In this document: positions 1 through 64,000 of the stretch, piece after piece
Numbering within the stretch: position 1 is the first letter of the stretch
Layout of the letters: every line of letters starts with the position of its first letter
NCBI GenBank assembly: GCA_030704615.1
Contig: CM060731.1
Coordinates: 91,326,001-91,390,000 of the forward strand
Reading direction: 5' to 3'
DNA: 64,000 bases
From: Takakia lepidozioides
Taxonomy: Eukaryota; Plantae; Bryophyta
Notes under the pieces: model-generated
Seen by the model: the letters and a program-made list of their open reading frames with translations, nothing else
Databases searched by the model: none
What the model was told of the DNA's origin: nothing
Position numbers and translations under genes: made by a program

Positions 1-2700
1 CCCTGCGTACTGATGCAGAACCATTTTCTGAGGAGGACGGGGTGACACTTTTCGGTGTCCACCTTGCCACCGCATTCTCTGTGGTCTTCCCTCTCGTGGC
101 AAGGACAACCACACATCCACCGTCATCCAGAAGCATCCCCGCCAGCCCAAACCCGGCTTTCCAGTAGTCCTCAGTAAACCTGTTCCAGGTGGGCACACCA
201 TCCAGGCCCTCCAGCAGCTCCCCATCTGGAATGTCGAGGAGAATCATGTCGCAAGCTCTCTCCACCTCAACCCCCCCCCGAGTGCTCTTGCAATTCGTGC
301 TCACAGCCGTGAAGAATTCCATCATGGCTTCAAAACCAGGGGTGTCTTTAGGCTCTGTACTGGCAGCCCTCTTCTTGGCTTTCCCCTTCTGCTCCGCCAG
401 AGACTTGTTGTGTGCCACCTTCTTCGCCCTGGCAGCGAGAGCGTCAAGGAAGCTCTCATTGACGCATTGGATGATGGTTGGAGGTTCTAGCTTTGGCCTG
501 TGCGTAAACGTCACCGCCGAATACCGCCGTGTAGGCTCGCCCTCAAATGCCAACTTCTTGGCAGAGCCAGTCCCACTCCGAACTGACTTGGGAACCCGGA
601 CGACCGGTGACTGGGTAGGAGCAACAGCAGTCGCAGGACCTTGAACAAAATCGGCGTCGGAGTCACTCTCTTGGGTCCCCTCCTGCGCCTCCTCCGATGC
701 CCGATGGTTTTCTTCTTTTTGGGTGTTACTGCAGTCACCTGTTTCCTTGTCCTTTTCCTTTGACCTTTACTCTTCTCATGCAATTTCTCCTGAATTCCTG
801 CCTGAGCAAGCTCTGCCGCTTTCCTGGAGTTCGCAAGCGCTTTTGCCTCTTTTGCACCCAACGGAGGCAGCGGAGCCCGGTTTCGTCGGAATTCAGCATC
901 CAGCTTCAATTGAAACTCGGATGGGTCGAGCGAGCCGGGCGGAAGGTCCACATACCAAGGGCAATCACGCAAATGTTCCAGATGCCACTCCTTCACAATA
1001 TCGTCAGTGTACATGGAGTCAGCCCCAGGGTTCCTCCATGCCAGGAAGAATGGTGGCTCGAAAGACAGATGACCTTTCTCCAAAAGCGAGAACTTACAGT
1101 ACCTGCATTCATGAAAAACACAATGAGGTCCGAAAATGGCTAAGTCTCTGAACGGCAATAGGGCCTACAACTGGAATATGGCGCCGAATTTCCACTTCAG
1201 GGCCACCCAGTCTAGGGACTTAGCCCGAAAATGGCTAAGTCCCTCGACGGCAATAGGGCTAGAACTGGAAAACGGCGCCGAATTTCCAGTTCCGGGCCAG
1301 CCAGTCTAGGGACTTAGCCCGAAAATGGCTAAGTCCCTGGACGGCAATAGGGCCTAGAACTGGAAAACGGCGCCGAATTTCCAGTTCCGGGCCAGCCACA
1401 CTAGGGACTTAGGCCGAAAATGGCTAACTCCCTGAACGGCAATAGGGCCTAAAACTGGAATATGGCGCCGAATTTCCACTTCAGGGCCAGCCAGTCTAGG
1501 GACTTGGCGAAAATGGGTAAGTCCCTGAACGACAATAGGGCCTGGAACTGGAAAATGGCGCCGAATTTCCAGTTCCGGGCCAGCCAGTCTAGGGACTTAG
1601 CCATTTTCGGAGCCCTGACTGGAAATTCGGCGCCATTTTCCCTAACACCACTTGAGGCCTCTAACATCCTGCAATGCCAGGACTTGAAAGAAAGGCAGCG
1701 CGTATGTACCTGTACAGAAGGCGCATTGCTGCTTTGTCCGCGTTCGGCTGGTCGGTGAACTCGTGGCTCCGGCGAGCATCTGCTATCTCCCGAAAGAATA
1801 GGTTGGTTTTGTAGAGCAGAAAGTACCTCGTCACATAGTCACGTAGGCTCTCTGCTGCAGGAGATATCTCCATCTTGAACTGATGTGCTTGTGTGTCCAG
1901 CTGCTCTTGCGCATTCGTCGTCACCTGTGGAGATTGTCCATCAGATCGCTTTCCTCAAAAAATACAATGAATCCACCCCCTACTAGAGTACAAGCCCCAA
2001 ACGAAGCGTGGGGAAGTACCTGAAACCACCATGTCATGCGGTTCATCCACATGTCGAATGTGGGTCAGAGAGTTTGTCCGGTTTGGGGAAGCTCCACATG
2101 TCCCTGGTACTTTGGGAACCATTCCAGATTTGGAGCCACCGGGTCTGTCCAACCACCCAGCATATTCGTAAGCGCCAAACACCACAAAAAGGAGTTGTTG
2201 CCACCACAATTTGGTTAAGAATGTATCACCTTTTCTGTTGCATCCACACAGGATGTGGCTAGACGATGGAGCTTCTCCAATGTCATCGTGGGCTTCAGAG
2301 CGCGAGAGTAGTGCTTCCCCACCTCCATCAGAAAGTCGGCACCAAGGGCGGGATCAGCTATGGCCACGTACTTTACCATCCGCGACTTGTACTTTATGCG
2401 GGCCCTCACCTCCGCAGCTTTGACATACGATTCGAGTTCCGGGAGGGTTGGATTCTTCTTCTCTGACTCCATGTAGAACCTCCGCGCATGTGCCAAATCC
2501 TGCTGTATTTTCGTCTGTCGAAAAGGCGCACATAAGATTAGAGATCCTGCTCAACACAATTTCTTCTATTGGGGGAGGAGAGACAAATTAGCTCAACAAA
2601 ACTGTGAGGAGCTTTACCCGAAATATGTAGTCCACCATGGCGTCGACGCTCAGCCTATACCAGGTTCTGTCTGCCTTTGCCTCCGACAAGACTTCCTTTG
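1..2700 (-). pseudogene. Accessory gene of E1 (middle exons plus start of the N4C/N6A-MTase-like domain); N-terminal ParB part missing, frameshifted
   Basis: Exon translations AKADRTWYRLSVDAMV, VAIADPALGADFL, ADKAAMRLLYR, PPFFLAWRNPG and DMILLDIPDG (224-235) match the E2 gene in the same order. Confidence 0.8.
1128..1640. repeat. Tandem array of ~95-bp units (about 5) plus an inverted partial unit, core GGAAAAYGGCGCCGAATTTCC, inside an intron
   Basis: Units start near 1130, 1225, 1319, 1414 and 1508. They lie between the splice donor after LLYR (~1709) and the acceptor before YCKF (~1103). Confidence 0.9.
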
Positions 2701-3130
2701 GGGGGGGCCCGGATGGAAATTCGGCGCCGAATCTCCGTCCATGGGATGTTCTCTGTCGCACACTCGCCGGCCTCTGCGCCCGAGGCGACTTCATCCGGGC
2801 GTCCCCTGTTCGATATTCGGTGCCAAATTTCCGTCCGGGGGTTGAAATGTGACGGCCAACTGCAGGCCATTCCCCCCTCCCCGACTGCATCCGAACCGCC
2901 CCGGATGGAAATTCGGCGCCGTTTTTCCATCTGGGGATGTTTTTATGCCGTCCAGTTTTCGGCCTGACCCCCCGACACGACTCCCTTTGGGGGGCCCGGA
3001 TGGAAATTCGGCGCCGAATCTCCATCCAAGGGATATTCTCTGTCGCACACACTCCGGCCTCTGCGCCCGAGGCGACTTCATCCGGGCTTCCTCTGTTGGA
3101 TATTGGGTGCCGAGTTTCCATTCGGGGGTA
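2692..3130. repeat. Palindrome-containing repeats (GGATGGAAATTCGGCGCCGAATCTCC) between the divergent genes of E1
   Basis: A ~140-bp block is duplicated (about 2692-2830 and 2981-3120), with further motif copies between. Confidence 0.85.
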
Positions 3131-3306
3131 GTAATGTGAGGGCACGGTGCCGGCTTCTCCCCTTCAGCCGTCATCATCCGGACGGCCCCCCACTTTCTGA
3201 CTGCATACCGTTGGCAGTTATTGCGCAAAGACCAGGGGTCGCATTCCGGAGACAAGGTTCATTAACACTATGACTGTGGATTTTTGAGATAGTTGGCTCC
3301 CTGGAT

Positions 3307-6300
3307 TTGGATCAGGCTTCGTCGCTCGACAAATCGGCATCGCATTCATTCCCATCGCTGCACCCCCTTCTACCAGGGAGCTTCCCCGCACGCCATCCTG
3401 GCAGTCTTGTGTGCACATCTCCCATGGCGGAAAACCCGAGCGCTACAGTGTACTGCCCTCCTCACGAGCATAGAGCTTCATTTCCGTGCAGAGGGGACAC
3501 CTGCCGGGTGATGGAGAAATATCTGTGCGTTCGATACCACCTGAAACCGGGGTCGGTTTTTTTGGAGGAGGAAAGGAAGGACTCAAACGGCCTTGTTGTC
3601 GAGAGTATTGTTGTGCTCCACGATGATTTCGGCGATGGCAGGGAATGGCGAGTTCCACCATCGGACAGGGTCATATACAGGGCTGTTGGGGACTTCATTT
3701 GCCCGCCAAATGCACCGTCTATCCTGGCGCCTTCCACGAAACAATCCGCGAATCAGAGAGTGGGTACCTCAAAGAGAGAAGTCCGCAACGAAGTAAATCC
3801 AGAGCCGAACCCATCCATGAAGACGACCGAGAACCGGGTTGTTCACAACCTGTCCGACTCAGACGAGGTCATGGAAGTTCCGAGGTCGTCCTGGAGATCA
3901 GGCAAGTCCTCAATGGACGTCAGTGGAGGAGGGAGTCATATTCCCAGCACGAGCACCGCAGTTCGATCTATTCTAGAAATTCTGCGAGGGCTTCACCTGG
4001 AGGGACACCGGTCGGAGCTGGCCGGGCTCGACTACAGCAAGTTCGCAATTAAATTGGTTACATGCCTTCCCGCCGACGTCGACGGTAATATCTTCTTTGA
4101 GTTCCCTCCTCGGGCGGACTACTCGAGGGCGTCCGGAATGTTGACAGATATGGATAGAAAACATGACGGTCATCCTTGGTGCGTTACCAAAACCACCAGC
4201 ATGAAGATGCTTGATGGTGTGCGGGTGCGCTACGTTGTTTGTGCGGGCGCGTTGCGGTGTTTCTCCCCAACTTGCTTCCACTTTAAATCCAGAGGTCACA
4301 GGAACGAGACCGATTGGACAGGCACAGCTCACCAACCATTTCGAGCTCAGGAGAAGGTTCCGAACTCCACATTTAAGTGTGCGCATTGCAAAGAACCACC
4401 ACACTGCATGTCTGTTTGTAATGCCAAGCAGTTCTATGTGTTGCACCGTTTCCCTGACCTCACCCGAGCTTGCATACACGTTGGTTCCCATTGTCACAAA
4501 TTGGCGAGGGGGAACTCGCGGGAGGCTGCCCACGAAGCAGAGCAGCTCGTTCAGGAGGAGGTTAAGTTGAGACCGGGTGCCAAACCCAAACAGATACAGC
4601 TCCAAGCCGCCCATAAGATGGCATTGGCCAGAATTATGTCGGAAGACGGCTCCGATAGAGTTCCTCTCGACGAGAAGGAAATGGAGGCATTGCTGGAGTC
4701 GGTGTCCCACGTATGTTCACCGAATGTCCGAAACCACATTGTCTCATGCAAACAGAAAATTGGGCGTGGCTCGGATATGCACTCCATTCTGGAGGTGAAG
4801 CGACGATGTGGATATGACTACATTCATGGAAGTAGGTTTCCAGGACAAGGGACTGAGGCAGATCGTTGTTTCGTATTCAAAATGTCCACGTGTGGACCTG
4901 GCAGTGGCGTCGAACTGGTCGACAGGATGACGAGTGGGAACTTGTCAAACAGTTGGGTCATGTTCGACCATATCAAGCGAATTACAAATCACCAGTGGGT
5001 GACAATGGGTGCACATGTCTACGACACCCACTGCAGGATGCTAATGACAATTGCTATTTGTGAGATGAAAGGAGAGGACACACAATCGGAGATGCTTCTT
5101 TGGCAGGGAATAAACGAACAGATGGCCAAGGCGGGATTGCCCCCTCCCAATTTCCGTGGTTTCATGGCGGACAACGCACAAGCAAATTGGGCTGCCATCC
5201 GAAGGGTGTACGGGCAAGACCCCAATGTTCCCATGGAAGGCAAGGAGAGATCTTGTGGGTTCCATTTTCTGCAGAGCCTTTCGCAGTACACAACCAGGCT
5301 CGTGGCGCCAGATTTCAGAGAGGAGCACCGTTCCATGTGCCTTGCGTGGAAGCGCGCTCCCACCTTGGATGATGCAGAGACACAGTTTGCATGCATACGG
5401 GCTTGGTGGACATCGTCAGGTGCTGTAAGGAAATCAGACGAAGGAGCAATGGTCAGTTGGCTAGCATGGTGGCATTATCGTTTCCTCCAGTTCGGCGACT
5501 ATATGCGGGAGGTGAGTTGCACGAATTCGCGTCCCGTTGGATATTATTCTTGGCCATATTTGTAACTTGCTTGTAACCTCAACATGTGCTTGTGCAGGAA
5601 ATGTGTCTCGACTCCAACACCGACATGCCCACGACAAACATGGCCAAATCAGTGCACTCTTCCTGGCGTGCCTCCTCTGCGGCGCATCTGGTGGACATCC
5701 TCACTGCCACAACGGAGGACATTGTGAGGTCAATTATGCAGCAATGCAGGTACAACGAGTTCTTGAAAGGGAAACAGTGGGGCTTGGGGCCGGACAGGCA
5801 GGAAATGCTGATGCGGACTGCCTCTAGATCGAAGAATCCTCGGAAGTGGGCGGCGGCCTTGCGAGAGGGCCTTCGGGACACGCCATTGCTGCGAAGAGGC
5901 CAACATTTGGAAGGAGATGTTCATACCCGTCCAGTGAGACGAAGACTTGACGAGGCACCTGGCGGAGAAGAGGATTCATGGCGAGCTGACAAGAATATTC
6001 GCACGCTCCCTCGTGGTCCGGTGATGTTGTCCGAGGAGGTCTCGTCGAGCACCGGAAGTCCTGCACGTTCAAGATCGCCATCTCCTTTGAGCACAGGGCG
6101 CGTGCCCCGGCAACATAACGAGCCATCTGTAGTAAAGCAATACAACATTCCCATTGTGGAGACAAGAGTGTCGGAGTCACAGTGGAGAATTGCGAGGACA
6201 TTGCCGGCATTTCGAGGGAAGTGTTGCGCCATCCGGGTGGATACGAGAGCACGCTGTGGTGAGATGATTCGGAGGAACCCACACGGTGCTGTACCTGCAC

Positions 6301-7016
6301 CTTGTTTCAGCGGCAGATTTTTTACTCCCACATTTGCTCACGCCACAACGCAGACATTTTGGTTCTGTAGGCACGACATAATGACCTGTGTATTTGGCAA
6401 GCCCAAGTACGGGATTCAGGGAATGCCGGAGCCTCCGGGCGTCTGGCCTGTTGCACCGGGTTGCAGCCTCTCTCAGAATGAGGCGGATGCTCTATCTGCA
6501 GCAGGATTTCAAATGGTGCAACGCACAGACATCCCGGCCCACGCATTTCCGGTTCCTCAGACCCAGCCATTGCAGACTGCTCGGTCCAGTAGAGACGGAT
6601 TGGACAATTCTGCACATCCCACAATGCGATTCGGAAGAGTGAAGAGACGACACCCTCCCAACAAGTTGAATGAGACTCGGATTGCCAATGCTCTTGGGAT
6701 GGCTTGCACTATTCAGAGCTCCGTGGACGTACCCCCACCCGGCCTTGGGCGTGTGTATCGGATGGCAACGGCCGGCTCGGCTGTACGCGACGATGTATAC
6801 ACAATTACGATTGGAGTGGAGCCGACTTGCAACTGTACGGACTTCTCGTTGATGGAAGCAAAGAAGGGTTCGAAGTATTATCCGTGCAAGCATCTGTATT
6901 ACATTTACCTGAAGAGGTTGAGGATGAACGTGACTATTGATGACTTTATTCATGCACCGGCGTTGAGCGTGAACGAGCTGCACAAACTCCTCCTTAGGGA
7001 TTCCAGAAATCATTGA
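3307..7016 (+). CDS. MULE-type transposase with N-terminal Cys/His (GCM/WRKY-like) domain and C-terminal SWIM finger; intron 5512-5597; true start uncertain
   Basis: WVMFD...FMADNAQAN...CGFHF (CxxH)...TTNMAKS, and SWIM CNCTDF...YPCKHLYY. A GT-AG intron joins ORFs 3307-5565 and 5586-7016 in frame (YMRE|EMCLD). Confidence 0.88.
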
Positions 7017-7159
7017 TGGGGCAAACGGAATCCTCCATATGGATATTTTCAAATGCATTTTGCTGTATCAGACTTTTTTTTTGCAGTGTAATGAAATGCA
7101 CCCCAAAACTCCTGGAATGAGGCAATATTCCATTCAAACTGAGATCCAACAGAAGCAGT

Positions 7160-7530
7160 TGTGGGGCCATTTCTGGAAAAATGGCGCCGAATTTCTCTTT
7201 TTGGGCCGAAAACTCGCTAAGTCCCAACATGCACTGGTACCTGTGTTTGGGAAAATGGCGCCGAATTTCTCTTTTTGGGGCCGAAAACTGGCTAAGTCCC
7301 AACATGCACTGGTACCGTGTCTGGAAAAATGGCGCCGAATTTCTCTTTTTTGGGCCGAAAACTGGCTAAGTCCGAACATGCACTGGAAAAATGGCGCCGA
7401 ATTACCTGTCATGAGGGGACCTATAGCCGTGGAATTCGGCACCATTTTTCGCCAGAGAGACCTATTGCCGCGAAATACGTCGCCGTTTTTTCAGGTTACG
7501 GACCCTATTACCGCGAAATTCGGCGCCATA
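7160..7530. repeat. Subterminal array of ~75-bp units, core GGAAAAATGGCGCCGAATTTC
   Basis: Units near 7174, 7250, 7323 and 7385, followed by inverted motif copies. Confidence 0.88.
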
Positions 7531-7699
7531 TTTGCACATGTCGCTGGGAATTGGCATGAGCGGAAGACGAAATTTCATGAGCACAACTGTCAAAAGTGCA
7601 ATTTTTCCTTCAAGGGGCCGAATAATATATTTGTTTTTCCTGACACATTGCATTAAATTATTGTTTTTTATTGTTTTTTATTTTCGAAATTTGTACTTC

Positions 7700-7775
7700 T
7701 GCTCATGAAAACCGATTGTGTTACTACTCTGCTCATGCCGCTCATGCCGCTCATGCTCATGAAATAGCAAACCTC
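7700..7775. repeat. Right terminus of E1: short TIR with GCTCATG subterminal repeats
   Basis: GCTCATGCCGCTCATGCCGCTCATGCTCATGAAATAGCAAACCTC. Confidence 0.85.
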
Positions 7776-8256
7776 ACGGCGGCCACGTGGCAATATAATA
7801 TTTTTCTCGGGCTGCCCGTAATTGTAATATTGTATGCTTGGATTTGTGATAAACAATAATGAAAAATGACATGGGATTGTACTGACACGCCACCTTTGGC
7901 TGCTGAAGGTGGAGGCTGAGCGGGAGAACATAAAGGTAAAAACGAAATAGATGGATATCGGAAAAAAAAGAAAACAAAAAAACAACAACATGAGATATGG
8001 ACTTCTAACATGGAAGAATTCTGCATGTTTTTTAGCCATTTTAATCTCTAGCTTGGATTATCGTATGCTACGGAAATGTCCAGGGATGCTGGTGAAAAAT
8101 ATATATATTTGTTGGACCTAAGTTGAATGAAGGTGGCTCTTCTGTCCTTGTATAAGGTACTTTTCGCTTTTTGGAATGTGATCTTGTATTCAATTTCAAA
8201 CTCTAAAATTTAATTTTTTCTGGGCAGGTTCATTGGGCAGATTGAAATGTTCTTGT

Positions 8257-8703
8257 TCACCTTCGTTGACCTTCGTCACTGATGGAATTGCGTTGGTAAC
8301 TGACAGAATAGGAGCTCTCAGAGACAGGAACCCTTTGAGGACCTATTTGAATCATTTGTTGCACACACATTGCAAGTGCAAGACGCTCCACAGGCCACGA
8401 GGATCTATATTCAAAGCAATGGTCAAGGAAGGAAAACCTGTAAGTACCATTTGCGTTTCCATAGTGTAGCATGCATACCGGGCATCTAATATGACGAGAG
8501 GTAATCCAGAATCGAATATCAATATTTGTTCTAAAAATTTCAATAAATCTTGTGTAGACCTCCCCGAAAATTGAATCGCATGCTAGTGTCCCATCTAGAA
8601 ACTCATATGTCATCTCGAAACTACGGATTTCAGCGGGATGCATGCGGGAGCGCATGTATCGAAGGTTTAATAGAAGGGCAGGGCCAAAATCACGCGGAGG
8701 CAT
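8257..8703 (-). CDS. Orphan ORF (~148 aa from MPPRDF), probably cargo of the older host element
   Basis: Open frame with protein-like composition and a CPVC motif; no recognisable family. Confidence 0.3.
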   Translation of the reverse strand: MPPRDFGPALLLNLRYMRSRMHPAEIRSFEMTYEFLDGTLACDSIFGEVYTRFIEIFRTNIDIRFWITSRHIRCPVCMLHYGNANGTYRFSFLDHCFEYRSSWPVERLALAMCVQQMIQIGPQRVPVSESSYSVSYQRNSISDEGQRR

Positions 8704-9924
8704 AGTACAAGGGGGATGATGAGGGGGTGGTGAGGGGAAGGAAGAAGATCGAAGGCTCCTCAAGCAGGAGAAAACTTTAGGAATCTCGACAGTTTGCAAA
8801 TGCATACGGACGGTCAATTTACCTATACAGGATGTCAAGTGAAACTTGAGGGTATCACCCTCCGATTTTAGTACATGTGTCACTATCATCCATGTATGTG
8901 GATGGAACGTGTTGGAGGGAGGTTTACTATTTCATGAGCGCATGAGCCCATGAGCCTATGAGCCTATGAGCTCATGAGCGGGCATCCGCGGAATTGGAAT
9001 TTTCCTGCCTTTATTGACGGTGTTATGTCCTCTTACCTCGGTAATAGGGTCTGTTTCTCCTGGTCCAGGATGCGGAATGAGGAATTTCGGCGCCGTTATT
9101 CCCAAGAGCAGTGTGCTAAAATGGTGTTTTGAAGACATCCACCAGGGTATTTCGGCACCGAAATTACCTCTTAAAATGTGATATAGTGCGGTATTTAAAG
9201 GCGCAGAACGGGCAATTTCGGCGCCGAAATACCCAAGTGGAATGTGGTGAAGTGCCTTGTGCTGAAGGCTTCCATCGCAATATTTTGGTGCAGTAATTCA
9301 TCCGTGGAATTTTTGAGGCCCATATAACGAAGGCGCAAACTGGGCTATTTCGGCGCCAAATTTCCGAATAGGAATGTTAGAAACGGCAGGGTTTTCATGG
9401 CTTCAAGTTCCCGGCTCGATGGTGTGCATAAATTACTTGTAGGGTTCTTCACTGAAGTTTGCGTCTCTTCTGCTTTTATTATAGATTTTGGTTGGCGGAA
9501 GAAATGTAGGGAATGGACAAGAAGTCTGAACACAATGATTTTTCAAATCGTCAATATTTTCATTAAGTGTTTCAGAACTGTACAACAAAAGGATCCAAAT
9601 GAGACTTTGCTATGGTGAGGATCCGCTATCACTGTCCGATGCATCCCCGCCCTCATGCAAGGATGGCTGCCTTCCACCTGCCTCCGAACCTGCACTGCCG
9701 CTACCGCTGTTACTCTGAGAAGCCCTCCCCTCAAAAATACCATCCTCACCAGCCGGAACTGTCCACCTGGGTGCGGAAGTGTCCTCAACATTCCCCTCGC
9801 TCTCGGACGCGGATTCTATTACGAACTTCCCTACTCTGCCTTTCACAATTCTATGTTTGGCCTCACGCCTCATTATAATTCTCTGCTCATTCCCGTATGT
9901 CAATTGCTCTAACCGAGTAGGCCT

Positions 9925-10232
9925 AAGACACCCACCAGGCGCGTATGGTTGCAAACTCGGTCTCCGCCTCGTCGATGGAATTCGCATTTTTCCACGCTAG
10001 GCACATACTGATATGATCTTGCCGGTGGCGTGACGCCACGAACCTTTTCGTGTTTTGCGTCAAACTCTGCATGAAGTGGAACCCGCAAGATCTCTCCTTT
10101 CCTTCCATTGGAGTCTTTGGGTCGTCCCCATATACCCTCCTAACTGCAGCCCAGTTTGCCTGGGCATTGTCAGCCATGAAGCCCCTAAAATCGGGAGGGG
10201 GCAACTTGGCTCTCGCCATTTGCTCATTAATT
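9925..10232 (-). other. Displaced fragment of the transposase catalytic core (INEQ...FMAD...CGFH...RAWWVS)
   Basis: Closely similar to E1 transposase 5110-5415; the same segment is absent from the E2 transposase at ~31281. Confidence 0.9.
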
Positions 10233-12524
10233 CTTGGCCGATGCGATTCTGTCTCCTCCTCTGCAACAGGGTCCGATTCGAGCAAGTCTCCCAGCTTCTC
10301 CTCGTCGGACGACTCTGCAAGGCTGAGTGTACGCACAAACATAGAATGAAGTACATTAGAGAATTCAAACAGGGAATCATCGGCAGGTTGCATGGTCCCT
10401 ACAACCGAAACCAATACACTTACTATGGTGCAACTCACTCGAAGACAGGCATTGGGGGAAGCGGCTTCGGGCGCCCCTGCATCGAACAAATTTCCCGGAC
10501 TTCCTCCTCTTCATCTTCCTCCTCTCCTTCCACGTCCTCTTCTGCGTTTTTGGGATCCTCAGTCGGAGGCAGACGCTGAAGGCCCGCCAAATTGTAATCG
10601 TACAAGGCCATATCCCCCTCAAATGAGAACACAAATCGGTTCGACATCCTTCCCGCCCACATACAGGCACCTGCGAATTCATACGACACAACCACAGCCA
10701 AACTCAAGAATGAGTCGCTTCCTCGCACAAGCAAACATACAGAAACGGAAATGGTGTCAATTTCGGTGCCGCATTCAATTAACGTTCTCACCTGTATTTG
10801 CAGTGACGTCAAGGACCCTGCCTTCAACATCCGTACACGTTTCCATGAGCGTCTGGATGAATGCAGGACTCCTGGTCCTCCCATACCTCCATGGCTTGCC
10901 CGACAAATCACAAAGAATGTCCTTCTCTCCCACATGGTTGAACAGGACGTTATACTCCAGTGGATCAACTGTGGAATCAACAAGTCTTCCTGCTTCACGT
11001 AATTTGAATTTTGAATGTTCCTTCACGAAGCAAAATGCCTGAAAGATAAGGGTCTGCAGAGAAGGAAATGAAAACGTCAGAGGTGGCCTACACGTACAGG
11101 GGCAATTTCGGCGCAGAAATTGACATAGCAGAGGAGAACCACAGCATACCTTCTGGCCATCGTTGAGAAGACCCTGCGTGTTGATGCAAGTCCAGATCTT
11201 TTTCAGGATGGGTGCTGCACTTCTCCCCGTCCATACTTTGATATCATTCTCAGTGACTTCTCCATCGGCTGCTAGCACAACAACACAGCCAACGTCGTCC
11301 AACATGTTGGCTGCGAACCCGAATGTGTGGCTCCAGTATCTTTCGTCGTACTTGTTCCACCAGGGAACTGAGCCCAGCCCCAGTATCTCCTGCCCATCCG
11401 GGATATCCACAAGGATCATGTCGATGGAGGCTTTCACCGCCCTGCCCCCGACTGTGCTCTTTTTGCCGTGGCTCATCGCCACAAAATACTCCATCATCTT
11501 TGTGTAGCCAGGAGTGTCCTCCATATCATTGCCAGTGGCCTTCCTCTTCCCCTTCCCCTGGTGGGCCTCGATCGCCTTCCTCAATCTCGTTATCTCCAGC
11601 CTTCTGGTCAGAGCAGTTAGGAAATTTTCATTAACACACTTCACAATTGTGGGTGTTTTGAGGACTTCCCTGCCCGCAATGTGCACCGCACGGTAGGGTC
11701 TGCCAGGTGCATCCTCGTATAGTGATCTCTTCGCAGCCGACCCCCCAGAGCGCTGGCCCTTGTGAATTTTCGGACGAGGTGTGGCCCCCTGGGTGTTTTC
11801 CTGCTGGAAATCGTCGTCGGAATCCTCCTCATCTGGCTGATTGTGTTGCTGCTTCTTCTTCTTGGGTGTGGGGGTCTTCGTCTCTTGCCCCTGTTTGCGC
11901 GTTCTTTTCTTCCTGTCCTTGGGCTCCTCAGCTGCCTGCTTCTCCATCTGCTCCTTCGCCAACGCTGCCGCCTTGGCTGACTTTCTCAGTGCTTTCTGCT
12001 TGGCTGCCTCCTCTGCTTTCAGTCTTTCCGCGTCCTCTGGTTGGGGATCCGATTGCGCCTTCATAGCCCTGGCATTCGCTTCCTTCTTCAAGTTAACCTC
12101 CGAGAGGTCAACGGTCCCACTTGGGAGATCCACATACCAGGGGCAGTCTACCAAATGCTCGGCATGCCACTCCTTCGCCATTACTTCTGTGTACATCGTT
12201 CCACGACCTCCAGGTGTCCTCCATGCCAGGAAGAATGGTGGAACCCTTTGAATGGCTCCGGACGGAATGAGTGCAAAGTTTATGTACCTGCAATCACGAG
12301 GCAGTTCAACAAAAATCATTCTACCGATGCATCATGCAAGTGGAAGTTGTCAATGCACAAGGTATTTCGGCACCGAAATACGGAGTGGACCGTGCCCCAA
12401 TTACCCAGAACTCACATCTTGCAGAGGTATATTTCGGCGCCGCAATATCCATCGCTGCTTAACCAAATCATCTAAACTGCAAATAGGGGGATGCATTGTC
12501 AGCATATTACCTGAACAGGACACG

Positions 12525-12611
12525 TGTCGTGCGCATACATATCGCTACACAACTACATCGCTGTCCAAACCACACCACACATATATGCACAATAAAGTAG
12601 TCTACCACAAT
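12525..12611 (-). repeat. Terminal repeat A (87 bp), outer copy
   Basis: Identical by eye to 12968-13054. Confidence 0.95.
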
Positions 12612-12965
12612 GATAACCATACTAGAAAAGGACACACTCTCAACACAAGAAATATGCAATCCCTCAACATCACTCTTTAAGATAATAGTCGAGCCAGGGG
12701 CACCCCAAGCTATGGGGACTCCACCCCACAACAACCTACACTCCCATCATAAGCACACTCAGATCTGAAGAATGCAGGAGCTCGGTCGCGCAGGCTCAAC
12801 TCGAGAGAGATGAGCCGCGCGACTGCCGCTCTCGTGAAGATAAGACGGACCAGGTGTCAAACTAAACTTGATACCTGATTTAACACTTGACCTAAATCCA
12901 AGTGTTAAATACAAATAACTAGTTTTATGCTAGCTGTTTTCACACTGTGCTTATTTAACTTGACA
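12611..12965 (-). repeat. Terminal repeat B (355 bp), 3' copy
   Basis: Matches 24600-24954 with two substitutions seen. Confidence 0.95.
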
Positions 12966-12967
12966 GC

Positions 12968-13054
12968 TGTCGTGCGCATACATATCGCTACACAACTACA
13001 TCGCTGTCCAAACCACACCACACATATATGCACAATAAAGTAGTCTACCACAAT
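12968..13054 (-). repeat. Terminal repeat A, inner copy; joined to B through palindrome GACA-GC-TGTC
   Basis: TGACA(12961-65) GC TGTCGT(12968-). Confidence 0.95.
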
Positions 13055-13063
13055 CGCCCCCCT
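13055..13063 (-). promoter_or_regulatory. Polypurine-tract-like site (AGGGGGGCG) directly upstream of the inner A repeat
   Basis: G-run at the position expected for a plus-strand primer if A-gc-B is the functional LTR. Confidence 0.55.
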
Positions 13064-13305
13064 AGCTGGTGGATAGGTCCCTCTACCTCCAGATAGCTAC
13101 AAGACGTAATAGCCATACTAAGTCCTCTATCACTGTCCCGATCGTACTCAAACTCTATAGACCAAGAGGCCGGGTACAAGAGTAGCCCCATCGTTAGTCG
13201 CCGTCTTGCAATCTGTGAACTTGAGCCAGGACTTCGTGTATTCAAGGTCTCCTGTAGCTGGGCCTTGCGTTGCTTGTTAGCCTCCCATGGTTGTATCCAC
13301 TCCCA

Positions 13306-14130
13306 CTATCCAATGCATTGTGGACATAACCAATCCCCATCTGGAACCATCTCAAGAGGTGGAGTCAAGCACCCCATATGCCAACCTCTAGAGCATCGAT
13401 CACACACCAGCATGGTGGCTGCCCCTTTAGCAGACCCACACAACATGCACCTCAAACCTGCAGATACCACTGCCAGGTTTGGGTCAACCCTGCCATCAAC
13501 ATTCGGAAGGTGACATGGCGCACAATTACGCACATGGTCCTTCCAAGTTATGCCATCCCGACCCTCCAAGACCAAGACGCCTGAGGGCAAGACCTCTCGA
13601 ACCCTCAAAATCACACGTCCTGCAGTCACATCCAGGGTCGTAGGAGCAGTCTGCTGCAGATAGACATAGTCACCAGGGTTGAATCTCCGAACCCCAGGAC
13701 GATAGCCCCCACCACGTATGGTAGCATACCTCAACGTATCACGGTGTTGTGCAATGGCAAGGTTCTCGAAAGCCATGGGCATGACTCTCTTGAACAACTC
13801 TGCACGCTGCTCACATGCACGTGCCCACACATCCGGATCGTCAAGGTTAAGAACTGTAGCAGCTTCTCTGCGAATGGATGTAGGCAAATCCGACTCTCGG
13901 CCAAAGAGAAGAAAGTATGGTGAGAAGGAGGCAAGTGATGCTTGCTTGCTGAACCTGTAGCCCATGGCTAACCAGGGTAACTGAAGGTCCCAATCTCCTA
14001 GGTGTCCCTTCTGCAAGCCATACTTGCGCAAACCCCTCTTTACTGTCTGAACAACTCTCTCTGCGAAGCCATCGGCCTCAGGATGATCCCGAGAAGTGGT
14101 GCGGTGGTCTATCAAGGCCTTGTCACACAA
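13306..14130 (-). CDS. Integrase C-terminal half plus PHD finger (frameshifted from upstream pol)
   Basis: HPEADGFAERVVQTVK (catalytic E), FSPYFLLFGR, PHD CMLC..CDRC..HMGC..WLCPQC. Confidence 0.92.
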   Translation of the reverse strand: MCDKALIDHRTTSRDHPEADGFAERVVQTVKRGLRKYGLQKGHLGDWDLQLPWLAMGYRFSKQASLASFSPYFLLFGRESDLPTSIRREAATVLNLDDPDVWARACEQRAELFKRVMPMAFENLAIAQHRDTLRYATIRGGGYRPGVRRFNPGDYVYLQQTAPTTLDVTAGRVILRVREVLPSGVLVLEGRDGITWKDHVRNCAPCHLPNVDGRVDPNLAVVSAGLRCMLCGSAKGAATMLVCDRCSRGWHMGCLTPPLEMVPDGDWLCPQCIG

Positions 14131-15665
14131 AGCCTGAAACTCCCCAAGAACTCTCTCCCTTGGTCCGTGAGTACCTCAGCTGGAGCACCGAATCGGCTAA
14201 GCACACAATCCAGGAATGCATACGCAGCTCCCTCACTAGCCTTATCAGGCAATGGAACCAATTCAATCCACTTGGAGAAGTGCTCCACCATCACCAACAC
14301 GTACTTGTTGTGGCGCATGGTCAGTGGCAACGGCCCTGCGAAGTCAAGACTCCACCTGTAGCCCAATCCCATGATCGGAAGAGGGTGCAATTGTGGAGTA
14401 GGGGCGTTGAATGAAGCACGCACCCTGTCACACACCATGCACCTAGCCACAAATTGTTGCACCTCTGTGTGCATACCACGCCACCAATACTGCCCCTGCA
14501 GTAGACTATGAGTGCGTCGCACCCCAAAATGCCCCAACTCCTCATGGGCATGCCGCACTAACCGTGCCCGCTGTGTTGGGTGAGGCACAATCCTCACTCG
14601 ACCATCCTCCCACACTCGGAGCAGGTGTGTCCCCTCCCACCTGAACCTCTTGGCTCGTTGTAGGATCCGATCCCTCTCCTTGGCAGTCATAGTGGCTGCC
14701 GTGTCTCCACTGCGGAGGTAGTCCAACACAACTGAATCCTCATGTATATCTTTGGTGCCACCCTGCTCATTGCTGGCCTCAGGGTCCTCAGACACTTGAT
14801 CTACAGTCATCCCTGTTGTAGGTCCAACCTGGCCTTCCGCTGCCAAGATACACAGAAATGCAGATGCATGCCATCCGGGCACCATCTCCTCGTCCGTCTC
14901 ACCATGCCACCGAGCTCCAGTGTCATCCTGCTGGCTCGTGCATGGATTGCGACTCAACCCATCTGCATTTTGATTGACCAAACCCGGTCGATGCACCACC
15001 TGAAAGTCATACTCTTGAAGGATGAGTGCCCACCGTGCAAGCTTCCCCGTAAGCTTGTCTGACTCCATCAACCACTTGAGTGGTTGGTGATCCGTGACAA
15101 GGGTGAAGAGGTTGCCGTATAGATAGCACCTGAAGTGTGCCACGGCCCACACTGCAGCTAAGCATTCTCCCTCATATGAGCTATACTTAGACTCTGCAGC
15201 ATTGTTCGAGCGGCTAGCATAAGCCACTACGAACTCTCTTCCCTCATCATCCACCTGTGTGAGCACCGCTCCAAGCCCCAGCATGCTCCAATCTGTATGC
15301 AGCTGAAAAGGACGCCCCCTGATAGGTCGTCTCAAGATGGGCGCCGAGGTCAACCTCGCCTTGAGCTCTTGAAAAGCTTGTTCTTGCTCATCTTCCCACT
15401 GCCACTCCTGGTCCACCTTGGTCAGCTTGGTTAGAGCCTTTGCAATGGCACTAAATCCCTTAACAAACCGTCTGTAATAGTTTGCTAACCCCATGAAAGC
15501 TCGAACTCGGCTCACATCCGTGGGGCGTGGAACCTGTGCAATGGACTCTACCTTAGTCTGCTGTACCCCCAATCCTCCAGGATATATCATGTGACCCAGA
15601 TACTCAATCTGGTTGTGGAAAAACTTGCACTTGCCCGGATGTAACTTCAATCCGTGCGTCCTCAA
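14112..15665 (-). CDS. RT C-terminus, RNase H, integrase HHCC and DD core
   Basis: IEYLGH, RAFMGLANYYRRFV, LHTDWS..GLGAVL, VTDHQPL, HEELGHFG..CMVC, SLDFAGP, LTDQGREF. Confidence 0.95.
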   Translation of the reverse strand: MRTHGLKLHPGKCKFFHNQIEYLGHMIYPGGLGVQQTKVESIAQVPRPTDVSRVRAFMGLANYYRRFVKGFSAIAKALTKLTKVDQEWQWEDEQEQAFQELKARLTSAPILRRPIRGRPFQLHTDWSMLGLGAVLTQVDDEGREFVVAYASRSNNAAESKYSSYEGECLAAVWAVAHFRCYLYGNLFTLVTDHQPLKWLMESDKLTGKLARWALILQEYDFQVVHRPGLVNQNADGLSRNPCTSQQDDTGARWHGETDEEMVPGWHASAFLCILAAEGQVGPTTGMTVDQVSEDPEASNEQGGTKDIHEDSVVLDYLRSGDTAATMTAKERDRILQRAKRFRWEGTHLLRVWEDGRVRIVPHPTQRARLVRHAHEELGHFGVRRTHSLLQGQYWWRGMHTEVQQFVARCMVCDRVRASFNAPTPQLHPLPIMGLGYRWSLDFAGPLPLTMRHNKYVLVMVEHFSKWIELVPLPDKASEGAAYAFLDCVLSRFGAPAEVLTDQGREFLGSFRLCVTRP

Positions 15666-16279
15666 GCGCTCAAATACCCCTGAAGGTGTCTCTCATGCTC
15701 CTCCACCGTAGCACTAAAGATGATGATGTCATCTATGTAGCACCGAGCAAACTCCACCCCTGCTAGAATCCTGTCCATGACTCTTTGAAACTCAGCGGGA
15801 GCGTTTTTAAGCCCAAATGGTAAGAACCGCCACTGGTACAGGCAATCCTTCCCGTGCTCATTGATCCCCCAGAATGCCGTCTTTTGCTTATCCGCCTCCT
15901 TGATCGGCAACTGGTGATATCCGGATCGTAAATCCAACGTGCTAAAGACCTTGGAATGCCCAATGGCATCAAAGATCTCCTCTGGTGTCGGCATGGCATA
16001 CCTATCGGACTTGGTCTGACGATTTACAGGCCGGTAATCACCGCACATACGTCTCTCCGTCCAATTGCCATAGACATCCTTCTTAGCTGGCATCACTGTG
16101 GCTGAAGCATACTCTCCACCAGAGAGCTCCACCAAACCTGCCTCCCAGAGATCTTGAGTCCTCATCTGAATCAAAGACCTCTCCATGTCACTGTATCTAT
16201 AGGGTCTCCGAAAGATTGGCGTGTCAGTGGCCAACTCAATACGGATCTCTTGACCCTTCAGTGCTCCCAAGTCCTTCAA
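15662..16279 (-). CDS. Reverse transcriptase core (Ty3/Gypsy)
   Basis: RMCGDYRPVN, FSTLDLRSGYHQ, LPFGLKNAPAEFQ, YIDD. Confidence 0.96.
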   Translation of the reverse strand: MKDLGALKGQEIRIELATDTPIFRRPYRYSDMERSLIQMRTQDLWEAGLVELSGGEYASATVMPAKKDVYGNWTERRMCGDYRPVNRQTKSDRYAMPTPEEIFDAIGHSKVFSTLDLRSGYHQLPIKEADKQKTAFWGINEHGKDCLYQWRFLPFGLKNAPAEFQRVMDRILAGVEFARCYIDDIIIFSATVEEHERHLQGYLSA

Positions 16280-16559
16280 ACTGAAGGCAAAGCAATTCCT
16301 GTAAGCCCTCAGGAACCGCCGTATACGTGTCTCTCTCCTCCAGTGACAATGCGTCCAATGTCAGGCTCCCAATTGTCCTCCGTAACTGCAACCTTAAGTC
16401 CAGTGGGCTTAGAGGTAGAGGACGCGTCCCGTGGTTGCTATGCTGCAACCTCTTGAGCAGTACTCCCTTCCTGCTCAGTCAATGACAAGGCCTCATCCTG
16501 CCCCATCATCTTATCATTGAGAACCTCCTCATCCCAAGAAGAATCCCCAACCTCATTCA

Positions 16560-18974
16560 TCACAGCTGCCTTGGCTGCCAACTCCCTTGAACCTCGAGCA
16601 CCTCCCACGTGTGCCATGGATGTCTACACCCCGTGGTCCTCACCGGCTCGCCCCCACTCGCTGCCTGTACCGTCTCGGTAGGCAGAGAGACCATCAAGGG
16701 AAGTGCACTCCGCACTCTACGTTGCTCAGCCATAGCCAAGCTGACAATCCAGGTCAAGCAATTGAGATCCATTGCTTGCCCCAACACCTGACGACGTGAT
16801 GCCTCAGAAAGAGATGGCACCGCCGTGGTCCCAGTGGAAAACCCCATAGCCCGCTCTCGCTCGTCGGCATTAGGCTCCACTAACTGCTGCAACTGAGCAT
16901 CCCACAGGAGGCCAGGTCCACCATCCCGAAAAGCATGGGATCCTGGGAAGCTGAGCAGTGTAGGTAATGCTGCTCGTGGGTGACCCATCCTGTTGACCAC
17001 TGCCAAAGGCGAACGGTCATCGTGTCTCACACGTTGAGACTGCCTCCCTGTGTCCAAAATGCCATCCACGGTGAGGTGTGCTGGCCGCTGCACCCCATCA
17101 AATGCACGCTTGAGCAGTGCGGGTGGCATCAAGTTAGTCCACCATAGTCGTGGACGATGAGCCCGTGACCCCACTGCAGCTGCATCCAGCAATACTGCTG
17201 ACCCAAGCCACGACCGGACTTGATGCACACTGGCCATCACCCTGGCCCGAGAATCACCCATCAGTGGCACATTCTCCAAGATGTATGCCGGAGATACAGC
17301 CTGATGAAGCTGCAAGTGGCGCAAAATCCGCACCATCTCCCAAAACAGACCCGTCCTCGAGTCTCGCAATCCATTGCCATGCCCGGCTGATGAATGCCCT
17401 TGGCAGGGCCAACCTGCCACTACCAGATCAATGGAGCCAACCCGCTCCAAATCCTGCGCCCCCAGCAACGCAATGTCTGCTGGCAAGGCTTGCTGATATC
17501 CACGAACTGCAGACACCGGCAACAACTCAGGGTGCTGCTGCACCATCTGAGCAACATGGCGCAGTGAGACGCGTCGTGCAGTCTCATCCCTCTCCACATA
17601 CAGGTAACGTCGAACTCGTACACCTGCCTGCAGCACTGCAGCCAATCCAGTGCTGATCCCGCCAAATAAGTCCAGAAGGCATATGCCTTCATCCGGCCGC
17701 TGCCACACAAGAGGTGTGGTGTCCAATGGCGACAACTGAGGTGGCCCTGGTGCAATCACCGCACTCTCCTCCTCTCCTGACGGTACAAAAGCTTCTACCC
17801 AAGCTTGTTGCACCCGTCCATCAGCAGCTTGCTGCAAATCCTTGCTCGTACCCCACAACGGAGTGTGAGCAACCATGGCAGGCAACTCCGCCGTACCATG
17901 CATGTCATCCTGCTCTGCTGGAGGTGGCACATCCTCTGCATGGGCATTGCCTTCCAGCAACTCTCCAGGCCAACTAACTGCAGCTGTGAAGGCGGCTAGT
18001 GTTGGCATCTTGCCCCGCTGGGCAGCTGCAATACCCCCAATGAATGTCACAGGGAGCTGTGCACGGCGACCATCCCCTGACTGCCATCCAGGCCTGTAGG
18101 ATGCTGACTCCTCCCAGAAATCCAGGGTGAAGCCCATGGGGTATAACACTGCCCCACCAACGAGGACATCGTAAGAGACCGCGTCTGTCACAATGGCCTT
18201 GGCTCGCATCACTGAGCCATCTACAGGATGATCCGGCTGCAGTCTAATAGCCAACTGATGCCGTGTCATGCCGCGAGCCTGCTCTGATCCTCCCAGAGAT
18301 GTCTGTATCTGGAAAGGACAAGGCTCCATATCCGCCTCCATGAGGCCCAAACCTGCAATAGCAGCTCTGCCCAACATCAGTGGCTGAGCTCCTGAGTCCA
18401 ACAAGACCCGCAGTGGCCGGTACTTCTTGCCTGCCGGTCCACTCAAAGTGAAAATGCCTCCCTGGTTGTCTAACAAGACAACTCCAGGTGTCACCATGGC
18501 GCGCTCAAAGGCTGGCCTAGCTGGCAGCTCCGTCAACCTGGCAGCTGCAGCTTGCCATGGCGCAGCCGTGGCAGTCTTGACCCTCAAATCCGAGGATCCC
18601 TCTGCCACTACACCTTCCACTAACTCCGCAGAAGATGAAGTGACCTCCCCACTCTCACAGAGTGTTGCTGCTAGTCTGAACACTGCAGCTGGTCTCACCT
18701 CCGGCGTCGCAATCATTGTTGCCGAGAACAGTGGGGCCTGACACACAGAGGTGGCTGCCCCCAATAACACACCGGCCGCACTAGCCTTGGCAGCAGGAGT
18801 CAGCTGCACGTGTAGCTCTCCCCAATGGCATAGTAACCTCCGCCTCGGTAACAGTCGGGCGAGAACTAGGTGCCATGGATGGCGTCGACACAGTCTCCGC
18901 CAATGTGAATGACTGAGGAAGCCTCGCCTGACGGCTTGCCTCCCCACGCTGTGGATCCAATTCCACCTCTGCAC
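16560..18974 (-). CDS. Aspartic protease plus DNMT3-like C5-cytosine methyltransferase (MTase ~16735-17690)
   Basis: VLLDSGAQ protease motif. LLDLFGGISTG (I), YVERD (II), DLVVAGWPCQGHS (IV), YILENV (VI), AHRPRLWWTN (VIII), ERERAMGF (IX), RRQVLGQA (X). Confidence 0.92.
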   Translation of the reverse strand: MQRWNWIHSVGRQAVRRGFLSHSHWRRLCRRHPWHLVLARLLPRRRLLCHWGELHVQLTPAAKASAAGVLLGAATSVCQAPLFSATMIATPEVRPAAVFRLAATLCESGEVTSSSAELVEGVVAEGSSDLRVKTATAAPWQAAAARLTELPARPAFERAMVTPGVVLLDNQGGIFTLSGPAGKKYRPLRVLLDSGAQPLMLGRAAIAGLGLMEADMEPCPFQIQTSLGGSEQARGMTRHQLAIRLQPDHPVDGSVMRAKAIVTDAVSYDVLVGGAVLYPMGFTLDFWEESASYRPGWQSGDGRRAQLPVTFIGGIAAAQRGKMPTLAAFTAAVSWPGELLEGNAHAEDVPPPAEQDDMHGTAELPAMVAHTPLWGTSKDLQQAADGRVQQAWVEAFVPSGEEESAVIAPGPPQLSPLDTTPLVWQRPDEGICLLDLFGGISTGLAAVLQAGVRVRRYLYVERDETARRVSLRHVAQMVQQHPELLPVSAVRGYQQALPADIALLGAQDLERVGSIDLVVAGWPCQGHSSAGHGNGLRDSRTGLFWEMVRILRHLQLHQAVSPAYILENVPLMGDSRARVMASVHQVRSWLGSAVLLDAAAVGSRAHRPRLWWTNLMPPALLKRAFDGVQRPAHLTVDGILDTGRQSQRVRHDDRSPLAVVNRMGHPRAALPTLLSFPGSHAFRDGGPGLLWDAQLQQLVEPNADERERAMGFSTGTTAVPSLSEASRRQVLGQAMDLNCLTWIVSLAMAEQRRVRSALPLMVSLPTETVQAASGGEPVRTTGCRHPWHTWEVLEVQGSWQPRQL

Positions 18975-20636
18975 CTCGTGGCTCAGGAACTCGTGCTGCT
19001 CCTCGAGTCACGGCTGCAGCAGACTCCACCTGCTCTAGTGGTAGTGCTGCTCCGCACATAAATCCCATGCCTCCCATATCTCCTCCCTCAGGAGCAGGAG
19101 GTGGACCATCCCGCCTGGGAGCCGGTACCGCCTGAGCTATAGCCATGGCAGCGAGCCTCTGCTCTAGCTGCTGAAGCCGATTGGCCATGCCTTGGTCAAC
19201 ACCCTGACCTCCGCGTCCTTGGCCATGTGGAGCTTGCCCTTGGCCTGCACCTCGTGCCCGACCACCTCGTCCTCTTTGGGCTGGTCCACCTCGCCCCCGG
19301 CCACCATTGTTCCCTTGGAACTGGCCTGGGCGCAACTCAGGATGCAAGTCATAACACTGGGCATCTCCATGCCCATACTTGCCACAATGCCCACACTGCA
19401 ACTGTGCAGGCTGTGCTTGTGCCGGCCTTTTGCCACTCTCTGGGCAATCTCTCTTGACATGGGGTCCTCCACATGTCCAACATATCACCCCTGGTTGCTG
19501 TTGGCCTGCAAAAGATGCCACGGGCCTCTGCACCTGAGGTCCCCTGTAAGCTCCATGGAACTTGGGCTGGGCAACCTTGCCCCCCTGACCACGCTGTTGG
19601 GCAGTCCCTTGTGCCTGTGGGCTGACAGCTGTGCCCGTGCAGGCATGTCCTTGCCAAATCCAATTGTAACAACTCGCTCCTCCACCATGTTGAGCTCAAT
19701 CCGCTCAGCCAGCAGAAACACATCTGCTAATGTGGGTTGGGCTGCTTGTAACAGGGTTGCATCTCGCACCCTTCTCTTGAGCTCCTTGTCCAGAATTCCA
19801 TACCAAAACTGGATTGCCTGAGCTTCAGTAACCCCTTGGGTCACACTTATCAAGCGCCTCATACGAGTGTACGCCTCTCGCAGGCTCTCACTGGGTTTGC
19901 GCTGGAAGTCTTGCAAACTTCGCAGCTTCTCTGTCCGTACACCTTGGTAGTTCCTCCGCAACTCCTGGAAGAACTCCACCACCGGGTTGAATCTAGGCAC
20001 ATGTGTTGTAGTCGTGGCAGGAGGAGTAGTAGCACCTTTTGAACTGGTACCACCTACAGAAGTACCAGCACTACTTGCTCCACTACTAGTGCTGGCAGTG
20101 GGAGCTATTGGTACTGATGCAGCTACTGGTCGCGTCGTGCCTCGAGTAATGGAGACGTAGTCAGGTGACCAATACATCCTCCACTCCTCAATCTCTGCTT
20201 CATGTCCTCGCCTGAACTCGTGGTAATCGTCCATAGGCGGGCCTTCCAAATGCTGGAACAGTCCCTTCCACGCCATGAATGGGGTGAATAGCTGTGGATT
20301 GCGCATCTGCTGCAAATCACACCAGCTGTCGAACTCCTGGATAAAGTCATCCAACTCGATTGTGCCCACAGCTCCAGAGTACCTACGAGGCCCCTTGGTA
20401 GCTCCATACATCTCCTCCATGTCGTCCCACAACAATGGCGAATGAAAGTGCACACCTGTTGATGAAGCCTCCGAGTCTGTGTCTGACTCTACAGTAGTTG
20501 AGGGTGGCGGTGAAGGTGGTCTGAACCGAATACCTCGTCTTGTGAACCCACTCTCACTGTCACTGCTTGTAGCCGTACTCCCCTCAAAACCCTTGGGTAA
20601 CTCCGTAATGACACTCACAATGTGCACCTCCTCCAC
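18781..20636 (-). CDS. Gag (capsid-like plus two zinc knuckles), split by a frameshift near 19500
   Basis: FQRKPSESLREAYTRM major-homology-like region; CWTCGGPHVKRDC and CGHCGKYGHGDAQC; RG-rich tail. Confidence 0.88.
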
Positions 20637-23600
20637 GTGACACTATAAGGCTCTAGTACTAATCTAATAGTGACACGGGTGGGCACCTGTTGCAGTCTAA
20701 GGGTCATATCCCAATGGCTCAGGGCACCTGCACCTGCATCCACCGCAAGAACTCCTACGGGTTGGCTGCGTCATCAACCAGCCTCACCATAGAGAAGAAA
20801 CACTGGGGGTCTTGCTGGTCATCACTCCAGCCTCACCACCGACAGCATAAACTCTAGGATTGGACCCCGGTGATCAAATCCGGCCCTAATCCCTATGAAA
20901 GCAAGCTGCCCACACAAAACCAACATGGCGCACAGTCAAGCATGTAGGTGTTGGGGGGGATCCAAACACAAGAAATCAAAAACATCAACACCCCCACACC
21001 AAAAATCCAGCAGAACGCGATCCTGCGAATATTCCCACCCAAAACCCGACTGACTGGCCTCCACCAAGAGAGGCTTTGGCAACTACAAGTACAAGGTAAT
21101 GAAAATATAGTACAGAGATGGAGGGGGAAGAAGAATAGAACCCGCCCAAGCAAGATCTAATCCTGAATCTATGCTATCAAACTTCCAGACTTCTTCAAAG
21201 TGCCTCGCTCTGCTTGAGGTAAGGTGTGTAGGAGGTATATCTATTGTCCAGAAACCTGCCACTAAATCTTGTCCCAAGTACAGTTAGCTCGCTCTAACCA
21301 ACCCTCCTCCTCTTTCCTGCCAGGGTGGTAGAGACAAAGCAACATCTGCTATCTTCCCGCTCACTGAACACTAAAGAAAAACAAAGTAGGGTCTGATAGT
21401 CTCTCAACTCGAAAGCTTTGAGACGGTTGCGGGTGTCTCATTGCGAATGACTGTGCATCGCCTTCAAACAGAACAATACTTGTCCTCGCTAATGAACCCC
21501 CGCCCGTGGTTGCCTTGTGCAGAGCGTGTCCGACTGCAAACACTGTCTAATGCACAAACTTGTGCAGCTCCTGCTCCTTCTGCTCCAGTACACCACGGCC
21601 TTGTGGCTGAACACCTTGGTCCCCCGGGGCTTCTTTGGGCTGTGTGTTCCAAGCCTAGCTTTCACCCCACTTTGGTTTTCACCTACAGCTGCAGAACTGC
21701 TGGCTCCAACAGAGTTCTGACTGGCCAAGGCGAATTGAGGCCCTCAATGCCAACTACAGCAGTCTGTTGTCTACTGCTAATGCCTGACTCCCAGTATGCA
21801 ATCAACTCGTCCAACTGTTCTCCACTCAAAATCAGTCTGAGTCATTGGGAAACATATAAATCGTGGCCCCTTGTGTGCACAGACTAAGAGAAGAACCTGG
21901 CCTTCAATTACGTCCTCATTCCCCCCAGCCATGCATGGAGTACATCCACCAAATTGTCTCTCATATAGACCAGCACAGGTTCTAGAGAACAGGATTGTGG
22001 ATTCTTTCATGGCACAATCACACTCTAAAATTCCATAGATTTTTAGCAGAGTCCCCAAAAACAGAAAACCAGGTAGATAGGTAGATTCCCCTTTCTGCAG
22101 CTATCCCCCAAAAACTGGGTCAAACAGAGTCCATTGACAAATATATGATGAATTTGGCTCCAAATCATTCAAATTAGATTAAAAAAAGGGTTTTTTTTTT
22201 TTTTAAAAGGTTTTCAAGTTTAAAAATTCAAAGTTACACCCAAAATATCTGGTAACTGGTTCCCGGTTCCCTAAGTTCTATATGGCATCCTAGGTTTCCC
22301 TGGCCACGTGCCTGCTGTCCCCTCCATTTCATTTGAGTTCAACAGCTCACCATGCTTGGAATCCCAACCGTCTTCTACCACAAACCGTGGGTGACGATGG
22401 AGCGGTCGTGAAGCGATTCTTCCCAGTGAACCCTCGAGAGACGAGTCCCCTGTGCACTTGCTATACACTCTCTTAATAGAGATCAAAAATCAGCAAGGAG
22501 ACACCATTGACGACACCCAGAGATCAGAGACAAGTACTTGCGCAGTTCGGAGGCCACAGCATCCCCTCTGGACACTGAGCGGGGAATAGCTGCTACACAA
22601 CAGCTCAGTCTATCGTCAGCTCCTATACCTACTAGCTTCCTGCCCCTGCCCCTCCTTCTTCACAACAAGAATTGACCGTGGATATGCGGAGAGGTGGTCT
22701 GCCTGGAATCACCATGGAAATTGCCAGATCGGGAATATCTGCGTCGGCATCAGCTATAGTGCCAGGGCACATAAACCAGATTGTAGGAAAACAGCTAGAG
22801 GAAATGCAGGTTATGCCAGCATCATCCAGACCATCCCTGCATCTTGGATATGAAATCCTCCAGCAGGGGCCGTTGCCTCCATTGCCCGACACTTGGTTAC
22901 ATGCTCAGCCAGACCTTCAAAAACCTGGCCCAAAATTCACTGGCTGCTCGGACACTGGCATGACCAAACCTCTTTAACTCCAATCAGCCTGCTACTGAGT
23001 TACGATCCCATCACCAAGCAAAACCTATTCCCAATGCCCAGTTGAGCTGCCAGTCTCGCATTCACTTTCCCCACCAAGGCAGCTGCAGTACACTGACTGT
23101 CTTAGCTCCCTCCATGACAACCTCCCGCATTTGGGCAAGTTTCAGCTTCACGGACCTCCCAGCGACTTAACAGCTGCTTCAGGTCATGGTCCTAGCTAGC
23201 GCATGCTGGGCTGGCAACCAGTTGCAGATCCTTATCGTGTTAGAAACCCCTTCACTGCTCTCTTTCCATCTCCTGACGCCATGCTCCATCCTCCAGCCAC
23301 TTCACTTGTTTCAGGCACCCAGGTCCCTATGGGCAGGTCACAAGCTCCTGTGCCAGCCCAGAACAGTGACATTCGACCCCTTCGTCTTCAGGAACAAGCT
23401 GGTAGCTTCCTTGATGTCATCAGTTTCCTGGACACTTAAACGGCAGTATGGTCGCCACCTCTGATTGAGGCAGAGCATAGTGGTGACGAAAGGAGAAGAG
23501 AACACAGACAGGAAAGAGCGAGGAAAAATAAGGGCGGAGAACTGCTCATGTCAAAAAGGTCAAAGCCAAAGAGGTCGAAACATTGTGCGAAGGGGACTGT

Positions 23601-24583
23601 GTTTCTGCTGCCTCTCCCACTTCAGCGCAACATTCAGCGTCCAGAGAGTGAAGTCCCTCAAAATTTAGATGAGAGTGAACCCACCGGCAACAGGAGTGCT
23701 CTCAAGCGGACATTGAGCGCCCTCCACTGACTCAGTTGAGTGTGCAAACCTTTCTGCTCATGCAGTTCCAGCAGTCAATACTCACTCCTAGTGATGATGA
23801 CGTTCATGCCCTGGAAGACCACCCTCTCCTATCACCTTCAACTGAAAGACTTGGCTGTAGACTGAGCATTCATACTGTTTGTCCTTCTCCAGCTTGAACC
23901 ATGTCACATCATGCTCATCCTCGCCAACACCTCCTGAGCATCCAACTATCCGCTCATCATAGTGTGACTCCACATTGCAGGGGCATCCTTGGTTCCAAAG
24001 GGACCACGAGGCGGATCCAGATCAAAAGCGCTTCCCACCCGAGCGCTCCGCTTCCAACTCCTCCAGCTCAACTCCTGTTGCAATTCCAAAATCGCCCGAG
24101 CTGCCTCTTGCACTTGCCAAATCACGACTACGATGCAACCACCGCGCATATGAGAGACCCCGATGTTCTGATTGCTCCGCTTGCGGTTGCGGGTTACACA
24201 GCAATGTCGGTGGAGGCACACATGGTACACGCCTGGATGCAACCAACCGTGGAGAGCCTGCATCCAGCGCCTCCTCAACATAGCGCCCCCACTCCATCTG
24301 GGCCTTGCCATCACACCACCAGCTGCCATCGACATCCTCCGCAGACGGGCGACGCCCTTACAGTGGAAGCACACCTCGCCAATGCCAACAGAAATATGGG
24401 CAGACCACCATTACTCTCTCTTCTACCACACCATTGCGACTGAAGATGTGAGACGAACTCAAGCTAGAGCCGTTCTATGCTCCTTGCTTGAGCTGCGTAC
24501 AAGACCATGACCATCTATATTATAATAGTGCTTAAAAAAAACAAAAACATCATATCTAGCTTAGCACTGGAAAACTAGATAGT

Positions 24584-24600
24584 GCTCATCTCTCTCGAGT
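24584..24600 (-). promoter_or_regulatory. Primer-binding-site position complementary to the element's own LTR (self-priming candidate)
   Basis: GCTCATCTCTCTCGAGT (24584-24600) is the exact reverse complement of ACTCGAGAGAGATGAGC (24788-24804). Confidence 0.8.
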
Positions 24601-24954
24601 GATAACCATACTAGGAAAGGACACACTCTCAACACAAGAAATATGCAATCCCTCAACATCACTCTTTAAGATAATAGTCGAGCCAGGGGCACCCCAAGCT
24701 ATGGGGACTCCACCCCACAACAACCTACACTCCCATCATAAGCACACTCAGATCTGAAGAATGCAGGAGCTCGGTCGCGCAGGCTCAACTCGAGAGAGAT
24801 GAGCCGCGCGACTGCCGCTCTCGTGAAGATAAGACGGACCAGGTGTCAAACTAAACTTGACACCTGATTTAACACTTGACCTAAATCCAAGTGTTAAATA
24901 CAAATAACTAGTTTTATGCTAGCTGTTTTCACACTGTGCTTATTTAACTTGACA
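24600..24954 (-). repeat. Terminal repeat B, 5' copy
   Basis: Matches 12611-12965; reads TGTCAAG...TATCA on the minus strand. Confidence 0.95.
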
Positions 24955-27659
24955 CACGCATTGCCGCTTTGTCGGCACCCTCCTGCTCTTCGATGTATAC
25001 GCTACGTCTTGCCTTTGCAATTTCTCTGAAAAAGAGGTTCCTCGCCACGACTGCACGTAGTTCTCCATTGTCTCAGGCTTCGTCCAGTCGATCTGTAACT
25101 TGAAAGTGGTGGTGTTGCAGTCCAATTGCTCCTGGGCGTGGGTCAGTACCTGCATCATGGCAGGTTTCCAAAACATTCATGATTTTGAAATTGCGACGAT
25201 GTCCAACACAGAATAGGAGAAAATTATACCTGATGCCACCAAGTCATGACATTGAGCCAGTCATTCATTTTGTCGTCTGTTGGCTCGATGGGAAAGTGGT
25301 ACAGCAGCTTCGTGTTTGTATGGCCGTTCCAGATTCGCAGCCACCTCGTCTGCAGCCATCTCACATCGGTCAGACAAGAACTCCAACATAAGAATCGCGA
25401 GAAGTCACAAAACAAGAATAAACACATGCTTACCTTCTCCGCCGGCTCAACACAGGACACTGCGATGTGATGAAGTTTCTCCATGGACATTTCCGGTTTC
25501 ATGGGTCTGGAGTAATGCAGTCCTATCTCTGCCAGGAACTCGGCACCAAGACCAGGGTCAGCGATTGCAACTTGCTTAACAAGTTTGGACCTGTACTTGG
25601 TCCAGGATTGCTTCCCTGCCTGCACAATATGATTCTCTATTGACGCGTCCGCCTTGTTGGGGGCATCATTCTCAAAGAACTGCCTTTTGGCATAGGCCAA
25701 GTCATCCCTGATGTTCGTCTGCATTCCCATACCCAGCAGATACAGTCAGGCCACGGATCCCTGCAACAAATAACATTAAATTGATACTGAAATTTGAGAT
25801 GAACCTCACCAAATAGAGGATCTCCACCATGGCGTCCAGTGTTGGTCGGTACCAGGTGCGATCTGCTTTCGCTAGGGACTTCCTGTACAGCTCGGGATCG
25901 AGGGACTTTTGGAAGTCCGTCAGCGGAGCTGTCCCCACTTCTTGCACTCTGTAGAGCGTATGTGCCAGATGAGTTTCCACGAAGGCCCTCTCTGTTACCC
26001 TGCCATGGAGAAAAAAACAACATGAAAATATGATTTCGGCACAGCAATCCAATTTCCAGTTCATAGAGTGTATGACAGTGGTGAACATTGCCTATTTCGG
26101 CGCCGCAATAGGCAGTACACAAGGATGTAATTGTATACTTACAGATTTATATCCGCCATGGCACCCTTCAACAGTCCTCTGTCCCTGACGTCCACCTTCA
26201 CGACAATGCAGTCCACCATGTAATGCCAACTGATATCTTGCGGATGCATTTCAGCAATGTACTCTGTCCAGGCAAGCATCATGTGGTTCCCGTCCCAAAC
26301 GAAGAACATCTTCCCTTCCATGTGTGCGAATGTGGGATTAGTCTTCAGATAGGCTTCAAACTCGGCATTAACAGTGTGCCAGTGGGGGCCCCAATTCTGA
26401 AGCTCCTCTGCAGTGGGGCCCCTTGTGACACCCTGGTCATTCTCAATGGAAACGTAGAATGCTGCCGACCCCCGTCTGTACCCTTCTCTGAAGTTGTGCT
26501 TCAGTCGATCGATATCCCCTGGCAGTGCTTGCCTTACAACTGGAAGGCTTACCATGCGACACAAAAGAACTTTGAGGTTCTCCGGATACACCATGGAGCC
26601 CAAAACGCGGCCTATGTTGCTATGAGTCTCTGCCAGCAACCTGTTTGCTGCTATGTTCATGTCTCGTGCGCTCATGAGCATACCCGCCACCAGTTTCTTA
26701 CTTGTATCACCTCTGTCACTTTCCTCACCCCTCTCACCAGCCTGTGTACTGTCCTGGAGGTTTTGCTCCTCCGCAAGCTCCAGCAGGTTCTGATCGTCGC
26801 CAAGTCGTACCACGTTATCGTCCTCTCCTTCTGTCAGTTGAATGGGCCGCCCTTCTGCAGATCCGACTCCCACATCTCCAGCGGCCTCCACCGCATCTGT
26901 GTTTTCTGAAATTGACTGCAAACCCAATATCTCTGCTTCCAGTCTCCCTAGGGGTTTTACTGGCGAAGCCATGGGCTCCTTCTGCTTTCTCGGCTTCCGA
27001 ACTCTAGGTGGGCTTTTCGGAGGCGATATCTGGGGTGTTGAATGAGGACTCGTCTGCCTCGATGCACTTCCACCTTGTGAGCGCAGCACCCGGGCAAGAG
27101 TATCCAAAGTTGACTGTGTTGCCTCGCCCCCCTGCGATCCCTCCCCAGCTCCCATGTCAAACAAACAGGAAAACATGAGACACTGCACGCCAAAAAAAAA
27201 AGGTGTAAAAGGAATATTGCGTATGGAGTGCTTCACATCCGCGAAGCACGAATCTCTCACTGGTGGGCGATCCGAGTCTCCGGATAACGAGGTCTGCATT
27301 TCATGCATGAGACGGAGCTTAAGTCGTGTCGTCGGCGGCTTCCCAAAATCCCGCGTCCTCCTCTTTGCCAGAGTCGCCTGACCTTCCACAAACTCTATGC
27401 TACCACTATGCCGCATAAGGAGAGGAAACGCAGGAGAACGTCCCTGCAGAAGGGCAAGGAGCGAGAGAGCGAAGCGGTGGAACATGCAACCACTATGCAC
27501 GAGCAGATGCGTAAGCAGCCACGTCTCCCAAAGCGTTGCCACCGTCCAACACTTTTTGCCGTATGGGTGATGAAGAGATTGTGACCCCTGACATGTTCGC
27601 ACGGATGAAGTCGACTGGAACACGACGCGTGCCAGTTCCAGCCACCAGTACAAGACGGT

Positions 27660-29420
27660 TTATCCGAATTGCGGCACCGAAATACCTTCCGTACACCGGA
27701 TGCTGTTCCCGGAGCAGCCGACATTGAATGAAATATCCGCACATCATGAAACCCAACCGCCAAGAAAATCCCCTGCCTATGACATTCAACAGTCAGATCG
27801 GTACGTTTCAACAGCGGACGGATGAATTTCGGCGCCGAAATTCATCCTATTCAAGTGCTTTCATACGCAAACTTACGAATTTCGGCGCCGCAATTCATCG
27901 CTTCCGAAGTCCTCATCCGTCATGAGCAAACCTGTCAGTGGGATATCGGAGCCGGAATTAATTCCGGGACAGTGAAAACGGTTGCACTTGGGCACATTTC
28001 ATCCATATTTCGGCGCCGAAATTCATTACGAATATCTCCGTCCGCGCGTAGACGAGGTGAAATCATCATTACTTCGGCGCCGAAATTCATCCAGAGCGAA
28101 GACTAAATTGGCACCATGCTACGCTTTGCCGCCATCATTGCCCCTGACGGATGCTGTCAATGCCTGTTGGACTTGCCATTTGTGGACATTTAACTATAAT
28201 TTCGGCGCCGAAATTATACTTTATGTGCGGCAACGTCCCGTGCGAAAATGACCACTTAATGGATACTGTAGGTTTCAAATGAAAAAAAACGGCTAAAATG
28301 CAATTAATTTTGACAGAAGTGGTTTAATATGCCGATTTCTCCATTAAATGCAGAATATTCCTGTTATATTCGTCGGAACGGGGTATTTCCAACGATTTAC
28401 GGAAAATTATCATCCAAAAGCAAAAAATAAGTGCCGGGTTTGGACGAATTTCGGCGCCGAAATTCATCCGTCGCATAGAAAATGTAATATTAGAGTTACT
28501 CATTGTGGACAGTAAGGATGAATTTCGGCGCCGAAATTGATCCATTTCAAAGAAAAATAAATATTGGAGGGAGGGCATTGGATGAATTTCGGCGCCGAAA
28601 TCCGGCGCTCAAACCCTGAAAAGAATTTGGAGGGATGAAGTCGGCTCAATTTCGGCGCCGAAATTCATTGCTCGCGAAGGAAAATAAAAAAATTCGGGAG
28701 GACTTCGGATGAATTTCGGCGCCGAAATTCATTGCTCGCGAAGGAAAATAAAAAATTTCGGGAGGACTTGGAATGAATTTCGGCGCCGAAATTCAGTGCT
28801 CGCGAAGAAAAAAATAAAATCGGGAGGATTTCGGTTGAATTTCGGCGCCGAAATTCATTGCTCGCGAAGAAAAAGGAAAATTAAAAGGGAGTACTTGGAT
28901 GAGATTCGGCGCCAAAGTTCATCTGTCGCAAAGAAAAATAAAAACAGAAAGGACTTCCGATGAATTCTGGCACCGAAATCCATCCGCAGGGCAGCAGAAT
29001 TAGGGTCGGAAAAGGAGATGAAGAATGAATTTCGGCGCCGAAATACATCCATTCTGCCGATTCAGGATTACTGTCATTCGGAAGTCGGCACCGATATCCG
29101 GACACGTGGTCAATCACGACTGTAATCAGGAACACATTCATCCGTATTTTGGCATCTAAATTCAACCCATATGTGCAGATACAATTTAATGAAGAAGAAG
29201 TTCATCCGAATTTCGGCACCGAAATCCATCCGTTGGGTGCTTGGTCAGTTTAATGAGGTAAACAAATTACGATTTCTGTTGCCAGAATTCATCCCTTGGC
29301 TTCCAAAGCTGTTACATGACAGAGATGTTCATCCAGATTTCGGTGCCGAAATTCATGGGAAGGCCTGATTTATTGTACCCCAAGTGGTTGTACATTACAA
29401 TTCAGGCACCAAATATCCGA
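27660..29420. repeat. Array of palindrome GAATTTCGGCGCCGAAATTC between the divergent genes of E2 (~62-bp tandem units at 28640-28920)
   Basis: About twenty or more exact or near-exact copies visible. Confidence 0.92.
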
Positions 29421-29558
29421 TGTGAACTTGCTGTTTTCGTCCGTTTTTTTAACGTACGTTACACACCTTCATCTTTACGTGCACTGATCACCCATCCTGT
29501 TGGATACGGAATCCTCCAGAAAATCATTTGTGTTATTAGGTAGGACACACTCTTCTCA

Positions 29559-32500
29559 TTGCAGGACTTCGTGCGGAGTGTACCGAGAGGTCCCGTCTTC
29601 AAAATGGACTCCCGTGTTTGGGTCAACGTGTACTTCCATCCTGATTCTCTGAAAGCTAAAATACCCTGCGACCAAGGATTTGCGATTGTCACTGAGCAGT
29701 ACTTGTGTGTGAAGTTCGGGCTCCGCCCTGGAACGGTGTTTTTGGAAGAGGAGACGAAGGATGCTTATGGAAATTTTCTGGAAAGTGCCGTCATTCTGCA
29801 TGCAGATTTCGGAAAAGGCAAAGAGTGGCGGCTCCCAGCTTCTGAATCCATCCGGTACAGTGCCATTGGTGAAATCGTGCCTAAAGAGTTCCCACGCTGG
29901 AACTTGGTTGATCCTCCTTCCACAAGAGGGTCTGGCGTGCAAGATGTGAAGGATGTGGGCACCTCTTCACAAGCAGAGAAGCCCAAACATGTGAAAAGGG
30001 AAATCCAGGAAAACAGGGAAACAGTCGTCCACGACTTATCCAGTGACGATGAAGACTGTATGGTCCTTCCATCGTATGTTTCGAAGTCGTCCGTCACTAG
30101 GAGTGTTCAGCATACACCGTCCGACTCAACTTCCGTCCGCTCAGTAATCGACATATTGCGGAGGATGAAGACAACGGGTTCCCGCTCCAGTGACCTTCTT
30201 AGGTTGATTACGACAAAACTCCAATCCATTCTGTGGAAACTTTGCCTGATGTTGTGGATGGGAATGCTATCTACGAGTTCCCTCCAGTGCCGGCAGGCGC
30301 AGGCCCAGACGGCATGCTCGCAGAAATGAACAGGAAACATGACGGCCACCCTTGGTGTGTCACCAAAACTTCATCGTCCAACCTGGGTGATGGAGTTCGA
30401 GTGAGATATGTATTGTGTGCTGGGCATCTTAAATGTTTCTCGAGCACATGTTACCATTACACTAGCAAAGGCACCAGGAATGAGACTGACTGGATTGGCA
30501 ATTCGTCGACCCCATTTTGCCTCAAGGTAGAGTTCCTGCAGGGACGTTCAAGTGTGCCCATTGCAACGCAGCCCCTACGTGCATGGCAGTGTGCAACGCC
30601 AAGCAGTACTACGTCGGGACCGTCGGCCCAGCGTGCACCAGAGCATGCATTCACATCGGAAAGCATGAGCACCCCCTCGCCAGAGGCAATTGCAGAGTCG
30701 CTTTTCAACAAGCCCAGGATATTATCAAGGAGGAGGTGAGGTTGAGGCCGGGTGCAAAACCAAAGCAGATACAGCTCGCATCGGCACATAGGATTGCAAT
30801 TGGCAGAATAATGTCGGAGGACGGAAGCACAAGAGAGAAGCTGGGCGAGGGGGACATGAAGGACCTGCTGGAAGCTGTCTCCCATGTGTGCAGCCCCAAT
30901 GTCAGGAACCACATTGTCAGCTGCAAGAAACGAATCGGAAGAGGATCAGACATGCACTCCATCTTGGAAGTGAAGCGCACATGCGGCTACGACTTCATCC
31001 AAGGCAGCTTCTTTCCTGGTCAAGGCTCGGAGACGGACATGTGCTTCATATTTAAGATGTCAACGTGCGGACCGGGGAGCGGCGTCGATTTGGTGAAGCG
31101 GATGACCAGTGGAGACCTTTCAAATTGTTGGGTCATGTTCGACCACATCCGGTGAATTACCAACCACGATTGGGTGACAATGGGGGCACATGTATACGAC
31201 CCACATTGCAGAAAGTTGATGACCATTGCTATCTGCGAAATGAAGGGAGAAGACACAGATTCGGAGTTGCATATGTGGCGGGCAGTGGATGTGAAAGATC
31301 AGCCAGAACTGCAAACGTGGCTTGCGTGGTGGCATTATAGATTCCGCCAGTTTGGAGACTACATGAGACAGGTAACACATTTCTGTACTTGACAATTGTT
31401 CTATTTTGTGCTTGGACATTCTCCACAATCAGTGACATATCTAATTTCCTTCAACAGGACATGAGCTTGGAGGATGACACGGATATGCCGACGACGAACA
31501 TGGCCGAATCGGTGCACTCTTCCTGGCGTGCTTCCTCTGCAGCACATCTCGTTGACATGTTGACAGCAACAACAGAAGATATTGTGAGGGCCATCATGCA
31601 ACAATCTCATTACTACCAGTTTCTGGGAGGAAAGCAATGGGGTATCGGACCAGACAGGCAGGAGATGCTGATGAGGGCGGCGCATCGTTCGACCGATCCC
31701 AAAAAATGGACTGCTGCATTGCGGGAAACAATAAGGTCAACGCCGTTACACAGTCGCGGGAACTGCCTGGAGGGCGATGTCCGCAGCCGGCCGGTGAAGA
31801 GAAGAATTGAGGACATGCCCGGAGGGGATGGGGATTCATGGAGATCAGATATGAACATCCGCACTCAACCTCGGGGCGCAACGATGTTGCGTCCCACGCC
31901 TCCACGAAGCAGGACTCGTACCCCCTCTCCTGCAGCATCCATGGAATCGCTGCCAGACTCGGGACAACATGCCGAGGATGGGCATGTTGCTCCTGTTTTC
32001 GTTACCCAATACAACATTCCAATCGTGGAGCGAGATGTGTCGGCCTCGCAGTGGAGAATTGCACGGACCCGTCCGACATTTCGTGGCAAATGTTGTGCTG
32101 TTCGTGTCGACACCAACCAGAGATGCAATGAGATGATTCGGAGGAGCCCGCAGGGCAGGTGTGCCTGCCCCTTGCTTCACAGGGAGATTTGTGTGCGCAA
32201 AGTTTGTGGAGGCCACACTGAAGGAGTTTTGGTTCTGCAGGCACGACATCATGTCGTGTGTGTTCGGCAAGCCCAAGTATGGTGTACAAGGCATGCCTGA
32301 ACCACCGGCAGTCTGGCCTGTGGCAAGTGGTACAGATCTTACCCTGGAGGAGGCAGACGCTCTAGGAAGTGCAGGGTTTCGACTGGTGGAGAGGACAGAC
32401 GTTCCACGAAATCCAATTCCCAATCGTCATCCTCCTCCCACGAGAAGCTCTTCGGCCCGCATACCGGTGGGTGACCCCGCAGCTTGGCCCACCCATCGGT

Positions 32501-32886
32501 GGGGTAAACTGAAAAGACGGCGGCCACCAACAAAGGCGAACGACACCAGGATGGCCAACGCTCTTGCAATGCCCTGCATAGTGCAAGGTTGCAGGGATGT
32601 TCCTCACCCCGGGATGGGGCGCATATTTCAGTTGTCAACAGCCGGGTCTGCTGCGTGCAGTGTCGTGTATGCAATCACGGTTTCACAGTACCCAGCTTGC
32701 AACTGTGAGGACTTCCTTGTTATGGAATCGAAGAATGCAGCATACGTCCCCTGCAAACACCTTTATTACATTTTTATGAAGCGCATGAGTTGCATATCCG
32801 CAGTGGACGTCTTCATCCATGCTCCAACATTGAGTTTCAACGAGCTGCACAAGGCCCTACGGCAGGATACTGGTCGGACTGCTTGA
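29559..32886 (+). pseudogene. E2 transposase, paralog of 3307-7016, with frameshifts, a stop at 31153 and a core deletion at ~31281
   Basis: RKHDGHPWCVTKT, RPGAKPKQIQL, WVMFDHIR*, TTNMAESVHSSW, SWIM CNCEDF..PCKHLYY; same intron position (31372-31457). Confidence 0.92.
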
Positions 32887-33342
32887 CATTCCACATTCGG
32901 GAAGGAGAAAGTGGCAATTATATTACATTCATCTTCTTGCACCCTATTTTTTTGTGAGGAATTATACACTTGGTGGTGCCGCATCGCCATGGCTACATGT
33001 GAATTTCGTCCACCTTTATGAGAAGACTCCAATTTGCTACAAATACATTGTTACTGTTCTGCAAATGTGATGCCTTTACAAGATTGCTAGTTCTGTGTCC
33101 CAGTGGGAAGGGTCCTACTGCACATTCCAGCATTTGCATACTGCACCTTGTGCAAACAGCAATCCATACGACAAAGGACACGTCCCAGCATACTGGCAGT
33201 GAATTGCAAAAAACCTTAACAGAAGATTATCGAAGCATGTATATTCCCCATATGGCACAGGGAAGCTGCTTGATTTCTGAATGAAAATGTATGTGCCATG
33301 AGTGTCAGCGAGTTGAAACATGTCTACTCTAGCATGCAAGAC

Positions 33343-33897
33343 CTATGGTCCCCTCGCCCAAGAAGAAGGAACTCGAACTGGCCTCTCAAGGACCTCCTCA
33401 GTGACCGGGTGCCTATATTTGAACAAAATGTCAGTGGTTTCTGTCGCCCGGTTGAAACTAACGAGGATGTCGTGTTTATCGATAGCGCCCCCTTGGTAGA
33501 AGGACATTTTCACAGTGGGCCCTGTGTTCCCCTCCTCCTCATCCTCATAACTGAAGAGAATGTCCCCACTTTCCGAGCCAGTCCGTCCACGCGTAAAGTT
33601 TTCACCTATGCACTCATCATACGTCCACTCGCAACAATTCCAGCGATACAGCAACGCTGTGCGTGATCTGTTCGGCTCCCACACATGCGGAAAGTCCAGG
33701 TCCATGATGCGTAGGAACCACCTGCTCCCCAGCCGGGGTCCAGGAGAATCGTGCAATCCTGCAAGAAACTCCATTGCTCTCAGCTGGACAAGTCGAGGAT
33801 CGTCCCTGTAAACATCCAGGAAGACAATGATGTCGTCTGCTTTCGGGAAAATGACTCCCGTCTGGCGTCGATAGATGTGATTCGGGCACGACATGGC
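33343..33897 (-). CDS. Orphan accessory protein (~185 aa, RWNCCEWT family)
   Basis: Intact ORF with two diverged homologues in E3. Confidence 0.7.
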   Translation of the reverse strand, partial: AMSCPNHIYRRQTGVIFPKADDIIVFLDVYRDDPRLVQLRAMEFLAGLHDSPGPRLGSRWFLRIMDLDFPHVWEPNRSRTALLYRWNCCEWTYDECIGENFTRGRTGSESGDILFSYEDEEEGNTGPTVKMSFYQGGAIDKHDILVSFNRATETTDILFKYRHPVTEEVLERPVRVPSSWARGP

Positions 33898-34009
33898 CTC
33901 ATGACACAACACGAACTCAAAGCAGGGAGGAGATGGGCACAACAGAGAAGAGTGAAGAGCAAAATGAGAGCAAGGCCTCCCTCACCGTAAGGCGGGTATT
34001 TGCTCTCCG

Positions 34010-34480
34010 ACGCCCAATTTCGGCACCGTTATTACATGGAGTGCGGAAGCTTCAGCCGAGAATTTTGTTTCCGCAGGTCAATTTCGGCGCCGTTATTGGT
34101 TGCAATCCCCAGCCTTCAGCCGGGTATTTGGTTTCCGGACCCAATTTCGGCGCCGTTATCGGCTGCACTCCGGTGGCTTCAGCCGAGTATTTGGTTTCCG
34201 GGGCCCATTTCGGCGCCGTTATCGCCTGCACTCCGGAGGATGCAGCCGGGTATTTGGTTGGCAGAGCCCAATTACTTTCACCGTTGTTGGCTTCACTCCC
34301 GAGCCTTCAGCCCGCTATTTCTTTTCCTGTGCCCAATTACGGCGTCGTTATACCCAACCATCCTGCACTTCTGCAATAGTACTATCCACGGTTATAGGTC
34401 GCCATTGCGTTTTCGGAGTCTGCAAACCCGGATCCTAATTCCGCTTGCGTCTCTGCCTCTGGGATAATTTCGGTGCCGTT
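34010..34480. repeat. Subterminal array of ~63-bp units, core AATTTCGGCGCCGTTAT
   Basis: Units near 34017, 34080, 34143 and 34206, then degenerate copies. Confidence 0.85.
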
Positions 34481-34908
34481 ATTGCCCAAAATTCAGTTAT
34501 TCTATGACCTGGCCTGGCGGTCCATGAGCCTGGGCTCCAAGTCATGAGCGTACACTGGTACTCATGAGCGGAGTGCTTCCAGCATGAGCGCGGAAATCTT
34601 CGATTTTTGATTATTTTATAGTTTTTGGCCCGAAAAAAATCTGCCGAAATTCGAAGTGTGTTACTTTGCGGCTCATGGGTTAGCCATGCCCGCTCATGAG
34701 CTCATGGAATAGCAACCCCCTGTTGGAGGGACATGGGAATGCGAGTTTGGATTCAATATATCCGTACGATCTCAAAAGGACCTTCTGAAGGGTGAGATGC
34801 ATCACGACATGAATACATATAAGAAACTGGCATGGTGCCACACCATAAGTTAATTACATGATATGGTCAAGAAACAATATATATAATCAAATAACCCTTC
34901 TGTGTGGG

Positions 34909-36170
34909 TCAGTATTCAAAGAGGCATTTACGGGCTGAAGGAGAACAAACTCCAGTGTCGTTAGAGCGTCGTCGCTTACCAGGGCCCTCTAGGAAATCTT
35001 TCAAATGAACAAGGGATTTGCCTTTGCCATCGTCGAGAACGAAGAGGGTGGGCTCACCGGCCGGGTGTGTGATTCCCTCAAGCATTTCGGATTTCAGTCC
35101 CAGAATTTTGCCCTGCGCAACTCGCAACATCGCAAGTAAGTGTTGTTGGAGAAGCACGTTTCCGCACGTCACTTCCAGAAGGGTATGTATTTCAGATTCA
35201 ATACATGCGTTCAAGTTTGTTGAGGGGCTTTGCATGCAAGTAGACTTTCTTGCAGGGTTGGGAGATGATGCTGTCGGTGAATTTAGAGGCAGAATTGTTG
35301 AAGGGCCTGCAAGGAGTCTGCCCAGCCCCCCTTCTTTCGTCCCCAAGTAATGAACCACAAAATTTAGCAATGAGTCCCTCCTCCAAGTGCGGATGAAGCA
35401 TATGCAATACTTTCAATTGGTGTGCACACAAATTCCCTTTATGTGCCCAGGTACAGTCACAATTACATGCCCACGTGGATTCGGGTTTGTGAATGGTATG
35501 TACGTTGTGTTAGGGCGGCACTCACATTTCACAAGAGCAACACCACCCGACAATTTGGGCAATTCGACATTGACATCTGGAATTTTACGGGCTGCCAAAA
35601 TGGAACTGCAGACAAATCCCTCCTGTCGTTTGTTGCGCACAAAGCCATATGCCTTCAACTGAGTCATGTACCAGTAGTGAGTGAGGACATCACCAACAAG
35701 CTCTGAGATTAGCTAGTCGACATGGCGGCTGGTGAGGGTGCTCTTCGTGCTCTTAAGTTGGGCTTTCAGATTTTTGTGGTACGCCTCAATTGTTGCGTTT
35801 GTATCTTGAGAAGCATGGGGGATCTTTCGAGACCCCATAATCCACATGTCCGCCTTTGTCTCCATGTAATGCAAGAACTCATGCAAAGTGGGATACTTCT
35901 CCCGCAGGCTAATGAGTTTGTACACGGCCTAGGCAGCAGTAGCATGTCCGGATATCCCTCTAGAATCGTACATAATTTCTCTCAAGTCAAAACTGAGGCG
36001 CGCATTGCAGGGTCTTTAATCTTTGACACTGCATTTTTCAACCATGCTCTACGCACACGCCACAAGCACAAGTCGCCTCAAACCGATCTGCTCCACATTT
36101 GCAGCCAGCACAGCAGAATACGATGAAAGATCATGGCAATACATGATGTCTCGTACGAAGGAAAAATACG
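34909..36170 (-). pseudogene. C-terminal part of an unrelated MULE/SWIM transposase (older host element)
   Basis: LCLWRVRRAW (CxWH-derived), QDTNATIEAYH (catalytic E), CAHQLKV SWIM remnant; stops and frameshifts. Confidence 0.8.
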
Positions 36171-37099
36171 GATTCCAAGGTTTACTATTTCATGAGCAGA
36201 AACCATGAGCCATGAGCCATGAGCCGCATGAGCGGTGAGCCGAAGTCTAAGACACGCGGTTTTCATGAGCGGACTTATCCAAATTTGGAAATGCGGCATA
36301 TTTAAAAAGTATTAAAATAATAGTTTTTAATTTGACATTGTCGTTTTTGGAAGTTCCAGATCCTATAATGCGGCGAAGATATGTCGTGAGTAACAATTCC
36401 GCTCATGGTTTTGTAAATCTACTCATGGAAAAAACTGACCGTGCAATGAGAAATCCAGTATACCACAGCAAAAGGACGTTGCATACTGGCGTGTATAGAG
36501 TATTCCGCGGTTTTATATGCCCTAACATTGGAATGAAGCTGACCCTTCTGTCATGATTGTATGATCCCCATGCAACAACACAGTCTGCAGTGCTTGAAAA
36601 TTCTTGCTTCTTCTTGCATTCTGCGAGAAAGGTTGGCCACTCCACTAGGAAATGCGGTGCCGCATTACGGTTCGCACGTGCGAGAATTCTGAGGGGTTCA
36701 GTGTTCTCGACGGTTGGCGCCCTGAAGACTCGGTGCGATTATCTTACTATGACCAAGGCTGCAACTACCAGTACCTACTACGTTACTTAGAAATGCGGCG
36801 CCGCATTTTCTTGCCGGGGGTCGAATGAGGTAAGCAAAGTTTGGGAGAGCAGAAAAACAAGAACCCCCAAAAAAAACAAAAATCCAGGCACGTGGAAACA
36901 GAAGGTAATGACATAGTATTATCTTAGTTTGACCAAAATAGGTTACTAGTAGACAAGACATAAGTCAAACCCTTCTGTAGCCAAAGTTAGAGGTACTTGC
37001 AGTAGTACAGTTCTACTATAACTGAAACTCCGAAAAGGATGGGCATAACATTGTCTTGTGCCCCGCAAGCCAAGCTCACTGGTCCCCTGGATCCATATT

Positions 37100-37845
37100 C
37101 AGAAGAGTGTACATCTCGTCGGGGCTCAACGCTAGTGCATGTATGAAGTGATTGTGGAATTACACCGGAGTCTCTTTAGGTACACGTAGTACAGATGCTT
37201 GCAAGGGCAGTATGATGCCCCCTTCTTCGCCATGATCTGGAAGTCGGTGCAATTGTAGGTGGGTAATTCTGAAATGGTGATGGTGTACACCTCATTGCGG
37301 ACAACTGAGCTTGCCGTGGCCATCTGATACACACGCCCGAAGCCTGGTGGGGGCACTTCTGTTGAGCTCTGGATTGTATAGTTCATCCCAAGTGCATTCC
37401 CCATCCTTGTCTCGTTCACTTTTAAGGGAGGTCGCCGTCTCTTCGGTTTTCCCCAACGGTGTGTAGGATGCTTAGAGTTGTCACGTACGTTTGTACGTGC
37501 TCTCATAGGGGTCGGTGGTGGAGGCTGTGGAACCGGAAATGGTTGTCTGGGGACGTCAGTGTGCTACACCATCCAAAATCCTGACTCAAATTGTATCCCG
37601 GTTCCACCGGCCACACCGGGGGAGCCTATGGCATTGCTTGTATGCCGTACTTGGGTTTTCCATAGACACAAGTCATAATGTCATGCCTACAGAACCAGAA
37701 CTGGGTCGTCGTCGCCTCCGCAAACTTTGCATGGACAAATCTTCCCGTGAAAGTAGGAGCAGGGACAGCCCCAACTGGGTTCTTTTTTATCATCTATCCA
37801 CAATGTTGTCGTGTATCACTCGAATTGCAGAACACTTGCCTCATA
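37100..37845 (-). pseudogene. E3 transposase C-terminal remnant with SWIM finger
   Basis: GAVPAPTFTGRF, FWFCRHDIMTCV, YNCTDF..CPCKHLYYVYLKRL. Confidence 0.88.
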
Positions 37846-38029
37846 TGGGGTGCCGCAGACTGACACCGAATTTGATCCACCGAGGAGCGAGTATGGGTGG
37901 ATGTCAAGGGGACGGAACTCCGACGATGCATTTTCGTCCAGGCTGCCATCAACATGTACCCCTTCAGTGGATTTTGGGGAAGTGAGGTGGGCGGACTGCC
38001 ATTCGAGCTTGCGGTGGGGACGGTCGTCC

Positions 38030-40160
38030 CCATTACCACTTACCGTTGCCTTCATGACAATGGGACAGAAATGCCGCACCGCATATCCGTTCGGACAGCC
38101 ATACACCCTTGCCTTCATGACAGAGGGGACGGAAATGCGGTGCCGCATTTCCGTCCGGACTGCCATTAGACCTTTACCTTCATGACAGTGGGGACGGATA
38201 TGCGGTGCCGCATTTCAATCCCTACTACCAGTTACCCTTGCCTCCATAATAGTATGACGGATATGCGGTGCCGCATTTCAATCCCTACTACCAGTTACCC
38301 TTGCCTCCATAATAGTAGGACGGAAATGCGGCACCGCATTTCCGTCCCACCTACTATACACCCTTGCCTTCATGACAGTGGGGACGGAAAATCGGTTTCG
38401 CATTTCCATCCAGACTGCCCTGAGACCCCTGAGACCCTTCCTTCATGACATTGGGGACGGAAATGCGGTGCCGCATTTCCATCCGGACTGCCATTGGACC
38501 TTGCCTTCATGACAGTGGGGACCGACGGAAATGCGGTGTCGCATTTCCGTCTTGACTGCCATTGGACCTTGCCATTATTACAGTGGGGACAGACGGAAAT
38601 GCTGCATTTCCGTCCGGACTGCCATTGGACCTTGCCTTCACTACAATGGGGACGGAAATGCAGTGCTGCTTTTCCGTCCGGACTGCCAGAAGACCTTGCA
38701 TTCATAACAGTGGGGATGCAAATGCGGTGCCGCATTTCGGCCGTCCCCACTACCAGTTACCCTTGCCTCCATAACAGTGGGACGGAAATGCGGTGCCGCA
38801 TTTCAGTCGCCACTACCAGTTACCCTTGCCTCCATGACAGTGGGACGGCACCGCATTTCCGTCCCACTTGCCATACACCCATTGCCTTCTGGAAATGCGG
38901 CGCCGCATTTCTATCCAACGACGATGACTATAGAAAAAAAAAATTAGGGTTCTGGTTTTTTTTTCCTGCCACCCCCTGTGGTCGGAAATGCGGCACCGCA
39001 TTTCCATCCAACGGGTAGAGCTAGAAAAAACAAGGAAAAAAACTTTTTTGGATTTTTTTTTCTCTACCCCCTATAGCCGAAATGCGGCGCCGCATTTCAA
39101 TCCAACGACGATGAGAAGAGAAAAGAAAAAATTTTACGGTTATTTTTTTTCCCCCCTCTACCCTCTGTTGTTGGAAATGCGGCATCGCATTTCGATCCTG
39201 CGGGATGACTAGAGAGGGCAAAAAATAAAACAAAAAAACAAACTCCATTTTTATTTTTATTTTTTGCCTTTTACCCCTATGGACGCAAATGCGGTGCCGC
39301 ATTTCAATCTAGCGGCGATGACAAGAGGAAAAAAAATGTTAGGGTTATTGTTTTTCCTCTCTATTCCCCCTGTTGTTGGAAATGCGGCGCCGCATTCCAT
39401 CCAGCGGGGATAACTAGAGAACCAAAAAAAAAAAAAAAAAAAAAAACCAACAATTTTTATTTATTTTTTCCCCCACGGCCCCCCCTACCGTATGGACGGA
39501 AATGCGGCGCCGCATTTCCATCCAGCGGGGATGACTAAAAAAGCGGGGGGGGGGGGGGGGTTTTGGGGCAAAAAACTTTTTTTGTCCTCGTCCCTATGGG
39601 CGGAAATGCGGCACTGCATTTCAATCCAGCGGCGATGACAAGAGGAAAAAAAACGGTTAGAATTTTTTTTTTTTCCCCTTCTATCCCTTGTTGTTGGAAA
39701 TGCGGCGCCGCATTTCAATACAGCGGCGATGACAAGAGGAAAAAAAACGGTTAGGGTTATTTTTTTTCCCCCTTCTATCCCCTGTTGTTGGAAATGCGGC
39801 ACTTCCGTTTTCGACATGGAAGTTTTTCCCATGCCGGACGTTATTCCCATGCCGGATATGGAAATGCGGTGCCGCATTTCCATTTTAGAGATGGATGTTT
39901 GTCCAATTCCAGACCTTTCGACGGAAATGCAGCACCGCATTCCATTGTGCTGGCCGAAAATGCGGTGCCGCATTCCATTGTCCAATACGAAATTTCAATG
40001 ACGGATATGGAAATGCGGTGCCGCATTTCCAATTCGAAGTATGGAAATGCCATTACAAGAATGGAAATGCGGTACTGCATTTCCATTACGACCAGAACGG
40101 CGGAGTGGGAGCTGCCGGACATCAATGCATGGAAACAAAGGAAATGCGGTGCCGCATTTC
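38030..40160. repeat. Array of palindrome GGAAATGCGG(C/T)GCCGCATTTCC, ~62-65-bp units in the left half
   Basis: Roughly thirty copies visible with several spacer types. Confidence 0.93.
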
Positions 40161-40439
40161 CGAGCTTTGGGCATGTACATGTTTCCGTTTATTCAAAGAT
40201 GGATTTCTTCAACCTCAGGACTCTGATATCGCTGACTCTGATATATTCATTGGACAGACACATTGTACAAATGAGACCACAAATTCTAAACAGTGGGCCA
40301 ATAACAGCAGTTCATTGAATACAATGAAACACAATACACAGAAGTGAGGGCACGATGGGTTGTTTTATTGATCGAACACGGTGTCTCACATTAAGCAAGT
40401 CCAAACAAATCTAAGCCCTTCCGCCTTCTACATGGGCGT

Positions 40440-41018
40440 CACCAAGTCGACGGAACTTCGATAGCCCTCAAAACAAGCTCATTTGTGACGCGGCACCTCC
40501 AGGTAAACTGCATTGCGGTCGTTCTGGTGCCTTTGCTGGAGCCGACGACAATGTCATGCCCATCAATGATACCACCATCATACATCTGACAGGGTCACTG
40601 TGGGCCTCATGTGCCCGTGCGATTCGTCTTCGCAACTCAGCCGAATGTCTCCATACACTGGAAGAGCGGAGTGAACTCCACGAATATAGTTTTCCCCGGT
40701 GCAGTCCTCCCTGGTCCACTGGCAGCAGTTCCAGCGCCAAAGCGAGGCCGTGCATGATCTGTCCGGAATCCCATTCCAGCTTGGTATATCGAGGTCAACA
40801 ATTTGCAGCACCGACGGACCGCATTGACCCTCACCCTCACCTCGCTCAAAGCGGTAATAGCCATCCAAATACTCCATTGCGTGCAATGACTCCCGCTTGA
40901 CTCCAGAAGCGTCAGTGAAAACAGAGAGCCAAACAATGATGTCTCCTGATTTGGGTTTGAACATCGCATAATCGTGGCCATGATAAGGGCAGTCAGCAGG
41001 ATTGCAACGGCACAACAT
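40440..41018 (-). pseudogene. RWNCCQWT-family accessory gene copy (frameshift near 40580)
   Basis: CPYHGHDY..GDIIVW..RWNCCQWT..YGDIR, continuing YDGGIIDGHDIVV..ELVLRAIEVPSTW in another frame. Confidence 0.75.
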
Positions 41019-41580
41019 CCTTGCAAAAGATTAGCGGATTAAGCTCAATGACAGCAGCTCCCGGATGGAGGAGGCATCAGCGCGGTGGCTGGAAGTAGTT
41101 CAAGGACATGACAATGTGTTTGCAAACGGTGCAATTCCTCACTTACACTCCAGGGCACATTTAAATTCCCCCCCTATAGGAACCTACACGGATGAAGATT
41201 GGCTGCTCCATGAATATAGCCGTTTCAGTTTCCTTCCGTGCCATGCAAACTATGGGCCGTAAGTGCCAGGTGGGCCTATAGCCACTCAAGACGACTTCAT
41301 CCATCTCCCCTTCGATGTAAATGCGGCGCCGAATTTCCATCTGGGGGGATGGACTTCGGTGGCAGATGGCCGACTGTTCCCCGTGGATGAGAAAGAATAA
41401 GGGGTTCATCCGCCGCTGGCGTGATGAACACGTTACACGATGATTGGTGGGTAGGTGGGACCCAGATCCTCCCCGCAGTGCTCTTCCGCTTCTCATCATT
41501 TGGAAAATCAAGGGCTTCGTTGTTGTCTGCAAGGTCATTGTCATCGACGACAAACATGTCCTGGGGCCTCATTTGCAAGG

Positions 41581-42143
41581 ATGCCGTGCTTGCGGAACCA
41601 GGACAACTGCCCTTATGGAGGCTTCGATTATGCAATGTATTCGGCCACATCGGGAGACATCGTTATCTGGCACACAATTTCCACAGAAGATAGTGGGACG
41701 AATGTGGAAACATTGTCAGCTTTTGAGTATATCCCAGGCTACTACGCCTTCGAGCGGGGTGACGATCTTGGTCGAGGAGTCCGTGGCTCTTGCACATCCT
41801 TGATTCCGATTTTTCCAGCTACGGCGTGCACCCATGCGGAAGAATGCGCACTGCTATGCTGTTGCGGTGGAACTGCTGCCAGTGGACGTGGGTGGACTCC
41901 ATCGGAGAGACGGATACTCTTGAAGGAGTGCGCTCTTCTTCTCCATTGTATGGCGACATTCGCATTGGCGTGGAGGACGAAAAAGTGAAGCTTTCTATAT
42001 TCGATGGTGGTATGATTGAAGGGCACAACATTGTAGTGAACATCAACAAGGGCGGTACAACGGCTACAATCCAGTTTACCTAGAGGAGCCCGATGACTCA
42101 TGAGCTAGTTTTCAGAGCAGTCGAAGTCCCGTTGACAACGTGA
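41581..42143 (+). pseudogene. RWNCCQWT-family accessory gene copy (frameshift near 41785, stop at 42081)
   Basis: CPYGGFDY..GDIVIW..RWNCCQWT..YGDIR..FDGGMIEGHNIVV..ELVFRAVEVP. Confidence 0.75.
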
Positions 42144-42600
42144 CTTGTATTCAGCAGGCACAGGGCTATAGATTTGTTTGCACCATCAGCACAGTAGACG
42201 TGCTTCAAATGCAATTCATGTGGATCAATGAAAACCCCATTGTGCCCTCCTTTTTGTTCTATTCTGTATCCATCGTTCTCACAATGCATCATTCGTCATT
42301 TCGTTTTGGATTGGGAGTGGGGGTGGATTTTGGAAGTGGCTGGTAGGCTGTAATGGGGGCCCATTGTACAGAGCAGTATCACCCTACCATTTGCAAAATA
42401 TTGCCTTTCAATATGTAATTCTAAAAAACATTGCCCGATCTCCTTCATCGGGAGGTCTTTGTCCCCATATGACCGTGACACCCTTAACCCTATTCCCGTG
42501 GATAATAATTTCTGAAAAAAAATCTTGCTCATGTTTTTTTCGACACTTACGACTCTGCTCATGGCTCATGCCGCTCATGGCTCATGAAATAGCAATTGGT

Positions 42601-43155
42601 TGTTGGCAGTCCGGAACAGCTCCCCACACCTTGGTCGCTTTCCGGCTTGCATGCTTACTCACTAGTTTTTAGTCACCAATGGGCTTGCACCGTTCTCGGG
42701 GTTACTACTCCCCCTATATATACTTCTGTGACTGTCCGCGGGGGTTTCACAAACAACACAGTCCTTTTATGACGAACCACCACGAAGACCCTTGATTCCC
42801 GGTGATGAGTCGCGGGTGAGTCTTGGCCCACCTACCACGGCCCCAATGGACCGTGATAAGTCCTAAGACTCCCCATGACTCCCACCACAAGGTCTCAGCC
42901 CCATGGTGAGTCCTATGCCACCCCCACTAAGACCCACTAAGCTACCACCACCCCTCGTGGAACCACCCCCACCGCAACCCGGTGTGTGGGGCTCCACCTA
43001 GTGAGCGCCTTTGCCTCCTTGAGTGCCTTGGGCACTCAAGGGTGCTTCAGCCCCCATACCTGTTGCCACTGCCCCCACCACAGGGGCAACCCCTCTTGTG
43101 TCGTGACCCCCTGCCCTCAAGGCAAAGGGCCGCGACATAGCGAGCCGTCATGACA
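42601..43155 (-). mobile_element. Probable solo LTR
   Basis: TGTCATGAC...AACA termini and a TATATATAG box on the minus strand; no matching TSD. Confidence 0.4.
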
Positions 43156-46100
43156 ACTACAGCTGAAGCACAACCCCCATTTTTGATCTACTTACACTAT
43201 GCACCTTCAAGCACAAAAGGATTGATTGAACCACATATCTAAAAAGGGTGCTCGCTACGACGTCATGGAGTAGCCTCAACCCACTGGGTCCCACCATCCT
43301 ATCTCCCACCACTCCACGCTCTTGCTAGAGCAACTCACTGGTCCCACCACCCTCCTGGCAGCACTCCTGTCGTCGTTGTTCATAGCTCCATAAGTTTCCA
43401 GATCGTAGGTTGTTTCTAGAATGTTCCATAGCCCACCGCCCCGTTGTTTTTTCTAGAACTTTCCCCTATTTCTACACAGGGACCTACACCTGCCCTCATT
43501 ATTCGCACGTTCCAGCAGCCCAACCCGCACTCCCCATTGGCTGGGCCATTCGCCTTCATCTTTCTGACCTTTCCGATTAACGCCTTGGGATCCTTAATTT
43601 TCGGACCCTTCATTTTGTTAATTAATACAGGTGGCCTTATTACATTGGCCCCCTCTTTTAACTCCTGGACCACGCTAATTCCTGGACCACTCTAGAATTA
43701 ACCGGGCCAAATGAAACTGCTTTACATATTCATTGAAGAAGCAGAAGGGATTAGAATTGAGAGTCGACAACACAGTCAGACTTGACTAATTTGTTGTTGA
43801 AGTTCTCGCCTCCTTTTTCAGCCACAATCTGAAGGCTTATATGTAATTGGGTTATATTGGGTTATATGTAACATGCCACAAATCTCCCCAGAGAGGTTTT
43901 CATGCACAGTTGCAGGTAATCGCAGTGATGTGGCCAAAGTTTATTGCATTTTATGGGATGGAATCCTTCTTGTAGATGACAGGATATGCAGGGATCAGTA
44001 AAGCTTCTGGGCTCTGTTGCAGGGCATTGAGCAACGATCTTAGGTGCTCGCAGTGACAAAGCTGCAGAAGAACGTATCCCCAATAAGCACTAACTAAGCT
44101 TCCATCCGGGAAACTGAATAGTCGCGCTAAACAAGTAGAAAATTTCATGTTGTATCTGTTTATCTTTCACATGGACAAGCATCCACATAAAGTCAAACCA
44201 AAACCATGATTCTAACAGATATCCCTCAGGCGATCATTAGCTCTTCAACCAGCTAGTAGGCCTTTTCTTGTTTACTTGCACATAAGAATGTAAAAGGCGT
44301 AGACTGATATCCTATGAAACTATTGCATTCGGAATGCCATTCAAAGCAAATCTATGCAACAGTCAAATTTCCTTGGAGAGAGTAGCCAAGACCTCAGATT
44401 CCAGAGTTGGAATTCCACACTCATACATAACAAACAAAGACACTTACAGATGAAATTACTAGAACCGAAGCTGACCACCCTGAAAAAATCAGAAAACAAG
44501 GGGTTCCTAGCCCATGGATGATTGAATCAAATGATATTGGGACCATGAAAATATCAGACCAAGGCCGAGCAGGGGCAATAGCCATGTACCCATCACATTC
44601 CTTGAAATCACCATGGGCAAACTGGGAACAGATAAAGAGAGATGAAAACATCACCGCCTCCCTGCTTTCTCCATATGGGTCCATTCATGTAATGACAACA
44701 ACGGAAATGCTGTTTGAAAAAACATCCTCTAATTACACACTCAGAACTGTTAAAAGGATGCAGTAACTGTGCAGCAAGGGGGAATGCAGCGCTCAAACAC
44801 ATGCCATCTGCCACACCAGTCCTTAGTTAACGAAGACACATAAAAAAGAAAGAAACGTATTAAAAGACGACAAATCCCACAATCAACTTGTCTTGTGATC
44901 AGTAACCATGTTGACAGCCTGCAATGGATGGCAGCCCACCTAGTTTAACCACAATACAGCACGAATCTCTGGCTTTGCACGCACAAGAAATGACCCAGCC
45001 TGGCAAGTTGCCAAGATGTTTAGTGATGGACGCAAGGCAATCCACAATAACATTTAGGGTGAGGACCCAAAAATTGCACTGGATTTCCGTCCTGTTGCAT
45101 GGCTATATGGTGAGAAGATTGCCCAGCAACAATAAACCCTCACAAAGAATGATCATGAAGAGGGAATAGAATGCAGTCGCCTGCCCGGTGCAGTCTGCCA
45201 AGAGAGCTCCGTGCACCTAGTTAGTCAAATTCAGGAACAACATAGGGATTGCGGGTGGCCTGGCCGATGGCTAACCCCCAAACCTCAGTTTTGCAGCATG
45301 GCCAATTACAGAGACAGACAATCATAATGTTTGCCTCTAAAACGACAGAACGGGCAAGACCATGATCCACAACAGAATGCAGAAACATACTCGAGATTGG
45401 TTTACAGTGCCAGATGGGACTAGCCCAGGTGTGGCACTTCCTACACCTGCAATAAAAGGTGAAAGAGACAGTTGCGATGATCACAACAACACCCTTGGGG
45501 GGCATAGATCTTAATCAATATATTGGGAGGGATCTGACTCAATATCTTGAAGCAAAGACTCACTGCATGGCACCAAGCATCTCAAGGCTATGAGCACTAC
45601 TTGGCACAGCATACACGACCTGCATCTGAGCAGGGCGAACAAGTACAGTGAGCTCTGGATGGTAGCATCTTGCCATTCACTGGCAAAAGGGCTAGCATAC
45701 ATTGGAAAAACTGCCTGCAAAGATATGTATACAGCGATCTACAAGTGGATCGAAGTACAGAGGCTGAGTGAGTTCTTTATTAACAAAAATAGCACATTCC
45801 CCCAAACAAGTGCTTTTTCAAAAGTTTCAGTCAAACACAAATCTGGATCTCGGTTCAAGACAATCTGTCTCCATGCTCGTCAGCTGTGCCTCTCCAACTT
45901 TGAGATGTTAGTTGGAAGGAGTTTCACGAACAACTGCAGAAGAAACACACATGATGATGTGTTGGTCAGTCCCACATGAAGTGAAGCGTATGCATGACCG
46001 TGCTCTGAAGTTGAAATTTAGGCTAGATTGTGATTTTCCATAGCTTCTGGTAGGTTCTTCTTCGTGGAAATTCATGGTGGGTCTGATAGGCGATAAAGGG

Positions 46101-46301
46101 TCCTACTACCAAAGCTCTGCCAGAGGTGAGAATGGACGGGGGAGACCATAGCAGGAGCCATTACTGTTGCGCAATACTCATTCCAGTAGAGGACTTCAAT
46201 TCAAGTGGATCGCGGCCTTCAGCAAACCAACCCCCATCCCCTCTTCTAACAGTCCTATGCAGCATCCGACACCTTCAAGGGGGAGAGAGGAGAGAGATTA
46301 C

Positions 46302-46494
46302 CAGACTTCTCCGGGGCTCCATCAAGCCATTTCTGAAACTTGTACGACACGCGCTCCCGGTCGAGGGCTTTAGTCTTGTAGGGCTCCTTGAGGCAGTTCC
46401 TCACCATGGCTGCGCAAGCGTTTGCATACGCAATGTATGTCATTCCCGCATTTCGCCAGTATGGCGCCGCACCCGCTACCGCTGCTCCTGACAT
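46302..46494 (-). CDS. Mitochondrial ATP synthase subunit epsilon, first coding exon (short last exon not located)
   Basis: [39 protein letters not shown], followed by a GT donor at 46301. Confidence 0.93.
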
Positions 46495-49073
46495 CCTAAG
46501 TCTCTTCTCCTTCCTTATCTCTCTCCTTCCCTTGTAATAATAACCCAATTGCGTTCTCTCAGTATTTCTCTCTCCTCGTGCAGCTGATGTCAGCAGGATG
46601 GAGGGCGGCCATAGCTGAAATGGAAGTATACGTATTTCGTTTGTTCAATACGTACGTAGGTATGTAGGCTCGTAGATAGGCAGGTAGGTATATAGGTTCA
46701 TGCTTCGTCCACGAATACTTACCTCTATACATCCATCTCCTCTCCTCTTTGTAGGCCTCTGGAAGGAGCATGGAGAAGTGCAAGGTGTTCATGTGGGTCG
46801 AGCTCCATGGCACAAACCTACAGAACCTGGTTTTAGAGTGATTTATCTTTGCAAAGACCATGCGTCGTTCTCATACCAATCTGCCTCGTCAAATACTTAC
46901 GGTTACGCTTCTTCTGTCTATGTTTCTTGTCTCTGCAATTTGAAGGCGCTCTGCTTTTTACATTGTGTGATGGGTGTCCACGGCTCCGCCGATGACTCGT
47001 CTGGTCCTTAAGAAAAAAAATTCAATTTGAGTTCTCTCTTCTTCGTCAACCAGAGGAAAGACACCTCAATTAGCCCTCTACGCCTTGCCATGTGGCAACT
47101 ACCAGGAGAGGTTTGCTGCGAAGTCCTTACATGTTGGCCATAATGCTCACCCATTTAAGTCACGGCGGGAATTAGCTTCAGACTTCCTGTCACTGCTATT
47201 GCTTCTGACTAGTTTAGGGTCGTCTGAATGTTTTGGGGGTCTTCTCCCCTGCTTATATAGCGTTCTGCAAATTGATTTTCTCCTTCTCTTATTCAGGTCG
47301 TTTCAGTAGAATTTGATATCCATTGACCCAGAAACGGAGGGCGACCAGACATGAGGGCTACACAGCAAGGGAGCACTTGGGGAAGCAGACCGGAGAACTT
47401 AGAAAGGGAAGGACAGCAGGTGGTTTGAGGAAGAGTTTCAAGGCCAAAGAGCTGTGAGTTGCATGATCAAAAGCCAAAATTATGAAGGTTCTAGTTCAGA
47501 CTTAGGAAAAGTAAGCTCTTTATATGATGGTGACATGAGTTGGAAGTCCCCTCTGAACTGTAACAATGTACTTGGAAGTTGATTATTATCAATTGGTGTC
47601 TTGTGACTGGCATCAGTATGGCAATGAGAACAAGGAGCCAACGAACTTGTGAAGATGTGCAGTGCGGCATACTTATGACAGCTCGCAGCTTGATCATATA
47701 TTCAACCCCTCCCTGGAAGAAACCAAGTATTCTCAAAGGTCCTTCTGAATGTTTCCTCTTCAGCCTGAATAGTGAGCAACCAATAATAGTATCAAGAAGA
47801 GTCAAACATACTGTAAATGTCAGAAATGGGGTAGGAGAGAAGTGAGCTAGACACCAGGAGAGAAAAGTGGGTTGGGAGAGAGAGAGAAGGATTTGTCAAT
47901 GGATCTATACAGATCCCATTAACCATTGTGTCTGACCTTGAGATAGCCCTGCAGGCACAGTCTCCACACTAGTAACCCCATAAGAGCTGATTGTGGATCC
48001 ACGAGGGTATAGAGCTCAGACCAAGTTTCCATAGCATAAGAGATTGGTAAAATGAGATGTCTGTAGTTTGAATACAATTGTTGATGTGACAGAAGAGTTG
48101 AGCTATTGAAGGGCCTGACTACTTGAAAGAGAACTGAGCTGCCATTACTGAAATGAGCACTTGCCTCCATGCCCACAAGTAGGTCAGCTCTGTCTCACTT
48201 CTTACCTTTCTATTAGCCTAGGGAATCTCTCGCTGGCTTGTGATCTTCACTTTCTCATAGGTGCGAGTGCAACTTAAACAGCCAGATGGTTTTGTTGAAA
48301 TATTCTACAGAAGCAGTGCCAATATCAATTAGGATGATATCAGTGCCAGGCCTTCGAAACAGATTCTTGACCAAATTGTCATTGGCTCTTTGGAATCGTT
48401 ATGGCAATTTGTGGTCAGTTTCATATCCTGCTGGGGCAATACTCTCTGGTAGAATAAGGCTTCATATTGCAGATGGTGGGCATGACAGTCAGTGGCCAGA
48501 GTGCTGTTGTAATTGGCTGGCTATCAGAGGCTTAGAAGGGCTATTACCTTCCATTTGGAAGCTGGACACCTTTCAACGGCAGTAACTGGGCAATGTGGTT
48601 GCCCAAACCTCCCCCAAGGACTCGAAAGTCCCTAAGTACCCACACATTAACTAACCGGTTGACCTGAGACTCCCTTTTTATAGCTGGGTTGGCTTAGGGT
48701 GACATCCAGCATACACCTATGTGGCTTTGAACCCATGCCCACTTGTATGGCGGCCTTGTCCCTAACCACTGGGCAATCTGCTGGATGCTTCAGACTGTTA
48801 ATGCGTAGTGGGGACTACGCCCTTCTGCCACAACCTACATTCAGAGAGAATGCGTCTATGCTTTGGTCTCTTCAAGAGAAGAACTATCATTCCACTTTCT
48901 AGTAGGATATTGATGCTATGTTGGTGGTCAAGCTCTAAATTTTTCGGGTCACCTCCATTAGCCGCACTGCCATGAGTGGTAGACTGGGTTAGCATCTGGC
49001 CAATACTAATTCACTTTTTACATCACCACAACATTCGGAGCCAATGTTTAACAAGCCACCCCCCTCCCCCCCC

Positions 49074-49116
<43 letters not shown>

Positions 49117-49120
<4 letters not shown>

Positions 49121-49179
49121 CGCTCAAACTGGGCGCGGGGTCAATGGCCACAAGGCTACGGCAAACAACGTCTTATGAG

Positions 49180-49184
<5 letters not shown>
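49117..49184 (+). mobile_element. 68-bp 3' terminal stub of the LINE between (CT)n tracts
   Basis: Nearly identical to 52387-52454. Confidence 0.85.
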
Positions 49185-49218
<34 letters not shown>

Positions 49219-49221
<3 letters not shown>

Positions 49222-52200
49222 AAGGGTTTGAGGTACGAGCATAGTATCTAACTAAAACTGAATCTGAAGGGCGGCATGAGTAGAAAGGACCTCTTTGTGG
49301 GTTGTGTTTACATGCCCACAGAGGGGACCCTTAGTGCTGACGCAGACAAAGTTCGAAGATGTAAAGCTGGACTGTGCTTCGTTCCTTGCCAAAGGTCAGG
49401 TGGTACTATTGGGGGACTTCAATGCCCGGGTGGGCAAAGGGATCCATCAGGACGATATCATTGGACCTTTTGGTGAGGACGAGCTGAATTCTAATGGCAG
49501 ACGGTTAATTAACTGTCTAGAAGAGCTTCAGCTTTTGACCTTGAATAACAGGACAAGAGGTGACCAAGTGCAGTGGACTCGTGAGAAATCCCAAACTGGG
49601 GAACGTTCCATTGTGGACTATATCATAATGGACAAAATTTTGTTCCCCCAGTGTGCCAATGTGTTGATCGACAGAACTGATATTGGTACCTCTGACCACT
49701 TCCTGGTTTGGACTGAGATCAAAAGGTGTTTTCCCACCTCCAAGAGATCTGTGAAACGTTCGATTCGGAAGTGGCGCATAGAAAAATTCCACAATGAGGA
49801 GGTCAAGGCTGAGTACGTCCAGGCCTTGCAAGAGGCTCTCCCTCATTTTGTCCAATCGCTCCAAGAACTTCAGTCACGCTCTGTTAACACAAGAAATGAA
49901 GTCGAAAGAGCAGTGGACTCTTGGGAGAGTTTCGTTTCCTCCGTGGCTGACAAGATCATTGGGAGGAAACTAATTGTCTGCGGTAGAGCAGTTAATTGGT
50001 GGACCAATGAGATTAAACTCAAGATAGCTGAGAGACGAGCCCTCTATAAAGAGTGCTGCAATTTGGAAACCAACAGAGAATTGTGGGCGAGGTACTACCA
50101 GCTCCGTAAAGATATCAATCAGCTTGTTAGGTCTCAGAAGAAATTATACTGGGACAAGTTATACAGTGAAATAAACTCAAACCACCATGGTGGCAATGAC
50201 AAGAAATTCTGGTTGGCCCTTCAACGTTTGTACAAGCCGAAAAACAGTCAGCAAGTACAAGCGCTGAAGACTACTAAAGGTGCAGTGGTGACTTCATCGG
50301 TTGACATTGTCAAAACCTTTGAAACTCACTACAGTATCCTTGGCAGAACTTCTAGGTCTAACAGTGAGGGGTCTTCTGCTGAATGGAGGGACACAGTTGG
50401 AAAAACTGTTCCTATGATTCAAAACAGCCCTGATGAACTGGAGTATATTTGAATGGCTTATAATGCTCCCATTAGTTCTTCTGAGATTGTGGAAGCAATT
50501 GAACATTTAAATGGATATAAAGCTGATGGACCTGATGGTATTGTCAAGGAGCTTATCAAGCACGGTGGCAATCCCATGATAGAGGCCCTAGTTCTCCTCT
50601 TTAACCTTATCTGGAAGACTGAAATGATCCCCTTTCGCTGGCAACAGGGGGTCATTGTCAATCTATACAAGAAGGGTGACAGAGAAGAACCGGGGAACTA
50701 CCGTGGCATCACGCTCCTCAATGCTGTTGGCAAGACATTCTGCAGAGTTATAAGTACTCGTCTCGAGGTTGATCTGGAGTCTAGAGGTTGTTTCCACGAA
50801 GGCCAAGCTGGCTTTCGGCGAAACAGGGGCTGTGTGGATCATATCTTCACTCTAAGCCAGATTATCCAGGGAAGGAAAAAATAAGGGAAACACACTTATG
50901 TTTTTTTCCTGGATGTCAGAAAGGCTTATGACACAGTGTGGAGAGATGGCCTATGGTTCCGCCTCTGGTCTTGTGGGATCAAGGGAAAGATGTGGAGAGT
51001 TGTCCACAACTTGTATGCTCACACCAAAAGCTGTGTCACTGTTAACGGACAGAAGTCCAACTTCTTTGACATAGACCAAGGTGTAGCTCAAGGATGTACT
51101 CTCTCCCCTCTGCTCTTCAATGTTTTCATCAATCAACTCGTCGAGGATGTGGAAAGTGAGGGATTTGGGTTAAGGGTGGGTGATACCACCATACCAGCCC
51201 TTATGTTTGCGGATGACTTCGCAGGCATAGGGGAGACTCCAACCAATCTCCAGGAGTTGATTGATTGCGCGAAGAGATACTTTGATCTTTGGGGGCTAGA
51301 GGCTAATGTCAGCAAATGTGCAGTGGTAGCATTCAGCGACAGAGGAGAGGGAGGAAGTGATCTTAAGTGGCAGTGGGGTAGCCAAGAGATCCCGGTCCTC
51401 CCTTCCTACACTTACCTGGGCGTTGAGTTTTCCTCCAATTGTAATTGGGATGCACATATCCGGAAAGTTGTTCAAACTGGCAAGGGCAAAGCTCTGGGGC
51501 TCACTAATTTTTCCACTGCAGAGGGGTCAAGGCTAAGTCTCTAGAATCCATTCAAGTGGGGGTGCTTAAGGAGTGTATGTCAGCATGCTCCAAAACAGCC
51601 AATGTGGCTGTTCGGGGTGAGTTTGGCATTCCATCCTTAAGCTCCCGACGAGATGAATTCAAGGTCAGATGGTGGGGTCAGCTGCAACATATGCCCAACA
51701 CCAGATATTCTAAGTTAATCGACTCTATATCTTGGAAACAGGACCGCCCTGTCAAACAGGCTAAGTCCTGGCAGAAGAGAGTAGAAGAGATTCTCAAGGA
51801 CCTGGACCTGGATCCGCAAGTCTTGACCCTGCTGGATAAATCTGACTTAGAGGCTGTAGTGTCCAAAGCCATGTCTGTTGCCATGAGATTGTCTGATGAA
51901 AATGAAGTTAGGCAGAAAACTTCCCTGAACTTGTTTCCAGTCAGTGACATGGGGGAGGACATCTTGGATGACCTCAAGGGTCTACCCACTCTCTGCACTA
52001 GACTGAAATTTAAACTCAGGGCAGGAAGCCTACCTTTGAACAGCAAACAGAAGCAGAGAGGAAAGGGAGAGTGCAATTGCCCGTTGTGTGGGCAATCTGA
52101 AGACAGTATTCATTTTCTGATACACTGTCCGGGGTTCTCTCACCAAAGAGACGCTCTCTTCAACTCTATCAAGGGAATTGTGCCTGCAACTTTGAAAGTC

Positions 52201-52454
52201 TCGAGGCTGAGCCAAAAGCCCAGGCCCTCCTGAGGCCTAGTTTTTGGGCAAATCACACACAGCAGATTGATGCTTGTGTGAAGGGATTTCTAGAGGATAT
52301 CTGGAAAACCCGGATTAATTCTTTATATGAAGGTAAGTCTTACTACCAACGTCAGCCCCTGACAGAGGTAGGTTCTGTTCCTTTTGTTCCCGCTCAAACT
52401 GGGCGCGGGGTCAATGGCCACAAGGCTATGGCAAACAACGTCTTATGAGTACAA
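49219..52454 (+). mobile_element. 5'-truncated non-LTR retrotransposon (APE-RT-CCHC), with stops and a deletion
   Basis: LGDFNARVG, SDHFLV, GPDGI, YRGITLLN, QAGFR, QGCTLSPLLFN, FADD, YLGV, CPLC..HFLIHC. Confidence 0.95.
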
Positions 52455-52499
52455 TATATATATATATATGTATGTATGTATGTACTCAATTACCTGAAT

Positions 52500-53161
52500 A
52501 TTAGGTAGGAAGAACGGACCCTGCTAGATAAAGCTGACTTGGAGGCTGAAGTGTCTAATGCCATGTCAGAAGCATGGAGAATGTTCAAACAAAACAAAGT
52601 TAGGCATAAAACTTCCCTTTCCAGTTTGTGACATGGGTGAGGACCTGAAGGATGATCTGAAGGGCCTACCTACCCTTGGCACTAGACTGAAAGTTAAACT
52701 CGGGGTGGGGAGTCTACCTTTGAACAATAAACAGATGCAGAGAGGAAAGGAAGATTGTCAATGCCTGATGTGTGGGCGGCCTGAAGACAATATCCATTTT
52801 CCAGTACAATTCTGCACTCCATGTCCAGGGTACTCTCATCAGAGAGCGACCCTCTTCAGGGCCATCAGGAACATAGTCCCTGCACCTCTGTCCGCCAACT
52901 CTCAAAATCTCAAGGCTGAGCCTAAAGCCCTGGCCCTGTTGGGGTCTAATTGATGGGCAGCTCACACACAGCAAATTGATATTTGTGTCGGCTTTCTAGA
53001 GGAAATCTGGAAAGCCCGAACTCATTGTTTATATCAAGGTAACTCCCTCTATTGGAGTGAGCCCCTCAGAAAGGGATAGTGTCTGTTCCCTCTTGTTTCG
53101 CCCAAACTGGGTGTGGGGTCTATGGCCACAAGGCCATGGAAAACAACATCTTATTAGTACA
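52500..53161 (+). mobile_element. Older 3' fragment of the same LINE family
   Basis: DDLKGLPTLGTRLKVKL matches the preceding copy; same 3' end followed by (CT)n. Confidence 0.85.
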
Positions 53162-53703
53162 TTCTCTCTCTCTCCTCTCCTTTTTTTTTTGGTCTTGCGA
53201 ATGCATTCTCTCTCTTCCTTTTTTCCTTTTGGGTTTAAGTATGGTGTTTTTTACGATATGAAAGCTAAAACTTTGTCATGGCGAGTCTTTCAGTCGTGAT
53301 ATAGAAACTCAATACGTCTGCACCCTCTGCCCGGATTTGGTTAAGAGGTGGGGAGTTATCACAGCTGGTCAATGTTATAGAATATGTGGTTCATTTTGTC
53401 TCGCCTCTCTATGTTAGGAGACACCATTCTTTCTGGTTTCCTTCCTCTTTTCATTGTTTCTTCTTCCATTTGATGTTGTGACTTGGTAACTTTGGTTTTC
53501 ATCTTTGAAAGTTCTTCTTTACCTTGGTTGTGGCTATTGCATTCTATCTTTGGTTACATCTCAAATATGAGGTCAGACCTTGTACAAGGCTCTCACTTTG
53601 ATATATAAGTAATCTCAATGAAGGTTGCTGGAGTAGTGTTGTAATCCCCATTTCAGGTAGCAAAAAACCCTCTGTTTCTTATTAATTGTTGGAATCATGC
53701 AGG

Positions 53704-55821
53704 ATGGCAGGGTTCACTCAGGCACAATTGTTTGACTCAGGCACCTCCACCTGGACCGCTGCTTGTGAAAGAGGAGCACCAGAAGAAGTCAGCAAGAACT
53801 CTTCTGGTACTTTTGTGGATGTGAGGACAGTAAGTAAGGACGGACAACTGAAAGAGGCACTCCGCATTTCGGCAGATTCCAATGCTTATGTCTCTCTCTT
53901 GCAGAAGTGCATCAAAAGTAAAGATCTAGAAAGGGGAAAGCAGGTGCACTCTCACATTATCGTACATGGATTCAAGCCGACAATCTTTCTCCTGCACAAC
54001 CTTCTGAACATGTATGCCAAGTGCGGAAGTCTGGTGGAGGCCCGCCAAGTGTTTGATGAAATGCCTGAAAGAACTTTGTTTACATGGACTATAATGATGA
54101 CAGCATATGCCAAGCATGGGTATTGTCAGGAGGCCTTGAAGATCTATGAACAAATGCAGCAGGAAGGGGTCACGCCTGACAGGGTCACATTCACTTGCAT
54201 TCTCAATGCCTGTGCCAGCCTAGGGGCACTAGAAAAGGGGAAAGAGGTCCATGCTGACATCAGCAAAAATGGAATTGCACTGGACATGATACTAGAGAAT
54301 ACACTTGTTGACATGTATGCCAAATGCCGGAGCATGAAGGATGCTCGTGAAGTGTTCGACAAAATGGCTAAACGAGATGTGATCTCATGGAGTGCAATGA
54401 TTGCAGGATATGCTCAGCATGGGAATGGTAGCGAGGCTTTCAAGATATATGAGCAAATGACACGGGAAGGGGTGATGCCCACCAGGGTCACGTTCATTTC
54501 TATTCTCAAGGCATGTGCTGGCCTAGGAGCCCTGGAAAAGGGTACAGAGGTCCATGCTAACATCATCAAAGCGGGAATTGCTCCAGATATCATCCTGCAA
54601 ACTGCCCTTCTTGACATGTATGCCAAATCTGGAAGCATCAAAGATGCACGTCGACTGTTCGACAAAATGCCTAGACGAAATGTGGTATCATGGAGTGCCA
54701 TGATCGCAGGATACACTGAGCACGGGGATGGTAGGGAGGCTCTCAAACTGTATGGGCAAATGCTCCGAGAAGGGGTGACGCCCAACAAAGTCACATTCAT
54801 TAGTGTTCTTAATGCTTGTGCAAGCCTGGCAGACCTGGGAAAGGGCAAAGAGGTTCATGAGGACGTCATCACCGCCGGGATTGCATCATATGTAAATTTG
54901 GACAATACCCTTGTTGACATGTATGCCAAATGTGGGAGCATAAATGATGCGCGTCAAGTGTTTGACAAGATGACCAAACGAAATATGGTCTCATATAATG
55001 CCATGATCACAGGATATGCTCAGCATGGGTTTGGTGGAGAGGCTTTGGAGATCTATGAGCAAATGATACAGGGAGGGTTGACACCTGACAAGGTGACGTT
55101 TATTTGTGTGTTAAATGCATGTGCCAGCCTGGCAGCCTTGGAGAAGGGGAAAGAGGTCCATGCTGACGTCATTACAGCTGGAATTTCCCCGTATGTTAAT
55201 CTGGAGAATGCCCTCCTTAACATGTATGCCAAGTGCGGGAGAATGAATGATGCTCAGCAAGTGTTTGACAATATGGTTGAACGAGATGTGGTCTCATGGA
55301 GTGTGATGATTGCTGGATATGGTCAGCATGGTTGCGGTAGGGAGGCTCTCCGACTATTTGACCAAATGCAATTGGAAGGGTTGAAGCCGGATGGTATCAC
55401 ATTTCTATCGCTTCTCTCTGCATGTAGCCATGGGGGCCTAGTGGATGAAGGTCGTCATTGCTTTGACTCCATGTGTCGACATCATGGCGTCACTCCTACA
55501 ATGGAGCATTTTAGCTGCATGGTGGACCTTCTTGGCCGTGCAGGACGATTGGATGAGGCAGAGGATTTTGTCAAAAAAATGTCAATTGAACCAGGAGCTT
55601 CGGTGTGGGGGGCCTTGCTTGGTGCCTGCAGAATTCATGGTAACGTAGAGCTAGCAGAACGTGCAGCAAAATGTGTTCTCAAGTTGGATCCACAGAATAT
55701 TGCAAGCTATGTGTTGCTATCAAATATCTACGCTGCGGCTGGCAGGTGGGAAGATCAAGCCAATGTGGAAAAGATGATCGAGGAGAGGTGTCGAAAGGTA
55801 GCAGGGGTGCAGTTCCATTGA
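53704..55821 (+). CDS. PLS-class pentatricopeptide repeat protein with E domain (organellar RNA-editing factor type)
   Basis: ~101-aa P-L-S triplets (DMYAKC, WSAMIAGY, VTFISVLNAC), MVDLLGRAG, WGALLGACRIHG, YVLLSNIYAAAG. Upstream exons possible. Confidence 0.95.
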   Translation: MAGFTQAQLFDSGTSTWTAACERGAPEEVSKNSSGTFVDVRTVSKDGQLKEALRISADSNAYVSLLQKCIKSKDLERGKQVHSHIIVHGFKPTIFLLHNLLNMYAKCGSLVEARQVFDEMPERTLFTWTIMMTAYAKHGYCQEALKIYEQMQQEGVTPDRVTFTCILNACASLGALEKGKEVHADISKNGIALDMILENTLVDMYAKCRSMKDAREVFDKMAKRDVISWSAMIAGYAQHGNGSEAFKIYEQMTREGVMPTRVTFISILKACAGLGALEKGTEVHANIIKAGIAPDIILQTALLDMYAKSGSIKDARRLFDKMPRRNVVSWSAMIAGYTEHGDGREALKLYGQMLREGVTPNKVTFISVLNACASLADLGKGKEVHEDVITAGIASYVNLDNTLVDMYAKCGSINDARQVFDKMTKRNMVSYNAMITGYAQHGFGGEALEIYEQMIQGGLTPDKVTFICVLNACASLAALEKGKEVHADVITAGISPYVNLENALLNMYAKCGRMNDAQQVFDNMVERDVVSWSVMIAGYGQHGCGREALRLFDQMQLEGLKPDGITFLSLLSACSHGGLVDEGRHCFDSMCRHHGVTPTMEHFSCMVDLLGRAGRLDEAEDFVKKMSIEPGASVWGALLGACRIHGNVELAERAAKCVLKLDPQNIASYVLLSNIYAAAGRWEDQANVEKMIEERCRKVAGVQFH

Positions 55822-55980
55822 GGTGGACAACCAGGTGGGTACGTTCGTCATAGAAGACAGATGGCATCCCCAAATTGAGGAAATCCATGCTGAACTTGAG
55901 AGATGGTCTGGTTGAATAAAGGAGGCTGGGTACGTGCCTGACACACAGTGTCTTCCATGATATGGAGGAAGAGCAAAACT
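55780..55980 (+). pseudogene. Out-of-frame E+/DYW N-terminal remnant
   Basis: GCSSIEVDNQV..F...D..HPQIEEIHAELE..*IKEAGYVPDT..HDMEEEQ in shifted frames, after which homology stops. Confidence 0.85.
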
Positions 55981-58900
55981 GTGTGATCAAGACCCTCCGG
56001 GGGTTTGGTGACTGCCCAAATTCACCTCGAACATTGTTGGGCAAGCGGTTATCATAAGGTATGCCACCCGTTGTCATCACTTTCAGAATGGGGTTTGTTC
56101 TTGTGGAGATTACCAGTGAAACAAGCAATACAGATGAAACAAACAGATCTGAAAATGCCCTGCTGGAAAAGTTGATAGCAGTAAATTGAAATGCCATAAG
56201 CCCAGCAGTGGTTTTTCACCATTGTCTTTGTTTGGATTATTTCACAAAACATCCCAATGTGATTTTGCATATGTGACAAGCGTTGTTCTTTAGATTAGAC
56301 CGACTGGGTGTGGTTAGCCTACCTTGATGTTTGGATCAGCTCTGTTGTGCCCTCTCATTCCGGGGGCCCTTAGGATGTTTAGAGCGAAGTGCAGAGCAAA
56401 GACAAATCTCTGTTTTTTCTTCTGCCACTTTATTCTCACAGGCACCCCCGGCTTTTTTGCAATACAAGGCTTTCTTGTCGCTGAAAAGAAAATGTTGGTG
56501 TTGGTTTCACCCCATAAACGATTGTTTTTCGGAATAGGCAGCCTGGTTTCCTTCGAACAGCAGTTGAACAAGTGAAACAGTAGCTGTTTAACTCTACATG
56601 CTGGACGGCCATTTCTACTTGGCTCATGCTGGTTAGCTCCAATGGAGGTGCTGTTGCCTGGAGTTCTGTCAAGTCAGGCTTCTGTTGGCACTGGTCAAAT
56701 GCTCATTGGTGATTTTACCAAGATGAAAGAGCAATCCATATGTAGATTACTCAGCTTTGGAATTGTGAATGTTTGGCTGCCCAAAGTGCCTAGAAACATC
56801 CTGGAAGAAAGAGAAACACGAGGGCAGCAGGGGCTGGAAACCCGGGCCTGTAGGGGGCTGAGGCCTATCACCCTGGGTTTCACATGGTGAGACATGAAGG
56901 AGCAAATACAGGGCAGGGCAGAAAATTTGGTCCATTTGCATTTTTTGTGATATTTCTGTGGTTTTTATTGGTTGCCTGAAATTGCTGGCGTCCCTGCAGA
57001 CCAAAAACTTTGAAATTTGGTCAGCAATGTAGTGCACTGGTAGTCCACCAGGTGAAAAAGGTGCAGGGGAAAAAAATTTCGGTATGCATTCCAAATGTTT
57101 TTATGGAGTTTAGGCATTGTTGAATTTATTTTCAAATGTTGTTATCATGCCAAATGATAGGGGATATGTTTCATTTCCTTTTGTATGGGCAGGTAGAAAG
57201 GTAACTATAGGATCAGAGAGCCCAAATTATTGGAAAACAGTTCAGAAGTTCGTAGGAGAAAAGCAAAGAAGTTGAACAACGTTGGGCAGCATGCATATGG
57301 AATCCTTTGAACTTCATCTAAACTTCTTGATTCTAGTGACATCTGAAAGCTTAGGGAAGGAATAGGGTGTTATCATCGTTTTGTTTCGCGGTCTTTTGTT
57401 TCTTTGGAGAAAGGGGACAGAACCTAAGAAATGGATTAAGAAGGGTGGGAAAAAAAAACTACCACAGAGGCCGTGAAGGCTTACAGCAGGAAGACTGCCC
57501 TGAAACCAAGATTCAAGAGAACCAAGAAGAGCTGAAGCAAACTTGCAGCAATGCACAGTTCGCCCTTGTCGTTGTTTTTTCTCGAACCTCCTAAATTTTC
57601 AACAATGTGAAGGGGGGAAAAAAAAAGCTTGTAATTACCTGAATGCTTTTTTGCCTCTTTACATTGCTAAATATATCATATACATGGAGAGACAAGACTC
57701 TGGCCGGTGCCTAACTCAGAGCCACTTCACCTTGTGGCTACCACTCTCTATGGGGGGTGGCCTCTCATTAACCTTGAATATGATTTGAATGTTCTTGATG
57801 ACAGAACCATATTCTTTTCTATGGGTCTTAGTTATAGAGTTACATTGAGGTTGAGACTTGAGACTTGAGACAATGAGACTTGAGACAATGTAATGTGGAT
57901 ACTCTTTGGTGCAGCATCAACCTTGGAAATTGTTTCTATAGGTTTCTTGGTGATTTCCCTAGGTGGGTCTGAAAATCTAGACTTACGCAACAAATATAGC
58001 ATTTGGATTAAATCTAATACATTCACACATTATCTAATCCTGCTAAGTAGAAGTTGTGTGTGGTATCATGTATCATCTTTCCTTGGGCAATATCCCAGGA
58101 GCTTTGTGCTTATGTCTGATGGCAAGGTTATTTTCAAAGAGGCTATTTTCTCCTTTCACTGATTAAAAGGCCTTGGAAAAAAAAGAAAAAAAAAAAGGAA
58201 AAGGGCCTGATTTCTTAATATCGCTGCCAATGAAGTATTGCCATTTTCTATATTTTAGAAACCCTGGTGGGTCGGGTTTTGGAAGATTTTGTCATTGAGA
58301 AGATCTGTTGGGTCTAGCTCTGGCACCTAGTTAGGGCAGCCAACCGAGTTCAGTTTTCAACCTACAGCAATTTGCAAATGTTGCGCAAATATTGCTGACT
58401 TTGTTCTTTATAAAAGTCCAAACACATGGATTTCAACCTAAAGCTCTACCAAAAAAGAACTTAGCCACCATGAGCCCACAAGATTAATGGATCACTCCAT
58501 TTTTTATTTATTTATAACCTGGAAAATCTTTACAAGGATACAAGACAACAATTAATGCGCATTTGAATTTCAAACCTCTTTGCGACTAACGTTGGGCCTA
58601 ACATTTCGGTTTTTTGATTAACTATATTCTTAGAATTGAAATGGGTCATTTAACTATTGATGAGTCATTTCAAATCCATTTTAAGAATTGACATGACCCG
58701 TTCAACTCTATGGACAATGCTTTGTTATTGAAGTTGACATAGGAGCCCATTTGATTATGAGGATATTGTTCAATTGCTTGTATTTAGCTTTGCACAATGA
58801 ATTTTATGTGTGGTTTACTTACATTTCTTAAACATCTCATTGTACTGATGCGGTTTTTTAGGGTACTTTTAGGGTACAAGTCAAGGTGGACATAGGGTAC

Positions 58901-58984
58901 TTCCACAAAAATGCAAGGAGTACTCAGATATATTGAGTTTAGGAGGATTTCGTTGGTGAAAAAAAACCCAAAAATCAAAAAGAT

Positions 58985-59024
58985 AGTTTCTCTAGAGAAA
59001 CTCGTTGTGCTCACGTGAGCACAA
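58985..59024. repeat. Two adjacent perfect palindromes (18 and 20 bp)
   Basis: AGTTTCTCTAGAGAAACT (58985-59002) and TTGTGCTCACGTGAGCACAA (59005-59024). Confidence 0.9.
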
Positions 59025-59599
59025 ATTTGAACTGTTTTTTTTTTTTTTTTGGGTTGACAAGGGATAGAGGCCCTGATTAAACTTTATTGATAATATTCGA
59101 AGGCCATGGGCCTGAACAATTTATTTGGGATTATTCAGGGAAAAAAAATTAAAACCCCTTTGACACCATGAGGCACACACACCGTAGTCAGTGCAGAAAG
59201 GAACTTGACCTATCAAACGCACTCTTCCTCCCTAAAGATAGGGATCTGAAAGCAGAACCAAGAAACACGAGGAGTGTTTGAGTTCTAATATTATGTGTTG
59301 TACCTAGGGATTAGTGCCCGAATGATTAATAAGAGATCATAGCAGATCCTAATTAAGATCAGCGATAATTAAGCGGCGAGGCTTTTGTAGATGTTTTGAG
59401 ATGCTTCCAGTTCGCTTCTCGATCAAACTTTGGGGAAGTCGTGGATTGTTGTCCGGTTGTTTTGCCAGTGTGGGGGGGAGGGGGAGGGGGAGCTCGGGCC
59501 AGATACAGTGCTCCTGCGAAGAGGTGAGGCAGATGAGCCCTTGGCGAGCCCAGGTGCTTCTGAAGACGTCGTAATGGGCCGCTGCACTTTGAGAGTTTC

Positions 59600-60785
59600 A
59601 TTTAATGTCTTGAGAACTCTGTTCACGATTTGTCACTTCCACTTTCGCACATACGCCGCAAAAGTGTAATCCGGTGTATCCACAATTGTGATGTTGTAGT
59701 CCAACAGCTGCTTCTGCAGAACAGACCAGGCCCTGCTCTCCAACTGCAATACAAAGTCGAAGTGATTAACAAGAAATCGCAAGAACCCCTATAGATACGC
59801 AATCAGAAGTCCACTGGAACAGTGCAGGTCAATTTACCTGGCTCTTGTGTAGTCAGTTGTTGAACACTTGGTGGCTGAAAGGTTTTGTATGCCCGGTGTT
59901 CTTGTCCTTCTCGCCCTTCGGAAACATATGTGTGTCTCTCACAGTTGGATCTGCATTCCAGATTTGCAACCACTTCATGACCTTCTGCTCTGGCTCCACG
60001 ACGGCTGTGGACAGACGATGGAGCTTCTCTTGCGTCATCTCCGGCTTGCTAACTTGCTTGTTCCAGTGTATCCCGATGAAGCTGTTTGATGAAGCCACTC
60101 ATAAGCTGTTTTCGTTGAACATCCGTCTCCCGAGTGATTGCAGCCTCCACTCCCTTCGCCATCCTCTTCTCCTCAGGCAAAGATGCATTGTACTCTGCTT
60201 CCCCACTCTCCCCTGCGTCCGCTATTTCTTGCTGCAACTCACAACCACTTCACAATGAGAACTCTGTGCCAAAACCGTGAATTCTGATGATTTCAAAAAT
60301 GACATATGCAACAAAAACCTGAAAAGTAGCACTTACCGCGTACATATACTCCAAGAAAGCCTCTCGCGTGAGCTTGTAACAGGTCTCGGTGGACTTCACA
60401 CTCTCGCACTTCTTGTATGTCTCGGACGAAATGATATTCTTGAAGTTCTGCAAAGGCATCTGCCCCAGCTTTTAAATTTTGTACAGCGTGTGAACCCAGT
60501 TCGTCGTTACATATGAAGTCTCCGTCCCCCTGTGGACATAGCACCCACATTTTAATTAAGGCCACCATCAACACACATCAGCAATCCAAGAAAATCACTT
60601 GCAGGTGCATAAAATTGGGTTGAAGCAAACCACTTACTTGTTGATGTTGTGCATAGCAGTCAACAGTTCCGTGATGCTCCCTCGCGGATCCAGCACCATT
60701 GACGCAACCACATAATGCCAGTCTTCCTCGATCTTGTGCAACTTCTCAATCATATTCATCCATGCAAGCAAACGTAATGGTTGAC
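59600..60785 (-). pseudogene. Diverged remnant of the ParB-MTase accessory gene (end of ParB domain and middle exons)
   Basis: RLLAWMNMIEKLH..WHYVVASMV..AMHNINK, HTLYKI*KLGQMPL, KPEMTQEKLHRL..EPEQKV..WLQIWN align with the E2 exons. Confidence 0.75.
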
Positions 60786-61040
60786 ATATTTTTGGTGCGT
60801 CTGCCGGGAGATAGACTAGCTGTTGGTAGTGTTCTGAACATCTTGTTTTCGTTATTTTGAAGTTTATTACAATAATTCTCAAATATTTCAAGATGGTTGT
60901 GCAGATTAAAGAAGATGGTAGCGAATGATCGGTTTTTTATCTCCTTTGAGAGAAGAGTGTAAGGGCACTACCGTACCATTTCCTCCTGTCATTTAGGGGA
61001 GTGGGGGCCCAAGGACCAAAGAGAAATCACGCATCGGTGT

Positions 61041-61805
61041 TTGAGCAAAATCCTCGAGATTGCTGAAGAGTATCGCGGCAATTGGATCGAGGCAAAAGTA
61101 GGTCCTCCCACATCTGGGGCTTACACGGCACCTATCGTAGAGTTTTTCCGACTCCACACTAGATGGTCGGGATGTTGTGAGCCACCCTTCCTGGGATATT
61201 TTACTCCAGAATCACCTTCCGAAATTCATCTAAAGTGGCAAGTCTCCTATCTGGACGCATGTCCTCTTTGCAGAGCCATTGCAGACAATGGCCTTCAGTT
61301 TACTTCTTCTTGTCCCAGGCGGAGTATAGAGCCGCATAAACTGTTGAGCAGAGGCAGTATCGCCGGTCATATCGATAGGAAGTGCGATTGGTTGTCTTGG
61401 TTGCTAGGCTACAGTGTGGCAGATTTTTTGTCGCCTCCTCTTCCTCATCCCATACAAGATATACAGTTGGTACCACCTCCAAAGTTTTATGGTTGTGGTA
61501 AGGGCACAGCAGCTGACCTTGTGCTCTTGTTCATTCAATTGCGCTATCTTGACATCAGTCCGCTCGCGCGTAGGGTTCGCATTTGGGGGGCATCAGTACT
61601 AATTCGGGACTTATATGCCCCTCCTGATCCTCCTTCTTTTAGCCGTTTTGCTTTGAACGCTTGGAGTCCAGATCCGGAAATTCCTGTTTTAGATTCCCCA
61701 GAGTTAAGTGATGATATCTCAATTGCAACCAACTCTGAGCTTGGGTGGCTTGATGAGCTCCCGGACATACCCGAAATATTCGGGGAGATAGATGACATAA
61801 TATAG
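61041..61805 (+). CDS. Orphan ORF (254 codons, no ATG start)
   Basis: Long open frame with CPLC and an acidic tail; no recognisable family. Confidence 0.3.
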   Translation: MSKILEIAEEYRGNWIEAKVGPPTSGAYTAPIVEFFRLHTRWSGCCEPPFLGYFTPESPSEIHLKWQVSYLDACPLCRAIADNGLQFTSSCPRRSIEPHKLLSRGSIAGHIDRKCDWLSWLLGYSVADFLSPPLPHPIQDIQLVPPPKFYGCGKGTAADLVLLFIQLRYLDISPLARRVRIWGASVLIRDLYAPPDPPSFSRFALNAWSPDPEIPVLDSPELSDDISIATNSELGWLDELPDIPEIFGEIDDII

Positions 61806-62642
61806 GATCTGTTGATATTAACGTATATATGCTCTCGTCTGTACACAACTATTGTTGCTCCACAACAGAAATTTTGATTGAGTACAAATTGCGGATTATA
61901 TGTACAGATTTGAATGTGTATGATTACGAACGAAGTCATGTACTTGGACTATGTAGGTAATGAGTTTTGAAGCAAGAGTTAAGGGTATTAGAAAACGGTT
62001 TTGGAAACATGACGATGAGGGTAGATCTAGAATAGAGGCTCACATTGATCAACTTGCCCTACCCCGAAGAAGAAGATGGATTAATGAGCTTTTGGCTAGA
62101 CAGAATACTACCATATGGACGTCAACAACGATTCTATTGGTGCCGTGATCGACCAATGTGGCCAGATTGCGCGTGCTCATAAATCTATTTAGGAGCCCTA
62201 CACCCGAGATCTTCCATAGCAGCTCACATTCGATGGCAAGTTGATTATTTGACGCATTGTGTTCAGTGCCGTTTTTTTGCAGAACATTACATGATCCATA
62301 GAAATCAGTGCAATTAAAACCCCCCACCAGGAGGCGGAACGCGATTTCATGTGTGGTTGCACGCTGACGTACCACCACAACCTCGTTTTTATCAACAATA
62401 CACTGATTTGAATTCTTTCATTATTGCTATGATTATGCAGGGTTATACCTTGATAGTATAGGTAATGCTAACTGGATAAGCCAAGCAGCAAAGATGAATG
62501 TCGAATTCTACTTCTAGTTCCCATCATAGTCCTAGTACAGATTCCGGAGGGACACATCCTAGACTTAGACGTATAATATTTCGCGCAACAATTAGAGAAA
62601 GATTTTTTCAATTACCCAGAAGTACAGTTCAAGTAACTACAT

Positions 62643-64000
62643 TTGAAGAAAGAAACGGAGGAGACTTCGGTTAATCAACCCATAAATCACCTGAATATAG
62701 ATCTGAACGGACAGGACTCTGAAGGTTCTGAATCCTCAGTATCCTCTCCACCTTTAAGCCCAGCTAGACCCAGTAGTCCAACATCTAATCCACCGTTGAG
62801 CCCAGGAGGTTCAATGGCGCAACCACAACCACCACAGGCACCCCCGGCACCAGCACCTCCTGTACCGGCACCTCCCGATATTCCAATAGTGGTGCCAGCA
62901 GGTTTGGCTCCATTGCCACTACCGGGTCACTTATCTTGGTTTTCTGGTGAACCACATGAAAACCCTGAATATCATGTGAATTTTTTTGTCCAAAGTTGTT
63001 ACTCCAATCAGGCTTTGGATGATGCTTATTGGTTGATCTGGTTCCCTACGACTTTAAGGGGTAGGGCGTTGACTTAGTATTGGCAGCAAAACGGGGGGTC
63101 ATCCCAACAATGGACTCAAGTTCGGGATGCCTTTCTACATTTCAGAGCAGTACATCAGTTTACGAGTATTCTTATGGCCCTTGCCAGGATTAGACAGGGA
63201 CCAAATGAGGAAGTTGCTGATTTTGAGACGCGTTTCAAAGAGCTAATGCGATTACAGAATCCTCTGACACCCTTGGATGATGGGGTTCTGAAAGATTGCT
63301 TCCTGAGTGAGGATATTCACTTGTTTGTGTTGCAACAGAGACCTGCTACATTAACATATGCGATCAACTCAGGGAAAGAACATGACAACGTGCATCGTCA
63401 GGTACAACATGCGAAGATGCCAGAGATGGCTCTTCCTTCATACATTGCGATTAACCCCACGCTTGCAATTTCGGAGGCACCTCCCCCGCCCTATTACAGA
63501 CCGACAATGACTGGAGGGATGGTTCCTGCTGCCACGATGACATCTGCAATGCCTTTGGTGGCTACCACCACCCCCTCAAACCCAGCAAGGCACTTTCAGT
63601 CAGTTCCTGCTTAATCATATACGGAATCCACTAGCAATGACCGGATGGGACATTTTGAGGAACAACTAACATCTGTGTTGAGATCTGTTGAGTCCATGGG
63701 AGATAGAGTTAGTGCCATTGGTCAGCAGGTTTCCAGTTATGTCCATCACAGGGATACTCAGGTACCATTAGCTGAGACGGGTCCTAATGCGTCCAAGTTA
63801 TGGTGTTATAATTGTCGAGGGTCAGGTCATGATCCCCAACATTGTCCCAACCCGATCCAAGAAAGGGGACCTCCTCCATCCCAGAATCCTCCACCAGGAT
63901 AGGGGTATAGGCCACGAAACCGTTATCCGCCATGTGGAAAGTGTGGTCGGTCCAGTCATAGAACAGAAGATTGTTGGAACGATGTCACATGTCTTCATTG
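62643..64000 (+). mobile_element. Degenerate gag of an LTR retrotransposon (continues beyond window)
   Basis: FSGEPHENPEYHV..FPTTLRGRA, RQGPNEEVADF, zinc knuckles CYNCRGSGHDPQHC and CGKCGRSSHRTEDC; several stops. Confidence 0.85.

Follow-up and report, generated by a model that had tools for sequence, protein, structure and literature searches.

Transposon and gene content

The window, a 64-kb stretch (64,000 nucleotides) of the Takakia lepidozioides genome (GenBank assembly GCA_030704615.1, contig CM060731.1, positions 91,326,001 to 91,390,000), contains a Mutator-like DNA transposon, E2 (8919 to 34720), which is a nonautonomous dead copy. E2 is about 13.4 kb long without a retrotransposon nested in it, has imperfect terminal inverted repeats (TIRs) with CATGAGC repeats at both tips, and is flanked by a 9-bp target site duplication (TSD), TGTTGGAGG, on the plus strand at 8910 to 8918 and again at 34721 to 34729. 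It carries two divergent genes, which face away from each other: a transposase gene on the plus strand (29620 to 32886), broken by frame changes and an internal stop, and an accessory gene on the minus strand that ends in a methyltransferase-like domain. The transposase has residues that we take to be the D..D..CxxH..E set (assigned by eye) and, in the copy of the neighboring element E1, a SWIM finger at the Pfam cutoff; searches gave no Pfam MULE match and no PDB match. E2 is called Mutator-like on the basis of the DDE-like residues, the CxxH, the SWIM finger, and the 9-bp TSD.

The nested retrotransposon is Gypsy-type (12525 to 24954, minus strand; TSD, CACG or ACACG), with 355-bp repeats that differ at two sites. 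The 3′ noncoding region contains a 309-bp transposase fragment (9926 to 10234, minus strand) where other copies have 98 different letters. An array of 18- to 20-bp palindromes (half-site, GAATTTCGGC) occupies the space between the divergent genes (27650 to 29360), and right-hand tandem repeats bearing palindromes lie at 33990 to 34480. To the left, the paralogous element E1 (1 to 7775, its right TIR ending at about 7775) is truncated by the window edge; it has an accessory gene without a ParB-like exon (1 to 2700, minus strand) and a transposase (3274 to 7016, plus strand). In a third element, E3, no accessory-gene match was found, yet palindrome arrays are present; E1 and E3 each resemble a deletion derivative. 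Contigs assembled from DNA runs contained many related copies of the element. A PPR gene also lies within the window and, together with the Ceratodon relatives described below, suggests a nonseed land plant, probably a moss. It is very likely that the methyltransferase-like gene is cargo of the transposon.

The accessory gene was modeled from tblastn of E1 against E2 and from splice signals as eight predicted exons on the minus strand, from an ATG at 27155 to a stop at 10435 (about 1,150 codons); the splice model and homology to Ceratodon proteins predict one multiexon gene divergent from the transposase. The predicted product runs from a disordered N terminus through a DGNH-containing ParB-like region, a helical middle, and a charged linker to the C-terminal methyltransferase domain. 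Exon 1 (26143 to 27155; open frame) is predicted to encode the disordered N terminus and the ParB-like domain with its DGNH motif. Exons 2 to 4 (25999 to 25810, 25718 to 25434, and 25349 to 25230; open frame, GT..AG introns) encode the helical middle region, which is common to E1 and to the start of Ceratodon protein P0027 (blastp E value, 6e-9). Exon 5 is in two pieces, a main part (24955 to 25149), frameshifted near 25040 and with a net loss of 10 nt relative to the E1 exon, and a 3′ remnant (12511 to 12520), severed by the retrotransposon and collinear with the uninterrupted E1 exon. Intron 5 (12288 to 12510; 223 nt, two palindromes) is followed by exon 6 (11150 to 12287), with a WY(V/L)(D/E)-type conserved block, a basic/acidic linker, and the N-terminal half of the methyltransferase domain, including DIPD and PxWN.

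Intron 6 (11054 to 11149; 96 nt, in frame, GT..AG, palindrome at 11109), which the preliminary description overlooked, falls where homologs gap or break off, and its donor is retained in a related copy. Exon 7 (10792 to 11053) holds the motif X loop and motif I (LDVTANT/G, 10813 to 10792). Intron 7 (10671 to 10791; GT..AG, 121 nt), as already described, is present, with one palindrome at 10764, and most genomic homolog open reading frames (ORFs) stop just past the TG of motif I, near its position. The last exon (10435 to 10670) contributes the helix after motif I, the motif II strand, an acidic tail, and the stop; it lines up with the ALEED/ALERD segment of homologs and with IEx(D/E/K) in phage enzymes. 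Motif I had been described as completed only after splicing; LDVTANTG is indeed encoded at 10813 to 10790 (VLDVTANTG from 10816), but its reading does not depend on splicing, since the interrupted codon is G/GT, and hence Gly, in both cases. Removal of intron 7 instead brings in the helix that comes next and the strand of motif II. A contig of a related copy over 11160 to 12290, from a run guessed to be RNA, kept intron 6, ended at the intron 5 acceptor, and contained no spliced joint.

No exon of the window copy had a Pfam match of any kind, and the ParB-like region had no PDB match. Language-model neighbors of that region include PF02195 (11% of members), DUF6551, and DUF3723, a weak lead; its single-sequence model (pLDDT, 35) was unusable, and the E2 copy reads DGNHM versus the Box II Arg of DGxHR. 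We regard the N terminus as weakly indicated to be ParB-like.

The E2 accessory gene is dead, with both the frameshift and the 12.4-kb retrotransposon in exon 5. Between E1 and E2, the methyltransferase-like domain has a dN of 0.44 and a saturated dS of 3.6 over 101 codons (third-position identity, 43% versus 64 to 65%); across three regions of the accessory gene, dN is 0.36 to 0.45 with dS from 1.2 to saturated, and the transposase core has a dN of 0.22. Purifying selection on the accessory gene between these subfamilies is supported by the substitution pattern, in agreement with the earlier suggestion that the domain was kept under selection. At closer range, an approximately 90% identical copy (run X13) has 40 differences, and the 34 listed comprise 10 synonymous and 24 nonsynonymous changes (pN/pS, about 0.67), including D to N in motif IV; this weak constraint is what decay of one or both copies would produce.

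Methyltransferase fold and family

DIPD, followed by G, is encoded on the minus strand at 11396 to 11407 in E2 and at 224 to 235 in E1, so that both earlier translations were confirmed. Motifs are read in the window in the order IV ... X-I-II, as in beta-class enzymes. A phmmer search of 1.84 billion representatives with the window protein returned 26 relatives (E ≤ 1e-3), a further 7 came from two profile searches, and 33 homologs were aligned; relatives include hypothetical proteins of Ceratodon purpureus. The class assignment of the window domain goes via these homologs, since Pfam, PHROGs, and NCBIfam contained nothing relevant to the window's own protein; searching a word index with its ORF also gave no match. 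The N6_N4_Mtase HMM search named as a check in the preliminary description identified the Ceratodon homolog P0042 (PF01555; E value, 1.9e-8; 35 bits versus a cutoff of 26.7; residues 14 to 223) but not the window's own ORF; P0042 and the window domain share 26% identity (pairwise blastp E value, 6e-16). The family profile matched CcrM across positions 42 to 220 (E value, 0.0023). WD40 matches of that profile in the PDB were rejected as short repeat artifacts.

Structural comparison used an AlphaFold2 model of the homolog P0042 (pLDDT, 85) in place of the window's own protein. The model matched M.BceJIV (Foldseek E value, 2e-14), CcrM (Z score, 20.1; root mean square deviation, 3.6 over 210 residues), MboIIA (Z score, 18.5), the rotifer N4CMT (8S9M; Z score, 18.2), and PvuII (Z score, 17.1), with METTL3 (Z score, about 12) well below these beta-class matches. 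A homodimer prediction for P0042 residues 8 to 235 scored 0.00, the alignment not having been used. Taken together, the PF01555 match of P0042, the CcrM structural match, and the motif order bear out the earlier beta-class assignment, and matches to Rossmann methyltransferases exist at both profile and structural levels; on this modeled evidence, the domain is almost certainly a circularly permuted Rossmann fold of the beta-class amino-methyltransferases.

A tree was built from family members and 17 of 18 fetched phage/plasmid loci (the split gene in L009 was left out, and N4CMT and DN4MT1 were not among the rows); the control enzymes had been selected by similarity to P0042 (tblastn). The 13 family rows grouped in a single clade (100/100) with a long branch, and the tree resolved no sister for it among prokaryotes; the label of these rows as plant sequences is our own, P0003 and P0042 alone carrying a source name. 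A D(I/V)PY phage/ICE clade was considered as donor (phiRM10 hhalign probability, 96.7) but is not supported: DLPY enzymes have profile scores as high, and the tree gives no sister. A metagenome scan produced two loci, both chance peptide matches in unrelated bacterial DNA (L001 was inspected), and a viral scan with P0042 produced no match.

With bacterial and phage beta-class enzymes (PF01555: CcrM, M.BceJIV, M.MboIIA, and M1.HpyAVI; D(I/L/V)PY phage enzymes; phage ParB-N6N4 fusions), this family has in common the fold and motif order, the D-hydrophobic-P start of motif IV, the downstream Trp, and a DxTxG-type motif I. Unlike them, it has lost the motif IV aromatic, the HPxxK His, and often the first motif I Gly, and it has introns.

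Catalytic motifs

The preliminary description called the DIPD and TANTG motifs conserved and noncanonical, and part of that description does not hold. Among the control enzymes (17, of which 16 aligned at motif IV), 11/16 read D(I/L/V)PY at motif IV, and 12/17 lack the motif I Phe, with Thr or Cys in its place; DIP and DVT are therefore ordinary, being common in phage and plasmid enzymes, and DIPY is the catalytic motif of functional HindIII-like systems, as reported in PMC12294265. The Asn of TANTG occurs in 2/21 homologs, so TANTG is not conserved; the window shows it a single time, E1 being truncated at the edge. What does stand is the departure at position 4 of motif IV, which is aromatic in none of the 22 homologs covering the motif versus 16/16 controls, and in neither window copy. 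The residue is D/E in 15 homologs, N in 3, T in 3, and S in 1.

Two further positions are affected. The His of the HPxxK loop is present in 0/23 homologs versus 17/17 controls; it is Gly in 20 homologs and Tyr in the window, where the E2 loop reads WRYGRTRS (His gone, Lys to Arg). The first Gly of motif I is kept in 8/21 homologs versus 17/17 controls, and this Gly of the S-adenosylmethionine (SAM) loop is replaced by Asn, Ser, or Ala in many family members, with Asn in the window copy. Other parts are retained: the motif IV Pro in 21/22 homologs, the motif X Lys in most homolog rows, the motif I Asp largely, the motif II Glu wherever the last exon is present (10618 to 10620 in the window), and the WN of PxWN in 22/22. 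Motif I of P0042 is an intact GAGTG. Motif IV begins with Asp in 19/22 homologs, with E, Q, or M in the other three, and with Ser in none. The family-specific WRG in place of xxH looks invariant.

In the N4CMT model, the motif IV Tyr stacks on the flipped target base and His253 binds the SAM ribose (PMC10406627), and a double change of SPPY to APPA abolishes N4CMT activity (PMC8885841); a literature search for mutagenesis of the DPPY tyrosine found none. Since the family lacks both the aromatic that would stack on the base and the His of the SAM pocket, and has often lost the motif I Gly, the methyltransferase domain is probably catalytically dead, one of the two alternatives offered earlier. 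SAM binding may persist, because the Asp, the Pro, the motif X Lys, the motif I Asp, and the motif II Glu are mostly kept and P0042 has GAGTG. The apparent degeneracy of the family may be inflated, many homologs being contig ORF fragments and possibly decayed copies, and relatives with an intact DPPY would be undersampled by searches seeded with this lineage.

The same retained residues leave some room for an active but unusual amino-methyltransferase that marks its own element (6mA/4mC) within or next to the palindromes and in which a different residue (e.g., the WRG Trp) takes the role of the aromatic. For such an enzyme speak the fold, modeled intact at high confidence, the mostly kept catalytic Asp, second Pro, motif X Lys, and motif II Glu, the functional DIPY-type motifs of HindIII-like systems, and the algal ParB-plus-methylase accessory genes that have been proposed to modify their own elements (PMC12477816); we nevertheless judge it unlikely, given that the position 4 aromatic and the His are missing without exception (22/22 and 23/23) and that the SAM-loop Gly is replaced in many members, the window copy included. 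The PxWN Trp was considered as a replacement for the lost Tyr and set aside: it is also present in phage enzymes and so is not a compensating gain. A pocket of DxP(D/E) type that carries out novel chemistry on a flipped base, for instance to remove or block a 5mC mark, could draw on the acidic position 4 in 15/22 homologs and on the invariant-looking WRG, but position 4 is also N, S, or T and position 1 is also E, Q, or M, more variation than a new active site should show, and we give this reading very little weight. Between the altered chemistry and the dead, base-flipping or DNA-binding decoy that had been offered as alternatives, this variability at positions 4 and 1 (3/22 for the latter) makes a dead domain kept for binding the better fit. 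The suggested link to 4mC enzymes was not upheld: the family has Asp versus the (T)SPPY of N4CMT and MpDN4MT1, and the best structural matches of the P0042 model are 6mA enzymes, with N4CMT close behind (18.2 versus 20.1).

Palindromes and proposed function

The AT-flanked CGGYRCCG palindrome (CGGCGCCG type) occurs 84 times in the window versus 2 to 9 times in each of 10 simulations. Within E2 it is confined to noncoding DNA (35/35; none in 6.7 kb of coding sequence out of 13.4 kb), and the nested retrotransposon has none. Four of the seven introns of the E2 accessory gene carry one or two palindromes, and arrays also lie within about 0.2 to 0.7 kb of both element ends. The half-site consensus differs by subfamily, being GAAATTCGGC in E1, the half-site given above in E2, and GAAATGCGGC in E3. 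The central CG reads TG/CA in 25/57 exact core matches, which is consistent with past methylation and, counting against the reading preferred below, implies that protection of the palindromes against 5mC decay was incomplete. The CpG richness of the central array was dropped as evidence, the argument being circular.

We prefer, tentatively and with slightly less than even confidence in the whole, a reading in which a pseudo-methyltransferase protein binds the palindromes of its own element and counters silencing of cognate elements. Its parts differ in strength. Binding of the CGGCGCCG palindromes by the accessory protein is reasonably likely, while for an antisilencing outcome our judgment is evenly divided. 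The ParB-like N terminus and the methyltransferase fold would together recognize the palindromes as a parS-like site, binding would proceed without methylation, and occupied CG/CHG-rich sites in introns and between divergent promoters would block or reverse 5mC silencing by the host, the role of VANC in VANDAL elements. In a more specific form that we think improbable, a Mutator lineage of land plants made a pseudo-enzyme out of a ParB-methylase of phage type, and its dead pocket would flip out and shield (or read) cytosines at the CG/CHG of the parS-like palindromes; if true, it would be a second, independently invented antisilencing system, one that occludes host methyltransferases, and protein and palindrome would coevolve by subfamily. 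The transposase could instead be the palindrome binder, a possibility that counts against the preferred reading.

The motif losses and the palindrome layout would also fit a transposition accessory factor, in which a dead methyltransferase joined to a ParB-like clamp coats the palindromes and organizes the long element or pairs its ends. ParB proteins are described as loading on palindromes and then sliding (10.1101/2025.10.10.680097), and the arrays near both ends of E2 would suit such a role. The largest array, however, separates the two promoters and introns contain single sites, a layout better suited to transcriptional control, and the terminal CATGAGC repeat is the likelier transposase site; this accessory role is accordingly placed among the less probable explanations. 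Doubtful to a greater degree is the proposal that the palindromes serve the transposase, leaving the methyltransferase-like gene as a passenger whose function is unrelated (e.g., RNA binding) or absent. Transposases can activate cognate copies (10.64898/2026.08.24.746577), and arrays are present both in E1, without the ParB-like exon, and in E3; set against this are the purifying selection over saturated dS in three separate parts of the gene, the palindromes within the accessory gene's own introns, and the appearance of E1 and E3 as deletion derivatives.

If self-binding and antisilencing by the pseudo-methyltransferase were confirmed, the family would be one of sequence-specific, evolvable chromatin effectors and would explain the persistence of long CG-rich elements in heavily methylated bryophyte genomes. 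Loss of the aromatic throughout the lineage raises the question whether a methyl mark was ever the point or binding alone was enough. The annotated Ceratodon purpureus homologs and a predicted 18- to 20-bp target make the idea testable in a transformable moss.

Comparison with known systems

The design of a transposon with ParB and methylase parts is already published for algae, as predictions only. A literature search, with most subscription papers outside its reach, found no land-plant Mutator-borne version and no DxP(D/E) motif. In Ectocarpus, the giant DNA transposon Sola1-1_Ec32 has an accessory gene with ParB-like and N4/N6 methyltransferase domains opposite its transposase, proposed to bind and modify the element itself (PMC12477816). 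That protein (1104 amino acids [aa] versus about 1,150 aa in the moss) has the same strand layout, but Sola1-1_Ec32 is a Sola-1 element of a brown alga with a 4-bp TSD, whereas E2 is a Mutator-like element of a land plant with a 9-bp TSD; by its published description, the basis of the likeness drawn here, the algal domain is a predicted active methylase, whereas the moss domain is degenerate. Red algal Plavaka (PAG2/PAG3) and Chondrus Mutator elements are reported to carry PF01555 and ParB-like genes, with tandem inverted-repeat arrays adjoining the ParB-like PAG3 genes (10.1101/2025.02.11.637652). PAG2 and PAG3 are described as separate genes (methylase plus SET, and ParB plus 2OG oxygenase), in contrast to the one predicted moss protein with its degenerate catalytic motifs. 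ParB-N6N4 fusions are said to be common in phages (10.1101/2025.10.10.680097).

Among eukaryotic relatives of the domain, N4CMT of rotifers and MpDN4MT1 of Marchantia have, like this family, a beta-class fold of prokaryotic origin; they are active, domesticated host genes reported to read SPPY (PMC8885841) and TSPPY (10.1101/2021.02.12.428880), respectively, whereas the transposon-borne family reads DxP(D/E). Inactive N6A-methyltransferase domains are described in DIRS1 retrotransposons and METTL14 (PMC4738411), a precedent, transposons included, for amino-methyltransferase folds retained after loss of catalytic residues; as described there, these domains belong to other clades (PCIF1-like and MT-A70) and, for DIRS1, to another class of element than that of the moss domain.

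The VANDAL elements of Arabidopsis belong to the Mutator-type superfamily. VANDAL with its VANC protein has been called the sole case among DNA transposons for which binding and modification of the element's own sequence are reported (10.1101/2025.02.11.637652). VANC targets are described as short motifs in tandem repeats in introns, intergenic regions, and terminal noncoding regions, diverging between families (PMC5735166; PMC10398659), and the E2 palindromes share this layout in being noncoding, repeated, and subfamily specific. The VANC motifs are nonpalindromic 8- to 9-mers, whereas the moss sites are palindromic, and the available text of PMC5735166 and PMC10398659 describes no methyltransferase or ParB domain in VANC, whereas the moss gene has a methyltransferase fold. 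Antisilencing is reported there as proven for VANC and is here proposed for the moss protein.

At 2700-3270 in the window, the accessory gene of E1 (paralogous to E2 and cut by the window edge) starts abruptly in exon 2, adjoining a 96-bp tandem repeat, and lacks the ParB-like exon. The E1 transposase carries Lys at the position of the presumed third catalytic Glu of the transposase in E2, the Mutator-like element at 8919-34720. Within its 3' non-coding region, E2 holds a 309-bp transposase fragment (9926-10234; 75% similar to E1) that appears to have been captured by template switching or gap repair; contigs from two runs carry 98 other letters at this site.

The Gypsy-type retrotransposon nested in exon 5 of the E2 accessory gene (12525-24954, minus strand) has coding sequence for a C5 cytosine methyltransferase (PF00145; E value, 1e-12), placed between protease and reverse transcriptase (RT), and for a C-terminal PHD finger. 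Its ends (12525-13055 and 24600-24954) are permuted: the left end consists of an 86-bp segment, a 355-bp repeat, GC, and a second copy of the 86-bp segment, and the right end of the 355-bp repeat only.

E3, a third element (36177-42600) of the same TIR family as E1 and E2, carries large arrays of its own palindrome variant (38000-40200). It also contains a piece of transposase sequence in reversed orientation (37091-38015), and one internal segment is duplicated in inverted form (40399-41030 and 41569-42183). An isolated piece at 59919-60077 (minus strand) is similar to the accessory gene's middle region (E value, 1e-6).

Broken LINE-like endonuclease/RT open reading frames (49280-53161, plus strand), with CT microsatellites upstream, have a duplicated 3' part (51825-52453 and 52517-53161). 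The PLS-type PPR gene at 53686-55821 (plus strand; family assigned by eye) contains 303-bp repeats and is likely a host organellar RNA-editing factor.

Two homologs of the accessory-gene protein in Ceratodon purpureus, P0003 (M758_9G084500) and P0027 (M758_3G218200), fall in one 90% cluster and sit on separate chromosome-scale contigs, a distribution that fits an accessory gene that is mobile in Ceratodon too.

Follow-up and report, generated by a model that had tools for sequence, protein, structure and literature searches.

The 64,000-nucleotide stretch of Takakia lepidozioides DNA that was analysed (the window; contig CM060731.1, positions 91,326,001 to 91,390,000) carries a Ty3/gypsy retrotransposon on its minus strand. 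The element encodes gag, protease, a C5 cytosine methylase, reverse transcriptase, RNase H, integrase and a PHD finger, and its Pfam domains lie on the minus strand between 20642 and 13306. The Ty3/gypsy domain order of gag, protease, reverse transcriptase, RNase H and integrase is present, with weak matches for gag and protease. The repeats do not form an ordinary LTR pair. They follow the order A1-body-B1-A2-B2, and this layout is common to the relatives of the element. The features are as follows, from the 5′ to the 3′ end of the element.

24955..24958, no strand: right target-site duplication of 4 bp, with the same four bases as the left one
24601..24954, minus strand: repeat A1, the 5′ end of the element, starting with TGTC; two mismatches to A2
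24826..24831, minus strand: weak TATA-like site, 44 nt before the primer 3′ end; the TATA of relatives lies 41–43 nt before theirs
24774..24812, minus strand: local hairpin around the primer core, −27.8 kcal/mol, z −4.6
24788..24804, minus strand: predicted self-primer inside A1, with its predicted 3′ end at 24788; relatives keep a 12–13-nt core, 24788–24800
24584..24600, minus strand: putative primer-binding site, adjoining A1; exact complement of 24788–24804, without TGG
19485..20642, minus strand: gag, first piece; Retrotrans_gag at E 7e-4, below the Pfam cut-off
18781..19695, minus strand: gag, second piece; two zinc-knuckle-like Cys/His motifs seen by eye in the translation, no Pfam match
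16560..19007, minus strand: aspartyl protease (weak, E 0.04) and C5 cytosine methyltransferase (DNA_methylase at E 1e-12, and homologues)
15662..16360, minus strand: reverse transcriptase; RVT_1 at E 7e-22, best solved relative Ty3 reverse transcriptase at E 9e-30
14112..15692, minus strand: RNase H and DDE integrase (H2C2 and rve core), by Pfam
13306..14175, minus strand: C-terminal part of the integrase, ending in a PHD finger, by Pfam; no chromodomain
13055..13066, minus strand: polypurine tract, directly before B1, conserved in relatives
12968..13054, minus strand: repeat B1, 87 nt, ending with GACA; 87 of 87 positions identical to B2
12962..12971, no strand: palindromic B1/A2 joint GACA-GC-TGTC, the predicted integrase cut site
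12612..12965, minus strand: repeat A2, carrying the second primer copy at 12799–12815
12525..12611, minus strand: repeat B2, the 3′ end of the element, ending with GACA
12521..12524, no strand: left target-site duplication of 4 bp

The coding region is split over six overlapping frame pieces; therefore, the window copy is probably defective. The copy is young, with two differences between A1 and A2 and none between B1 and B2. A chromodomain is absent from the integrase C-terminus, where a search at E up to 1 matched the PHD finger alone, and no chromodomain family occurs in the domain annotations among the 120 homologue matches listed. No tyrosine recombinase was found in the ORFs scanned, which comprised, besides the long ones, 10 of the 21 leader ORFs with at least 70 amino acids. 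Among the matches listed, the closest named homologues are liverwort proteins with 75% identity, followed by proteins of Klebsormidium and Closterium with approximately 45%.

Relatives were collected by a metagenome scan, which gave 79 loci (from the best 80 of 165), and by a genome scan, which added two. A C5 methyltransferase is also present in 44 of the 81 loci, and many of the remainder are too short. No relatives were found in the viral contigs searched. The two loci on prokaryote contigs, L080 and L081, are split-repeat Gypsy elements within a cyanobacterial genome assembly and are probably eukaryotic contamination. Many Marchantia gene models (P0122, P0124 and P0127–P0133) are the methyltransferase ORF of the same retrotransposon clade, with 55–63% identity.

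KnitGypsy-Dnmt3 of Klebsormidium nitens combines Gypsy domains with a methyltransferase (de Mendoza et al. 2018, PMC5890265), and the legend of Fig. 4c in that paper describes its repeats as arranged as in DIRS, defined there as A-coding-B-A-B. As described there, it resembles the window element in its Gypsy domains, in the C5 methyltransferase within pol and in the repeat layout. Klebsormidium proteins with 44–46% identity occur among the RNase H-integrase homologues of the window element, and the comparison with KnitGypsy-Dnmt3 itself was made through its description. Klebsormidium proteins are among the top RNase H-integrase matches, yet none is named among the 68 methyltransferase matches. 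The methyltransferase ORFs of Marchantia and Sphagnum extend the Klebsormidium finding to liverworts and Sphagnum. In the passages of PMC5890265 that deal with KnitGypsy-Dnmt3, no primer site, priming mode, target duplication or integration model was found, and no further paper in the literature searched uses the name. Outside Repbase, subscription journals, the additional files of Neumann and the supplementary figures of de Mendoza, that literature gave no description of how the clade primes or integrates. The relevant parts of a 2026 preprint on adenine methyltransferases likewise hold nothing on either process in this clade.

The element sits in a copy of another repeated element (11200–12520 and 24955–27660), which has long ORFs without a Pfam match; an uninterrupted relative of this host element lies at the start of the window (39–2400, by tblastx). 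Within the leader, at 22200–24400, the depth of the DNA runs is far lower than in the rest of the element. Contigs of runs that we guess to be RNA match this region in pieces with long loose ends, and other parts of the element are covered too. The region possibly consists of captured host transcript fragments specific to the window subfamily. Elsewhere in the window, arrays of 63–95-nt units around a palindromic core were observed at 1130–1636, 7168–7386, 27820–29354, 34000–34338 and 38027–40032. They adjoin two related ORF clusters without a Pfam match (3274–7016 and 30490–32886) and may be the subterminal repeats of a DNA transposon family. The window also contains the endonuclease domain of a LINE-type element (49280–50452). 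At 53686–55821 lies a PPR gene of the PLS class, which has an E motif and whose period of 303 nt is very regular.

The inserted element is bounded by TG…CA termini and a 4-bp target duplication. The duplication is exact in 9 of the 11 assessable elements and has one mismatch in the other two. A 5-bp duplication in the window was rejected: the letters fit, but asymmetric termini would be needed, and the relatives show 4 bp. Contigs of runs X1 and X5 read the empty site, with a loose end at 24954. A 2-nt spacer separates B1 from A2, and the palindrome of the B/A joint is the same in L027, L043, L050, L013, L015, L080 and L081, being kept across all lineages. For the counts of the other joint, A2/B2, duplicates (L021, L039, L047, L064, L075 and L076), loci that end too early (L017 and L050) and loci with a truncated B (L018 and L026) were dropped. 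The distinct copies that remained have 14 A2/B2 joints and 17 ends with B alone. In 12 of the 14 joints, the A end is followed by the first base past the purine tract with no gain or loss (five with a substitution at the joint). The two imprecise joints are those of L004, with a 17-nt filler and purine-tract bases, and L007, with one extra base. The mirror-image form, ABA-body-B, was seen at none of the 16 assessable 5′ ends (P ~0.003 if it were as common as BAB).

That an LTR element of the ordinary kind gained the split layout by a single rearrangement, or shows it only through faulty assembly, is extremely improbable, and for the BAB end this explanation is largely refuted. Short-read assemblies do collapse repeats, as in the circular L080, and the 17 A-body-B ends might be BAB ends that collapsed or recombined; B1–B2 recombination and assembly collapse may be alternative sources of the B-only ends. 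However, the 14 BAB ends are distinct and come from independent assemblies with different flanks. In addition, the target duplications flank the start of A and the end of B, the X1 and X5 contigs read the unoccupied site, and the layout is already in print for Klebsormidium (PMC5890265).

The window element differs from DIRS, PAT and Ngaro in its DDE integrase (rve), in the absence of a tyrosine recombinase from the ORFs scanned and in its 4-bp duplications. PAT, Ngaro and TOC1 are split-repeat tyrosine-recombinase retroelements for which a circular intermediate has been proposed. SymbioDIRS, which also belongs to the tyrosine-recombinase elements, is described with the same A-body-B-A-B layout as the window element (PMC5890265).

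A first-pass annotation had claimed a perfect 17-nt complementarity between 24584–24600 and 24788–24804 and had noted that no TGG-type tRNA primer-binding site follows the 5′ repeat. Both observations are correct. The two segments are exact reverse complements (17/17), and TGG is missing from the first 11 bases of the site, which starts with ACTCG. Because the element lies on the minus strand, the primer site is read from 24600 to 24584 and comes directly after the 5′ repeat. Not one more base pairs at either side of the duplex. The repeat match spans 24600–24954 versus 12611–12965; as judged from the joint of one copy (L081), the primer site probably starts at base 24600, and the repeat would then end one base earlier. 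The chance expectation for a 17-mer site matching the 354-nt repeat is 1.6e-8. None of 4062 control 31-mers, drawn from both window strands, complemented the repeat over more than 12 nt, a length that three of them reached. Variants in conspecifics provide two hints: none of the 40 substitution rows listed (of 79) falls inside either 17-mer, and common variants at 24583 and 24805, which are unphased, would create an 18th pair. Small indels occur among the conspecifics at 24583–24587.

Priming by a host tRNA or tRNA half, with an incidental match to the repeat, is very unlikely. Such halves are reported to prime approximately 2% of plant LTR elements (PMC6317226); however, the lack of TGG at the site argues against a tRNA, and the site tracks its own repeat even though lineages disagree at as many as 9 of its 13 positions. 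ARAGORN found no tRNA in the window. An Rfam search at E up to 10 gave nine matches, all far below the gathering score and none to a tRNA family, although this is a weak test.

The annotation had suggested looking for compensatory changes across subfamilies. Repeat profiles matched 46 of the 79 metagenome loci, and a 5′ A copy was present in 16 loci after four duplicates were dropped. The primer is wholly or mostly deleted in three of these 16 family copies (L004, L010 and L036), while the 13 family loci with an intact primer region have Watson–Crick pairs at 9–12 of the first 12 positions. The primer of this large family differs from that of the window at 6 of the 12 core positions (11 of 17 for L027), and its site differs in step. 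An anchor-free search in a third lineage, L013 and L080, returned a 16-nt and a 13-nt complement, respectively, as the longest inverted repeat, in both cases abutting the repeat end. Scored between these two copies, primer and site match at 11 of 13 positions, and the copies are distinguished by two compensated, two-sided changes. A joint MAFFT alignment placed their primers out of register with the others; therefore, it is by position that they are taken as homologous. The L080 contig closes into a circle through a 127-nt terminal overlap, so its primer and site may stem from different copies.

Each primer was compared with its own site and with the sites of other lineages. The own site is matched at 13 of 13 positions in the window, L027, L013 and L080 and at 12 and 10 positions in two more copies, whereas matches across the three deep lineages, among which pol DNA identity is 65–72%, number 4–10 of 13. 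Fourteen copies were also aligned for a pair count, which left out L013 and L080, the primer-deleted L004, L010 and L036 and the duplicates L035, L047, L054 and L058. Two-sided changes were found at 12 of the 17 pairs, and 83.6% of the cells pair, compared with 35–49% in slid controls; none of 500 shuffles reached the pair count. Most of these two-sided changes set the window row against one family and therefore count as one comparison, and a within-family permutation test of pairing was not significant (p 0.076 for 12 pairs and 0.18 for 17 pairs). L046 and L048 have two compensated core changes in common. Consequently, the independent evidence consists of the three lineages and two small within-lineage events. 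Three deep lineages thus have the pairing, each in its own letters. The proposal that self-priming replaces tRNA priming is supported in two respects: every lineage has the duplex right at the end of the repeat, and two-sided changes distinguish the lineages. On these comparisons, the window element very probably primes itself.

A less favoured explanation, which we regard as unlikely, is that the complementarity is real but serves as an RNA leader helix or a single-stranded-DNA snap-back, while something else primes. Such a snap-back would resemble the internal complementary region of DIRS-1. The duplex of L027 and L012, approximately 24 nt when G–U pairs are counted, exceeds the need of a primer, and the split-repeat layout is also found in tyrosine-recombinase elements (PMC5890265). 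On the other side, the repeat boundary is in every case the exact end of the duplex, whose 3′-most pair is invariant in 14 of 14 copies, and no other primer site is present. The A2/B2 joint of L081 also speaks against this explanation, as it is without the base that pairs with the last base of the primer, as if DNA synthesis starts there.

Returning to self-priming, we infer that the 3′ end of the primer is fixed at 24788. The base missing from the L081 joint is an A, which in the related L080 stands just before the site; this one copy suggests that the A belongs to the primer site and that 24601 would be the first base synthesised. The length of the complement is 12 nt in some copies and 13–17 nt in others. 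A TATA or TATA-like sequence lies 41–44 nt before the primer end in five of six copies, being weak in the window and absent from L027. A pyrimidine-purine start gives a primer of 12–14 nt in all six, and the equivalent position in the window is 24800. The distance from promoter to start was judged by the spacing rule for plants. Where the annotation had placed the start of transcription near 24804, promoter spacing would move it to ~24800, while the 17-nt length of the complement favours 24804.

The primer sits in a local hairpin in all three lineages, with z values of −3.6 to −5.3 in four of five copies. The hairpin was found too in L053, L013 and L080, and that of L027 is weak (z −2.0). Because the left arm of the hairpin precedes the predicted start, the full hairpin would be present only in the 3′ copy of the repeat, and we infer that it masks the 3′ primer copy. 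In the folding calculations, the last four primer pairs have probabilities of only 0.3–0.55. In the large family, the primer and the primer site are both closely followed by the same 12-nt word, which thus forms a direct repeat (~1867–1878 and 2037–2048 in L027).

Self-priming is known from yeast. It has been shown for Tf1 and proposed for Tj1 (PMC4600332), and it is described as common, with a three-duplex structure, in the chromodomain-bearing Tf1/sushi group (bioRxiv 10.1101/2022.12.06.519325). Among the LTR elements of plants, 12% are predicted to use it, the groups concerned being Tcn1 and TAR (PMC6317226); PHD fingers, methyltransferases and liverworts go unmentioned in the pertinent sections of that study. 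The annotation had cited the Tf1/sushi type for this mode of priming, and the likeness of the window element to that type is confined to the priming step. In Tf1/Tf2, Tj1 and the Tf1/sushi elements including plant Tcn1, as in the window element, the site abuts the 5′ repeat and complements the predicted 5′ end of the RNA, and the enzymes are those of Ty3/gypsy elements. However, Tf1/sushi elements are described with a chromodomain, ordinary LTRs ending with CA and a three-duplex 'pretzel', while the window element has a PHD finger, a methyltransferase, split repeats and a local primer hairpin. Side helices of the Tf1 type were not above chance in 21 duplex tests on seven copies (p 0.10–0.97 versus shuffles), a crude test that short helices could escape. 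On the features tested, the window element is not a member of the Tf1/sushi group. In the TAR group of plant Ty1/copia elements (Houba and Osr-1), self-priming was likewise predicted from complementarity alone; TAR differs in its Copia superfamily and ordinary LTRs (PMC6317226).

The self-primer and the purine tract would define the two ends of the cDNA, and in the A2/B2 joint the primer-defined end is joined bluntly to the purine-tract-defined end. If the primer fixes the cDNA end in this way, the inserted termini are not the cDNA ends; they lie elsewhere, at the conserved palindrome inside the repeat, and the integrase likely cuts there. We consider it reasonably probable that the element is a self-priming Ty3/gypsy retrotransposon with split A-body-B-A-B repeats whose integrase cuts a palindrome inside the repeat.

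In the proposed pathway, the RNA would start in A1 at ~24800–24804, and its first 13–17 nt would pair with the primer site. The RNA would be cut after 24788, probably by the RNase H of the element by analogy with Tf1, in which the primer is reportedly cleaved by RNase H. Reverse transcriptase would extend from this cut, so that the right end of the cDNA would be 24601. Plus-strand synthesis would start right after the purine tract, yielding a linear BA-body-BA cDNA without TG…CA ends, and blunt joining of its two ends would create the A2/B2 joint. The integrase would then make a staggered cut in the 5′ repeat, at its GACA-GC-TGTC joint, and leave two recessed CA ends with 2-nt overhangs; recessed ends produced by a staggered cut after CA on both strands are typical of retroviral integrases. 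Finally, the integrase would insert A-body-BAB. The A-body-B copies could arise if both joints were cut, or if a circle with one repeat were cut at its only joint. Copies of the form ABA-body-B are likewise expected from a symmetric circle, and their absence (0/16) is left unexplained by the model.

An alternative with a lesser, though appreciable, chance of being correct retains self-priming. Reverse transcriptase would jump between the cDNA ends and copy B again with no ligated circle, and the integrase would process internal joints. Such a jump also predicts the exact A2/B2 joint (12/14), and it could account for the one-sided outcome at the 5′ ends. The imprecise joints of L004 and L007 are what end joining predicts, although they are not decisive. 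Internal cutting by the integrase in end-joined cDNA is the reading that we favour, with some reserve.

A related activity is known from foamy virus, whose integrase cuts the palindromic LTR–LTR joints of circles (PMC1180852). In both systems, a DDE integrase would turn a palindromic joint in continuous DNA into processed ends. The foamy virus palindrome is the joint of true cDNA ends as described there, whereas the window element has its palindrome within the repeat, at a distance of 87 nt from where the cDNA is predicted to end.

Self-priming alone is ordinary among LTR elements, and its occurrence here would add a non-chromodomain Gypsy lineage to the known self-primers. The split-repeat layout is more unusual, and it is in print as one figure legend, that for Klebsormidium. 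Beyond the window, we give about even credence to the broader proposal that a widespread green-plant Gypsy clade gave up cDNA ends as integrase substrates. Its DDE integrase would open a joined molecule at an internal palindrome, end-joined (circular) cDNA would be the normal route, and the hairpin would hide the 3′ primer copy so that only the 5′ copy primes. The ends of such elements would be mis-called by standard LTR finders. If the proposal is true, nature provides in this clade a case where joined DNA is the routine substrate of a retroviral-type integrase. It would then become possible to test directly whether LTR circles are real integration precursors, a question of long standing, and the Marchantia homologues would offer a tractable host.
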